From positions 1 to 64,000 of the forward strand of contig JAKMXF010000306.1 in NCBI GenBank assembly GCA_024704765.1: DNA of 64,000 nucleotides, written 5' to 3'. The DNA is from Oopsacas minuta. Lineage: Eukaryota > Animalia > Porifera. Of the stretch, positions 1-64,000 are shown piece by piece. The position numbers and the translations under genes are program-made. Each line of letters starts with the position of its first letter. Within the stretch, counting starts at the first letter, position 1. The notes under the pieces were generated by a model, which did not search any database, was not told the DNA's origin, and saw only the letters and a list, made by a program, of their open reading frames with translations.

Positions 1-221
1 GAATTTGAGGATCGGCTCAGCCTCGGTCGGGCAATTTACAGATACCTTGAAGTCATTCCCAAGGATGAGTACAGAAAGACATTTGAAAATTGGATTAAAA
101 GGCTAAATTCAGTTGTAGCGTATAAAGCAGACTACTTTGAATATTCATAGCAAAAATTACCAACTTTATACAAGTATCTATAGTTTTAGATGGTATGATT
201 AGTATTTATTGAATGCCCCTG
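1..221 (+). mobile_element. 3' end of a mariner (DD34D-type) element: transposase C-terminus plus right TIR
   Basis: Frame 1 reads EFEDRLSLGRAIYRYLEVIPKDEYRKTFENWIKRLNSVVAYKADYFEYS*, a typical mariner C-terminus. It ends in tattgaatgcccctg|ta, related to the TIR at 29606. Confidence 0.75.
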
Positions 222-1087
222 TATATAAGTCACTATAATAAATTTCAAGAACGAAATTCAATACTATTTCATTCCATTGTTGCAGTATGCTACAATGGGA
301 ATTTCCTAGTAACGAAAAGTTGTAATGGAATGTCATTGAAAATTATAAGTTGCGCACTGTTTCGGGTTTTGGGGTTTTAGATTACGTTTTTAGGAATCGT
401 AATGCGTGTATCCGATTCATTTTGCGCTGTTGTTTTGTGTTGTTTATTTTTCTTGACCCTTTAAGTATTCCTCTTTGTAGAAATTCTGTGTGGATTTTAC
501 TAGATTTTAGAAATCTTATGCTCACGAAATATATACAAGATACAGTCATGGAAACAAGATATTTAGAATTAGCATAGTCGAAATGTATAAAGTATACCAG
601 ATCAGTAACATTCAATTATGTAATTGCTCTTACAGGTTCATTTGAAATTGTGGCTAAATTTGGAAAACATGAAGCCGCAATTTTCCTATTAATATTTCGC
701 ATCTTTGATGAAGAAATTTTACAGCTTCTAGGGTCTCAATCGTTTAGATATTTTCAATGAGAATCATTTAAACAATATAAAATGAAATAAAACCATCAAA
801 TACGGAATCGATTTTTTGTCTATTCTTTGCTTCTAAAACCACTGTGCATCTAGCTACATCCGAACCCTGAGCAACCAGAAATTCTACTACGACCATGCGT
901 GCTCACTAGAGTATATCCTCTACCAGTGTTGCAAAATGATGTGCCACAATGTTAATTGCTAGTTCTTTCCACAAATCAAAAATTAATCAATGCGCATAAT
1001 GTACCACCTTTGTTCATGGTCCGGCAACACTGTCCTGTGAACCATCCTATTAACGCACACGTGTGTGCCGGTTATAGTGGTTCCATA

Positions 1088-2140
1088 CAGGACCGGATTA
1101 AGGCATAGGCTAACTAGGCTGTAGCTTAGGGGGCCGAATATTGAGGTGGCCCTAAATTATATTTTACATGGATGAAACCAAAACGCATTTACCTATTTTG
1201 ATGTTATCACTTTTACCAACCTCCTTGTGACTTATTCCCTGAATAATTTTCTCGATACACTTGATTATTTATTTTGTATGCAAATAATTCAGGATTACCT
1301 CAATGTTCTAATAGAGATGTTATTTTGACGAGCATGGACCTTACTTTGCTGAATTTTAATTTGAAACTTTTCAAGATGATCACTAAAGTGTGATCTAAAT
1401 CTTTCATTATAATCTGAATAATCGAGTATGTAATTTTGTTTCCAAGAGGATCTGGTTATTGAGGGGTTTTTATGTTTGACCCTTGAAAATGCAATAATGT
1501 ATTGTCTACTATAATCAAGGACTTGTGTGTAGTGAATGATTCATAAGGTATTTGAACATACATAGATATCTTAAGCATTTAATCGAAGATATTTTATTAA
1601 GGAGCAAATATGGTTGTAAATGGTAAATATTATAATATTTTCTTGTTATATCTCTATGGGAAGCCAGAGGCTAAGGTATAATTTGTATTTTATTTATATC
1701 ATGAGCAATTATAAGAGTGGACTGTATATTGAATAAATAATCCATGCAATCTAATACATAATACTTATGTTAGTGGGTATAGTTCCCAAGTCTCACGGAT
1801 TTGCATACAATTTCAGTTTCGTTTTAACTTTCTCACTTCAGATTTTTATGGGGAAATTAAAGTTATTTCAGTGATTCAAACCCGAATACGCTATTATGAG
1901 GGCTAAAATTCCTATCAGCCATCCATTTCATATCAAAAACTTCAGAATTCCAACTGTGCCTAAGGAAATCTCACTAATAAATAAATAAAAGTCGAAATAT
2001 TTATATAGTAGTAAAAGATTTGAGACCGACCGCCTACATACTAAACGATTGACATATTTCCGAATATCTATGAATAATGTTGTGAATGGTACCCCGATTT
2101 GAAATTATTTTGGGTCCCGAAATATCTTAGTCAGGCATTG
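1088..2140. mobile_element. Old hAT-like non-autonomous relic
   Basis: Left end caggaccggattaaggc, degenerate inverted right end cttagtcaggcattg, and a near 8-bp TSD (gttccata / gtgccata). Confidence 0.35.
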
Positions 2141-2977
2141 TGCCATAATTTCCTGTTATATTTTGGCCGAATAATTTGTTCTGTTTAGACAAGCCTATTA
2201 TTTTATTGTATCCATTAAGTGATGAGGTTTGTCCCTGCTGATATTGCCACTGGTGGAATATTTGCATAAATTGAAAATTGTCACACTGAGTAGTAGAATT
2301 TATTCTGATTTCAGAAATTAGTATTCATGATACATTTCTAATTATAGAGCGTAACAAAATTGATGCCCGATCAAATTCGTAATTCTATTTTTCGATTGGA
2401 TTGGCGTAAATTATTGATCACTTTCTAGTTTTAATATAAAGATATGTAAGAAAGAAAGTAATGGGAAGTGGAGGTCGATTAAGTGAAGTCATTTTTGGGT
2501 GTATATAATTGAATTTTATGGGTGGTAACCTCCAGATACATTTAGAGGGTTGATATGTGTATAACTAGAATCAGCTGGTCTAGCGGATTCAACTGAAGGG
2601 ATCGTTTTTTTGTGATATTATTCATGTAATTTGTACAATGATGACATAAATTATCATGCATTTCATTTAATATCTTATCCAATTGACTTTTCTGGATGAC
2701 TAATAGTTTGAGGTCTTCTATATAAAGCTTACCTCCATACTATGTGCTTCATATTCTTGGCCTAAATGTCTTGACACAATTCAGGAATATTTCAAAAATT
2801 GTGAACGGTGTAGGCTCAATACTTTTTCACTCAAACATCCTATTGAGTCACTCACCGAATGTATCGAAAGTTGACACTAATCTAAGAATCCATGAAATAA
2901 TAAGTTCTATGGTCTAAATTATAAATCCCTGAGCCTGAGATAAATCTTATCATTATCTAGGACTCTAGGTCTTAGGT

Positions 2978-5900
2978 CTGTCGCGTAGGATTTTGACCCG
3001 CAATACAAAATCCTAATAGCATATCCATGGTGTGGGTCAAAATCCTACGATGTAATATATGCGTAGGATTTTGACCCGTATCGAAATGTATTATTGTCGT
3101 AGGATTCTGACCCTAGGGTAATCTTACTTCTTTGTTATTTGACTTTTCGAAGTCCATACACTCTCATTACCTAATTACCACTAATGTAGGTAAAGTAATT
3201 CACTTTAGACTAGCTATACGTATACGTAACTGAATAAACAAGTCAATTTAGAGTTAGATTCTAGAAAGTAGTGAACTTGTTTGATAACATGTAAACTATA
3301 TTCCCACTACGTATTACAAATTTACAATATGTATAATTATCCAAAATGCCAAAAATAGACAGTGTATATAAATATTATATAATAATATTACTTGGACAGA
3401 AGGTGGTAGGTATTTGATAATTGTATATAATAACTCATAATAAATAATATAATTTAACATGTCAATCTATATATTGCAATATATTCTATCAAAAAAATAA
3501 CAAAAATTTTGCAAGCATTAGCATGATGATGAATATTGGGAGTATCTTAAGTACGAATTGTAGGCGATTTCATCTTTGCCCATTTCTCTATACTTCCTAA
3601 CAAGCTTTAAGGAATATACCACTGAAATATGTTCATCTATTGGACAAGCGTAGACTATGCATTTGTTACGGGAGTCTTGGTATAATGTTGGTACACATAT
3701 AGAGGTGAAGTGAAAACCGCGAGCCTCTGGCACGCTGCATACTCCTGGATAACACTAGATTTCTATAAACAAAACAAGTCAGCTGCGGTGGCCTCCTCCT
3801 TCCCCTTAGAACCACCCCCTAATACTAAACGTTTAACGTTAACCTCATCTAGTTTATATGTGCAGTGTAGGAGCGAGTTTGATGTGATTGCGATCACACC
3901 AAATTCGATTCTAAGCTGCAACATAAACGAATGCGTACAATCAATCGTAATTTAACAGACACGCGAGGAGCTAACGGACCCCGAACGACCACAGACAAGG
4001 AGACATTAAAAATAAAAAATTGAAAAGAAACTCGCTTGTATCTGATTCCTAGCTGTATTTCGTCCCGGCGTAGACTCGTCAGTTGCGCTCCTTTCTCGCA
4101 ATATACTTAGATGGTAGAGTGATGATATTCACCACTGGGGATGTGCTGTTGCAGGTCGCGTTTCCATTATCTGGGCTCGCTATGATAGGGATTGCGTTGC
4201 CTGAATAACCTCGGGCAGAGCTCTCCACAAGGCTCGATGTACCTTGCATTTGAGTGCTCTCGAATGGTGGAAAAGAGTCGTAATTCGCTAAGAATTAGTC
4301 AGAAGAGTGCAAGAGATAGAATGTAGTATTGAGTGATCCAATGAAAGTGTCACAGTCCCAAAGTTGGATAATTGGTTCTCTCATTCGTCATATTTATAGA
4401 ATTACCCGTTTTGGTAAAGGATTGAATAGAAGTGTCTATTACTCAATATACTAAAGCCAGCAAGTTGGTAGTGAAGTGTCCGTTGGTTGTGACTGATGGT
4501 AAAGTGTTTGTCAATATCACTTGCAAAAATGTCTGGCAATTCGGGTAGATGTCCGATTTCAATTGCTAGCATGACAGATATTGACTTGAATTGGCCAGAT
4601 ATCCTCTCTAAGACAGCAGTAGTTGATCCACAAGACTTGCATTTAATAGGAACGAGACTTCGATTAACAGATGATTCCAGGTTTGTAATAACGCCTTCTA
4701 TATTACTAATCATGGATTGTGTGTCAAAGATATTAGTGCATTGGTGGCATTGGAAGATAGTGAAATATTTGTCGTTACACAAATCTTCTGTTCGTAAATA
4801 TTTGATGATGTTACCCTCTGACCCAAAGAAATCCTAAGACCGTATCAATCCTGAGGAATCATAAATAACTTCATGCCCAATTTAGTAGCAACATATTCTC
4901 GAAGTTTCTCAAATTCACAATTAGCAGCCAATTGGAATATGTAGTGGAATTTAGCTTCAATATGTGTACTTCCGATTAACTTCAGTGAGCCTATGATGGT
5001 TGCTTTATTCGAACTAAAAATAGCCAATATATTGTCGATAGAACAGGTGTTAGATTGCACGATGTTGTTATACTCTCCTCCCCATTTAGGATATGGGATA
5101 AGATCTGATGCATTTTGTATAGATTGTTCTGGTATTCAATGATCTCATGAACATGCTCAGTTGGGAATATTAACTCAATTATTACTGCTAATAGAACAGC
5201 AATTGGATAGTCAAGATCTCTTCGTGTCTCTCCAGGTATTTCAGTAGGTAGGAGGAACGATATTCTGTGTACCAATTACCGGCTGATACAGCAAGTTCAT
5301 CCTTAATCTCAAAATTTAATTCGTTTGGTGGGTGGTAAGAATATAGTAAATTCAATGAACTTAGAGGTGCAACTTTTGTAGCGAGTTTCTCATGCAGTTG
5401 GGTTAAGTAGGTGTTATTGACAAGGGCCGTTAGTTAGAGGTTTCAATTGAAGTAGCTCAGAGTCGATATTTTCATAGATTGAGTGTTGTTGCAGTGTTTC
5501 AAATGTTTCTTCCATTGTATCCAGGTTCAATATATCATCCAATGAGTCTAAATACATAGTAAGTATGTGAAATGTAGGATTGCTATTACGTAATAATCGA
5601 ATCAATACAGAACACAGCTAGTTTTATATGTACGTAATCATGGGCTGAGTCAATTAGTTATAGTTCCTCAAGATTTCTAATTATGTCCCGGAAATATGTA
5701 TAAATAAAAAATATCATTCAAGAATATACCTTCATTAGCTTATTCTCTTGAAAGTAAATCCCTTGCACTTTCTGACAAAATTCTTCTTTTCTTTAGCGAT
5801 CTCTTTTGATTTCTGGTGGATAATATTCGTCTGGAGGTATCCACGAATTGTTTCATACTCTGTCGCATCCATAATGAAAAATGTCAAAAACAATTATAAG

Positions 5901-6049
5901 TGTTGATGTTGAACTCTAGAAACAAAGTAAAATGTTGGTATGTGCATTAGGAAGTCACCCATGTATAAATATGAAAGGTTGATATTACTTGATTTGCAAT
6001 TGCTACTTTCGGGGCAAAATCCTACGTGGGTCAAAATCCTACGCAACAG
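2978..6049 (-). mobile_element. Non-autonomous TIR DNA transposon with 2-bp TSD (CMC/EnSpm-like by TSD), carrying a decayed cysteine-protease-like gene
   Basis: Ends CTGTCGCGTAGGATTTTGACCC ... GGGTCAAAATCCTACGCAACAG, flanked by GT|...|GT. Subterminal repeats of cgtaggattttgaccc. A second copy lies at 47316-48976. Confidence 0.8.
4300..5605 (-). pseudogene. Frameshifted USP/papain-like cysteine peptidase-like gene (cargo of the 2978-6049 element)
   Basis: Cys-box-like GGEYNNIVQSNTCSIDNIL (ORF 4845-5060), two CxxC pairs (CHQC, CKSC) and His-box-like RHFYSILYQNG (ORF 4402-4782). Several frameshifts and stops. Confidence 0.45.
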
Positions 6050-6204
6050 GTCTCTATGACTAGATATATTCAGTAGAATTTGGATTCTTCTTTCGAAATA
6101 TATTTTCTTATTGATCACTAAATAATACCTTTCCAAACATTTGTAAAGGTCGCGAGATGAGAAACCATATATATTTTTTTATTTAATTAATGGTCCGTAG
6201 CGTA

Positions 6205-6401
6205 GGGGGCTATTTGTACCAAAATCTACTATGATATTCACAAATGGTCCCTTTAGTTAATATATACGATATTCAGCGGAAGGTCAAAGGAAGTCAAATT
6301 AATATAAATGAAACCATATTGAATTGTTACTATAATGTCCTTCGTTAATAAAGGGGACCATTAGTACCAAAACCTAGGACGATTTGGTACATATGGCCCC
6401 C
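6205..6401. mobile_element. ~200-bp MITE
   Basis: Imperfect TIRs gggggctatttgtaccaaaatc / gatttggtacatatggccccc, plus an internal inverted pair (aatggtcccttta / aaaggggaccatt). TSD not resolved. Confidence 0.5.
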
Positions 6402-6544
6402 CCGAACCAAATATTCAGTCGAACCATATGTTCCAGGACAACATACTAGAAATCATTGTTGTTTGACAATAACTGACTTATACAGTAAGTGAGTAACAAA
6501 AACACAAGCGATAAAGGTCAGGTTCACTATTACTTTGCAGTTTA

Positions 6545-7869
6545 CAGGGTGTCTCAAAAGTTTATTCCTCCTTAGTATTTCAATTGAAGTCGTTATAAAT
6601 CGAACAGTATTGTTTACTAACCGACCATTTTTCAGATGATTATTAGTCTATAGTAGTCCAATACTATAATGAATACTTCATTTCCTTATTTGATAATCTG
6701 TTTATATTTTCGAAATTTTTTCTCAACCCTCACAAATTTCATACATGGGTGTCATGAAACCGAGATTTGCAGTTCGTGAGCGAGCGATTGGCATGATTGA
6801 AGCGGGTTCAACACAGACAACAGTCGCCAATACTCTTGGAGTCACAATTCGGACAGTTCGGAACTGGTGTAAAAGGCATAGAGCTGGATATTTGCTTGAC
6901 GACAAGCCCGATCTGGACGTCCGACGAAGCTTTCCCGGAATCCGAAAATTATAATTCGAAATCAATCGGGAAACGCTACAATTCAACCCGAAATCTTTCG
7001 AAATATATTTCGTCTAAGTCGGTGACCGTTAGTAAAGACACAATTCACCGTTATTACGCGACACAATCGAAGCGAAAGCCTATAAAAGACCCTCATACCC
7101 GAAATTGATTGAAAATAAAAGGTAAAGAGGCTAGAATTCTGTCTGGAATGCAAAACATGGACTGGTCGTGATTGGGAAAGAGTTCTTTTTGGTAATGAAA
7201 GCCCTTTTGAGCTTTCCACCGACTAATGGGCAAAATGATCGTGTGGGACATTAATCCGAACAACATTACCCCAGTTGAATCACTCAAAACCCCCCGATAA
7301 TGATGGTCTGGGGAATGATGAGCCGGTCAGGGCTATCAGAACTACACTTCATCCCCCAAACTCTCAGTGAATACTGACTGCTATATTAATTAAATCCTAG
7401 AGAAGTGTTGTCCCCCTACCTTTAAGCGTAGAAAGATTAGAGGCCCACTTACCCAAAGGAAAATGTGTCGAAAGATGTCCGAGACAATTTTCATGCAGGA
7501 AGGCGCCCCTGCCCATAAGGACCCAGAAATGGCTTTCAGAGCATCTACCTGGCTTTTGGGAGAAAGGTGTTTGGCCTAGTAACTCCGCAGATTTAATTCC
7601 CATCGAAAATCTTTGGTCTATTATGCAAGCAGAACTAGACAAGAGAAAGCCCGCTACAAATTTAACACAGCTCGGAAAATATTTGGAAAATATATGGAAC
7701 GGGATCAGCCCGCCGATAATTAATAATTTAGTTGATGGGATGCCAAGTAGAATTAATTCATATATGAAACTTAATGGTGAATATATAGGCAAATAATTAG
7801 ATGAATCTATCTAAGAAATTCTATATTATGGTGGTATTCATAAGAGGAAAATACATTTGAGACACCCTG
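6545..7869 (+). mobile_element. Tc1-like element (DD37E/TRT-type), frameshifted transposase
   Basis: 26-bp TIRs cagggtgtctcaaaagtttattcctc (3 mismatches) and TA TSDs. HTH N-terminus MGVMKPRFAVRERAIGMIEAG at 6745 and a QEGAPAH...WPSNSADLIPIENLW C-terminus. Confidence 0.9.
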
Positions 7870-7899
7870 TATTAGGTAACAATTCATGAAGCTCACTAT

Positions 7900-8900
7900 T
7901 ACAACAGTAGCCTTCTGTTTTGATTTCAATTTCTTCGTCGCTATAGATACACATCAAAGTTAGGATGTTTAAACTCTTTTCCGAGGTGCGACTACGTTGG
8001 TTGGTCTTGTCCGTTGAGGCAGGTAGGATACTATCAACTGTCGAAAGTCCGTGATACTGGGATTAACGTCGTTACAGTTTTGTTGTGTTGCTATTGTATC
8101 AGAAGGTAACCCATCAAAAAGCTCTCTCTTCCACTTTATACTCATTGTCGATATTAGGCAAGAGCATCCATTCCTCCCGTATCTTCCCATGTACATTTGT
8201 TGTGATGATGTATTGAAGAATATGTTCTCCAAAGCTTTTGAATTATTGGTCCATGGCATCGGTATTGTTACCCTTAGACGCATAAATATATTGAATAACC
8301 AGCAAATTTGGATTTCTCATAGATTGGGAACTTTAATTGCTGGCGATCCATATCAAGCAAAGGGATCTAAACAGTGACACGAAAATAATTTTGGGTAAAA
8401 GTAACATTGGGATTTTGTCGTTGTGGATCTGCCAGAAACACGAAATGGAACGTTTATGTCTTCAGACAGGCAACAGTGTCCTAAATAAACATCAATCAAC
8501 CTCTCAATACATAGTAGTATAGTTCTCGACATCCATTTTCAAAGCTTCACTTGAGAGGATTCATAGATATTGGCGAATTTGTTTGTAGTGAATTCCAAAT
8601 TAGACACGTTTCTTCCCCTAAGCAGTCATCAAATTTGATGTTGATTGAATGGTATAGAACATAAATGGGTCAATTCCTTCAAAGAATACAAGTCTGGACA
8701 CCAATAGAACATCTAATGGAAGATATTGAAATGTCACCAAATCTGGACAATCTGAGCAAGATGGTTATCATGAGTATGAGATCTGTTGGCTGACGCTAGT
8801 GTAGCTAACATTGCCCGACATTTCTTCACTTAAGTCAAAAGATCCAGGCCATGGATGAAAATAATTGGTACAATATTTACCATGAGCGAGCTTTGAATCC
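7900..8900 (-). pseudogene. Possible Mutator-like (MULE) transposase relic
   Basis: ORF 7969-8283 contains TIPMPWTNNSKALE, resembling the MULE WTNNxxES motif. The rest is heavily decayed. Confidence 0.3.
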
Positions 8901-9021
8901 ATAAAATCTTAATTAATTAGATCCATCATTTTATTTATTTAATTAATTGTTCATTAACCATCTAGAAATTGGATTTTGACAACAACTAGTTTCAGTAGTC
9001 TATCCACTCACGAATGCCATA

Positions 9022-10262
9022 CACAGTGGTTTGGGGCACAGAATAGGAAAATTATTCATAGTCATTGAATGGTGTTTTGAACTTCGAATTTGCTTGCCAT
9101 TACTTACTTTCTATGCAATCCAAAAATAAATGTGATTGAATGCCTATAGTATATACGCTGGGTGTCAAAGTCTATAGTACTTACATTACGAAAATGTATA
9201 ATTGTGGTTTGAAAATATTCATCAAATTCAATCAGACTGCTTTTGATTTATTTTGTTGTTTCCTCTTCCACAGCCTGACTATAGCATTCCTCATTCAATT
9301 TACACATTTAAATACTTGGAAAATAATTCCAACTTTCCAGATTTATTCCCTTTATATTTTCCACAAAATTTTTCAAAATTCGATTACATATTTCCGAAAT
9401 TAGAAGAGGCATCAAAAATACAGATACCATCAGATAGCTTAGAATTTTCAGGAGTTATTCAAATATGTAATATATTTGACATACTAAACTATTTAAGTGA
9501 GCTTCAATGCGCAACTTAAATTTATGTGTAAATTCCATTTTATATTTTCCGGTGCTAGGCTACTAGTTACATCGATTATTATGATAAATGATGTACCTGA
9601 CCACTTCATTATGATAACTGTATTCGTTCAAAAGTAGTTAGATATTAACTACAAACGTTGATAAATTAATTAGTTAGTTAATATTCATTTATCAAATATT
9701 TATCAATCGCTGAAGGTAAAATTCCACGAAACCGCCGTGATTTAGCTAATATTCTGAAAGTGAAGGACAATAAACTTCCCGATATAGTAAATGAAGTTGT
9801 TAATGTCTTAAATATTGAAGAATATTTGGAGACTCCGTTACTTCGTATGTAAAATTGTTGAAGTTAATTTACCAAAATCCAAAAAGTCAATAGATCAACT
9901 CTTAAATGAGTAGTCGACCTCCGAATTCTTTAGGAACTGAGACCTAAGAAAGTTTGTCTTCAACCTTCATTTGGATCATCAGATTTTCAACCTAGCAAGC
10001 CATTGTTAATGATTACCTTAAAACAACAATAATCCGGGTTATCATCCAGTTTGGAACAAATGATCGAAACTGCGATGACCGATAACGCTACGCCCATAGA
10101 GATTGCCGCACTATTATTGGAACTCATAGCCAATGAGGAAGATAATAGTCCGGTTGCAAAGGTTGCTAAAGAAATTATAAGCGGTAGGTTCAGTTATCAT
10201 ACTGCTCAAGTAGTCCCAGTTGAGAAAGTTCTGTTCCTGGATCTACTCGAAGTCATATCAAT
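9022..10262 (+). mobile_element. 5' part of a RAG1-like/Transib element (heptamer-type end plus NBD-like coding remnant), interrupted by a Tc1 insertion
   Basis: CACAGTG terminus at 9022. 10051-10266 reads ...IAALLLELIANEEDNSPVAKVAKEIISG...VVPVEKVLFLDLLEV, collinear with the N-terminal part of the relic at 33.8-34.0 kb (VALLLYILAVEQIG...IVSPEKSTFL). Confidence 0.5.
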
Positions 10263-10263
10263 A

Positions 10264-11589
10264 TAGGGTGTCCCATAATTATTGCCCTATTGTGTAGATG
10301 ACTATAACATTCAAATATCATTAATTAGATATATCATTACTTTCCTATATATCCACCCTTTAGTAATATACATTTTTCAATTCTTTTTGGCATGCCTTCT
10401 ATTAACATTTCCAGAGTATTCGGACATATCTCAGACCATGCGGATTTTTGCATATTTTTAAACTCGTCCAATCCTGCAGCAGGTGTCTTCCTATCAGATT
10501 GATCCTGGAGTATTCCTCATACATTTTCTATTGGACTTAGGTCTGGGGAATTCGCCCTTACCTAAAAATATTTTAGATTGTCCTTCACCAATCTTGGGTT
10601 CTCTTGGCTGAAGGTTCAGGAGCTCCGTCTTGTTGGATAATATAAATGACATGTTTGGTAACATCTTCCTAGTCAGTAAATCGCCCTTCTTACGTTTTCT
10701 GTTAAGTGCATTTACGCAAGTCTTTTCTAGAATTTCTTTAAGATAATAATCTGCACTCACAGTTTGTTTTGAAGGTAAAAAGTGGAGGTCAGACAAAGCC
10801 TGGAAGCCCATCATCTCCCAAACCATAACTCGTGGGGTATATTTGACGTTTTCAATATTTTGAACCTTGAGCTTACTATGTGCCCAGCTCCTGTCATTAT
10901 GTCGCTTTGATGGATGAAATACTTCAAAGGGCGGTTCATCTGACTACAGGACTCGCTTCCAATCATTCACTGTCCAAACTCTTTTCGCCAGGCAAAGGTT
11001 TAATCGTCTTTCTTTTTGTTTTTCGGTCAATTTTGGAGATTTAGTCCTCTTATATGCCCAAGCTCCCAGGTCCTGCTTCAAATATCTATGGACAGTGTTT
11101 TTAGAGACAAGATTACCGATTCTTGTAAGTTTCCACGCCATTACCCTGATTGATTTATACCTTTTCTCTAAAGATTTAGAGATTACTATCTTTGATGTCC
11201 TGTTTAGCTTTGGGGCGGCTCTGTAGCCTTTTTGTGCTGAAGGCTCTCATTTCGTTTATGCTTAGCCCACCAGTGTCTGATGGTCCTAATATCTTTTCCA
11301 AATATTTGGGCTACAGCCTTTTGGAAAAACCTTCTGATAACTTGATAACAGCTTGATTTCGAATCTCAAATTTTAAACTGGACATCCATACCTTGTTAGA
11401 TTGTTGTTACTGATATAGAAAATATACTGCTTTGACTAGTACATAAGGAACGTCGTTGTATCAAGTTAACTAACTAAATACGGTTGGTCAATAAATTTAT
11501 GATAGAAAACTAGACAATTGTACGATATTTTAGAATTAATGATGAAATGAAACTTAATGCTGCTAGGGCAATAATTATGAGACACTCTG
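10264..11589 (-). mobile_element. Tc1-like element (DD37E-type), decayed
   Basis: 26-bp TIRs tagggtgtcccataattattgcccta / tagggcaataattatgagacactctg and TA TSDs. Transposase fragments at 10944-11141 and 10494-10826. Confidence 0.9.
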
Positions 11590-12723
11590 TATATTGAAAT
11601 GAGTTGGTCTACAAACTCTCTAGCTGTAAAATAATTTTTGCTCAATGATCCAGAATCCAAAAGAAAGATTAACATAATAACCAACAGTAAAAACCTGTTT
11701 CTCGTACTTATCAGTTGTTATAACTTTAGATATTTCTCAGATTTTAACTAATATGGGATTTACATATATTTCTACCGTTTAATTATTTTTTACATTTCCC
11801 AGAAAATAGGAAAAACTTGATTTGGCAGTATGTAGAATCAGAGTTGTTACTAACAAATGTTTAATATAGAAAGTGGATCAATCACCTAAATAGAATCGCT
11901 TAAATATAAATTGTATTCTTTTTAAGTACAAACCGAAAATGTATATATAAATTAATAGATAACATATTATATAGTCGAAACTTCTTGCTATGTTATTCAA
12001 AATATTCAACTGCTTTTCGAAGATTGGATCATCAATTAGAGGATTGTGAATTGGCTCGTGATATGATCATAGATCCTTTGGAATTTAGGATCGGAACTGG
12101 GACCGCTGATCATAATTTTATCGAGGATTGACTTCGGAATCTGTATCCTTTAATTGAGGATCGTCTAATGCCCTAGCCCTGACATAATGATAGTCACTTA
12201 TTCTATGCCTTATCTGAATGAGTCCTAAAAGATAATGTCATTCATTTTATGACTTCTTTGTTAAACTTGAAAACAGTTTTGATCTGTCTCGACAATGCTC
12301 AAAGTCAAACACTAGTACCTCAATTGGGAATTTGCCTCATAATTCAAACGATTAATCAAACGATCTTGTTTCTTAACTTCAATATCTTTGATTACCGTCG
12401 GATATATTGCTAACTAGGCGATTTAGAAATATATTCGTCTTGTCCTTTAGAATTTCCCTAAAATGGTTTATGGCAAACAAATGAGATATTTTCAGTGAAA
12501 CTTTTGATAAATACGATATCTGCTAATATTCTGTAGATGCTTCTTTTTTTCATCCTTACATATACTTTTCGATCAAAACATGGAAATGGGGTCAATGCTT
12601 TTATAATTCGCGATTTTATGAAATGTACGAAACCGGATGCTAATACAAGGCATCAAGAATTGAAATTTCGTAGTGACAGTTTACAATCTCAAAAAATTTC
12701 TAAATTGTGTCCGATTTTCAGTA

Positions 12724-14065
12724 CAGGGTGTCTCAAAATTATTGCGGTGTTGTATAATACTCAATAACTTTAGAATTAATACACTTTGATAAAGTTCTAT
12801 TTGCCAATATATTCCCCTGACAATTCTATACATCTCTGAACCCGCATTGGCATCCCTAAGTACAATCTTTCTAAAATATCAGGGTCGATTGATGACCAAG
12901 CATTTTTTAGCATCTTTTCCAAATCATTAACGTTGACAGCAGGCTTCATCTTGTCAATCTTATCTTGAACGATTGACCAAATATTCTCAATTGGGTTGAG
13001 ATCCGGAGGGTTGCCTGGCCACTTCTGTTTCTCCCAGAACCCAGGTAAGTTCTGTCTGTACCAGTCTTGAGTCTTTCTAGCTGTATGAGCCGGAGCTCCA
13101 TCCTGCATAAATATAGCTTTGGACATGTCTGGTATCATTTTTCTTTCTAAGATCCCTCCATTTTCATCTGTTCTACGCAACGCTTGAATACATGGCCCTT
13201 CTAGAATCTCGTCTACATAATATTTCGCATTAATTGTCTCTTTTTGAGGCAATATATGGAGTGTAGAAAGCGCTTGATAGCTCACCATACCCCAAACCAT
13301 CACTTTTGCGGGAAATTTAATAGTTTGGCGGGGAGTTACTTGTGTACCGTCTCTCCACATATTCGATCGTTCTGTGGATTCGATGGGTGAAATAACTCAT
13401 AGGGAGATTCGTCTGACCAGAGTACACGATTCCAATCATCCACTGTCCAATTCACCTTATCCATACAGAAGCTTAGTCTCTTTTTCTTATGAAATTCTGT
13501 TAGTAAGGGGGTTTTGGTCTTTTATAAGGGTGAACTTTTAAATCCTTGAACAAATACCGGTGTACAGTGTCCTTTGAAACAGTATTTCCCATGTTTGTAA
13601 GTTCCTATCCATAGATTTTGTCGACTTGTGTCTCTTGTCCAATGATTTGCGATAACAATCTTTGAGACTCTGGGTAACTTTTTCGGACGTCCAGCACCCC
13701 TCTTATGTTGTAGGCTTTTATGTGCTTTATGTTTGTACCACCATCTTTGTATGGTTGAAACATCTTTTCCAAGAGAGAGAGCAACGGTCTTTTGTGTTTT
13801 TCCACTAAGCAGCATTCCAATGGCCCTGTTACGGACTTCAACTTTCTCCAAACGCACATTCATCTGCTAATAATTCGCCAATACTCTAAACTAAACTCAA
13901 AATTCCAAAAATAACTATAACCATCTATGGTATAATGCATATTAATAATTACTAAGGTTGGCTTATAAAATTCGCACTAGTAAATTTAACCTGTATCCGA
14001 TTACACTGTTCTTATTTCCTTATAGTTGATCTAATACAACACCGCAATAATTTTGAGACACCCTG
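12724..14065 (-). mobile_element. Tc1-like element, DD37E (TRT-type), frameshifted transposase
   Basis: Perfect 31-bp TIRs cagggtgtctcaaaattattgcggtgttgta and TA TSDs. ORFs 13522-13863 (HTH) and 12797-13360. QDGAPAH...PPDLNPIE has 37 residues between D and E. Confidence 0.95.
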
Positions 14066-14533
14066 TAGTGTTAATTATCAGTAGGCACATCATATAATGA
14101 TTGTTTAGAGTAGGGGTTTCCAACCTAAGGTCTGAATCCGGCCGCTTGCCTTAAAACACGCATTGGATCAATCTTCGCTGACCTAAATGACAAAACCAAA
14201 TTGATATCCCCTTTTCTACTATAATAATATCTAATTTGCTGTCGAATACTTTGTATTAATCACTTTTGTATTAACAGAATTTCATTCTCTGCTTTGTCCT
14301 AACCCTATCGAGCAACCCCTCGTTCGACTTCGCTAGGCTTGTTGAACATATATCTACCATCTAAATGTTCTTGGGACACGATTTAAGGAATTATACCCAG
14401 TGAGCTAGTACCCTCTCGTAAGTTTTACACATTGTTTACAGATAATAATGAAAATTAACGCCTATGATGAAAGGTAGTTGATGCCTTGATTGAGTTTGGA
14501 AGTATCACATTATTGACCACGGCTGGCCCAATA

Positions 14534-16207
14534 CGAAGGGCACTCGAAAAGTTTTGAGGTTGACCGCCATATCAGATAGTGATAATAAAATTGACTATTG
14601 CATTTTACAAATTCTCTCCCTGACAATCTATACATTTTTTCATTCTGGTAAACTAATTATCAAAACATTTTTTCAACTCTTCTTTGGGTATGTCTCCGAT
14701 CGCTTGGAAAAGTGCCCCTCTCAACTCCTCATTAGTCGAAAATCTCCTCCCACGTAATTGATCTTTGATTCTAGGGAACAACCAGAAGTGTAGAGTGGGT
14801 GAGATAATGTTTTGAGTCCAGAATTTTCCAATAACTCACGAGTTCTGATTGCCGTATGCGATGATGCATTATCATGATGAAAAAGAATTCCTCTAATGCC
14901 TATCTTCTCCCGCTGTAACCCAATTGCTGTGATGACTTTGGGTAGGCACACTGTAGTGTACCAGTCGGCAGTAACAGTCTTTCTATCCTCGAGAGCAACA
15001 GCTTCGACAAACCCACTAGATCTGAAAAAAATCGCCCACATTTGTTTCCCAACAGATCTAGCCCTCCGCACTTTGGTTGGAGGTGGGGCATCATCTTCAA
15101 CCCACTCCTTTTACATTCGATTTGTTTCTGGATCATAATGGTATATCCATGTCTCATCCATCACCTGTAAGGATCTCAGAAACAGCTCTTGTATTTCCAT
15201 TAGCAACCTTTTGAGCATAATTTTGCAAAAGTCTATGGGGATATATTTTTGCTGTAAGTTCAAAGAATGGGGGATCCATCGGGCACACAACTTACTGACA
15301 CAAAGCTCTTTGTACAAAATGATATTAATTGTCCCCGATGTTAACTCGGTTTCATACTCTAACTGAGCGTACGTAATATGAGGATCTTTAGTAACTAGAT
15401 CTAGCATTTCATTAACATTTTCTTCATTATGTGAAATATTCGGTCTTCCTGAACGAGGGGCATCTTCAAGAACAAAGTTTCCGTGAATGAATTCCCTGTA
15501 CCATCGTTCAACTGTACTTTGAGAAGGAGCTAGATCCGGGAAATGTTCGTGTAAAGATTCATACATTTCTACTCTTGTCTTCTGTAGTTAGAAACAAAGC
15601 GAATGTCAAAGGAGTGGGTTGAAGATGATGCCCCACCTCCAACCAAAGTGCGGAGGGCTAGATCTGTTGGGAAACAAATGTGGGCGATTTTTTTCAGATC
15701 TAGTGGGTTTGTCGAAGCTGTTGCTCTCGAGGATAGAAAGACTGTTACTGCCGACTGGTACACTACGGTGTGCCTACCCAAAGTCATCACAGCAATTGGG
15801 TCACAGCGGGAGAAGACAGGCATTAGAGGAATTCTTTTTCATCATGATAATGCATCATCGCATACGGCAATCAGAACTCGTGAGTTATTGGAAAATTCTG
15901 GACTCAAAACATTACCTCACCCACTCTACAGTCCTGATTTAGCCCCTTGCGACTTCTGGTTGTTCCCTAGACTCAAAGATCAATTACGTGGGAGGAGATT
16001 TTCGACTAATGAGGAGTTGAGAGGGGCACTTTTCCAAGCGATCGGAGACATACCCAAAGAAGAGTTGAAAAAATGTTTTGATAATTAGTTTACCAGAATG
16101 AAAAAATGTATGGATTGTCAGGAAGAGTATTTGCAAAATGTAATAGTCAATTTTATTATCACTATCTGATATGTCGGTCAACCTCAAAACTTTTCGAGTG
16201 CCCTTCG
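14534..16207. mobile_element. Rearranged mariner (DD34D) with ~600-bp inverted arms (fold-back structure)
   Basis: Both ends start with cgaagggcactcgaaaagttttgaggttgacc. The minus strand 15600->14534 carries most of a transposase, and 15590-16207 repeats its 3' half on the plus strand. HDNASSH...YSPDLAPCD gives D34D spacing. Confidence 0.9.
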
Positions 16208-16547
16208 CACTAGCGAGCTTCGCGTGTCATGTGGCTGCGTGACAGCTTGATAAGTAAATTGAAGCATGTTCTTGATACATTATCATAGATTTATCAAACC
16301 TATGGCGTACCCAAAATTATACAACATGATCAAGGGAAAGAGTTTACAAGCAAGTTATTTAAAATCTGAAATTCACAAATTTTGATAAACAAAATGAGAG
16401 AGAATTTTGAATAAATGTTTTCACTTTAGGAGTTCAGATATACCACTACGCACTTAATATAGATTATCGGTTGATAGTTGCTTACCACTCCCAAGGCAAC
16501 GGATTGGTTGAAGTACATAACAAGATATTCTAACTGTAATGGATATA

Positions 16548-17622
16548 CAGTGTGTCCCATAAAAAACTGGAATAGGTAAATCATTTCAAAGAATATTATT
16601 ATCGAAGATTTTTTCAATGTTTTTCCGAAATATCTAAAGTAATTTAGTAGTTCTTCAGTATTTTATCTTATAACCGCTATTTTCCTGAACCAGCTGACAT
16701 CTTTTGGGCATGGAAGCCCAATAAGGTCGAAGAAAATCTGCATCAATCCCCTCCCAAATTTTCAATAGTTGTAATTTGAGGTCTCGAATATTTTTAGGGT
16801 TGCGTTAGATTAGTTCTAACTTAATCCAGGCGAACAAGTTTTCAATAGGGTTAACATCTGGTCTTTGACTTGGCCAGTCTATTCTGTTTTGTTTCATATT
16901 TTTGTCAATCCATGCCTTGGTTAGTTTGGCTGTGTTTTGGGTCGTTATCCTGCACCAAAATCCACTCAGACCCATGAAAAACAGTTGCTTGTGTTATCAA
17001 GTGCCCCTCTAGTATATTCACAAAGAGAGCTGCTGTGAGTATTTCTTGGAAAATACATAGTGGAAACGTTACTACAGACGAAAAAGCAGCCCAAATGTTG
17101 ACTTTTTGGGTATGTTTCACTGTTGTTCGCAGCCTCTCAGTACCTTCCTTGGTCCACATGCGAATTCTCCCACGTGCGATCCAAATCGAAGCCTCATCGG
17201 TGAATATAGCATGTTGCCAATCATTACTAAGATTTTTCTCTGCCCATTCAAGTCGTGATATACGATTTTTCTCAGATAGTAGAGGAATGGGGCTAGGGTA
17301 GGGCTTCGTATACCTTAACTTCTTCAAAGCACGTGCAACCGTATTCTTTGAGGTGGTAACTGGACACTTATCAGCCATAGCTAAGAGAAATGTAAGGGGT
17401 TCTCCGAATTTGTCGTGCGATACTGTCCGTTATTAATGGGAGTAATTTCCCTGGCCTCCCACTCCCTTTTCTTCGTTCAATTGGCAAACATTCACTTATT
17501 CGGGATTTTAGGTTGTAAACCGTTGTTAATGAGACCCCTACAATTCTAGATATTTCCTTAACTGAGTGTTTATTCCCCTTTAGAAGTATAATTGCGTGTT
17601 CCCTTTTCTCAGTCTGACACAT
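16548..17622 (-). mobile_element. Tc1-like element, 5' TIR not found
   Basis: TIR-like ta|cagtgtgtcccataaaaaactgg at 16548. ORFs 17371-17622 (HTH) and 16905-17378 (FTDEASIW, QDNDPKH), followed by WPSQRPDVNPIEN. Confidence 0.85.
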
Positions 17623-17945
17623 GGTGAATAATAAATGTTATTAAATCAAAATGATAATACAGATATAAATGATTATAGCAAAAGTGTTTGTGTCATGATG
17701 ATGCAACAGTAAATATACGCAAAAAATTTTTATAATATAAGGGAAATGTATTCCCAATAAAAACATGACTTAATGGAATATAAAATTTTAAGTAGATATG
17801 CCTAATACAGACTGATAGAAAAATTCAATTACAATATAACCTTGACCGTAGTATATTTACAGTATTTGACTATCTAAGACATTTCGTATAGCCTTTTAAT
17901 GCATTCAATTCGATTTAGCCTACATTTTCACAAAAATTTATTCTA

Positions 17946-19101
17946 TTGACCATGAGTCCTGAGAGGTCAGTAATTGTTGAATTATACAAGGCGGGAAAAA
18001 GCCCTCCTGAGATTTTAAAAATGTTAAATATTGCTAAAGGACGTAAAGCATTCATCTACAGGACAATAAAACGTTACAATGAAACTGGGGACACGAATGA
18101 CGAACCAAGATCTGGTTGTCCTTGTTCTGTGAGAACCGCAGCCCTCAAGAGGAGGATGAGAGGACGGATTCGGCGAAATCCACGGTTATCTATGAGAAAA
18201 ATGGCTAAGGAGTTGAAAGTTACACATCAAACTGTCCAAAAAGTGGTACACCGTGACTTGAAAATGTTTTGTTTTACAAGAAAGAAAGTACACTTCCTCT
18301 CAGAGTTGGTCAAGACAAAACGATTGTTGAGAAGCAAGGCGTTACTTGCAAGACACGCTACCGGCGGATTCGAAAATATCATCTTTACAGATGAAAAGAC
18401 TTTCACTATAGCTGAGGCTACGAATGTTCAAAATGATCGTGTGATCTCTACAGTTATCTCAGAGATCCCTGATATGTTTAGGTACATCAGTCGGAAAATG
18501 AAACTTCTCTCAGTGATGATTTGGGCTCGTGTCTCTGCTGTTGGCCGCACGCCATTGATTTTCGTACCTGCTGGAGTGAAAATCAACGCGAAAACTTACA
18601 AGGACTCGATCCTAGAACCTGTTGTAAAAATCTGAGCCAGACAATGTTTTTCGGACAGCCATTTGTTTTCCAACAAGATGGTGCTCCTGCTCATACGGCG
18701 ATTACCACACAGGACTGGTTAGAGGGCAAAATCCTCGATTTTATCCGAAAGGAAGAATTGCCTCCATAGAGCCCTGATTTAAATCCAATGGACTATTCTC
18801 TTTGGTCCATCTTGGAGAATAGAGCTTGCTCGGTTTCACACAGCACTATAAAGTCCCTGAAAAAGTCTTTGTATCGCGAATGGAAGAATATACCCCAGGG
18901 AACCCTGCGTGCCGCAGTGGAAAGTTTCCCTACCAGACTCAAGGCTGTAATTTCCAAAAAAGGAGAATATATAGAATAACTATTTTAGTAATTGAATCAT
19001 AACAGTAGTAAATAGTCGTATATGCAATATTAACATTATATTCCAAGTTGTAAAAATATAATCGAGAAAATCCTTTGTATCAGAACTTAGCAGCCACCCT
19101 G
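17946..19101 (+). mobile_element. maT/mori-type (DD37D) element, 5' end truncated, frameshifted
   Basis: ORFs 17946-18635 (FTDEKTF), QQDGAPAHT and 18788-18979 (MDYSLWSILE). Right TIR ttgtatcagaacttagcagccaccctg|ta. Same family as 30926-32237. Confidence 0.9.
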
Positions 19102-19721
19102 TACTATCGCCACTCTGAGCCAGTTATGGACTTAACACATACACGAAATCCCACTTTTTTAAACACATACAGTGATACAATTATTATCGAATAATGTTTC
19201 AATATATATAAACTCAACTGTATACCAGGAACCAGCGAAATTAGCACGAAATGTCCCGAATTCCTATTACCAGTAATACAGGTAGCAATTATGAAATGCA
19301 ACAGCACAAAAAGTGCTCAAAGCTCCAGTTGTTTCATCCAAGTCTGAGCACCACTGATTTCACCTGACATTCGCACTGTCATGCATGGATGGCGGAATAG
19401 GGGGGGGACTGGGCCCCCAATAAATATTTATGGGTAGCTGAGCCCCCCCACTTATTCATTACTTATAATCACTTGGATTGCCATTTAATTAACTACCTGC
19501 GCAATTGAATGTTATAAAAATGTAAGTTCCAAGTATTAATCGGAAATTGATCTCATTGTGACATATAATAGGATAATTAAACATGAGAAAGAATCCAACA
19601 ATTAAGGAATTGAATCAAAAGATGTTTCGATTTTTACTCCTGTATATGGTTGCCTGAACAATGATACATATAGATTAGGCCATTCAAATTTGAGATTCTT
19701 CAAACTATTTTCAAATTTCGA

Positions 19722-22700
19722 ATGTTATCTAAGAAATATTGTGTTGTGCGTCTTCTAGGACAACAAACATTGGGCAACTTTATCGGAATAAAACGAAATG
19801 ATTGTTTGGTTTCATCTATTGATACAGGATCGGATCAAGGAATAAATAATTCCGCTGAAAATGACATACTAAATCCTTCTTCTTCAAGTGTAGATGAAAT
19901 AGAAAATCCTGCGCGGTTGATCTGTGAAAACATATGTTGTTGGTTAGAAAGTGGTGGGCCTTTTCTGGATTTTAACGCAAGAAATTTACTAGCATGTATA
20001 AAAAAGGCTGATGAAGGTTCTAAAGTCCAGGAAAGAACATTTCAAAGAAATTGGCCTAATCAATACCATTGGCTCATCTATTGCATTTACAATAAAAATG
20101 CATTTTGCTATGTCTGCAAACGAGGTATACATTTGAAACGAATCGCATATTTAGAAAAGGTGAAGAGGCATTCATCTATGTGGAGTTTTCAATTGGAAGA
20201 GCGGAAGAGAAAAGTTCAAGAATCATGAACAAAGTCAGTTCCACAACCACAACCTTGCGTGCCAGAAGTAAAAAGCATATCTTCAGTTTCAATATGTGAT
20301 CAACTTGCAGCTATTGATGTGCGTCAAAATGAACAGCATTATCGAGGATTACTAGCCCAGATAGATTCAACAAAGTATTTATGTCGCCAAGGGCTCCCTC
20401 TCAGAAATATAGAAGAAACTGAAGGAAATTGAAATCAACAATTGAAACTTAGAGCTGGAGATAATTATCATATATAGCTTCAAGAAATTATATGAGTCAC
20501 GATATAATATCTGAGATTATAGAAATAATGGCTAGTCATATTATAACTTCCATCCTAGGAAGAATACGTAAAATGAATGTTTCTTGTTATTGCTGATGGA
20601 AGACGTGATATCTCTGGGATTGAACAATTCTCTTTTTGTGTTCGGACGGTTAATAATGATTTCAGCTTTAATGAAGACTTTTTAGGACTATATGCACTTC
20701 CAGTAACTTCTGCAGCTGTGATGTTTGATGTGATAGGTGATATTCTCGTAGGATGGAATAGATAATAATATATGCCGAGGACAATCATATGATGGTGCTT
20801 CGGCAATGTCTGGGCATACTTCTGGAGTGGTCACTCCTTGTAAATTGGTTGTTGACGAAGCAATTTCGTTCATTGTTATTCTCACAAGTTGATTTTGATT
20901 TTACATGATCTTGTAAAGAATGTAAGAATTTTATCAGACGCTCAGGATATGCCAAAGAATTATACAATTTCATAATGCTAGCACCTAAGAGATTGATCAC
21001 TTTCCAAAAATTCTAGACCAGCTAATCTTCGATGAAGACAATGAATGGACACAATTTGAATCCCTGAAAAGCCTTCTCTAACTCGATTTACCTGCAGAAC
21101 TAGTGTATATTGTGCAATTTTCACAAATTACAAACCCCTAATAGATGTCCTAGAATCATTAAGTTTTGAAACAGGGGAAACACTGGAAAAATCATTAGCT
21201 CTGCTTGAGATATTATCAAGTTACAAGAACATGTTTGCAATTACCTTGCGAAACTATTATTCTGTCACATCGAGCATGTAGCAATTATTTTACAAATTAA
21301 AGATCTGAATTCAGAAACAGCTGCACATGCATTAAAACTATTTCGCTGTATTTGGAAGCCCAAAGGACAGATCCTAAGTATATTTTTCCTTATTTGAAAT
21401 AGAAGCGAAAATTACATTGTGAACCGCCGTCAATACCTCGTTCTCTAGCACAATTATTTCCTCACATTATACAGGGTGTCTAATAAGTTCTGTTATATAT
21501 CAATTCCCCAATAATTTCAAATTTATCCATTGTAAAGCCATGAAACTTTCTATTTTCTTAGGACTTATGTTCCTAATTACAAATTACAAATATCATTCAA
21601 TATAGCCTCCCTTTTTATGAATTACGCAAGTTAGTCTGCTCCGAAACTGATGGACAGCTTTTCGCAGCTCCTCCTGTGGGATTTTCTGCCATTCACTCGA
21701 CAAACTAACTTTGAGGGACTCCAAACTCTTGTGAGATTTCGCACAGGCCCTGCTCTCCAAGTTTGCCCAAACAGAATAGTCGAGTGGGTTTAAATCTGGG
21801 CTTGATGGTGGCCATTCATCCTTTACTTATGAAATCGATATTTTGCTCACGGAACCAACTCTGGGATACTTTTGAAGCATGTGCAGGCGCAGAGTCTTGT
21901 TGGTAAGTCCAAGGATGGTTTTGAAAGAGCTTCTCACCCGCAGACGCAATTTCAGGCTCCAAGACCAGTTCTCTTTACGTCTGGGAGTTTATTTTCACTC
22001 ATTGGGGGACAAAAATCAGGTTTGTCCGTGAGTCTGCCGACACTCCCGCCCATACCATCAGAGAAAGAGGCTTCTGGACTCTTTCAATGTACTTGATGCT
22101 ATCTGGGATATCCTGACTTCGAGAAGCAAGTATACGGTCGTTTTGACGATTGCTTGCCTCCTCAACGGTGAACAGCTTCTCATCTGAGAAGAGAATCTGA
22201 TCTTCAGTCCCAGGAGCGAATCGGGCTTTTAGTTGTATGCATCTTTCGAGTCGCTTACGACGTATGGAGTCGTTAAGATGGTGTACGTTTTTCCGCTTAT
22301 AGGACTTCATTCCTAGGTCCTCTACAACCAATTTCCGCATTGTTTCGTGATTGACACAGAATTCACGAGACATTTTTCGCATTGAACGCCGGGGATTTCT
22401 TAGGATTCGACATCTAACACTATTCTTCAGGGCTGGTGTGCGGGCGGATCTTGGACGACCAATTCGTTTCCTGTCGGACACGCTGCCAGTCTCTATATAT
22501 CGTTTTATTGTGCGATAGATCAACATGGGATTCACTTTATCATTTTTTAGCCTTTTTAGAATTTCACTATTGCTAAATCCAGATTCGTGAAAAGTGACAA
22601 TTTTTGAACGAATTTCTTCTAACATGATTTTCTGGGAAATCATCAACTTGAATGATATATACTTGGTATAATTTGAAAGAGCGCCAAAAATGCTACAAGA

Positions 22701-23260
22701 AATTCTAGAAGATTACTTCATAAGTATATTAATAGCTACTGTCTAAGGCGCGAAAATGTATAACAGAACTTATTAGACACCCTGTACATCCTAAAGACTA
22801 CTTCAAGATGCAATACTTTGAGATATTGGATTCTATGATATCGTCTATCAGTTAAAGGATTAACGAACAAGCTATGGAAAAGTTAAATTGATTCAAACAG
22901 CTCTGATCTCTACTACAAATGGTTGTTTTGATGAAAGATAAATCGAGAAGATAAAGAATACATGCCATAAAGACATTACTATGCAAAAATTAGTTGCAGA
23001 AATACAATTATTCAAATACTCAAGAGCATGTCTCAAGGTAGGAGAAGAAGGGACAACACTCCAAATACCAAAGATTTCCACTGTTATCGAACTAATAAAC
23101 AAGATACCTGGAAGTGAAATGATGTTTAGCGATATATTAAGTTAATGAAACTATATTTAGTAATACCCATGACAAGTTGCACGCCTGAAAGGTCATTTTC
23201 AGCTTTGAAAGCAATAAAGAATTATCAAGAGCAACAATGAGGCAAAAACAATTGAATAAT
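19722..23260 (+). pseudogene. hAT transposase relic (ZMYM1/TTF-zinc-finger type), split by a nested maT element
   Basis: TTF-like zinc finger (FQRNWPNQYHWL...FCYVC), IADGRRDISGIEQFSFCVR, SYDGASAMSG, FVHCYSHKL and, after the insertion, PKDYFKMQYFEILD and the C-terminal dimerisation motif TSCTPERSFSALK. Confidence 0.8.
21472..22784 (-). mobile_element. maT/mori-type (DD37D) element nested in the hAT relic
   Basis: Perfect 26-bp TIRs cagggtgtctaataagttctgttata and TA TSDs. ORF 21999-22646 (FSDEKLF), then a WPPSSPDLNPLDY C-terminus after an internal deletion. Confidence 0.95.
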
Positions 23261-23886
23261 TTGCTAACAATATATATATATAAACATTTAGCATATGAAC
23301 CTAATGTTGAAGCTATTGGGAAAGTATTTATTTATGAACTGTTGTGATAACAAACGTTCAAGTTAGTAATCCGCGGTCGACAGCGAATGGTCTCGCGGGC
23401 CACCGTTTGAGCACCCTTGACCTACCCCATCCTTTGAATAGCGATATCTTCCTGATATTTCACTGCTCTGTGAGGCAAACAGAAAGCAGGACGAACACAT
23501 AATGGCGTTCTTAACAGTTGATTAGGTCAGCCTCCTTCGATATATTTCTTCTCCCGACTCGAGCATTTTCATGTGCCAGTATGATTCAAACGACCTATAG
23601 CTACCAAGGTAAAAGCTCTTCGGAAAGCTGTTCTCTCCCTGGCAGAAATGGAACCGGTCAGCTTTTTCATGGCCTGACCCGACCAGTCGACTGGTAACTA
23701 TGACTATATACTGCCTGGCCAAAAGTATTGGGACACCCTGCCACTTGTGACATAAGTGGCACACGGCGAGAATATGTTCAATATTCTGTGGATATAGCAG
23801 AAAGTAGAAAAATCTCTTTTACTCAAAGTTGATGAATTAATATATATTCAAAAATGTATGAGATAATTTTCAGTTATGGTCTAGTT

Positions 23887-24026
23887 CAGTGGTTCTCAAC
23901 CTGGGGTCCGCGGCCCATAGGGAGCCCGCATCCCTAAAATGTCTTCGTTATGTTTATTGGCAGGGGTCCGCAGACCCCATAAAATGGACCAAAGAGGTCC
24001 GCGGAAAAAAAGGTTGAGAATCAATG
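23887..24026. mobile_element. hAT (Charlie/Buster-like) MITE
   Basis: TIRs cagtggttctcaacct / aggttgagaatcaatg and an exact 8-bp TSD gtctagtt on both sides. Confidence 0.85.
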
Positions 24027-25559
24027 GTCTAGTTTAATCAAACTGCTAAGTCGAAGTTTTTGGTCAATATGATTACAGAATCAAATTCAGATTTACCATA
24101 TCCAGAAATTCTGACCGGCCGGTCGAAATCTTCGACCGGTACCCGACCCAACTCAACCCGACCGGTTCCATCTCTGCTCCCTGGCATATTCTGTGAAGTT
24201 GGTTGACAAGGTGAGCCTGAGCCAAGAAAATGTCGAAAATGCCGAGAGTGAAATATGATTAATCATATGATAATGAATTCTGTAGTAAGGATTTATATTC
24301 CTATAAAAATAGTAGCATACTGCTTCCTGCACAGTTCCCACTCCAATCGCATCTAGCTAAAACTCAGAATTATCCATCTGTAAAAATCTCAGGGGGCGCC
24401 ATTGTATCCGCCCCTGGGTTCAGGCCCTATATTTATATATGATTTCATGAAAAACTGCCTCCTCTATCCCCCTCCTGTAAGATAAACCTGGTTCCACGCC
24501 TCATATTATATCTATAAATTATTGATTACGCTAACGTATATTGGAGCTATCGACCGTATACTAATCCTCTAATTTATATTCACTCAACTTCTATTACAGC
24601 GAACACTTATATATGGAAATAAACCTTTAAAATTGTCTAAATATACTCTCAAACAGCCAAAGGTAATATAAATTTCATCGGTTATATCGAAATCCACGTA
24701 TATTGAAGTTATTTTCGCTTCGCCTCCCCTTGAACTTTGATTTAACTGGTGTTAATTGACTGTTGTAGAATATTGTCTGGATTGAATTTGTTTTCGTTTT
24801 TGTATTTTAATTGGAGTCGCTATAGTATATTCATTCAATGTCCAATATTTATTTTTTTGTGCCTCCAATTAATAATGACACTTTAAATAAATTCAACTAA
24901 CATATGCTGTTACCCGTTGATACAGACTGTACTTAAATATATTCATTACTGCCACATTTGTCTATTTTAGTAGCCATTATGCTATACCGGAGGGAGACGT
25001 TTGTGTACAGAAGGACAACATTTGTGTACAAATATATCTGTACACAAACGTCGCACTAACGTTTTACCTTGGATTAGTCTCAATATTGCTCCTGGGTGTC
25101 TGACCATCTCCTTGTTGTAAAATTGGGTAAATCGATATCTATTAGGTGAATAGAGTATTGATAGGTTTAGTTAAGAATATTGGCAGTAATTGGCGATTAT
25201 GTGGATTTTACCTTACTATTTCACTAATTTAATTTTTGTGCCAAGCTAGTGCGGCGTTTGTTTACCATATATTTGTATAGTCTTCTTGCTGTTTTTACAC
25301 AAAGGTCGCACTATCTTTGTCACAAATGTCCTTCTCCCATGTTATACCCATCACAGAATACTTGGTAAACTATCGTATTAAAGTGCATAATGGATATAAT
25401 GATTATGAGTATAGGTAGTGATATATTGGTTATTGTGATAATTTGGCCCAATATCTGTGCCCCAGTACTGTCACGACATCTAGTATGTACTGGATTGATC
25501 CACATTTCTTTATGCAATATAGACTAATTTAGTTCTATTTTTTGCTCTAGAATTATCTG

Positions 25560-26945
25560 ATGGCTCACTGTACCAATGAGGATATGTTGGACGATCCTGA
25601 ACCTCTCAGTTCAATATTTCCCTACATTGATTCCCACACTCACATAATTTATGAAAAGAAACACAAGTATGCTGACTTTATAGGAGATCGTTATTTAAAG
25701 GGTTCTTTAATTGGAGAAGGCTCATATAGCAAAGTTAAAGATACCCTTGACGCTCAATCTTTGACTCGTAAAGCAGCAAAAATAGTTAGCAGGAAAAAGA
25801 TTCGTAAAATTCCCAATGGTGAAATTAACGTTAGGAGAGAAGTAATGATTCTGAAAAAATTATCACACACTAATGTGATCAAATTATTCCATTCATTCCA
25901 AGATCTTATTAAAGATAAATTATATTTAATTTTGGAATATTGTTTGGGAGATCTACAAACCCTACTTGATAATTCTATAATGAAATGTTTTTGCCTTTGG
26001 CAAGCTAAGTATTACTTCGTTCAACTTATTGATGGGCTAGAATATATTCATAGTAGAGGTATTGTACATAAAGATATAAAGCCAGGGAATATGCTGATAT
26101 CAGCTGATGATATTTTGAAATTGACTGATTTTGGAGTTGCGGAAGAACTTTCTCCCTTTCAAAATAATGATGAATGTAAATTTGCACAAGGCGCTCCAGC
26201 CTTCCAATCGCCTGAAGAGGTTACAGGCCTCCATGATTCATGGTCTGGGTTTAAAGCCGATATTTGGTCAGCAGGAGTTAGTTTATATAATTTTACTACT
26301 GGACAATATCCTTTTGAGGGTGATTGCTTATATCAGATCATAAGTAGCATTCAAAATGATATTGTTGTTGTCCCTAATATTCTTCCCTGTTCTTTGATAG
26401 ATCTGCTAGCTAATATGCTGCAAAAGATTCCAGATAATCGGCTCTCTATATACAGTATCAAATCACACTCCTGGGTATTGGAGATTATCTCCCCTCCTCC
26501 AGAGGATCAAATATTAAGGTTTGGTTGTTATAATAAGGCTGCAAATAGTCACAGAGGTTTAACTGTGACACCATACCTTGAGTCTCTCCATAATTATACT
26601 GATGGCAATGATAAAAGACAAGATTTATTTTGTTTGCAAGGATACAATCGAAATTTTGAAATCGAGAATGATTTTGATCAAAATTCACATAGATCATGTT
26701 TTCCATATGTAAATACATTAATTAATACTCATTCAGTAGTAGGTGGATCAGAACAACAGATATCTAACTTTGGAGAGTCTGCCGATCATTTAGAGTCATT
26801 AAATTTAGATTTAGATCATCTACGGCTTGCAAATAGTGTGGAAGTCATTGATAACACTGCCAAAGGGCATGGTGTTAAAGATTCGGTTTTGTACCAAAGA
26901 AATTCAAAAACAAAGCATATATCCCAATCCTGTAAACAGCAATAA
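25560..26945 (+). CDS. STK11: Serine/threonine kinase STK11/LKB1 ortholog (461 aa, uninterrupted CDS)
   Basis: IGEGSYSKVK, KKIRKIPNGEINVRRE, HKDIKPGN, DFGVAE, GAPAFQSPE and GFKADIWSAGV match LKB1 signatures. The C-terminal CAAX box CKQQ is identical to vertebrate LKB1. Confidence 0.95.
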   Translation: MAHCTNEDMLDDPEPLSSIFPYIDSHTHIIYEKKHKYADFIGDRYLKGSLIGEGSYSKVKDTLDAQSLTRKAAKIVSRKKIRKIPNGEINVRREVMILKKLSHTNVIKLFHSFQDLIKDKLYLILEYCLGDLQTLLDNSIMKCFCLWQAKYYFVQLIDGLEYIHSRGIVHKDIKPGNMLISADDILKLTDFGVAEELSPFQNNDECKFAQGAPAFQSPEEVTGLHDSWSGFKADIWSAGVSLYNFTTGQYPFEGDCLYQIISSIQNDIVVVPNILPCSLIDLLANMLQKIPDNRLSIYSIKSHSWVLEIISPPPEDQILRFGCYNKAANSHRGLTVTPYLESLHNYTDGNDKRQDLFCLQGYNRNFEIENDFDQNSHRSCFPYVNTLINTHSVVGGSEQQISNFGESADHLESLNLDLDHLRLANSVEVIDNTAKGHGVKDSVLYQRNSKTKHISQSCKQQ

Positions 26946-27077
26946 ATCTGTATTTTATCAATATTATGTTGTGTTGTTGTGTTGTATCATGTCGACCCTA
27001 AATCCTGTTGTGAAAGTAACCATTATATCTAACTATATTGTTACTATATTGCACTATCTAATTAAATTCGAAATATA

Positions 27078-27427
27078 CAGTATTACCTCCAATAACAGCC
27101 CTCACGAATAATCCCCCAGAGGGCTTGAAATAAATTCTTGCCTCGGCTGTTTTCAAGGTAATACCGTAGGGTGTCACGGCAAAAGTTATTCTATTCAACT
27201 TTGTAGAATGTATTTTTGCAATATAGAATATACTTATGCAAAGTATCTATATAGACTGTAACTAGATTTACTAATGGAGTGGTCTAGAACTTGAATAATC
27301 GTCCTAAAATTAAAAATCCCCCTCCCTAAAATATTTCTTTCTCTCGAATTATCACCTCGAATAATTCCGCCCCCTATAGAGTCCTTGAAATGAATAATCG
27401 CCCCACCTATTATTCGAGGAAATACGG
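27078..27427. mobile_element. Tigger/pogo-like MITE
   Basis: ta|cagtattacctccaataa ... ttattcgaggaaatacgg|ta with internal gaataatc(g)cccc repeats. Confidence 0.5.
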
Positions 27428-28066
27428 TACGTTCCACATGTGGAACCAACTATTAACAAAGGAAGTCAGCAAGTCATGACAATACAACAACTTTTGTAAA
27501 TTTGAAATTCATCAGAGGATACGCTGGTTACAAAGTTCATAGTAACCAGAGGTTAACACATTTAAACAATCAAATACGGGTGAGCTAAACAATGAATAAA
27601 TTGCCGCATCTCTATACCTCGTAAAATGAATTAATCAATTAAATTTTATTTCAGAATTCACAAGAAAATAGCGCTCTTCGTTAGACAGCTTAGTGCCTCA
27701 GACTAGCTTTGTTATTAAACAGCTAAATTTCTGGATGCTTTTGATTGCTACGCGACCGGATAAACTCGATACTACGTACCTCGAGGTTAATTTATATTAT
27801 CCATGGTCCCATCTAAATTCCATTTTATGGTAATGATGCTTTTGTTTGTAATCTTGACACTTCGTGCCTCTAGCCCTAGTATAATGAAAATCTGAAAACT
27901 ATAGAAATTCGGGAAAATTGAAATTTTTGAGCAGGCATGATGGCGTATTTATTCCATAATGAGTGCATTTATCAAAATCACTACTACGTACAGACATTTG
28001 GCACATTGAGGATTACCTTGATTCAAATTTCAAATTTCAAACTTCTATCATGTATATTGACTGAGC

Positions 28067-28455
28067 AAGGCTGGATTCGGTTAGCCCATTAACAGTTAAC
28101 CTCCGCTCTATCCAGTTAACTCTCTAGAAAATATATTCGGTTAACCGAATTGCATCATTTTCCAACCATATATTATAATTCTCGGTTTTAAGAGGTAAGA
28201 AAGTATATATACACGAGATCTGCAAGTATTTTGAGATGAAACATTTTTGGTCCGTATTACTAAATTTCAGTACTTGTTTTAGATAACATCGCATAACGAT
28301 TGCACATATAGTAGCTATGTATTGGTATTATCAATTTCAGTCACGTAACTTCATTGATTGTATTGAACAATACTTACAGCGGTTAACCGGTTAACTGCTA
28401 TAATCGAAAAGGTTTTAACTGCGACCGAAATTCGGTTAACCACCCCCCACCCCTG
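28067..28455. mobile_element. hAT-type MITE with ggttaacc subterminal repeats
   Basis: 8-bp TSD gactgagc at 28059-28066 and 28456-28463, degenerate (c/a)agg...cctg ends, and multiple ggttaacc motifs. Confidence 0.65.
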
Positions 28456-29605
28456 GACTGAGCAATGGCAAGTAATGTGTATTTTCAAAAATTTGTTACG
28501 GTCAACACCCAAATAAGTCAGTACGCGTGCTATCTAGTCAATGCGCATATTGACTAACCTGTTCCTAAATACCCATAATGAATAGCCAGTACGTGTATTG
28601 ACCTACCTGTTGGTCAATACTCATATTGACTAGCTTGTGTGCGTAGCTCTTTTAGTACGCGTATTGACTAGTCAGTCCACGTGTAATAACGTTCATTAAA
28701 ATAGGTAAAACGCATGCAAGTAATATATTTTGTTAATGTTGCGTGATCAGAATTGTTATATGACAGGCTTCTATTTGTCATGTAGCGCATTTAATTACTT
28801 ATACATGGGATCCCGAAATTCACAAAATGCTATCTTATTTATCTACCAATAGTGGGGAAAATGAAATTATACATTTTATTTTTTATCGGTATTGATTATA
28901 TTCGGAGGTTTAGATTTCCAAGTATAAGTATATCAATCACCTACTGGTACTTTTTGGCACATATATTTCATGTTCATGCTAATCAAAGAGCTTTCAAAAT
29001 TTCACTGCAGTTCTGAAACATATTTGTTATTTGCTTAATTCTCTCCTTGATTGTTGTGTGACCTGCTTCTTGACATAATATTCACTCTTTCAGTATCCTC
29101 GACATGGCACGTTGCCCTTTACCAATGTACAATACTACACCTTACCACAAGCATGTGGATCTAAATATATTGTAGATCTATATGAGCTCTTCAATAGTGA
29201 AAAATGATCTCATTATGGAATTAATACGTAATTCATTTATTTTACGCTGAAAGAATATGGTCAGTCTCTTAAAACAAGATCTTAATGCAGTTTTTATATT
29301 CCTCTTCAATTAGTGAATACTCTATAAGTAATCCTGTATGGAGATAGTACTCAAATCAGTATCACCCTTATCGTACTATCCTATCAAATTTACATATTTT
29401 CAAGGTAGTTCTTTAAGAGACTTGTTATGAGCAATTTATCCCTTCAAGTTATCTAAATTTCAAATTCCAGTGGTTCTAAAATTTTAGTTTGAACTTTGGT
29501 GGGTAAGGAATAGTAAATCCACAACGTCGAAATTAATTTCTTTTGAAACAAGCATAAGTATTTTTATGACGTTGTAAATCTATTTTACCATTAGTTAACA
29601 TACTA

Positions 29606-32252
29606 CTAGGGCATTCAATAAGTCTTACGGGTGATGTCATAGAAGATGATGCAAACACTATACACACTAACTGATTATATTATTTATTCAAAGTAACCCC
29701 CTCCTGCAGATACATAAAGTTTTAACCTTTCCACCCACTTGTAAACACATTTCTGTACTCTTCTTCGGGGATGGATTTGAAGTACTGGTACAGACCCGTG
29801 TCTGAGTGCTTGTAATGTGTTAAAATCTTTGCCTTGAAGGTAGATTTTAAGCTTGGGGAATAGCCAAAATCACACGGAGCTAGGTCTAGTGAGTATGATG
29901 AATGGGGAAGTACTGTAGAGCGATGGGCTGCTCATTTTAGATCTGGTGATACTGATGTCATAGATTTGCCTCGATCTGGAAGACCGGTATCCGCCATCAC
30001 TTCAGAGAATATCGCACTCATTCAAAGTATGGTCATGGAAGACAAGTGCATTACTGTCAATCAGTTAGAACAAAGTATGGAGATTTCATCGGGAGCTATT
30101 CATACAATTCTGACGACTGAGCTTGGCTACCGATCGATTTGTGGGAAATGGGTCCCACATAAGCTCAGTGAGAATCAAAGGTTGGCACGACTGAATATTG
30201 CCAAGAAACTCTTGGAAACTTATGAGAACTGCGATTCTAGACGCTTAACAGAGATTAATACTGGTGACGAGACGTGGGTGTACTATTCAACACCATATAG
30301 TAAGTATAAGAAGCGATCATGGGTGAGGGGCGACGAACAACCGGCGAAAATTCCTAGGCCCGACTTCAGAAAACCTAAGATTATGTATACCCTTCTTCAG
30401 TAGTCATGGAATTGTCTTGCAATTACTTTGTGAGAGTGGCAAGGCTGTTACTGCTACTTTCTTTACAGAGCAAGTGCTTCCAAATTTGATAAAAAATATA
30501 GAAAAGTACCGCCCGAAAACCGGAACTCGAGGAATGAAGATTTTAATTGATAACGCCAGTTCCCATACAGCTAAGCTTACCAAAAATTTCTTGGATGTAG
30601 AAGGGTTAGAATTAGATCTGGAAGGGCAATCCACGCACAAATATCTCCTGCAACTCGCTGAAGATCTGTACGGGCTGGATCTTGAGTATTGTGCGAAACT
30701 CTATGTCACCTCCCCATTTGAGGTTGAAATTATCATCCTTTGAAGCCATAAATTCAACAGTGGGTATAAATTAACTAGATGTAACTATCTCAAAAATTCA
30801 TAATTTGTATTGAATAAGCTTGAAACTTTCAGTATATGGAGTTTAACTATATGTGTTTATAATATATGAAAGTTAGATATATTACTTGACTAATTCCTAA
30901 TATATATCATGACCCGCAAGACATACAGGGTGGCTCCAAAGTTCTGATACAAACCATTTTGTCTATAATATTTATTCAGCATGACCTACATTATTGATTC
31001 TCTATATATAATTAATACATACTATTAGGAAGAGATTGCCTAGTCATTTATTCAATATAACCACCCTTTTAGGAAATGACAGCCCTGAGTCTGTTCGGGA
31101 ATCCTTCTACTGCGGCACGCAGAGTTTCTTGTGGTATCTTCTCCCATTCTCGACACAAGGAAATCTTTAGAGAGCAACTGTGTTGTGTGACACAGAACAA
31201 GCCTTGTTTTCCAAGATAGACCATACAGAATAGTCCATGGGATTTAAATCGGGACTGTATGGTGGCCCTTCATCCTTATGTATAAAATTGGGAATATTGT
31301 GCTTCAGCCAATCTTGGGTCGTATTGGCCGTATGGGCGGGAGCACCATCTTGTTGGAAGACAAATTGCTGTCCAGAAAACATGGTCTGGCTCAGACCTTT
31401 TACCACAGGCTCTAATACAAGCTCTTGGTATGTTTTGGCATTGATTTTCACTCCTGGGGGGATGAAAATCAGTGGTGTTCGACCAACAGCAGAGACCCCA
31501 GCCAAAACCATCACCGACAGTGGTTTCTTCATCCGACTGATATATCTGAACTTATCAGGGATCGCTGAAACTGAGGTCGAGATGACTCTGTCGTTTTGGC
31601 TATTTGTAGCCTCTTCAATGGTGAAAATTTTCTCATCTGAGAAAATGGTATTTTCGAGAACTCCAATAGCGTGTAGAGCAAGTAGGCTCTTGCTCCGGGA
31701 CACTCTCTTTTCTTTCACCGACCCAGATAGGAATTGTACCTTTTTGCGTTTAAAAGAGCGCATTCCTAGGTCCCTTTTGACAACCTTTTGTATTGCTCGG
31801 CGAGATATATTGAGCTCCAAGGCCATTTTCCTCATCGAACGGTGTGGGTTCCGCCGAATCCGTTCTCGCACCACTTTCTTGAGAGCTGAGGTCGTTACAG
31901 AGCATGGACGACCAGATCTCGGCTTGTCTACAGTGTCCCCAGTTTCCTTATATCGATTTATCGTCCTGTAGATAAATGCCCTACGTCCTTTTGCAATATT
32001 CAGCAGTTTCAAAATTTCTGATGGACTTTTCCCCGCCATATGCAACTCAATAATTGCTGACCTCTCAGATTCCATGGTCAATCACAATTTTTTTTCGAAA
32101 TAGAATACACCAAATTGAAATAATATTTGTTAGGAAGCGTATAAGGTATGTCATGGGAGAGCAAACCATTGAGAATACTTCCTGATAATGGTTGTATATT
32201 AATCATGATTTTGTATCAGAACTTTGGAGCCACCCTGTATTGTACGCCCTGA
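29606..32252 (-). mobile_element. mariner (DD34D) element with an internal inversion and a maT element inserted in its 5' TIR
   Basis: C-terminus on the minus strand at 29660-29925, middle inverted onto the plus strand (ORFs 29966-30403, 30417-30612), N-terminus on the minus strand at 30613-30745. The 5' TIR reassembles across 30913-30925 + 32240-32252. Confidence 0.8.
30926..32237 (-). mobile_element. maT/mori-type (DD37D) element, nearly intact
   Basis: Perfect 28-bp TIRs cagggtggctccaaagttctgatacaaa and TA TSDs. 304-aa ORF 31167-32081 with FSDEK, QDGAPAH and SPDLNPMD (D37D). Frameshift near the C-terminus. Confidence 0.95.
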
Positions 32253-33395
32253 TATCAGTTTGGGGTAATTCACATGCCATAGTTCGAGCGATAAATTCTA
32301 CTACCTCAATCAATAGAGCAAAGAATGAACATGTGGTGAACTCACTTGCTGAAACTCTATCCTTATATAAATCAGTGAGAATACCAGGGGGTCTAACCCT
32401 TGATCGAAGAACTTTGAAAAGTTCTGTAGAACGATGGTCAAAACTATCTTGCACAAGTGACAGGCTCTCTCCTTATCAACTCTGTTTATATACAACTAAA
32501 CTCCATTGAAAACCAATGAATTGTATATATTGAAACATAATATCGATTTCAATCATGTAAGGTTTGGGAAATTTATGAAGATATAAAAGAAAAATTTATC
32601 TTCATTTAATAAGAGTAAAGTTTGCAATAACATTATTCCAATAATTTATCTTGCTTATTGAATAATCAAGAAGCATATAAGCTCTTAAAACATTTTGTAA
32701 CTAGACTTGTTGCACAGGGGCTACTAGGGTGCATTACGCCCAAATTCTTACCTTCAATTTATACCATTTTGAATTATGAAATAGATTCTAGATATATTCA
32801 ACAAGCGATATGTAAAGTATCAGATGAAATAGTAAGGATTTCTATTATTTGGTCAATCAAATGTAGGACTTCATTGCTGTATTCTATGTTTATCCGAACA
32901 TTATATAAATGACAGAAGCTATTTCAGTAATCTTTTGAATTTATGATGCATACTATTGTTCATTTACATGCTTTCCCAACAAAGTGAATGCGCTGAATTT
33001 GAATCTATCATTGAATTTCTTCAGGAGCGAAAAGATTAATCAGATATTACGGATACAATACTGTGAAAATTTTGTAGAAATTTCTCTCGGCCACAAGCCA
33101 TCCTGTTCGCAGCAAAATTTGTTTCCATTACTTTCTACCCTGAATTTTTAGTATGTATTCTTGTCAAGTAATATAAACATTATATTCAAAGTACAAATGT
33201 CGCTTCATTGCGCAACATTAAATTTTGTCAAATTCCATTCTCACATCTATGTTGCTATGATACAATGTAATGTAATTACATGGTCATTTAACACCAATAT
33301 AACGCAATAATTATTTATATATACTGCATATTACGAGGTGACACACAAGTTCATTAACTTGATAACTTATTGAACCTCTACTTATCAATTTCAAG

Positions 33396-35662
33396 ATGGC
33401 TGAAGCAACAAAATTATCTAAACCCCTGAAAACACGTCTTGACTTAGCTATCATATTGAAGGCTCACGACTAAGATATCAATAAAGCAGCAGATGGAGTG
33501 GTGCGTTTACTAAATCTCGAGGAAGACAAGAGACATTCTGTATGCTCCCTGATGTCTAAAATATCATTTAATGTCAGAAGAGTAAGAAATATATTGAGAG
33601 CTTAGATGGTGAGTGGTGGAGTGCAAATATTCCATGGATCCCTCTTAAACCTAAGAGCACCCAATCATTTCTTTCTGTTTCAGGCTGTGATGTAGAAAGC
33701 GGTGTTATATTGGTTTCAAATGTAGAGGGGAGAAAATCAATTGATGACATCCAAGTTCGTTCTAAAAAGATCAGGCTTGATCAGACTGGGAGACTTACTT
33801 CCATCCGTCAGTTAGCACAACTTGAAAATATTTCTTGTTATTCGCTACGTTGCTCTCCTCCTGTATATTTTAGCTGTAGAACAAATTGGTTTTAAAGGCA
33901 TCGCAAATATCGCTTGGATCTATAACGAAGAATCGATACCAACCCTCAGTAACATAGTTTCCCCAGAAAAATCAACATTCTTAGCATATCAACTTAAGCT
34001 GAGGAAAGGAAAATGGAGAGATCTTAAATATTATCTCCAATCAGAAGGCCTCGTTTTGGCAACTTGGGAAACAATTAGTGAAATTAGAAAATCAATTGTT
34101 CCAACATTTGACTGGTATCCAAATGTTTCCAATCCTATAGGGGTCCATATATCTTACTCATCACATGTAATTTCTCTCTTTGACCGGTTGTTAAAAGAAT
34201 GTGTGCTAAATTTTCCTGCATCACACTTCTATCCATTAACACTCAAAATCAATCATGGACTAGATGGTTCTGGATCTCATTCCTTACCTGGGTTATTATC
34301 AGACTGAATATAGACCGATCAAATTATATTGTTTTCTTGGTTTCACCCTTTCATGTAATTGATCGATTCGCGAATGTTCAGTGAGTAAATAGGCATCCTA
34401 ACTCGTGTTTTTCCAACCAACCAGTAGCATTTATTTGCCAAAAGGAGACTATTAACACTGTTATAGAATTGAGCAAGTTAGCAAATCCTGAAATTGTTTC
34501 ACTTAATAAGAATGGTTTTGCTCACATAAATGGCCATGTTAAAATAGAAGCCAAAGCTTCAATGATTGACGGCAAAACCTTAGCAACAATGACAGGTAAA
34601 GGAGGAGCGCCATGTATTGCCTGCAAAGCAACCCGAAGTGAAATAAATTTTCGGGTTTCCTTTGAATTGTTCGATAGGGATATCAAAGAGACAATCCGTC
34701 AGTTAACCTCTGATGGAAAAGATCTGATGACCTACAATACAATACAACGGTGTGGGATTACACACGAACCTGCAAGTGGCATTGATATATTTCCTGCAGC
34801 ACATTTATATTCTTATCTAAGAATTTTAGATTGGTTCTTGAACCTCATCAAACGAGTTCCAGCAGGAAAGTCCATGTGGACTGAGGAACAAATGGTGTGA
34901 GATTATCGAGTTTTAGTATTCAAGCGTATCCATGAGCTTACGAACATATTATTCAACCTGCTAGGAGGAAGTGGGAACACAAGCACTGGTAACATGGCAA
35001 GAACATGTTTTTCATACAAAAAACCGTGTTTAGAATCTTTGTCATTTGCACCAAATCTTTATAGAGATGCTCTAACAGACATTCACAGGAATTTATCTGC
35101 ATTATTCAGTCTTGCTAATTGTAGTGAAGTTGTTGATGTAGACAGATTTCGTGTGTTAAGTCAGGAATCTACTTACTAATCTCACAAAACCTTTCCCTGG
35201 GCATCTATTTAATACACTCCACAAATGTTTAGCTCATTACCATCAGCTTATTGAGAGAAATGTCAGGGTAGGATTGTGTTGACATTCTGAAGAAGGGTTA
35301 GGACATAAGTTTATCCGAGAGTTCACACACATTTGAGCAGGAATTCAGATTTTTTCAGTGGATTAAGTGATGGTGCAATGAGGCTCTACATTTATGGTTG
35401 TCCGATTCTGAATGAAAAATTCAGAAGGATCATAATTTGTTCCAGAAGTGGTGAAGGAGGCCATAAAAAAGAATTGTGTAAAAAAAGGCAAGCAGAAAAC
35501 ATGACAAATAATATTGACAATGAAGATTCTCTTCTTCAAAATTCCATAGATGAACCCTTCTTATATTTAACATTAATTTCATCAATAAGATACTCGTATG
35601 TTAGTTATTCTTCAGTCACCATAATATATTCATATATTCAATTTTCTTCTTATATAAACTAA
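33396..35662 (+). pseudogene. RAG1-like (RAG1L/Transib superfamily) transposase pseudogene, near full length
   Basis: In order: NBD-like GRKSIDDIQVRSKKIRL, GLDGSGSHS (D, 34263), MIDGK (D, 34568), CIACKATR, AHLYSYLRILDW, GSGNTSTGNMAR, TLHKCLAH...HSEEGL, tail C-SR-S-GEG-GH-KKEL-C. Multiple stops and frameshifts. Confidence 0.85.
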
Positions 35663-36596
35663 GTTACGTGAATATCTAGATTTCTGTATTACTGTATATG
35701 ATCATTAAGAATACGTCATATATTGAAAACCTGATGTGATACAAGAAATGGATCAACAAACGAACCGCAATAGTCGACTTACTATACAGTAATAATGCAT
35801 TGTATAAGCCTATATCTAAAATTGAACGCATACAACCCTAATGCTAGGAATTCGCAATAATAGCCCACTGTGGCTCGCATAAATTCCTTCACTGATAACG
35901 TGACTGACATTTGTGTAAGGCTTATATAGCTCAACTTGATCCTATTCTCCTTAAGTTTAGGGAGAAGTTGCCATCCTAGGACCAGATCGAAAAGGGATAT
36001 TAATCTATTCAAGGAGCTTCCACAGCAAAATTTACTTGTAAATTCACTCATCATTGTAATAAGTGTAGTAGTTGCATCTAGAGTTCTATATAGTAGGAAA
36101 ATAATCTAAATAATTGTTGAACATATAAATATGGCACTAATAAAATTAAATCCACACATGTATAAAAATATAAAAAATTCTGTAATTTCATTAAAATTTC
36201 TGATTTATTAACTATATCCATTAAATATTATCAGTATATTAACTTCCATCTACGTGGATTATCTAATGAAGTGACGTTGAATTCTAATTGATGGCGTCAT
36301 AATTACAAACACAAAAGTCATACAATATTTTGAGGATACCAATCAATTTCTTAGGATTGATAACCAATACCCAAATAATACATTCCATGCCTAAGAGATG
36401 TAAAAATACCTATTCGAAGATAATCGCCATTCTGGGCCACTGTGTGTGTATAACGGTCAGATGTTAGACTGGCTAGAAACGGCCGTTATGAATAGGGGAC
36501 CATTGTACAAGGTTCATTTTAACGAAGATTGGATACTTGGACAGCATAAGATGGATTTAGGCGGTCGTTAAACCGGTAATTCCATTATAATATACA

Positions 36597-37165
36597 CTAG
36601 CGCGCTTGGCTTGCTAGGTCGCTGCGCCACAGCTAAGTATTCCAGGATATCTTAAGTTTGAAACAGCTAAATTTATAGTGTTATTGGCCGCTACCTGACA
36701 GAATATACTCAGTACTAGGTGCTTCAAATTCACAGAATAGTTAAATTTTAAAAGTCATATCCATGGTCAATCCAATTTACATTCAATGGCCTTCTGTGGT
36801 GACCCTGGAGATGCTACTTCAGCTTTTGGTTAGTAATCTCGGCACTTCGTGCCTCGGGTATTAAGAAATTGATGGCAAAATAATCTCATGATGAGTTAGC
36901 TTTAGTTCAGAATCTTGATGTCAGGGTATTTGTCACATTGAGTGGTAACTGTAATTAAAATTTCAACCTTCTATCATCTACATTGGCCGAAGAGTAGCTA
37001 TTAATTCCTCCAAGACTCGAACCTGCCCGAACTAGGCCAAAATACTCCTGTATGAGAAAATCAGCCCTGGGGGTCTTCCAGTAACTTCAATCAATTCTGG
37101 ACATACGAACATATACATTTAACATACATACGACATACAGATTAATTGCGTTTTAATAGCATAGA
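36597..37165 (-). mobile_element. Non-autonomous Helitron-like element; related partial copies at ~27.75-28.05, ~60.72-61.25 and ~63.36-63.7 kb
   Basis: The minus strand starts A|TCTATGCTATTAAAACGC and ends in a GC-rich stretch plus CTAG|T. The internal block cccccagggctgatttt...caggagtattttgg recurs at 60780 and 63390. Confidence 0.6.
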
Positions 37166-38566
37166 TTAAATAGATATAGTAGCGGATTCTGTTCGGGAGT
37201 GTGATCGCACGAAGGCTCCAACTCAACATAAATTATTAAATTAATTTGAGAATTTTCCAATAATTAAGACAGATTATTGAAGTGGAGGGTTGAGATTAAA
37301 TAGCATTTTTAGGAAACATAAGGGGTCTCGAACGATTTTTTGTCCAGGGGTCACCTACAGTTTGTGACGCCACTGATCATTAGGCTAGATAGCGTTGAAA
37401 ATGACCAATGAACTCCAAAAAATCCGAGTAATACTTGTTTCTACTAGTGCTTATTGCAAAGTTCGGGTTAGAATTGATAGCTCGTGATCAATTATCATCC
37501 GAACATATATCTTACCTAATTTTAAGACTTAATTAGGCTTTACAAACAATTTTAGATGGAATTTTTAACTGAAAACAAATTAGACAATATATGTAAATTA
37601 TTTTTGAAACTCATAGTTTATTATCATAGTAATAATTTCTAACAATAAATTGTATATTTATTAAATTAGCCCAAATACCGCCAAACATTATTAAACACGA
37701 TTTCGGACATCATTTTGATAGTCCCTTAATTTAATATAAGATAAATTTGCATATGTGGTTAAAAGCTACATGCCAAATACCGGTGAAGTTTGTCTATTTA
37801 GAGAAACTGTAGTTCGTGCGTCCCTGGCCGTGCGAAATCTAGAAGTCCGATTAACATGAAAATTGGTACACATATACATTTTGGTTCGGAGATTTGCACA
37901 CGAATATGAAATTTTTATAGAGTTAATATTCTACACCTTTTTGCACATATTACGAATTGATGCTAGATATTTCGCTTCAAAAGTTAGACATGGGGGAATT
38001 GCAGGACAATTATTCGGAATCTTATCCATAGGATTTTAGGATATAGTAGTGAATTAATATTGAATATTATGATATTCACCGCAGCCTGGTATGTATTTTA
38101 CCAGAGTATTACCATCAAAATGATGCATTTATAAATTATATTCAGTCCGAAAGTAGATAAGGTAATAGTAAATGTATGTAAATCCCATATTCATTACAAT
38201 CTGAGGTTGAAAAATAGTAAGAAAAGTAAGAAGTATCGAGTAAGAAAAAAGACGTTTCCAACTGACTAAAATTCTTTTTCAGCGAGAGAACTTTAGCATA
38301 CAGGTTGTTTACATTAATCGAAGGCTCCTAAGATGAAAGTTAGCCATTATATATAATAGTGTGGATGTTAGACCAAGCTAAAAAAGGATAAAATTAGATA
38401 TCAAGAAGTATATAAAAACAAAAATGGTAAGGAATACATACAAAAATATAAAAAGAGTTATACAAGAATATTAAGATAAACTCGGGAAGTATAAACGGAG
38501 ATTAGCAATCATGCTTTACAATTTAGATTAAATAAAAGTCAAATTCAGAGCCCATACATGTATAAG

Positions 38567-39427
38567 CTAGAAAGGGTTATTTTGAGAATACAAAGCTAGT
38601 AATGATACCTCTTCCAAAGGGCTATCAAGGCTGATTGAAGGAAATAGCTCATTGCCATTTATGATCATTGGTGAACCATACTTTTCACCGTTTTTGAACC
38701 AAAAAATTTCACCATCTTTCATGTCCAATTGCACGGAAATTACATCACCAGTAGTGTAACCACCTGAAAATATGGACCCGCTATTCAAACACCCATCTTC
38801 TGGTTTAATTCCGGAATGAAAATTTCCATTATTTCTTTGTGCCATTTCGCCTTTCCTAAATGGATGTGGGTTACCATCCCAAATAGTTTTGAGAAATGAT
38901 TGCTTCCTTTCTTTATTAACAACACCTATTTGCATCCATCCAGGGACTCTAGATTTTTCAATTTTTATAAGCCAGGAATATCGGCCGACAGAAAATCCTC
39001 TATCTTTGGGTATAAACAAAATGGAGGTACTGTATCCTCGTCCACGATACCTCAATGTACGTCCATTATTGAGCAACTCAACATTTTCTTGAATAAAGTT
39101 TCGATCAATTATAGGATATAAATGATAAGTTATACAATCTTTCAGTAGCTGAAAAATTGGAAGGGAATCAATTGCCGTTGTATTGAGGATGTATTGAGAA
39201 ATCACCTTACTTGAAAGAAATAAAAGTGAAGGGATCACAATAATATCACTACGACCAATAGTCCAATCTTTTAAACGAGTCTTTTCTTCAGAATACTTTG
39301 CACTATGAAATGAGTAATCAGGAAGTATAACACCTGTAGCTGGGATATTTTTCGATTTTTTACGCTTGAAGTTGCTAGAATTCGAGAGAGGTACACTATT
39401 TGAAGATGAAAAACACGAATTTCCCAT
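38567..39427 (-). CDS. SPRY/B30.2-domain protein (286 aa) with N-terminal acylation signal and SOCS-box-like segment
   Basis: SPRY motifs (YSWLIKIEK, WMQIGVV, GYTTGDVISVQLDM, FWFKNGEKYG, LFPSISL). Starts MGNSCFS followed by KRKKSK. Uninterrupted ORF. Confidence 0.85.
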   Translation of the reverse strand: MGNSCFSSSNSVPLSNSSNFKRKKSKNIPATGVILPDYSFHSAKYSEEKTRLKDWTIGRSDIIVIPSLLFLSSKVISQYILNTTAIDSLPIFQLLKDCITYHLYPIIDRNFIQENVELLNNGRTLRYRGRGYSTSILFIPKDRGFSVGRYSWLIKIEKSRVPGWMQIGVVNKERKQSFLKTIWDGNPHPFRKGEMAQRNNGNFHSGIKPEDGCLNSGSIFSGGYTTGDVISVQLDMKDGEIFWFKNGEKYGSPMIINGNELFPSISLDSPLEEVSLLALYSQNNPF

Positions 39428-40421
39428 TTATTAGATTTGAGTTTGATTGGACAGAAAATATAGATAACACTAATATAATAAAAATAATAGCTTGTTACTA
39501 AAACCGGAAGGATTTAATAATTGTTCTAAATTCACGAATATTGAAAATTGTTATGTTAAAGAACACGTTGAGAGAAGGTAATAGCTAAAGAACTCATAAA
39601 TCAGATGAAAACTGACCAAGTTGTGAAATATTTCCTTACTGAGCCAAATCCAATGGGGAAAATTGTATTAGTCGCTTTACTGGAATAATGCTGCTGAATT
39701 CTATTCAAACTACCATTGCATATATTCAATATTGTGGTTATCATCACTTTGGCAAGTTGATTATTTCATGACTATACTGGTTTGCGAAATTAGAAACCTA
39801 TAATTAATTGATAGAATAATTTAATGAATGTGGGCTGGGGATTCATTCCCCTTACTTCCTTGAATTTGAAACGCTTGAATGAGCGTAGCGAGTAATTGAG
39901 CGCAGCGGAATTAGCTCGATTAACACATGAAGCGGTCTCAAGACTTCATTTCATCCGAAGTACTTCGGAATGCGATCAAAAATTAGTATGTAGGAATAAC
40001 TTACAAATCATTATTTCCAAGTATTAGTGCCAATCAGGCCCAGCGGAAGCTCGAGAGAGGTGAGGGGGGGGGGCTTGAATCGTGATGATCGCAGAGTAAA
40101 TACATTTAATTTGAGGGAATAGAGAACCCCTCAAATATACATCACGAGAACAACTCCCCTAGAGATTGAGGTATTTATTAGTGAGTAGCGCATGCGCTGC
40201 ATTTGAGTAGCACATGCGCTACATTAGGATTATTGGTAAGTCATATTTATAGATACACATTACCATTTTAACCATAGTTACCCAAACTGCTGAATTGAAT
40301 GTGATTAGATAAGTTTCGAAAGCACATTACGACAAGTGGTCATTGGAATGCTGGTGCATTTATAATGTATAGAAGTAGATATATAAATTTATACCATTCG
40401 TTAGATAATTTCATTTTGGAA

Positions 40422-43400
40422 ATGGCTGAAAAAGTAACTTCACAAACTGGATCTGATAATATACACCCAAAAAAATGAAAAATCTCGGAGAAAGAAGATA
40501 TCAGCTTCATCACATTAGACATCGACAAAGTATGCCTATCAGAAGGTGAATCATTTAAATTGATAGAATCAGATGTACCAACATGGTCAAAACCAGCTGA
40601 TAATTATATTCTTAATTCCTTATGCTTTCAAGCAAACTTTAGTTGCTTGTTGATTCAATATAATTTTTCGCATAGGCAGTGTCAACCTGATTGCTTCTCA
40701 GAACCAGAAATGAAACAAGTAGAAATGCCTATAATTGACCAGTATGTAAAACTATTGATATTGAAGTCTCACATATATAAGTTAGAGAATAGTGAATATC
40801 TTATAATTGCAGATTATGATCACTCACAAGGTAAATATACGTTATTATCACTATTATTGTTGTCTGTTTGCATGTTTGTCTCTGTGCCCCGGTTCGTAGG
40901 GCTCAACACCTTTATTTCGGTTAATCGGGTCAAATGGCCTGGTCCCAAGTGACCCTATTAATCGGAGTCTACTGTACATTTACTATTCTCACTACCAAAA
41001 CTAAACATTATGTATTTCAAGGAACCATTATACTAAACAAAAGGAGAATCATAATTGAAACAAACAGCAATCTATGCGCCAATTGTTATAGTGATACTTG
41101 TTCTCATTTTCAAGTATTTGAACTCTGTTCACAAAATGATTGTTTGCAAGTTTGTGAAGCAAACATTCTAGAAGACATACTATATTATTTCCCAAGTCCT
41201 AGCGATATCTTTCTGTTGACAGATGATACTTTTCACAACTTCCAATTAAATAATGATAGGTAGTTATGTTGTTCTTGTTCTTCAAAGTGCAAACAACATT
41301 CTAGACTCTATAATATTCTCGAAAATACTGGATCAAATACACAGAAAAAGGTTGAATATACACGATATCAACAAGACCAACACCATTGAATCTAGATGAA
41401 AGCCAAATAGCAATTTAAAACCACCAGCTCTGCCATGGCATCAATTTACCTTTATTATGTATCCTGAATAGGAATTATGTGACTATGGTTTCAAATTCAA
41501 TGAAGAGGAGAAGCTTAAACTAGAGAAAGTTGGAATAGTTATCTATTTAGAAATGATATTAATTAACTCAAAGATTACAAAGGTATATATTTATCATCAA
41601 TGAACCATTCGCTCGTTCACAATTTTAATTTAGTATGGGGGGTTATCCTACGTATTTAGCCGTTGAAAACAAGTCTTTGCAATTATAAAGGAATTTCAAT
41701 AAATATTTGGTCTACATATAAGATTGTTCATTCGATTGCAATGAACTCGTCCCAATTTACCTCCTCCCTAAATTTGCCTGTGCTTGGTCCTCCGTAATTA
41801 TATTGTAAGTATATAGTTTACAGTTCAAGATGCAGTGGACCTTGCAATTGCTTGGCAGTCTTCGAAGGTCAGAACACTTTACTGTTAAACATCAACAACA
41901 AGTACTTTGTTCATTACAGTTTGTTATATGATTATAACAAGTTGATGATCATGTCTAGAAATACTTTGTACGGTTACTTGAGGTATGTATTGTTTAAAAC
42001 CATATTCTTGATAAATTAAAATTCCTATATACATACAATCTAATTCGTCGTTTTACTCTTTAATGTCAAGAACAGGGAGCTATCAGAATGGGTAGAACGA
42101 ATACATTCCATTGTCGCATTGCTTATCAGGCATGGAACGCCTATCTAAGAACAGTAGACATAGATTATGACTCGAACTACATATGTCCAATGTGTAAAGA
42201 TCATCCCGATGTGATAACTTTAGATGGCAGAGCGATGGGAACAATGAAATCGGTACCAAAAGTGGATGCAAAATTCGATCAGGATCAACAATACCTATGA
42301 TCCCATTTTCAGATCGTGTTTTTATCCCCGACACAGCAATTAGAAAGCAACTCCTTAAATACAGTTCTGAAGGTTTGACAGAAAATACATTAAAAGACCT
42401 ATTGAAGTCTATTCATAAAGAAATGGCTGATTATATTTGATTTAGTTCCATTAGGATAGAAAATTTAGTGACTATAAGTGAAGAATATATACACGTTAAG
42501 AAAGTCTTAAAACTCCTTTGCCATACAGATCCAATATCAGGAATATTCCAATCCTCTCTGCTGGAACCGAGTGAATGAAAAGCAATAGCTCTTCTTACCA
42601 ATGGAAAATTAGCAAGTGAAGATTCCTTAAGTTCAATATATCAGAAGATGTTTACATTGGATATCTTATTCAATTCTATCAAACCTAGTGAAGATATCAC
42701 ATGCACAGGGTTTGCCACTTTACATCCCAAAGTTTTCTCGCTGTTGAAAAGAATCCTGACACAAAAAGAGAGTTTATTTAGTAGAGCGTCAAGAAAATTG
42801 GTGGAATATTCTCCACAAAGCGAAAACTATTACAATTATTTCCCAGCATTCACAACAAACTACATGTAAGTTAAAACTTGTAATTGTGTTTATACTGAAA
42901 ATATTAATTGCTATTCAACAACTTTTTTATATTATACCATTCTATTATACTTGTACAGGTGCCAGTATACGAAAATCTAGAAGTTGAGTCAGCTGAACCG
43001 TGTCTCAAAAATTTTCCAACTCACAAAAGGTTTTCCCCCGGAATAGTTGCAATCGTTGTAAACACAGGATTTATTATGGTTTCCAAATCCTCAGACTACA
43101 CGAATCTACAGTTGTAATTTATAATTAGTTAATGACCATATTCAGAGAACAGCCAAAAGTGATCTTCTACGATAATACTTGCAACTTACACAAAATATGT
43201 ATGAAAAGGTAACTGCACATAACAAATTGGGTATAAATGATAAATAGTCGAGATTTCAACTAGAAATTTATTTGTGATTTCTTATATAGGGACCCCAAAG
43301 TATTTCGTAAGATAACATTTCAGATTGATCGATTCCATTCTACAAACCACAAGTGCAATCCCTCTTATTCTTTCAGATCAATTCAGACTGATGAGATGAA

Positions 43401-43556
43401 AAAGCTAAACTCACAAATTGTGAGCAGTTGTTTTCATCACTAAGAAGGATAGCAACACAAATCGTATACATGCGTATAGATAATGTATTCTTCACTACAA
43501 GATATTTTCTAGCATGTTTGAATCTACATATTCTATCACAAAATAATAATATATGA
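40422..43556 (+). pseudogene. KDZ-family transposase with Cys-cluster (CxC-like) N-terminal region, multi-exon, decayed
   Basis: CSGPCNCLAVFEGQNTLLLNINNK, YICPMCKDHPDVITLDG (D, 42223), CLKNFPTHKRFSPGI, PKVIFYDNTCNLHKICMKR|DP (D, 43171), QIDRFHSTNHKC, NSQ-CEQLFSSL. GT-AG introns, e.g. 40831-41021 and 43209-43289. Confidence 0.85.
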
Positions 43557-43718
43557 AAATAGTTTATATGTTAGGAGACTCAAGACAATTGTGACAATAA
43601 AAGTTATCGATGTCTTTGTCAATATCTTCAAGTCCTACACATGGTTTGTGGAACCATTAAGACATTTGGGACATTCAACCATATTTTTTGACGCGCAACT
43701 GAATAGATGACACAAACA

Positions 43719-45275
43719 CTATAACTTTATCTTTAAATCTGTCCCTAGATTAGTAGTCAGGGGAGATAGTAATACTATGCTTTCTAACTTAGGAAAGGGT
43801 GCTAAAATTCCGCTGTTGAAACTATCAGTTAGGTGAGATCTCATTCTTGACTGTTTCCAGTATACTTGGGTTGGGTCGCCTCCCATTGCTATTGTCAAAC
43901 AGACTGCAGCTGCAAATAAACCACAATCCGCCTCACCTCTTTGCTGTTGAATAGGAGCAAGGGCGACTTTCAGCTCATGATCAGCATCATTCCCATATAG
44001 AAAGTCCAATTGCACAGCTAATTCACCAGATATTCTCCCAGTAGATAACGAATCATATAAAGGTACATGCCCTTCAACATCAATACTGGAGCAAACCCAG
44101 TGAAGTGCACCATCGTGATGCAGCTGTATACTAAGACGAGGAGCTTTGACGAATTGACGATTCTAAGAATTAATTGAATATCAAATATTGATTACAATTG
44201 AAAAATTTAAACCGAGAAACTCACTTCGGAGAGAATAGTATCCTGAAGTCCCTGTAAATGTGGGAAATTCTTCTTCAGTAATGTCTACAAGTACATATAT
44301 GATATGAGAACATTTTCTAACAAAATGGATTGAATTTCAATGTACAATAAACTTAGACAGAATGCATTAATGGTGGTGCCTGTTAGAAAAGTATTACACT
44401 TGACAATTCAGAAATTGACAAGTTTTTCTCATTTAAACTAATGGGAGGAGTGATTATTTGAATAAGATCCAATGGTTTAACTCCGAGTAATGTCACCAGA
44501 CTGGATGTTGGGATGGGTGTTTGAGGATCTGAAATAGGTTTGTTCGAAGCGATAACGGGTTGCTGAAAAAACTCATCGAAGGAATCATCACTAGTATCTA
44601 CATCAGATTCTTGGTGTACTACATCTCTAGTGAAATCAAGAGGAGATCTAGATCGGTCACGATAGATATCATGTCGCGATGTTTGAGAAGAGCTTGGAGA
44701 CTTCTAAGATTGAGGGCGAACTGAAACTCGCGCTTTCATAGAGTAATCCTTATATGATTCTATTATCATACGCAGATGAATCTTACATGCGCTTTTTATG
44801 TTTTCGAAAGGGACTCTTTCGGGCCAATAAGGTGGTTTGAGAGAAGGATCATTCCAAAAAAACATACCGTTCCCTAAATTACAGATATATAATCAGTGAC
44901 CCATATAATTATATAAATTCACACCGTTGACTTACCAGTTGACACTTTTATAATCGCAGAAACAAGTCTTCGCAGTCCCTGTACATTATAGCCAGATATA
45001 TCTTCATCTAATAGCTTGAGGATTTCGTGATCACGGACAGGCTTTGATAACGCCGACGTACTTGTAGATATTTGGTTAGTCAGTAGAGTTCTTGCTATTT
45101 CATCGCTATTCCTAGTGATATAGGTTTGAAATTTTTCTGGACCCAAAGAGCCAAGCTTTCCATGCCATGAAAATACAGCTCCGGCATATTCACCCGTTAC
45201 TGAACGAAACTCAGACAATATGTCTGTCAGTACCATTATAGCATTAGTCTTTGTCAATTTGGGTATCTTTGGCAT
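43719..45275 (-). pseudogene. NRF1/Ewg-type DNA-binding domain fused to a Ulp1/C48-like cysteine protease (one premature stop, probable frameshift)
   Basis: After splicing the 62-bp intron 44874-44935 it reads LRRLVSAIIKVSTGNGMFFWNDPSLKPPYWPERVPFENIKS, which aligns without gaps to the NRF1 segment LRAFIPEMLKYSTGRGKPGWGKESCKPIWWPEDIPWANVRS. The C-terminus has HDGALHWV, LYDSL and QQQRGEADCGLFA. TAG at 44704-44706. Confidence 0.8.
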
Positions 45276-45622
45276 TTTGGCTAATCAAGGGTACAGAATG
45301 GGAAATCAAGAGGAAACGCTCATTGAGTAAAGTATAAAGTTAATTGAGAAACATATTTAGGGATTTGGCTAATAAAGGAAGTAGAAATAAGTAACAAAAC
45401 TCAAAAATAAATATCAGTACCTGCGAATTTAATTACACTATAATAGGACGTAATGTGAGAGCCTACTTTTTTCCAAAATTTCAATTACAAATTAATGCAG
45501 CGCATGCGCTACTCATTTTTAAATATATGAGAGATTACATTTGTTCTCAATGCAAATAAAAGTTGAGCATAAGTTAGGGCAGTTCAAACTGAGTGATCAA
45601 ATCAATATATATAATTCTGTAA

Positions 45623-46097
45623 TCTATATAAAAAAATCTCAATCGTTGTCTGTCTGTATTTTTGTCCGTGGTTAAGGAATGGATTTAGGGTATGCAAATT
45701 TGAAATTGTCACATAGCTATGTATTATTATGTTCATCAAGGAAGTAAATAGAATTCAAATACAACTTAACTAAATATATCGCACATGCTGAGTCCGATTT
45801 TCACACTTTTGAATGAATCATATGTAAATTTAGTCCTGTTTTTATGAATACATAAAGTAAACAATTTGTCCATATCTCAAATATATGTACAGGCTTGCTC
45901 AAAACGGCTACCGAGGGGGTTAATCTTACAAAATATTTCAATAATATGTGTGCCTTATACACATATCCGTGAATTACACTGTTTTAAATACATCTATATT
46001 ATAATACTCAAAGGGGGCCGTCAATTTGGAGAATAATTGATACCTCGAGGCGTAATGCGGGGAGTTTATCGACAAGCGACGAGCCAAATGCTCGTAG
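45623..46097 (+). mobile_element. Possible non-autonomous Helitron-like element
   Basis: A|TCTATATAAAAAAATC...gtctgtctgt start and a terminal hairpin acgagc-caaat-gctcgt. The 3' end is not a canonical CTAG. Confidence 0.35.
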
Positions 46098-46607
46098 AAA
46101 TATATAACAAAATTGGAATTATACTATAGAAGATCCTCCGACTTGGACTGTTGCCAAACATATTACTCAAATAAAACAAAAATGAATTTATATCAAAAGA
46201 TCACAAAATATTATCGCGAACCATGCACGCGAAATTGTATGTACCTAAAGATTCACATAAAAAGTGGGGCGGTTCAGGCCGCCCCTACTCCGCCCGCCCT
46301 GGTGCCAATATGCTTGAAACTAGAGACAGTGCTTCGCGCCTTTAAAAATCAAAAAAGTGAGAAGAAATGAATCACCGGTTATTCATTCCTCCTATCTTTC
46401 TTAATCTTCAAAATATTCCATTAATTTATTATAGATTACAATTTACGGAAACAATTATAATGATGAGAAAAGCTGCTTCTCAACGAGTTACTTAACGGTG
46501 CGTATACTATTTTCAATATTCGTGAATTTAGACCAATTTTTAAATCGTTATGGCCTTTAGAAACAACCAAGTAATACGTTTAAATACAGAGACGTCGCCA
46601 CGGAATA

Positions 46608-46752
46608 GGGGGCAATGCCCCCCCTGGCAAAATCTCGTGTCCGGGGCAATGCCCTCCTGGTAAATTCTCGTGCCCGGGGGCAATGCCCCCTGGTAAACTC
46701 GCGCCCCGGGGCATGACTACTCTGGTAAAATCATACCCTAGGGCATGCCCCT
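46608..46752. repeat. GC-rich ~33-bp tandem repeat (4-5 units) behind a hAT-like end
   Basis: Units ggggcaatgcccc...ctggtaaa...ctcgtgccc, preceded by cagagacgtcgcca at 46587. Confidence 0.7.
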
Positions 46753-47315
46753 TGGCTCAAATTGAAAACTGTCGAATTTCGGCTCGCCCGCTGGCATCTT
46801 ACCCTCATATATTATGCACTCTCCTCTAAATATCAGAGGGGATATCCCCCATAAATATCCTCCGAGCTCTCACATCATTGCTGCTAGAGACAGAAAATTA
46901 TCTACTCTCTGGACCAATTTCAAACCAAACGTTATTCCTTGAGATTGGGTTCGCTCCTGAATCTTACTGATTGTTTACAGGGACCATATACCCTCAACTA
47001 GAACTTGTTGCTCACCAGATGGAACTTGTGCTGCCCCAGAACAAGAATACATGACGCCATTGCCCAGTTGGATGGTTATACATAACTAGAAATCTATAGA
47101 CCCGCCACTTGGCATGCCTGCTGTTAAACGCGTGAAAACGGATAATCGAGAGTGTATTGTATCGTTAGTTAGATTATTGTACAATTTGACCTCATATTTG
47201 TTTCATTGATATGTAGTACCACGTACAATCCACGTTTTCAAACATTTTCGGGTCGAAATGACGTTAATTCATTACCTAATAACGCTTTGCTCTCGAAAAT
47301 ACCCAAACTTAAGAG

Positions 47316-48976
47316 CTGTTGCGTAGGATTTTGACCCGCAATACAAAATCCCACTAGCATATCCATGGTGCGGGTCAAAATCCTACGATGTAATATATGC
47401 GTAGGATTTTGACCAGCATCAAAATGTACTACAGCCATAGGATTTTGACCCGTATCGAAATGTATTATTGTCGTAGGATTTTGACCCGCATATGATGTAT
47501 TATTGTCGTAAGATTTTGACTCTAAAGTAATCTTACTTCTTTGTCATTTGACTTTTCGAAGTCCATACACTCTCATTACCTAATTACCACTAATGTAGGT
47601 AAAGTAATTCCACTTTAGACTAGCTATACGTATACGTAACTGAATAAACAAGTCAATTTAGAGTTAGATTCTAGAAAGTAGTGAATTTGTTTAATAACAT
47701 GTAAACTATATTCCCACTACGTATTACAAATTTACAATATGTATAATTATCCAAAATGCCAAAAATAGACAGTGTATATAAATATTATATAATAATATTA
47801 CTTGGACAGAAGGTGGTAGGTATTTGATAATTGTATATAATAACTCATAATAAATAATATAATTCAACATGTCAATCTATATATTGCAATATATTCTATC
47901 AAAAAAATAACAAAAATTTTGCAAGCATTAGCATGATAATGAATATTCGGAATATCTTAAGTACGAATTGTAGGCGATTTCATCTTTGCCCATTTCTCTA
48001 TACTTCCTAACAAGCTTTAAGGAATATACCACTGAAATATGTTCATCTATTGGACAAGCGTAGACTATGCATTTGTTACGGGAGTCTTGGTATAATGTTG
48101 GTACACATATAGAGGTGAAGTGAAAACCGCGAGCCTCTGGCACGCTGCATACTCCTGGATAACACTAGATTTCCATAAACAAAACAAGTCAGCTGCGGTG
48201 GCCTCCTCCTTCCCCTTACAACCACCCCCTACAGCAAGTTTACCCTTAATCTCAAAATTTAATTAGTTGGGTGGATGGTAAGAATATAGTAAGTTCAATG
48301 AACTTAGAGATGCAACTTTTGTAGCGAGTTTCTCATGCAGTTGGGTTAAGTAGGTGTTATTGACAAGGGCCGTTAGTTAGAGGTTTCAATTGAAGTAGCT
48401 CAGAGTCGATATTTTCATAGATTGAGTGTTGTTGCAGTGTTTCAAATGTTTCTTCCATTGTATCCAGGTTCAATATATCATCCAATGAGTCTAAATACAT
48501 AGTAAGTATGTGAAATGTAGGATTGCTATTACGTAATAATCGAATCAATACAGAACACAGCTAGTTTTATATGTACGTAATCATGGGCTGAGTCAATTAG
48601 TTACAGTTCCTCAAGATTTCTAATTATGTCCCGGAAATATGTATAAATAAAAAATATCATTCAAGAATATACCTTCATTAGCTTATTCTCTTGAAAGTAA
48701 ATCCCCTTGCACTTTCTGACAAAATTCTTCTTTTCTTTAGCGATCTCTTTTGATTTCTGGTGGATAATATTCGTCTGGAGGTATCCACGAATTGTTTCAT
48801 ACTCTGTCGCATCCATAATGAAAAATGTCAAAAACAATTATAAGTGTTGATGTTGAACTCTAGAAACAAAGTAAAATGTTGGTATGTGCATTAGGAAGTC
48901 ACCCATGTATAAATATGAAAGGTTGATATTACTTGATTTGCAATTGCTACTTTCGGGGCAAAATCCTACGCAACAG
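47316..48976 (-). mobile_element. Internally deleted copy of the 2978-6049 element
   Basis: Same termini CTGTTGCGTAGG...CCTACGCAACAG, 2-bp TSD AG. Near-identical to 2978-3821 joined to 5289-6049. Confidence 0.9.
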
Positions 48977-49019
48977 AGCTTTGTTAACGTAAATGTGTCA
49001 CTTTTGAATATTTACTGAG

Positions 49020-49845
49020 TTTTCCAGACAGTGTTTCATACCAAATTCAAGATTATGTTCAACAAGTCCCTGCAAGGACGGTTTACTACCCTGATTGATT
49101 GTGTGGACAAGATTCAGGCATTTATTATGAAGTTAGAACTCTGGGAGGCTAAACTAACCGTGGGAAAGTTCGATTTTTGTTGAAAGCCTCTCAGCAACTC
49201 TTGGATAAGAGGGTACTACAGACCAGAGTATGGGTGTTCTAGTAAAGGCTCACCTCTCAGCATTGCGAAATTAATTTCAAACTCACTTCCCAGATCTGAG
49301 CGATCTGGACATGAAAATGATTCGAAATCCATTAAGATGCGATGTAAGTTCTGTACCAGACAGAGTCCAAGAGGAATTTGTTTAATTTGTCAATGATCCT
49401 AATGCCCGAGATCAATTTGAAACACTCGCACTGACAAAGTTCTGATGCGAAATGAGCTTGATATATGCCAACGTGGCAGATAGAGCAGTAAAAACCTTGT
49501 TGATGTTTCCCAGTACATACCTTTGTGAACAAAGATTTTCTGCGCTATTACTAATTAAATACAAATTTCGAGCGCGGGTTATCTGTGGAAGCTGATCTCC
49601 GTCTGGCCCTTTCAAAAACGGTGCCACGAATTGATAGCCTAATACACAACATGCAAGCACATCCTTCCCACTAATTAATTATGTACTTTATTTATCTTGC
49701 TAGAATACAAAACACTTGTATTTTTCACAACTGGGTAAAAGGGATTGTAAACCTGATATTTACAATGCAAGACATTTTAAGGGGTACATCACACACAAGA
49801 TCCAGCTTGAGGGGTACGCAATGAGAAAAAGTTTGGGAACCACTG
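49020..49845 (+). mobile_element. 3' fragment of a hAT Buster/SPIN (SCAND3/ZBED8-like) element
   Basis: NKSLQGRFTTLIDCVDKIQAFIMKLELW and FPSTYLCEQRFSALLLIK...LRLALSKTVPRI...QAHPSH*. Right TIR aagtttgggaaccactg. Confidence 0.8.
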
Positions 49846-51239
49846 TATTAAAGCCATGAACATTTTCATCGTAATTAAATACCGCATCATAAAACCATTC
49901 GTTTTATCAGGGGCAATAGCTTTATTGTAAAAATATCAATACCTGCAAGCATGCTAAGCATCGCTAACTCCATCTCATTAGCGTATTCACATTCTTAAGT
50001 ATTTGGTCTATATGCTCTGAAAAACCAAATTCATCTAACCTCAAATAGTCAAAAGAAGGTATGTGTACTTACTAGCTAAAACTATTGAAATTATACCGTC
50101 ATTACTTTCAGCATGATATATCTTAGTACTAACCAAAAATCATGATACTATTTCTCATTACAAGATACTAATCCCTGAGGTGATGCCCTTTTCTATATGA
50201 ATATGAATATGCACTAAAACAGTGGTTCTCAACCATTTCTGGCCTCCCCCCATGAAGTTTACTCTCCCTTTTGGGCCCCCCCCCTCTCCCCAAATAATTT
50301 GAAATTAGTTTTTTTATTCAAATTAACTGTAATTAATGCGAACCTTGTAATTGCTTATTAGATGCTAATATTTCGGTACAACTATAGAATTGCGCCCCTC
50401 GAACTTTTCATCCGAAATGTAAAGCGCACTTATTCTAGCCGGATCGTACTCGCTAAGTGATGAAGATTCCACTTTAAAATGTTCAAATCGGTGTACAATT
50501 GAAAAAGTTAGAGCTAAATTACACTACTAAGCCAAAGTCTATGGGCGAAATTGTATTAGTCATTAAATCAATTTATACTGATTCTAGTTACTATCTATAG
50601 CCATAGCAATGTGCCTACTAACATCATTACATAGTGACTTACATTATTGAGAATCCTGAACAGGAATGCCAATTACAAAATAACAAGCAATCATAATTAT
50701 TACCAATACTTCAGAACAATGCTGTCAATTATCAAAACGTAAGAGTGCAAAATGAAGCTAACTAGTTCATGATTAGTATTGTAATTCTAATAACTTAGTT
50801 ATATAATGTTGTTTGCAACACTGCAACAACTTGCAGCCTGTTAACAGGCCTACGAGAGGGTGGGATAGTCGGGGTCAAATTCGACAGGTGTCATTATGTC
50901 CGTACATTGTGAGAATATAGTTATCAGAATGTTGTGTTAGAAAATAAAGCATTTGCTCGTAATAATTATGATGATTGCATACGTGATAACTTCTGCAAGG
51001 AAAACAACGGGAAATATGTAGTATTTTAGCGGGACATAACATATGCACTGAAAAGCGGGACAATTCTCCCTTTGAAACATTTTGGCGGGACATAACCCCC
51101 AACATATGTTCGAAAAAGCCGGATCTCGGCCAAAAATGGAACAGTTGACTAGTATTTGAGAGAGACATTGGATATGTCTTTTGTTTTCTTTTTTATTTAT
51201 TAGACGTATCTCTAATAGCTATCACTTTCAATTAAATTA

Positions 51240-52444
51240 CACTGGACAACATTTTACAACTTATTTTATTCCTTGCTCGTTTCAAGTTTACCTAGACTAA
51301 TATGGCCATGCTGAATCCAAATCTGCCCTTAGATTTCTTCAAACACGTCACGTTTTTGAGATATGACATATGCACACAACAACCCGTAATTGTCATTTTG
51401 GCTAATTTTGGCTGTGCAGAACAAAACATTACATGTAATAAACACAGTGATTGCTAGTGAAAATAACAGAATTATCATTTTGCACAATTTAACACAACCC
51501 AGGATGATTAAACCAGACAAAAATAACATTGTATCCTCTCAAAAGTGCTTTATACACTTGCTCTTTCGGGCATGTTCAGTGTCAGTTTCACGCTGGAGAA
51601 ACCAACAGTAGTCCCCCATCATGTTTGGGTTAAATCGACCTCTATACCGCGATTCCATCACGGTATAGAGGTCGAAAATCCAGCAATATTTGTTGTGCAA
51701 AAATAACAATCCGACGTATGGTTTTTAGGTTCTCGCCAAATCATAGGTACCGCAAATGGCATGGATTTCTTCTTTCCATTAAGCCATTGGATTAGACTAG
51801 CATAGCAGACGGTACAGCAGATGTGAGGTGCCCAGTTCTTGTCTTGGTCACCAACTTTGCAACCAAAGTAATACTTGTAGCCAATCTTGACACGATTGGC
51901 AATATTTCTTCGCTGGGGCTTCGGCGTAAATTTTCCACAAATATAGCAGAAGTTATCTGGGTGGTTCGTGCATTGTCTTCTGCTCGTATTCATTGTAAAC
52001 AAAAAGCTTAAATACACAATCAGTTACAAACTAAAAATTCTGCAAAACAGTAATGTTGTTGGTTTATCGATACAGTCTACAATCCACCCGCAAGTAGGCT
52101 AAATAACCCCTCCTTATAGCCATGGCCAAGAACACTCAAGAATGCATTAATTGTCAAAAGATAGAACATTACATTTACAGAATAATGTTAATATTAACCG
52201 TACATAATATGCATTGTTGACCAACAATTCGCTGCGAAAGAAAATTGTACAATAGGCCTAACTTGTACTGTATAGTACCTTATAATATAGTGCCAATCAA
52301 TGCAAAATCTGAATTTCGTGAATTTTCATATCTTGAAATCCTGACGTGATAGACCAATTCTGATTTCAGATTTGGAATCAGCATCCCAAAGTTAGTCTAG
52401 GTAATATATTTTCATTTGAGGAATAAATTTGATGTTGCCCAGTG
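51240..52444 (-). mobile_element. Internally deleted Chapaev3 (CMC) element
   Basis: Ends cactggacaaca / tgttgcccagtg with a 3-bp TTA TSD. Chapaev zinc domain CTNHPDNFCYICG...WAPHICC...WREPKNHTSDCYFC joined to the C-terminal RYRGRFNPNMMGDYCWFLQRE. Confidence 0.9.
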
Positions 52445-53056
52445 TTATACATCAATGGAATTGAATTTTTAAACTGTATTTGCTTACAAGTGAAGGCATG
52501 AATAATATGTATACCTTCACTTGGCAAATGTACGCATAAGGTTGTTGGTGGATATGCTATGGAAGATATGTAATTGTGTAGTAGGTAGGTATCTTATGGA
52601 ATGTATCACATTGCAGGTTATTGTGGCAGGAAGGTATTTAGGACAAATTAGTATTGTCTACACATTGCTTGCATGATCAATAAATTAGTTTTAAAATTTC
52701 AATTCCATTGATGTATATTCATTATCATGAACTTTCATTGTTAATTCAGTGCACAATAATGGTGTATAATTATTTACTCATGGTATACTTGTAGCTCATC
52801 GCCATCGTCATCGGCATAACGAAAATAATATGCACATAGTATAAACATTCCTTAATGCTTAAATTAGTATGGTTGGCTTCCTTCAATATAAATGAAAATT
52901 AGTGTAACTTTCCCAATTCTTGACCTTTTGTTGCGTTCTTTTCACCTATGCTGGCAGTATTGACTACGTTCCATGTTTAAATTTATTAGAGAAACTCTAC
53001 TAGCTAATTGTAAAATAAACAACAATTATCTACAATAATTAACCAATATTGTTTTA

Positions 53057-55392
53057 CACGTTGTTTTTTTTATAAGGAACACCTTTATAAGGAACTCCAG
53101 GCTGAGAATTGGCAAAAAATTAAGGAACTCTTAAGGAACTGCCCAGCCTGAGATTATAAAACCCATAAATAATATACCTATCATAGTATCATTTATTAAT
53201 TTATCAAGAATATTTCAACATCGTCTATATCTTCCTTTGATATATAATCAATTGAATCATCTTCAAATACTACTTTAAACTCATCAAGCCTACTGTTAAA
53301 ATATTGGATCTTTCCAATAAACCACCCATTTTCATATAACCCTTTAACTTGTTTTCCAACGAGTTCATGGTGAAAAATCCTATCAGCTATATTATCCTCA
53401 AATTCTTCACGCTCATCATCATTATCAATTAGAAGACTTTCTTTCTCGGATTGAATATCTACATTTTCATTTGGTTCTGGGTTTTGCATGCCTGGAGTCA
53501 CAGTGTCCGGGTCAATCATAGAGGGAGGAGGAATATTGTAGCCAGGTAATCCTTCTGGTTACACTAGGTGATCCTCAGTACCATCAGCGGTCATGAGACA
53601 ACCAGTCTTTTGCCATATCCGCAATCTGAATGAATCGTATTGCGAACTTATCAATTTTTTATATGCTTCACCGACCCAATGAGTAAGTAAAATCCGCCGC
53701 TCTTTCCTGCTAAAACTTTGCGTGCTTTCATACCACTTGGTGGCATTGCCATCGCAGTCAAGCCACTCATGATGCTTTTGGTTTAGGAAAACTTTCAGTA
53801 ATTCAGCATATCCAGCATCTACCGGTTGCCAGATGTCAGTTGCATTAGGTAATCCATACCAGCAAACGCCATTTAAATCTGAAACAGATTTCTTAAATTC
53901 GTCAGATATCTGGGCTGATAAATTGTCGCAAAATAAGACAAAACGATCAATACTATGTTGAACTATGGGGGAGAGGGTACGTTTTACCCATTCGACAGAA
54001 AATGCGGTATCTGCCCATGCGTTTTCTTGAAAATACACATCAACATCTGGGTGCCATGCATTTTTTTCATCCTCACTTATCCTTTTTCCCTTTCCATTGA
54101 ATATAATTGCAACTCGAGGCTGCTTCCCAGTTGGCCGAAAACAGATTTGGAGAGTGCACTGACGTTTGTCCAAGCCACTTCCAGGTTGGGATATCCAAAC
54201 TTTATGTTCACGATTGTTTGGGTTTTTCTTTTCTAACATTTCATATGTTTTCTTTGTATTAATGACAAAGGGACAAGGAGATTGATCAACATTAAATCGC
54301 TGCTCCGGTGCATACCTACCCCATTTGGAGTTATAAGAGTCTGCACATCCTGTCCTTATCAACCGCTCTCTGGTAGTAGCATGCCATTGTTGCATCGGGA
54401 GACGAAAGTTCTCCTTGCTTAACTTACGATTTCTCTGGCGGGAGCGTAATCTTAAATCATTTCGTTTGATAAAGTTCACGATTACATGCTTCCTTACGAT
54501 GGCATTTGGATCGTTCGTTTTCTGCCTGTATAGAATTCTAGCTTTTGACCATATCCAGTTGAAATCAACTCGGTGTCCTTTACTACGAGCTTCTAGGAAA
54601 ACCTTCCTTAGATCCCTATATAATTCCGCGTATTTTGTCGAAGGTCTGATTTTCAAGAGTTTCTTGTGGTCATTTGAAGCCGCCAACATTATCTTTCCCT
54701 TGTTCAAGCGCCACATAGATAACATTGATTTGCTGATAGCATGTTTCTGAGCTAGTACCTTGGGTGATACTCCTGCTTCAAGATTTGAAACAATTTTCGC
54801 TTTGAACACTGAATTATACTGCCGTCTACTATCTTGACCACGGGATCTTTTAGCAGGTGGCTCAATTGAAATATCTTGCGCTTCAAATACTCCTAGCTGT
54901 AGTTCTTCTGAATCAACGTTCGAAACATGTTCGATTTCAGCTATACTACTAGTAAGTGGGACGTTGTTTATTTCGACATTGGTACTTTCTGAAATGTTAC
55001 CGTGTTTACATTTTAGGTGTACCGTCAATCCTTGTTGATTTTTGAATTTGTTATCACAGTGGGGACATTCCAATTTGGGCTGTTCTGAAATGTCAGGTAG
55101 AATGATTTCGTTCCATACCCCACGGTGTCTAACGCGTTTTATAAATCCAAAACTGCCAAGTGTTGGCTGTCTGTTAGCACACATGTAAAAGCTAAATACA
55201 CACTTTACAATGTTAAAATGTTAATAATCAGTTAATTAAGTAATTGAATACGTAGGTACCTTCTTACTAAGCAATATTTTGAGCCGAGAAAATAAGGAAC
55301 CGATAAGGAACTTTGAGGCTGAAATTGGCAAAAAAAATAAGGAACTTCAGCCTGAAGTTTGAATTAGGGTTCCTTATAAAAAAAAAAACGTG
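53057..55392 (-). mobile_element. pogo-superfamily element (DD35D), full length with one premature stop
   Basis: TIRs cacgttgttttttttataaggaac / gttccttataaaaaaaaaaacgtg and TA TSDs. Contains the transposase ORF below. Confidence 0.92.
53196..55184 (-). pseudogene. pogo transposase: C2H2 finger, HTH/CENP-B-type DBD, DDE (D35D), Tudor-like tail; single in-frame TAA at 53559-53561
   Basis: CPHCDNKF...LTVHLKCKH, RRQYNSVFKAKIV, FNVDQSP, FCDNL...WQPVDAG (35 residues between the Ds). EDHLV*PEGLPGY continues in frame into ORF 53196-53519. Confidence 0.88.
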
Positions 55393-55948
55393 TATGAGAG
55401 CATAATATTGTTCAAGGAAATTTCCGAATGCGTGTGGAAGAGTAAGACAGTGATCAAATAATTATAGTATTCAACTAATTTAAGCCGGCGGGTCAGTTCA
55501 AATCACAAACCGGACCGGATTTGGCCCATGGGTCGTAGTTTGCCCACTCTTGGAATTAACTATAAACCGGGGTTATTTCTAAAGTGAGTAAGAAAATACA
55601 CTGTAATCAAGAGATAAATCTCTAGTGAGTTACTTAAAATATGCAAGTGTCGTCGGAGTGAGAATTCTTTTGGTAATCCAATTCCCTTGGGATGGGAGTG
55701 GGAATGAATTTTGTCTTCTGGGTATGCTCATGGGAATCCTGTGCTGATTCCCACAGCATCCCTATGGGAGTGGAAATTGAAATTCTATTCCCACCTCACC
55801 CAGGCTAATATGGGAAAGAGAGCTTCCCTATATATAAGATGATCTAAATGTGGATTAGAGAAAACACTAAAAGGATGATCAATCTAAATTCTGTATTCCA
55901 TGTATTTTAGAGATTAGCCAGTTTTGGCAAATGAATCAAATGTTTTTA

Positions 55949-57241
55949 CAGGGTGTCCCAAAAGTTCTGCAACAATTTTGAATGTGGTTTTTAATTAACG
56001 TCAAACATTTGCTAAATCATATATTCTTTTCGTTAGCTAATTATATTCTTACAACTGGAACATTGTATTCGAAATCATAAGAAATTTACTACTGCTGAGT
56101 TTTGGCAATTATTGAGTTATAGTTAAATTGAACAAGTCTGGCTAAAATTCAGAAAGAGTATGGAAATGATAATTACACTAGATCATTTGAATCTCGTACT
56201 ATTAAACGCTACAATTTAACTTGAAAGTGTCAAAGATACACCCAGAAGTGAGACCAAGAAGAATTCGAAAGTAAAGTAGCGTTCACAAGGCCCGGAAGAT
56301 GTTAGCCCGAATCTAACACTTTTCCATCGGGAAGTGGCTGCCAGGGGAAAGATCACCCGCGGATCAGCTTGTCGTATCATGTATAGAAAACTTGGACTTA
56401 AATCATTTAAACATCTAAAACTGAAGCTCTTACATCACAAACAATAGGAAAGCGCCTCACAAGTTGTCGTAGGCTTTTGGAATGGATCAAAACTGCCAAT
56501 GGGAAACAATTGTATTTCTGAAGAAAAGATTTGTCCAGTTGAGGAAAAATATAACTGACAAAATTCTCGAATATATTCAATTGATAGAGCAGGAATCCTG
56601 AAAACTCTAAAACTGTAGAGCAGAGTTTGCACCCTAAATCTCTCATGGTTTGGACAGGTACTTCGGGATGTGGAAATACAAAATGAGGTTTTTATCCCAC
56701 AAGAGACCAACTCATTTATAATGTCTATCAACATCTCATCCTGGAACACCACATTTATGAATGGATGGAATTCGATATTTCAGTAAGAGACCAAAATTAT
56801 GTATCCAGGGCCTGTAATTTCGTTGTTAACAGAGTATAGTCGACGATAAAGAGAAAAGAAAAAAGATTTGAGAAGAAATAGGAAACTGTTAACATTGTTC
56901 CAAAACTATATCCCATACCGTAAACTGGGCTACTTTGGCCCACTGGGTTTGCTTTAGCCCAAATATTGAAATTTCCTTACGTATCGAATAGATATTGTAT
57001 TTGTATTCGAAATTGTCTACCAATATTTGAAAATTCGTTAAAAATTTAGCAAGTCATATTCAAGTATAATACTGAATCTAATCTTGTTTCTTTGAGACTT
57101 TGATATTTGGGCTAAAGCAAACCCAGTAGGCCAAAGTAGCCCCAGACTACGGTATGTAGTTAGATTAATGATTTTAGTGTTTTTTTTTAAATAAATCGAG
57201 TATAAATATTCTTAAAGTGTAGCAAAACTTTTGGGACGCAG
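55949..57241 (+). mobile_element. Heavily decayed maT/Tc1-like element
   Basis: Left TIR ta|cagggtgtcccaaaagttctgcaaca, degenerate right TIR tgtagcaaaacttttgggacgcag|ta, and traces of transposase motifs. Confidence 0.6.
56918..57152. mobile_element. TA-flanked MITE with ~48-bp TIRs, nested in the maT relic
   Basis: ta|ccgtaaactgggctactttggcccactgggtttgctttagcccaaata ... tatttgggctaaagcaaacccagtaggccaaagtagccccagactacgg|ta. Confidence 0.85.
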
Positions 57242-58439
57242 TATTTCTCTAAAGATTCATATGATTTCCAGTCAAATTGTATTCTCATAGATATTTCAAC
57301 TGTACCATAGATCAACTCGTCCCTAGTCAACTCACCATCGATGGGAGTAAAATCCTCTGATAAACAGCTGGAGGAGCGTGTTAACTAGTACAAGAAATTC
57401 TGGGTCCTCAAGCAATAAGAAATACTCTAAGGGAACATCGAGTAAGTGTAGGATTGATACAAGTTAACACAAATAAGAGGTACGAATTGACTAAAAAAAT
57501 TGAGACGAGGTGGCCATAATTATAGACAATTAGCCTAAAATAGGCACAAGTTAACCAAATACATTAAGGGCGTCTTCAACAAAAAATAATAGGGGCGAGT
57601 TGACCGAAAAATAGAAGCGAGTAGACTTGCTCCCATTCATATATACAGTGCGGTAGGAAATATCGGCAATAAATGCTCTTTCATTATCCTTTACCTATGT
57701 GCTAAAACAACCTTATTCTTTCGTCACAGTTATATCAACATATAATATATCCCACTAAAAATGTATTGATCCACTGACATTCTAATTTTTGCATATTCTA
57801 TCGCAAATGATCTTTGCATTAAGCCCTGAAAATTTAGGAGAAGTATTTATACAATGTTATCTAAAATCTGTACCACATTTGGAATGAATGAACGAATAAT
57901 TCTCATGATATCACACCCTAAGCCATGCGGCTTACGGATTTAGCCTATTTTTTGCCAGACCCCACATCAAACGTTAATACCTTCTTATTGGGGAAGTACT
58001 CTGGCCTAATAGTGCTCAGGAAATTAGAACTACTTATTGTTAGCATATATAACAATTTATAGGTCTTAGCCAATAGTCATTCTTCAAAACTAATCGTGAT
58101 ATGTCCCGAACTTTAATGTTACGCCTATGGGAGGACTTTTACCCCCTTTTCATGCTCAATTCGTAATACACACTAGATACATCGGAGTTTAAGATTATTA
58201 TCTCTTAGTTTGGCTAGTCCGGCGAGCTGGATAACATTAAACAAGTAGAATGACATATACTTTAGAAAATAGCCCCTACAGAAATACAAAGTTCGCGGAA
58301 AGATTTCTTAAATATGTGCTTATTAGTTTTGTCCACATATATTAGACCCATTTTTTCCGACTTCAATTATCTATATTTTCCACAAATTTGGTATAAAGGG
58401 TCAGGAAAAGAATAGAAACAGGATAAAGGAACTATTTGA

Positions 58440-59442
58440 TACTGGGATAACAATAGCGACTGAAATATCGGGACGACTAGGTATAGACTAGCGGACAGTA
58501 TATTGTGTTTTGAAGTCTATTTCCGACAAAAAGTTGCTGATCTACCTCAAAGATTATACAAGTCTGATAGGAACAGGATTATGGCACTCGTTCAACACAA
58601 TCCAAGGATCACTGTGAATGTCGAGCAAAATTGAATCCACCAGTTGCCAAAAGCACAGGATCGGAAGAATGAAAAGGAGAGGCATCCAAAATCGCCAAGC
58701 AGTAAGATTTCCAGCTTAGTTACAACTCCATATTGGTAACCGAATAGAATGGCGCAAAAGAATGAGGGTCAAACTAGTCATTAACATATTCACTACTGAT
58801 GAATACTCTATTTGGATGAATTCAGGCAAGATATATTTATGCATGGACAAAGAATGTGCATGCCCATTGACGTGCCAACTTTCAGAAATCCATCGAAGCT
58901 CCATATTTGGGGTGGTATTTCGGTAATGTGCAAAACAAACTCAAAATTTAACCGAAAACTTCAACCAGGAACGAAACAAAACAGTTTTAAATAAATGTCT
59001 TATGTAAGAGGCTAATACTTTATACGGCGATCAATGGGTATTATAGGAGGATAACCGTCCTATACATACAGGAAAGGCGGCAAAGGCTTGGAAACAGGTG
59101 TTGTCCACCACCAGGTCGGCTGGTCCTCCAATACCCTCGTTCTTAACCCAATTGAGAATCTTGAGCTGTATTAAGGCAGAGACCGCTCAAAAGAGATTTG
59201 CAATTTAGGAGGTATGGAACACATTTGACCATGAATTTTATATGCCATTTTTATAACCATGCACAAAAGAATTCGCATATGCAACGTAGGTATAGGAAAA
59301 TATAAATTATTTACTAGTTTCTCATTTATATTCTATTAGAGGGAGTACCTAATTATTAGAAATCTTCTAATTTTGATCATTCTAATCATTGATAATGAAT
59401 GAACCAAATCAAATTCACTTCCCATAATTTCTGAACGCACTG
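58440..59442 (+). mobile_element. Decayed Tc1-like element
   Basis: FTDEYSIW, PSKLHIWGGIS and VLNPIENL remnants. Right TIR-like ttctgaacgcactg. Confidence 0.55.
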
Positions 59443-62356
59443 TTTATATATTTATAAATATTCATATACCTATGTATAATATATAACCTACCTGGACAAA
59501 AGTATTGCGACACACTTTCATAATTGCCATATGACACCGATAAGCCAATCTATTTCCATAGGCTAAAGATTATATCAAACATTTATGAACATTATTCTAC
59601 TGAAACGATGAAAAACTATATTGTTATACCTTTAGTCAAATCCAAAAAGTATATAACATACTTTTGTAGATCTGCACATATAATATTTCATTGAATATTA
59701 CCACCTCTTGTTTAATATTAATGTGGAACTATTATACGAAAGAACGCAAAAATCTGTAACAATGTATTCTACAAAAATTATGGCGGTAGTGTTGTTCATG
59801 GACCATAGATCTAATAGAATAAATTCTATATTTCTGTTGATAAATGATGGATATTGAGTATTTCGATGTTTCCTCGTTTTTGTAATAAATATATTTCTGA
59901 ATTGTGTAAACTTTCCAAAATTATACTATTTACCAATTGACACGTTACCACCACAATCAAGGCAATTTTCATTAAGTTTCCTTTATATTGAATTCGTTTT
60001 AGAGTGTACTATTTGAGGATAGTAATTTTGTAAAATGCAGGATACCTGATTCCTAACCATTATCAGTATATAGGCGTTTAGTAGAAAATAATGAGTTTTC
60101 ATTCAACTTCAAAATGCCGACAATCTCAAAAATTCAACGAGCTGTTTGCAATTTGAAAATACATAAAAATATAGAGACGTATTCAGTTAAGACAAATTTC
60201 GATTTTTTAAGTGAAAATACTCACTATTTTGTCGCTAAAATTTGATAAATTAAATTCAAAATATACATAGACATTCTAGTGTCAAAAACTGGGAAAATAC
60301 CAGCGGAACGCCGGTATTGTTCACAGTTTTTGAAAATACAATTCTATCAGTAAGCATAGTTTCAGTGACAAATATCGACAATAAATATCAAATACATTTC
60401 ACCACAATGAAAATACTATTTTAGCAATTTTCCAGCCAAAATCAACCAAAAATTTTCCAAATTTGCCGTTTATAAGGAAAATAGGCCTTTGTCCAATTTC
60501 ATTTGAAATTTCTTAAAAGAACATAGCAGATACTTCGTAACTGCTTTCTCTATCAACCGGATACGGATAGGAGAGTGTGTGATATTATTATGTCAATAAG
60601 GCACTGAAATCTAGATTTGAGTGGGGGAAATGGTTATAACAAAGTAATAAAATTAACGTGTTCCTTTTTGTCACGAATGCAAAACTTCGGCCGTAATCAA
60701 ATGAAACACAAATAATCTGTGAATTCATATATAAGGTATATGTTTGTATGTCCAGAATTAATTGAAGAAATTGGATGACCCCCAGGGCTGATTTTGGAAT
60801 ACAGGGGTATTTTGGGCCTGGCTCGGAAAATTTGAGCCTGTGACGAACATTCACATATATGACGAAATTATAAGGTTATTGTCATCATTTAGATTTCGAA
60901 AAATCATATTATTAACAACTACTCAACTAATATACATGATGGAGGTTTGAAATCTGAATCACAGGTACCTTTCAAAGATACGAATGTCCTGACCTCATGA
61001 TTCTGACCCAAAGCTAACTGTTCATGGGATTATTACGCTATCATGACTGTACAAAACATCAAAATACTCTAAATTTCGAAAAAATTCAGAATTTTTGATA
61101 CCCGATGAACGAAGTGCCGAGATTACTTACCAAAAGCGAAATAACAACTCCAGTAACACCACAGAAGGCCATTAAATGAAATTTCGATGGACCATGGATA
61201 GTAAAATCTTAAAATTTCTGCTATATTACACACTCGAGGCACGAATTGCCGATTTTTCCCGTCCGTAGAGAGCAAAAGGAGATGTGCCGTAGCTATGCGT
61301 AATGTTACTACCATTTTGTCGTTTACCTTTCCAGGTGATGTTAGGGGATTTTCGATAGTTCTCTATCTTAGGAACCCGTGTAAACATTTTAGAGCTCTAT
61401 CATATATATCTTCTGAAATATTTTGGATTTTTGCTAGCATCCAAAAGTTTTCACCTCATAACATCCGCCCATTCTAGGAAAAGTGTACCCTATAGATAAA
61501 TTTTCGTAATATAAATGAATTGTCAATTATTGCATAAATAGCATTCATTACATATTTCGTTATGATGAAAATATTTACAATAAATGACAATTTTTTGGGG
61601 TTTAAAAGTGGTGTTTCTTCTTCTTCGATTTGCAAAGGATATTTTCAGCCGCCATTTTGGGTAGTGACAACTTATAACTAGGTCTGAAATCCAGCTAGAT
61701 TATAAAACCCAACGATTTTGGATAGATTTCTACCAGTATTGCACAATCTTTCCGTTGTTTTTAATAAAACGATGTAGTTTTATGTATTAATTTTCCAAGT
61801 TATGTTGTGCGATGTTGTGAAAGATGGCCCAACCAGAATTGACTACAACGTTGATCTACGGTGTAAAATCAATTTCTACTCAGAACGTTATTGTATTCAA
61901 CGGATTAGCAACGGGTTTCAACTATAATTAGATAGATATAGAAATTTCAAGAAAATTTGTGAAAAATGTGCTCATCGTTCCAGATTTGCAGTAGAATTTT
62001 AAAAGATCTGACTACAGGAACATGTAGTAGGTTTCTGGGGTTAAATTTATAAATATGTACCTAAAGTGGGTGTTTTACTTAAGTGACCGTAACTATTCCC
62101 AAAGTTGGTTACAACACTTTTCCAGGACAAATTCTACAGGACTAAAGTCTATAAAATTTAATTTGAATAAGTATACCCTCTAACATATATTTATATAATG
62201 ATAGAATATTATGTGATATTGACAATGACATTCTGTTTGTAGCCTTTTAGGAAACCTAGAAATACCGAGATTGAGATCAAAAGAGATTGATAAAAGAAAA
62301 AGTAGTTTAACAACATGATTATAGAAATATCCTCCAATATACTAGAATATAAATCA

Positions 62357-62980
62357 CTAGTTAATGACGCAACACTTCCTTCGAAAAGATAAATCGGATC
62401 TATCCTCAAATGTCAATGGAGTACACTCTTGAATATCTTTATGTACTTGAGAAAATGAATTAATGATTTCTGTGATCAAAAATTGAAAAGCAGATTCAAC
62501 ATTTGAGTTTAGTAATGCTGAAGTTTCAATATACTTGAGACTATTCTCATGAGCGAATAATTCTGCAGTTGATATAGGAACTTGGCGGAGGTGTTTCAAA
62601 TCAAATTTATTACCTACCAATACGATAGGAACTCCAGGATCACCATACTCTCTAATTTCTTGCAGCCAACGCCCAATACTGTCGAACGAATTTAAACTAC
62701 AAATATCGAAAACAATCAGTGCACCTGCGGCCCCGCGGTAATAAGCATTCGTCATAGCCCTATACCTCTCTTGACCAGCAGTATCCCAGATTTGAGTCTT
62801 CATTTTCTTCTTTCCAATCTGTATAGTACGAGTAGCGAAGTCAACGCCAATAGTGGTCTTTGATTCGCTATTAAATTCATCTCTAGTATAGCGAGATAGT
62901 AAATTACTCTTCCCAACACCTGTATCACCAATTAAAACAAGTTTGATAACCATGTCGAATTCTTCATCAATAGTTACCAT
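62357..62980 (-). CDS. RAB11: Rab11-like small GTPase (207 aa, divergent, uninterrupted CDS)
   Basis: [42 protein letters not shown] and ETSAL motifs, with a C-terminal CCVIN prenylation signal. Confidence 0.85.
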
Positions 62981-64000
62981 TGAGTAAAAGAAATTCTAGA
63001 TCGACAAATAGGAACACTATTAAGCCAGTACAAGATTCATATTCAGGGACATTCTAAAGGGGTAGAATGGAGGGCAACACGCAATGCCGTGGCCATGGGG
63101 GCGGAGGACTGAGCCCAAATATTTTGCAATAAACTATATAAACTCCAACACTCTCTGAGGTGGTAATTATTCGAGTCAACTCAGCCAAGTTATTTCTTAT
63201 CCTGAACATATGTTGTAGATAATATACTTACCCAATTGATTGTTGATGCCTTATTTGCTAGGTATATACATCCACTGAGGATAACTTCTGGACATATAAA
63301 CAGTCAAACACTATGGTTCAATCATTGTAAATGATGGACACATAGTGTTTGACTATTTGTACATCCAGAATTGATAGAAGAAACTGAAGCTGATTTTTGC
63401 CCCACAGAGGTATTTTGGGCCTGGCTCGGACAAGTTCGAGTCTTGGACAAAATTTCACGCCCTACGATGAAATTATGACGTCATTGCTACCTTCTTGGAT
63501 TATAAGTTTAGGCAACATACAAGATAGAGGTTGAAAATTAGAATCTTAGGACCCCTCAATATGCCAAATGTCCCTATGTCATCACTTTGAACAATTGCGA
63601 ACTCATCATGAATTATTCGCCATCAAGATTGTACTTAAAATTAAATTATTCAAGATACGATATTTAACGTAAGTTTGGAAGTATTCGAGGCACATACAAC
63701 TTAGTGGCGAACTCATACCGAAAACTAGCATAGCTGCCAATGTGGGACGCTCAGAAGGCCATAATAGTTCTTTATGCAATGCGCAATTTGAAATACGTTT
63801 GAATGTTCTAAATTTTCGAAATTAATTTACTTACTTGATTAAACTGATAATACATAGGTCCTGAAATCTCCCCGAATGCTTTCTTAATTTGATTTCACTC
63901 CTGTAGCAGTTTCCGTCACTGTTTACAGAACTTATGTGACTGAATCAATCCAATGATATTTTACAGGGTTCAAATTAAATTTTGTTACATAATCAACACA

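Follow-up and report, generated by a model that had tools for sequence, protein, structure and literature searches.

Positions 40168–45529 of the window, the 64-kb stretch of Oopsacas minuta DNA analyzed here, likely represent a KDZ (Kyakuja-Dileera-Zisupton) DNA transposon that has multiple copies in this glass sponge and is dead in the window copy. In this two-gene element a gene for a DDE-type transposase is paired with the gene for a partner protein that is proposed to bind the element's ends. The partner joins an NRF1-like DNA-binding domain to a Ulp1 protease domain and a PHD finger (Table 1). Since the ends carry the motif that NRF1 recognizes, the protein that binds them is probably encoded by the element itself. 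No published description of a two-gene KDZ element with an NRF1-like/Ulp1/PHD partner was found in the literature.

Table 1. Features of the element copy, with positions given in the window.
Feature	Position	Strand	Evidence
Whole element, decayed two-gene KDZ transposon copy	40168–45529 (5,362 bp)	+	Empty-site joint, shared termini
Target-site duplication, left copy AGAGATT, 7 bp	40161–40167	.	Identical to 45530–45536; empty-site contig
Target-site duplication, right copy AGAGATT, 7 bp	45530–45536	.	Identical to 40161–40167
Left terminal inverted repeat: imperfect outer 14 nt (GAGGTATTTATTAG) and perfect 22-nt unit	40168–40203	+	
Two tandem 22-bp end units: first with core GCGCATGCGC (NRF1 consensus), second degenerate (GCACATGCGC, 40204–40225)	40182–40225	+	
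Right terminal inverted repeat: perfect 22-nt unit with GCGCATGCGC and imperfect outer 14 nt (...TTTTTAAATATATG)	45494–45529	−	
KDZ transposase gene, multi-exon, pseudogene in the window copy	40424–43556	+	tblastn to P0074 and P0078; intact exons of L007 and L002
Partner gene (NRF1-like, Ulp1, PHD)	43564–45275	−	Exons 45275–44936, 44873–44357, 44284–44225, 44162–43564
NRF1-like dimerization and DNA-binding domain (exon 1 and start of exon 2)	44750–45275	−	Pfam PF10491, fold match
Ulp1/SENP (peptidase C48) protease domain	43760–44395	−	Pfam C48, 17.2–20.8 bits; His, Asp, Gln, Cys intact
PHD finger, cut off by stop at 43719 and frameshift at 43656	43585–43718	−	P0054 residues 456–485, 97% identity

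Boundaries and copy number of the element

The original prediction had placed the element at 40182–45515, between 22-bp inverted ends enclosing the gene pair. The repeat itself is present and exact (TGAGTAGCGCATGCGCTGCATT, at 40182–40203 on the + strand and 45494–45515 on the − strand), with 0 matches expected from shuffled sequences. However, each end of the element lies 14 bp further out, and the full terminal inverted repeats are 36 nt in length, 22 of them perfect. These bounds were set because of an empty-site joint and termini conserved in seven other insertions. In read contigs the joint connects 40142 with 45530 (the contig reads ...CCCCT AGAGATT ACATTTG), and the loose ends of other copies start behind 45530. 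The termini, 5'-GAGGTA...TATATG-3', are common to eight insertions (the window copy, L004, L002, L005 and L006–L009); the alignment of L004 spans window positions 40167–45530 and that of L003 stops at 45529. The empty-site contigs could come from a paralogous copy of a flanking repeat and not from an allele, as the flank at 40097–40142 is a repeat and window and contig do not agree over it. The target-site duplication is an exact 7 bp in the window copy, 7 bp in L005, L006 and L008, and 8 bp in L002, L007 and L009. Because both lengths are seen among the copies, we give the value as 7–8 bp, which overlaps with, and is not identical to, the published length for Zisupton and Dileera, 8 bp (PMC12730594).

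The family has multiple copies. Over the element, word depth is ~10–25 times that of its left flank, and O. minuta holds two more full copies and one truncated copy (L001, L004 and L003, all ~95% identical to the window copy) in addition to one diverged sister family. The partner protein of the sister family is 32–44% identical and its convergent neighbor carries Pfam KDZ, as seen in the annotated 778-aa neighbor of P0055 (PF18758). In family B of O. minuta (L002) the duplication is a perfect 8 bp, CCAAAATC, and, compared with the other families, the terminus on the partner side and the one on the transposase side have changed places. Further families were drawn from three ENA assemblies, which are probably other sponges. 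Four copies that are 98–99% identical were recovered from ERZ25071281, with 7- or 8-bp duplications, and the convergent gene pair lies inside the element in these, in the ERZ20067936 families and in O. minuta families A and B. All intact copies have the same two genes paired, the shared termini and the 7–8-bp duplications. The original prediction had named three outcomes as evidence against it, namely independent occurrence of the two genes, copies ending elsewhere than at these repeats, and a single-copy locus syntenic like host genes; each was looked at and none of the three occurred.

The convergent genes and their decay in the window copy

Two convergent multi-exon genes occupy the interior of the element, as had been predicted, and their intron-containing structure is confirmed by paralogue alignments and by splice-like joints in run X4. 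These joints fall at 41581–41814 and about 42868–42959 in the transposase gene and at 44163–44224 and 44285–44356 in the partner gene; since spliced forms of both genes are present in that run, the family is transcribed. The window copy is mutationally dead and both of its genes are pseudogenes; together they carry five stop codons that are private to this copy, as well as roughly a dozen small deletions. Private stops in the transposase gene lie at 40476, 42438 and 42576, and its private 1-nt deletions include 40676, 42080, 42293, 43055 and 43417. The partner gene has TAG codons at 44704–44706 and 43719–43721, and a single nucleotide is deleted at each of 44397 and 43656. This dead state was not seen in the original prediction. 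The 162 bp that had been given between the two stop codons is literally correct for the window copy, but the ancestral stops (43564–43566 for the − gene, 43554–43556 for the + gene) are 7 nt apart. The wider gap is specific to this copy because the second of the partner's TAG codons, a private TGG>TAG change, and the deletion at 43656 hide the PHD exon.

KDZ was the sole transposase family matched, in agreement with the assignment proposed from the window. The O. minuta proteins P0074 and P0078 pass the gathering score of Pfam KDZ (PF18758) with 27.0 and 26.7 bits vs. 26.6, and align to window positions 42417–43523 with an E-value of 6.5e-36 (tblastn). Collinear KDZ matches below the threshold were found on separate exons in L004 (16.2 and 21.7 bits), L007 and L002, and there was no Pfam KDZ match to the window copy's own broken pieces. 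Four O. minuta copies were examined, and all lacked an intact transposase. The N-terminal region of the protein contains Cys-rich stretches (e.g., CANCYSDTCSHFQVFELC at about 41080–41140), and a Pfam search of the window pieces and other copies gave no match to the CxC families, the Cys-rich modules that precede the catalytic domain in KDZ transposases. With this Cys-rich region of its own, the transposase may recognize the ends unaided.

The whole of P0054, an intact paralogue of 485 aa, can be aligned with the partner gene, at 73–97% identity in most segments and 56% in one short one. The NRF1-type DNA-binding domain that had been proposed for the partner was recovered by structure: an AF2 model of P0054 residues 1–165 (pLDDT 82.5) had NRF1 as its top PDB matches (8k4l, Z 9.1; 8k3d, Z 8.4; rmsd 2.5 Å, 27% identity), the next match having a Z of 5.5, and matches in the Swiss-Prot set of AlphaFold DB were headed by Ewg, P3A2 and NRF1 over residues 1–160. 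Sequence matches of this domain in the PDB were to NRF1 only. Against the PF10491 gathering score of 23.5 bits, exon 2 of the window copy scored 17.4, P0054 21.6 and P0009 of the sister family 25.4, and a profile from exon 1 alone did not recover NRF1. For both NRF1 and KDZ, sequence matches reach the Pfam gathering scores or fall slightly short of them, and those of the window copy's own fragments stay below. The base-contacting residues of NRF1 are R206, N242 and R244 (PMC10810270), two of which appear to be retained in the sponge protein. The equivalent of R206 (R102), a residue that reads TpG in NRF1, is near-invariant, and in a short loop alignment the N242 equivalent is kept and R244 is replaced by lysine (ENIKS).

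The protease domain assigned to the partner also held up. Seven sequences were compared, in which the catalytic His, Asp, Gln and Cys are conserved (D, Q and C strictly invariant), all four being present in the window copy, and nearly all of the top 50 PDB matches of a Ulp1 model were Ulp1/SENP and related CE-clan proteases with a probability of 1.0. The best Pfam C48 score was 20.8 bits (gathering score 20.7) and the best E-value in the family was 4.2e-5. At the C-terminus, a PHD finger with the C4HC3 signature for zinc binding matched Pfam PF00628 in six of seven family sequences (23.8–27.3 bits in paralogues, best E-value 9.8e-8); this domain was absent from the original prediction.

End units and possible roles of the partner protein

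With at most one mismatch, GCGCATGCGC occurs three times in the window, and all three occurrences are inside the element ends. At the left end L001 has two perfect tandem units, vs. the degenerate second unit of the window copy. Units of 22–24 bp are found in every family; the CATG at their center is invariant, whereas the sequence on either side of it is specific to the family, and comparison of the families revealed arrays of 5–7 units in inverted orientation at both extreme ends, adjoining the conserved termini. We infer that the partner protein binds these ends, has a role in transposition and is active as a protease. In such a mechanism the partner would dimerize and bind the 22-bp units at both ends, where it could mark or pair the ends and recruit the transposase, like the Myb-like protein in PIF/Harbinger or TnpA in En/Spm, and the targets of its Ulp1 and PHD modules may be chromatin proteins or SUMOylated proteins located at the element.

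The palindromes also precede the start codons of the two genes, by ~200 bp for the transposase (ATG at 40424) and by ~220 bp for the partner (ATG at 45275), and may thus be promoter elements instead of, or besides, transposition sites. Another possible role of the partner could be to activate transcription of the element that encodes it, or to protect it from silencing, and not to be a transposition cofactor, with the palindromes serving as promoter elements of both inward-reading genes. The NRF1-like protein would then activate the genes, as befits the relationship to NRF1, a promoter-binding activator (PMC10810270), while Ulp1 and PHD, which are SUMO and chromatin modules, would counter silencing based on SUMO or chromatin; transcription of the family is in line with this role, and it could coexist with end binding. 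However, inverted arrays at the extreme ends beside conserved termini are the usual site pattern of transposition proteins, and the 22–24-bp spacing and strictly terminal location are kept while unit sequences differ between families. We regard a purely regulatory partner as unlikely and favor the end-binding cofactor.

It appears very unlikely that host NRF1 binds the ends and that the NRF1-like/Ulp1/PHD gene is captured cargo without a role there. The unit of family A is a canonical host NRF1 site (PMC10810270) and capture of host genes by transposons is known, for example TET/JBP in KDZ and other fungal transposons (PMC12730594). Yet the sister families keep the gene pair with unit cores (GATCATGATC, ACACATGTGC and GAACATGTTC) that differ from the NRF1 consensus, and divergence of the units together with the element's own proteins fits this better than a conserved host factor. 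The partner has also been retained across families, at 27–45% identity, with its catalytic residues invariant. That the window holds host genes between a chance repeat, or an element of a superfamily other than KDZ, is suggested by the weak Pfam scores of the window copy's own pieces but is extremely improbable, being contradicted by the copy number, by the same gene pair, termini and duplications at unrelated sites in several genomes, by transposase matches to KDZ only, and by 7–8-bp duplications unlike the 2–3 bp of CACTA or Plavaka (PMC12730594).

Comparison with known elements and proteins

The KDZ superfamily is known in metazoans, with proteins of up to 1,400 aa in nematodes and fish (PMC9297572), in contrast to a transposase of about 700–800 aa here. 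The sponge element resembles Zisupton/KDZ transposons (PF18758) in its multi-exon KDZ-domain transposase, terminal inverted repeats and duplication length (7–8 bp here vs. 8 bp; PMC12730594). It differs from them by the addition of a separate convergent gene for a DNA-binding/protease/PHD protein, and by ends built of 22–24-bp units whose palindrome matches the domain family of the partner. A further contrast drawn in the original prediction is with Zisupton-type KDZ elements, described there as carrying Ulp1 inside the transposase ORF.

In PIF/Harbinger elements, the transposase is recruited by a Myb-like protein bound to subterminal sites. PIF/Harbinger and Nuwa share with the sponge element the layout of two separate genes in one element, one of which encodes a sequence-specific DNA-binding protein (PMC12730594). 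PIF/Harbinger differs in its unrelated transposase superfamily, its 3 bp duplication and its Myb rather than NRF1-type binding domain, and its partner proteins are not known to have a protease or PHD module. In En/Spm (CACTA), the accessory protein binds short repeated motifs in both subterminal regions and has a second function in regulating the promoter of the element, making TnpA/TnpD the closest analogue for the end-unit arrays and for a possible dual role. Unlike the sponge system with its two genes, En/Spm produces TnpA and TnpD from a single transcription unit through alternative splicing, and it has a 3 bp duplication, CACTA termini and unrelated proteins. A C48 Ulp1-like protease domain is also carried by Kaonashi/KI-MULEs, which are plant Mutator-like elements; the likeness is limited to this domain within a transposon family, as these belong to the Mutator superfamily and their protease is not known to be joined to a DNA-binding domain of NRF1 type.

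Among the proteins compared, NRF1, Ewg and P3A2 share with the partner the fold over the dimerization and DNA-binding parts, the WWP-type motif FW..(x)..P.(F/W)WP...(P)F.N and, as far as the short alignment shows, the R206 and N242 equivalents; the sponge element ends contain their cognate palindrome, GCGCATGCGC, and binding is predicted there. The sponge protein differs from them in being transposon-encoded and fused to Ulp1 and PHD, without the C-terminal activation region of NRF1, and in its identity of about 16–27%, its R244 to lysine change and the other palindromes found in the sister families.

Ends, target site and copies of the element

The 22-bp inverted ends that the original prediction placed around a pair of convergent genes are present: TGAGTAGCGCATGCGCTGCATT forms an exact inverted repeat (40182-40203 on the + strand, 45494-45515 on the − strand; 0 matches expected in 100 shuffles), and two convergent sets of ORF fragments lie between its arms. 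A second, degenerate unit follows in tandem at 40204-40225, and the 10-mer GCGCATGCGC, with at most one mismatch, occurs at three sites in the 64-kb window, all within the element ends.

Empty-site and depth data came from four public runs of one sample, whose contigs were mapped over 39900-45800. A joint from 40142 to 45530 was observed in three runs at flank-like depth, and one joint contig carried TACAACAACTCCCCT between both sides, a diverged form of window 40143-40160, so that the uninterrupted site reads ...CCCCT AGAGATT ACATTTG. From this reading, AGAGATT (40161-40167 and 45530-45536) is a 7-bp target-site duplication, and joint and duplication together define the element as 40168-45529, which extends 14 bp past the perfect repeat on both sides. 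Independent support for these boundaries comes from two other O. minuta copies, the alignment of one (L004) spanning 40167-45530 and that of the other (L003) stopping at 45529. The termini 5'-GAGGTA...TATATG-3' were found again in seven further insertions. The empty-site contig may be an allele or else a paralogous copy of the flanking repeat, since 40097-40142, in the left flank, is repeated sequence. The sequences bordering the insertion (40097-40167 and 45537-45612) are moderately repeated, being present in several contigs with a summed depth of about 10x flank at 40103, suggesting that another repeat was the insertion target of the KDZ copy.

Word depth was about 50-370 on the left flank vs about 600-1,900 over most of the element, which indicates a multi-copy family at roughly 10-25 times the flank, a ratio that is not an exact copy number. 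The O. minuta relatives retrieved, two full-length (L001, L004) and one 5'-truncated (L003), have pairwise identities of 95.2-95.8% to the window copy, and in all three GCGCATGCGC is confined to the element ends. L001 has deviating termini (ACTG... and ...ACTC) with no clean duplication, and the duplication of L004 has decayed (5/7 matching). The neighborhoods L004:1518-3434 and L001:17257-17568 are transposon-rich, including a RAG1-like RNase H gene and a hAT dimerisation-domain gene.

The transposase and partner genes are both dead in the window copy, and its ends are intact. Relative to L001 and L004, 136 substitutions and 16 indel columns are private to it; its private stops are listed in the table below. 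There are also about a dozen private deletions of 1-2 nt, several of which, in short homopolymers, could be assembly errors; others lie outside such runs. All four O. minuta copies examined lack an intact transposase.

Private stop codons of the window copy and cores of the end units by family
Feature	Copy or family	Position	Change or core
Private stop	Window copy	40476	CGA>TGA
Private stop	Window copy	42438	TTA>TGA
Private stop	Window copy	42576	CGA>TGA
Private stop	Window copy	43719-43721	TGG>TAG
Private stop	Window copy	44704-44706	CAG>TAG
Unit core	O. minuta A (window)		GCGCATGCGC
Unit core	O. minuta B (L002)		GTGCGCATGTCC
Unit core	ERZ25071281		GATCATGATC
Unit cores	ERZ20067936		ACACATGTGC and GAACATGTTC

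The transposase and its NRF1-like partner

Because matches in the window copy are weak or absent (its transposase fragments gave no KDZ match in Pfam, and its own partner pieces gave weak NRF1 and C48 matches), domain calls were made through intact relatives. The identification of the + strand gene as a KDZ transposase held: two proteins of O. minuta, P0074 and P0078, pass the Pfam gathering score for KDZ (27.0 and 26.7; gathering score 26.6) and align to window 42417-43523 (E 6.5e-36). Exons of L004, of L002 (O. minuta family B) and of L007 (an ERZ25071281 copy) gave collinear matches to KDZ profile positions 76-135 and 145-213, and the motifs CPxC...DG, YDNxCNLH, DRFHxxNHxC and NSQxCEQLFS are readable in all families. 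In the ESM Atlas, the central transposase exon gave matches at chance level only (scores up to 0.78).

The partner on the − strand was followed through P0054, an intact paralogue of 485 aa automatically named "calcium-responsive transcription factor," which matches window 45275-43567 across four exons. The predicted fusion of an NRF1-type DNA-binding domain to a Ulp1 protease is borne out by Pfam, PDB sequence and fold matches. For Pfam Nrf1_DNA-bind, P0054 scored 21.6 bits and the sister-family protein P0009 25.4 bits (gathering score 23.5), and NRF1 chains were the sole matches of P0009 among PDB sequences. An AlphaFold model of P0054:1-165 (pLDDT 82.5) had NRF1 structures as its best three PDB matches; in VIA-align these gave Z 9.1 and 8.4, with an rmsd of 2.5 Å and 27% identity over 77 residues, vs Z 5.5 for the next match. 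Against Swiss-Prot models, Ewg, P3A2 and human, mouse and fish NRF1 were best, over all 160 residues. NRF1 was not found in the PDB by exon 1 alone or by the exon-1 profiles A1 and A2; sequence similarity to NRF1 is concentrated in the second half of the domain. A phmmer search with exon 1 in a set of 1.84 billion representative sequences gave 50 clusters, mostly single-exon fragments, with no bona fide NRF1. The next-best folds for P0054 residues 6-71 (window ~45060-45260, −) were MADS-box proteins (SRF, MCM1, MEF2; Z ~5.5), and GTF2I repeats were among the fold matches for the C-terminal part of the NRF1-like module; in these models, both likenesses may bear on a deeper origin of the NRF1 fold.

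The middle part of the partner is a Ulp1/SENP protease. Its Pfam C48 score is at threshold, and the top 50 fold matches of a second model were almost only CE-clan proteases, mainly Ulp1/SENP. Seven sequences, representing five families, share the catalytic Asp, Gln and Cys without exception, and the catalytic His is kept wherever sequence covers the site; the window copy has all four residues. The original description of the partner was right in both domains and incomplete in missing a C-terminal PHD finger, identified by Pfam. The convergent arrangement of the two genes likewise stood, and the 162 bp noted between their stops holds literally for the window copy only: with the PHD exon restored, the stops lie at 43554-43556 and 43564-43566, 7 nt apart.

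Joints coinciding with predicted introns (for example 44163-44224, CT..AC on +, and 41581-41814, GT..AG) were present in run X4 only, which for this reason appears RNA-like; family members are thus probably transcribed and spliced.

Pairing of the two genes across families

Other copies with both genes between the same termini and with duplications, as anticipated for a two-gene element, were found in O. minuta family B, ERZ25071281 and ERZ20067936. In family B (L002, 7720-13814), the partner P0055 is 32-44% identical and faces a convergent 778-aa gene that contains PF18758; the termini are GAGGTA...TATATG, and the 8-bp duplication, CCAAAATC, is perfect. The GAGGTA terminus is on the partner-gene side in L002 and on the transposase side in family A and the ENA families, so the orientation of the gene cassette relative to the asymmetric terminal tetranucleotides is not fixed. 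ERZ25071281 contains four copies of a 6.7-kb family, 98-99% identical, with open exons for both genes and the duplications ATTTTGC, ATGATTTG, CCTTTTG and CATAAGTG. The closest named relative of a flanking host gene is from O. minuta (43% identity), and the source is therefore probably another sponge; these near-identical, intact copies offer testable material. The ERZ20067936 copy (8.9 kb, duplication GTTATAC) has the pair arranged alike.

At L010 the partner is retained beside the last transposase exon. L014 and L015 contain only truncated copies, either a partner lacking its transposase or remnants, which we interpret as decay rather than as an independent occurrence of the partner gene. Distant partner-like genes occur in ENA ERZ26869290 (L011:1-6166 and L010:8001-12400; exon 1 27-28% identical), repeated both head to head and tail to tail within 6 kb, and the transposase side of L010 is a remnant of the last exon only; these loci may represent a rearranged or amplified derivative family.

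End units, proposed role and origin of the partner

Both ends carry arrays of 22-24-bp units in all families. In human NRF1 the TGCGC half-site is read by R206, N242 and R244 (PMC10810270); R206 reads TpG. In the partner protein the equivalent of R206 is nearly invariant, that of N242 is kept and R244 is replaced by K. Across families, the central CATG of the unit is invariant and the arginine aligned with R206 nearly so; the positions corresponding to N242 and R244 differ (N-K, S-R, N-Y), as do the flanking bases of the unit. Short loop alignments are suggestive of co-variation between these bases and the base-contact residues. The palindromes around CATG and the accompanying base-contact changes provide a natural series for the evolution of fold specificity.

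We propose that the partner, as a dimer, would bind the end units and help to assemble or target the transposase, after which Ulp1 and PHD would act on SUMO and chromatin; the fusion of these two domains suggests that the element manipulates both pathways. The closest functional analogues of this role are the Myb-like protein of Harbinger and TnpA of En/Spm. The main rival, which is compatible with end binding, reads the palindromes as possible promoter elements under the control of the partner or of host NRF1, given their position about 200-220 bp upstream of the two start codons. Use of host NRF1 alone at the ends fits poorly, as sister families carry non-NRF1 palindromes. End binding by the partner yields a testable model, in which a defined 22-bp unit is paired with a domain whose solved homologue is bound to the same motif.

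A literature search for KDZ with NRF1, KDZ with Ulp1 and Zisupton with Ulp1 found no publication. Reviews of KDZ elements report an 8-bp duplication and, for fungi, TET/JBP cargo, and mention no partner gene for a DNA-binding protein (PMC12730594). Zisupton in metazoans has been described as one large gene with multiple exons (PMC9297572), in contrast to the separate partner and transposase genes here.

To our knowledge, few eukaryotic cut-and-paste transposons are as poorly characterised as the KDZ/Zisupton elements, and we know of no cofactor or end-binding mode for them, nor of an explanation for the origin of the NRF1 DNA-binding fold, for which this is the first link found to mobile DNA. 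Transposon origins have been proposed for the THAP, BED, paired and Myb-like (NAIF1) domains. Homology and the match of motif and domain are established, and do not give the direction of descent. We consider it unlikely that the NRF1/Ewg/P3A2 DNA-binding module descends by domestication from a protein with an accessory, end-binding role in an ancient transposon of the KDZ type; the reverse route, capture of a host NRF1 gene by a transposon, is at least as likely. Were domestication true, NRF1 promoter sites could be relics or mimics of transposon ends.

A repeat just to the right of the element (45613-45824; also L003:223-328, with a short match at L001:7728-7746) was considered as an element-derived MITE for its similar TAAATATAT string, and this was ruled out as the string is internal and the family different. 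The repeat is much more abundant (word depth of about 5,000-22,000, vs about 1,000 for the KDZ family) and seems to belong to another family of high copy number.

Follow-up and report, generated by a model that had tools for sequence, protein, structure and literature searches.

Results

A decayed two-gene transposon with intact ends

The window (the whole 64-kb stretch of DNA that was analysed) contains a decayed copy of a two-gene KDZ-type DNA transposon (Table 1). A broken transposase gene lies on the plus strand and a broken accessory gene on the minus strand, the latter encoding an NRF1-like domain, a Ulp1-like protease and the remnant of a PHD finger. Four public contigs, including one of Oopsacas minuta (GCA_024704765.1), carry close relatives of the 118-aa ORF that opens the accessory gene (45275-44922). 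With the ORFs of a better-preserved copy (L003) as tblastn queries, the same convergent layout was recovered in six elements (the window element, L002, L003, L005, L007 and L010): NRF1-like exon 1, exon 2 with the linker and the Ulp1/PHD part follow each other on one strand, and six to seven transposase exons lie tail to tail with them on the opposite strand.

Table 1. Positions of the transposon, its genes and its end motifs in the window.
Feature	Position	Strand	Basis or remark
Whole element, 5362 nt	40168..45529		Homology limits, empty-site contigs, diverging contigs
Left target-site duplication AGAGATT (7/8 if counted as 8 bp)	40161..40167		Joint with 7 letters fitting either side
Right target-site duplication AGAGATT	45530..45536		Pairs with 40161..40167
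Transposase-side terminal 20 nt, GAGGT + ATTTA..GTGAGTA	40168..40187	+	Terminus type common to subfamilies
NRF1-gene-side terminal 20 nt, CATAT + ATTTAAAAATGAGTA read inward	45510..45529	-	Terminus type common to subfamilies
Palindrome GCGCATGCGC, left-end unit 1	40188..40197		Positions 21-30 from terminus
GCACATGCGC, left-end unit 2, one mismatch	40210..40219		22 nt after unit 1; direct-repeat families D3/D7
Palindrome GCGCATGCGC, sole unit of right end	45500..45509		Positions 21-30 from terminus
KDZ-type transposase gene (by homology), several exons, TGA 40476-40478 and several frame shifts	40422..43553	+	tblastn of L003 transposase exons
Accessory gene, exon 1: MADS-like dimerisation domain and helix alpha5 with LRR motif	44936..45275	-	118-aa ORF, donor GTAAGT
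Accessory gene, 62-nt GT..AG intron splitting the NRF1-like domain	44874..44935	-	O. minuta relatives P0006 and P0012 join the same parts
Accessory gene, exon 2: NRF1 linker2 and alpha6 equivalent (FWNDPSLKPPYWPERVPFENIKS...), premature TAG 44706-44704	44707..44873	-	PDB NRF1 and Pfam Nrf1_DNA-bind matches
Accessory gene, Ulp1-like (C48) cysteine-protease part	43722..44162	-	Peptidase_C48 17.2 bits, below cut-off; 69% identical to L003 Ulp1/PHD ORF
Accessory gene, frame-shifted remnant of C-terminal PHD finger	43585..43656	-	tblastn to L003 Ulp1/PHD ORF, another frame

The transposase is, judged by its relatives, of KDZ type. One L003 transposase exon (10014-10241) gave a weak match to PF18758 (17.9 bits, E 0.0027, cut-off 26.6), and an annotated O. 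minuta gene at L004 9615-10040, opposite window positions ~43130-43555, has a precomputed match to the same family; the L004 stretch that holds this gene is 94.6% identical to window 45529-42856. The transposase pieces of the window taken alone gave no PF18758 match. The C-terminal ORF of L003 scores above the Pfam PHD cut-off (27.4 bits).

The window copy is dead, as stops or frame shifts interrupt both of its genes: the TGA stands where L003 has an arginine, and the TAG where relatives have a glutamine. Its ends are intact. Eight positions at which nearly all of the contig depth carries one extra base (40676, 42080, 42293, 42959, 43055, 43417, 43656 and 44191) are among the 40 best-supported differences to public contigs; the extra base is present in most or all runs and mostly extends a run of one to three bases. 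The one-base gaps of the window copy, several of which shift the reading frame, may be real decay or, where they lie in short base runs, small assembly errors, and some of the frame shifts may not be real. Contigs of run X4 show GT..AG joints at 41581-41814 (plus strand) and 44163-44224 (minus strand) that look like spliced transcripts, which suggests that the family is transcribed. In L001 (8395-9702), the accessory gene runs on into an OTU cysteine-protease domain (Pfam 35.7 bits) where the others have the Ulp1-like part, as if one deubiquitinase-type protease had been exchanged for another.

Borders and insertion site

The limits of the element at 40168-45529 rest on the limits of homology, the AGAGATT duplication, an empty-site joint and contigs that diverge after 45529. 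Comparison with public contigs by blastn placed the limits of homology to L003 and L004 at window positions 40166 and 45529. Public contigs from the same organism join 40160 to 45530, with seven letters that fit either side; this joint represents an unoccupied site in a paralogue of the flanking repeat. Directly past 45529, nine contigs continue into unrelated sequence, and the contig depth summed over the element exceeds that of the left flank several-fold. Read from the outside in, one terminus starts with CATAT followed by ATTTAAAAA.. and the other with GAGGT followed by ATTTA... The window element has both the 7-8-bp target-site duplication and the inverted ends of KDZ transposons. Perfect 8-bp duplications flank relatives (AAATCATC in L003 and CTTTCTTG in L010), and L005 has GTTATAC.

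A 44-nt inverted repeat (91%; 39508-39551 and 46506-46549) brackets the KDZ element at ~0.6 and 1.0 kb. As the empty-site contigs show, the DNA that flanks the element is itself repeated, and the KDZ element was therefore probably inserted into an older element of ~1.7 kb.

Rare palindromes lie just inside both termini

The 12-mer AGCGCATGCGCT, which spans the 10-mer palindrome GCGCATGCGC, occurs at 40187-40198 and 45499-45510, two copies versus 0.00 expected in the 64-kb window. On the left side, GCGCATGCGC is followed by a one-mismatch version, GCACATGCGC, and the two left-end palindromes are spaced 22 nt apart. When up to one mismatch to GCGCATGCGC was allowed, no match was found in the 64-kb window beyond these three element-end copies; dinucleotide-preserving shuffles of the window had 0.15 matches on average and none of 100 shuffles reached three. 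The 12-mer and its one-mismatch tandem copy (40209-40220) were thus re-found where the preliminary description had placed them, and its view that the motif is rare and confined to the element ends within the window is borne out by these counts.

The two exact palindromes are embedded in inverted-repeat arms of 32 nt (40172-40203 and 45494-45525) that are 91% complementary, which confirms that the flanks are true inverted repeats, and over the terminal 36 nt the two element ends agree at 30 of 36 positions. It had also been stated that the element ends are themselves NRF1 palindromes. The motif is indeed present at both ends but it is subterminal and not terminal: counted inward from 40168 and 45529, it occupies positions 21-30.

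The accessory protein carries a predicted NRF1-type DNA-binding module

We examined the relationship of the accessory protein to NRF1 by profile searches and structure models. Because the intron splits the NRF1-like domain, exon 2 of the window alone scores only 17.0 bits with Pfam Nrf1_DNA-bind (PF10491), under the gathering cut-off of 23.5; it aligns with human NRF1 residues 217-248 (PDB, E 0.004). For the O. minuta relative P0012, whose exon 1 is 42% identical, the score exceeds this cut-off (25.4 vs 23.5 bits, E 1.4e-5), and seven of nine exon-2 pieces match the Pfam family individually (best E 6.2e-6). A profile built from the nine exon-2 pieces matched only NRF1 in the PDB (E 8.7e-6), as did the profile extended over helix alpha5 (E 1.5e-7). 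For exon 1, HMMER searches of the whole library returned 49 representative relatives; the profile of exon 1 alone (A1) had no NRF1 match in the PDB, and the dimerisation domain is recognisable by fold only.

The fold of the DNA-binding domain was modelled on a paralogue, P0053, and not on the broken copy of the window. The AlphaFold model of P0053 residues 75-175, made without templates (pLDDT 75), superposes on NRF1 in 8k4l_B with Z 9.1 and an rmsd of 2.7 A over 78 residues (NRF1 186-277) and on 8k3d_A with Z 8.4 (78-79 residues for the two chains), the next PDB match having Z 4.0. This model has the fold of the DNA-binding domain solved in 8K3D and 8K4L. The NRF1 dimerisation domain is known to resemble the MADS box of SRF (PMC10810270). 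Consistent with this, the model of P0012 residues 1-170, confident over residues 1-110 (pLDDT ~90), had 8k4l_A residues 102-173 as its top VIA-align match, at a moderate Z of 6.0, followed by SRF (5.9) and MCM1 (5.7), and contains a MADS-like dimerisation domain. With Foldseek, NRF1 ranked fifth for the first model and the global superposition was poor because the linker is flexible, so that VIA-align was needed.

In the NRF1 complex, R206, N242 and R244 read the TGCGC half-site, R206 at the central TG and N242 and R244 at the outer CGC (PMC10810270). The R206 equivalent (the first R of LRR, GLRRL) is kept in all 18 rows that cover the column and N242 in all rows but L006. The R244 position is K in the window, L001-L004, L010 and P0012, T-K in L007, Y-K in L005 and R in L006. 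Altogether, the profile matches to NRF1 alone, the two models and the Pfam score of P0012 uphold the earlier assignment of an NRF1-like domain and indicate that, by homology and predicted fold, the encoded domain is a genuine NRF1-type dimerisation and DNA-binding module.

The transposon protein resembles the NRF1 / Erect wing / P3A2 family (PF10491; 8K3D, 8K4L) in the order of its parts, a MADS-like dimerisation domain followed by an alpha5-linker2-alpha6 DNA-binding domain, in the equivalents of R206 and N242, in the W224, KP..WP and S245 positions, all of which are kept, and in the motif itself, since the putative target GCGCATGCGC is identical. Unlike the members of this family, it is encoded by a transposon present in multiple copies and has a Ulp1-like protease and a PHD finger as fusion partners in place of an activation domain; it shares only ~15-18% sequence identity with them, and R244 is replaced by K (T-K or Y-K in other subfamilies). 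In our own reading, the computed alignments ending near NRF1 residue 249, ~12 residues between NRF1 249 and 262 also seem to be missing, among them the backbone contacts K253, W258 and T259.

The palindromes are conserved in the ends of related elements

The motif count was extended to the window plus eleven loci (251 kb), with relatives drawn from five other assemblies. All 23 exact copies of GCGCATGCGC in these 251 kb lie in element ends, where the palindromes form tandem units of 21-22 nt at both ends. L003, at ~77% DNA identity to the window element, has three units at one end and two at the other; L007, whose exon 1 is 36% identical in protein sequence, has one and three units and a perfect 28-nt inverted repeat; and L010 (43% protein identity) has two to three units at one end and ~16 at the other. 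The preliminary description had proposed to look for the motif at the ends of related elements with the same domain, and these three elements all have GCGCATGCGC in subterminal tandem units. The refuting outcome that it had named, absence of the motif from such ends, did not occur, even in subfamilies with no more than 36-45% protein identity, and its interpretation is supported in this respect. The decayed L001, L002 and L004 carry versions of GCGCATGCGC with one mismatch or one deletion.

The core is identical in the window/L003, L007 and L010 types and the spacers between the cores are completely different, which indicates selection on the core. Outside the units, the outer ~20 nt (CATAT or GAGGT, then ATT(T)AAAAAGT) are common to all subfamilies: the CATAT-ATT(T)AAAAAGT terminus was seen in L001-L005, L007, L008, L010 and L011, and the GAG(G/C)T-ATT(T)AAAAAGT terminus in L003, L005, L007, L009 and L010. 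These comparative data already contradict the idea that a GC-rich palindrome in an inverted repeat merely resembles an NRF1 site. Palindromes are common in terminal inverted repeats, as this idea has it, but the exact 10-mer recurs in the ends of subfamilies whose spacers and proteins have diverged, and expected counts are near zero. As a control, we scanned metagenome data for the terminal 16-mer, which yielded 72 unrelated contigs and no new elements; none of these 72 contigs with the terminal 16-mer plus CATG shows such a palindrome within 200 nt. A coincidental resemblance is therefore very improbable.

Some subfamilies depart from the exact motif. L005, with 44% protein identity and the same architecture, has six and five 22-nt units carrying ACACATGTG(C/T), in which the central CATG never varies; its protein has N-I-Y-K at the place of N-I-K in the window. 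At one L011 end, ACACATGTGC precedes numerous ACACATGCGC units; this end, at 4413, lies in a scrambled or nested region and is not pairable with one gene. Over the subfamilies with 22-nt units the consensus is RCRCATGYGY, the CATG centre and the residue that reads it (R206) being both invariant, and the outer palindrome positions vary together with the 244 region. This co-variation is suggestive only, because there are few subfamilies (four or five), L007 keeps the CGC form with T-K, and the L011 units are hybrid. L006, whose protein reads S-V-R at positions 242-244, was excluded from the motif-to-residue comparison.

The element most likely makes its own end-binding factor

A separate DNA-binding protein encoded by the element and repeated subterminal motifs at both ends, the two features of a two-component transposon, are both present. 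Since the element appears to encode a genuine NRF1-type DNA-binding protein, the factor that binds its ends is most likely its own product, and we propose that the palindromes are probably the subterminal binding sites of a two-component cut-and-paste transposon, bound by a dimer of the element-encoded protein. The ~20-nt terminal sequence, conserved across subfamilies, would be the presumed site of recognition and cutting by the KDZ transposase. Next inward come one to ~16 tandem 21-22-nt units, each of which would offer its 10-bp palindrome to a homodimer of the accessory protein, so that one homodimer could sit on each GCGCATGCGC. The predicted N-terminus of this protein, in which a flexible linker joins a MADS-like dimerisation domain to a DNA-binding domain whose arginine and asparagine may read the TGCGC half-site, would be suited to this arrangement. 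With units two helical turns apart, the dimers would share one face of the helix; they would tag the two ends and assist in pairing them or in recruiting the transposase.

Several observations fit this proposal less well. L007 keeps GCGCATGCGC although residue 244 is replaced by T-K, and the relation of residue to motif is thus not simple; R244, one of the three base-reading residues, is not conserved; and the half-and-half L011 units (ACACATGCGC) show that the variants could be tolerated CpG decay and not a changed specificity. In addition, host NRF1 should recognise the palindromes too, and the cysteine-rich regions of the KDZ transposase could bind the repeats themselves.

The palindromes lie 205-235 bp upstream of both inward-facing start codons, and binding there could therefore control the genes of the element as well; a role as promoter or in autoregulation is compatible with end binding and may exist alongside it. 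Their position, a core that equals the vertebrate NRF1 consensus (PMC10810270) and the spliced-looking contigs would also suit a different reading, in which the palindromes are captured host-NRF1 promoter elements that drive both inward genes and the NRF1-like protein of the element does not touch them. We consider such a purely host-driven promoter unlikely, because it leaves the element-encoded domain as a coincidence and the variant arrays unexplained: L005 and L011 have ACACATGTGC or ACACATGCGC arrays instead of the consensus, and changes in the GCGC repeat weaken NRF1 binding in the solved complex (PMC10810270). A placement fixed 20 nt from the termini and arrays of up to ~16 units are moreover typical of transposon end-binding sites. 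The variant palindromes (ACACATGTGC, ACACATGCGC) likewise favour binding by the element's own protein, the first of the two alternatives in the preliminary description, over a promoter served by host NRF1 only.

The transposase offers another candidate reader of the repeats. Its N-terminal exons are cysteine-rich, and it might itself bind the subterminal repeats through its own zinc-chelating regions, leaving the NRF1-like/Ulp1/PHD protein to another purpose, for example tethering to chromatin or to host promoters that NRF1 occupies, or a defence against SUMO-dependent silencing; the PHD and Ulp1 parts do point to chromatin functions. However, it is precisely the NRF1-family motif that the repeats contain, the insertion sites that we observed are AT-rich and lack an NRF1 site in their vicinity, and the conserved terminal 20 nt are a better candidate for recognition by the transposase. 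We therefore regard this division of labour as quite improbable and retain the accessory protein as the likely end-binding factor.

Relation to known transposons and possible origin of NRF1

Accessory DNA-binding proteins that mark transposon ends are known from PIF/Harbinger elements (a Myb-like protein) and from En/Spm (TnpA, with subterminal 12-bp repeats). These systems share with the present element a second, element-encoded sequence-specific DNA-binding protein and repeated subterminal motifs at both ends; they differ in transposase superfamily and in DNA-binding fold, and here the motif is palindromic with a putative dimer as its reader and the accessory protein has protease and PHD parts. 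With KDZ transposons (Kyakuja, Dileera, Zisupton) the element shares the type of its transposase, as assigned by homology, a 7-8-bp target duplication and short imperfect inverted ends; published duplication lengths are 7 bp in Kyakuja and 8 bp in both Zisupton and Dileera (PMC12730594). Unlike them, this is a glass-sponge (animal) element with a separate convergent accessory gene and subterminal palindrome arrays, and the outermost 5 nt of its two termini differ (CATAT vs GAGGT). In the literature that we searched, no report connects an NRF1-type domain with KDZ or Zisupton elements or with transposons of any other kind, and none describes the NRF1 DNA-binding fold outside the NRF1/Ewg family or ties it to a mobile element.

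Here a transposon encodes this fold and has the cognate motif in its ends. The element is a candidate for the evolutionary origin of an essential animal transcription factor, or for a very ancient side branch of it. It is conceivable, though we think it doubtful, that NRF1/Ewg and the transposon protein share a mobile ancestor, such that NRF1 would be a domesticated KDZ end-binding subunit and its GCGCATGCGC specificity an old transposon-end specificity; events may also have run in the opposite direction, the element having captured host NRF1 exons. The family offers a natural two-component system in which to study how the poorly characterised KDZ transposases find their ends, and its natural variation (RCRCATGYGY palindromes versus residue 244) can be used to work out the recognition code of the fold. 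Each insertion also seeds strong NRF1-type sites and could rewire NRF1-dependent regulation in glass sponges.

Other repeats and ends at these loci

A second element end interrupts the O. minuta copy at L004 10317-10390 (CATATATTAAAAAGTAC, followed by three units of 22 nt whose cores are of TGCGCATGTC type), precisely at the point where the match to the window ends, and a RAG1-like ORF and a divergent KDZ transposase lie downstream of it. L008 (209-280) and L009 (8494-8560) have the conserved terminus with AGCGCGT every 11-12 nt; no recognisable DNA-binding exon 2 was found at these two loci, which hold long perfect inverted duplications that are possibly assembly artefacts. Directly upstream of its NRF1-like gene, L006 (6765-8900) has 69 tandem 31-nt units with TGAC(A/T)GTCA, and no inverted partner or recognisable terminus was found for this satellite. 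At L005 6790-6845, a solo decayed L003-type end (GCGCATTCGC, GCACATGC) adjoins an LTR-retrotransposon insertion, 1.1 kb from the L005 element.

In the window, summed contig depth over 45613-45800 is ~10x that of the KDZ element, suggesting a far more abundant repeat immediately to the right of the element. Further along, 47320-47530 and 46608-46690 contain tandem 36-nt units with internal inverted repeats (TGCGGGTCAAAATCCTACG) and GGGGGCAATGCCCCC three times at 34-nt intervals.
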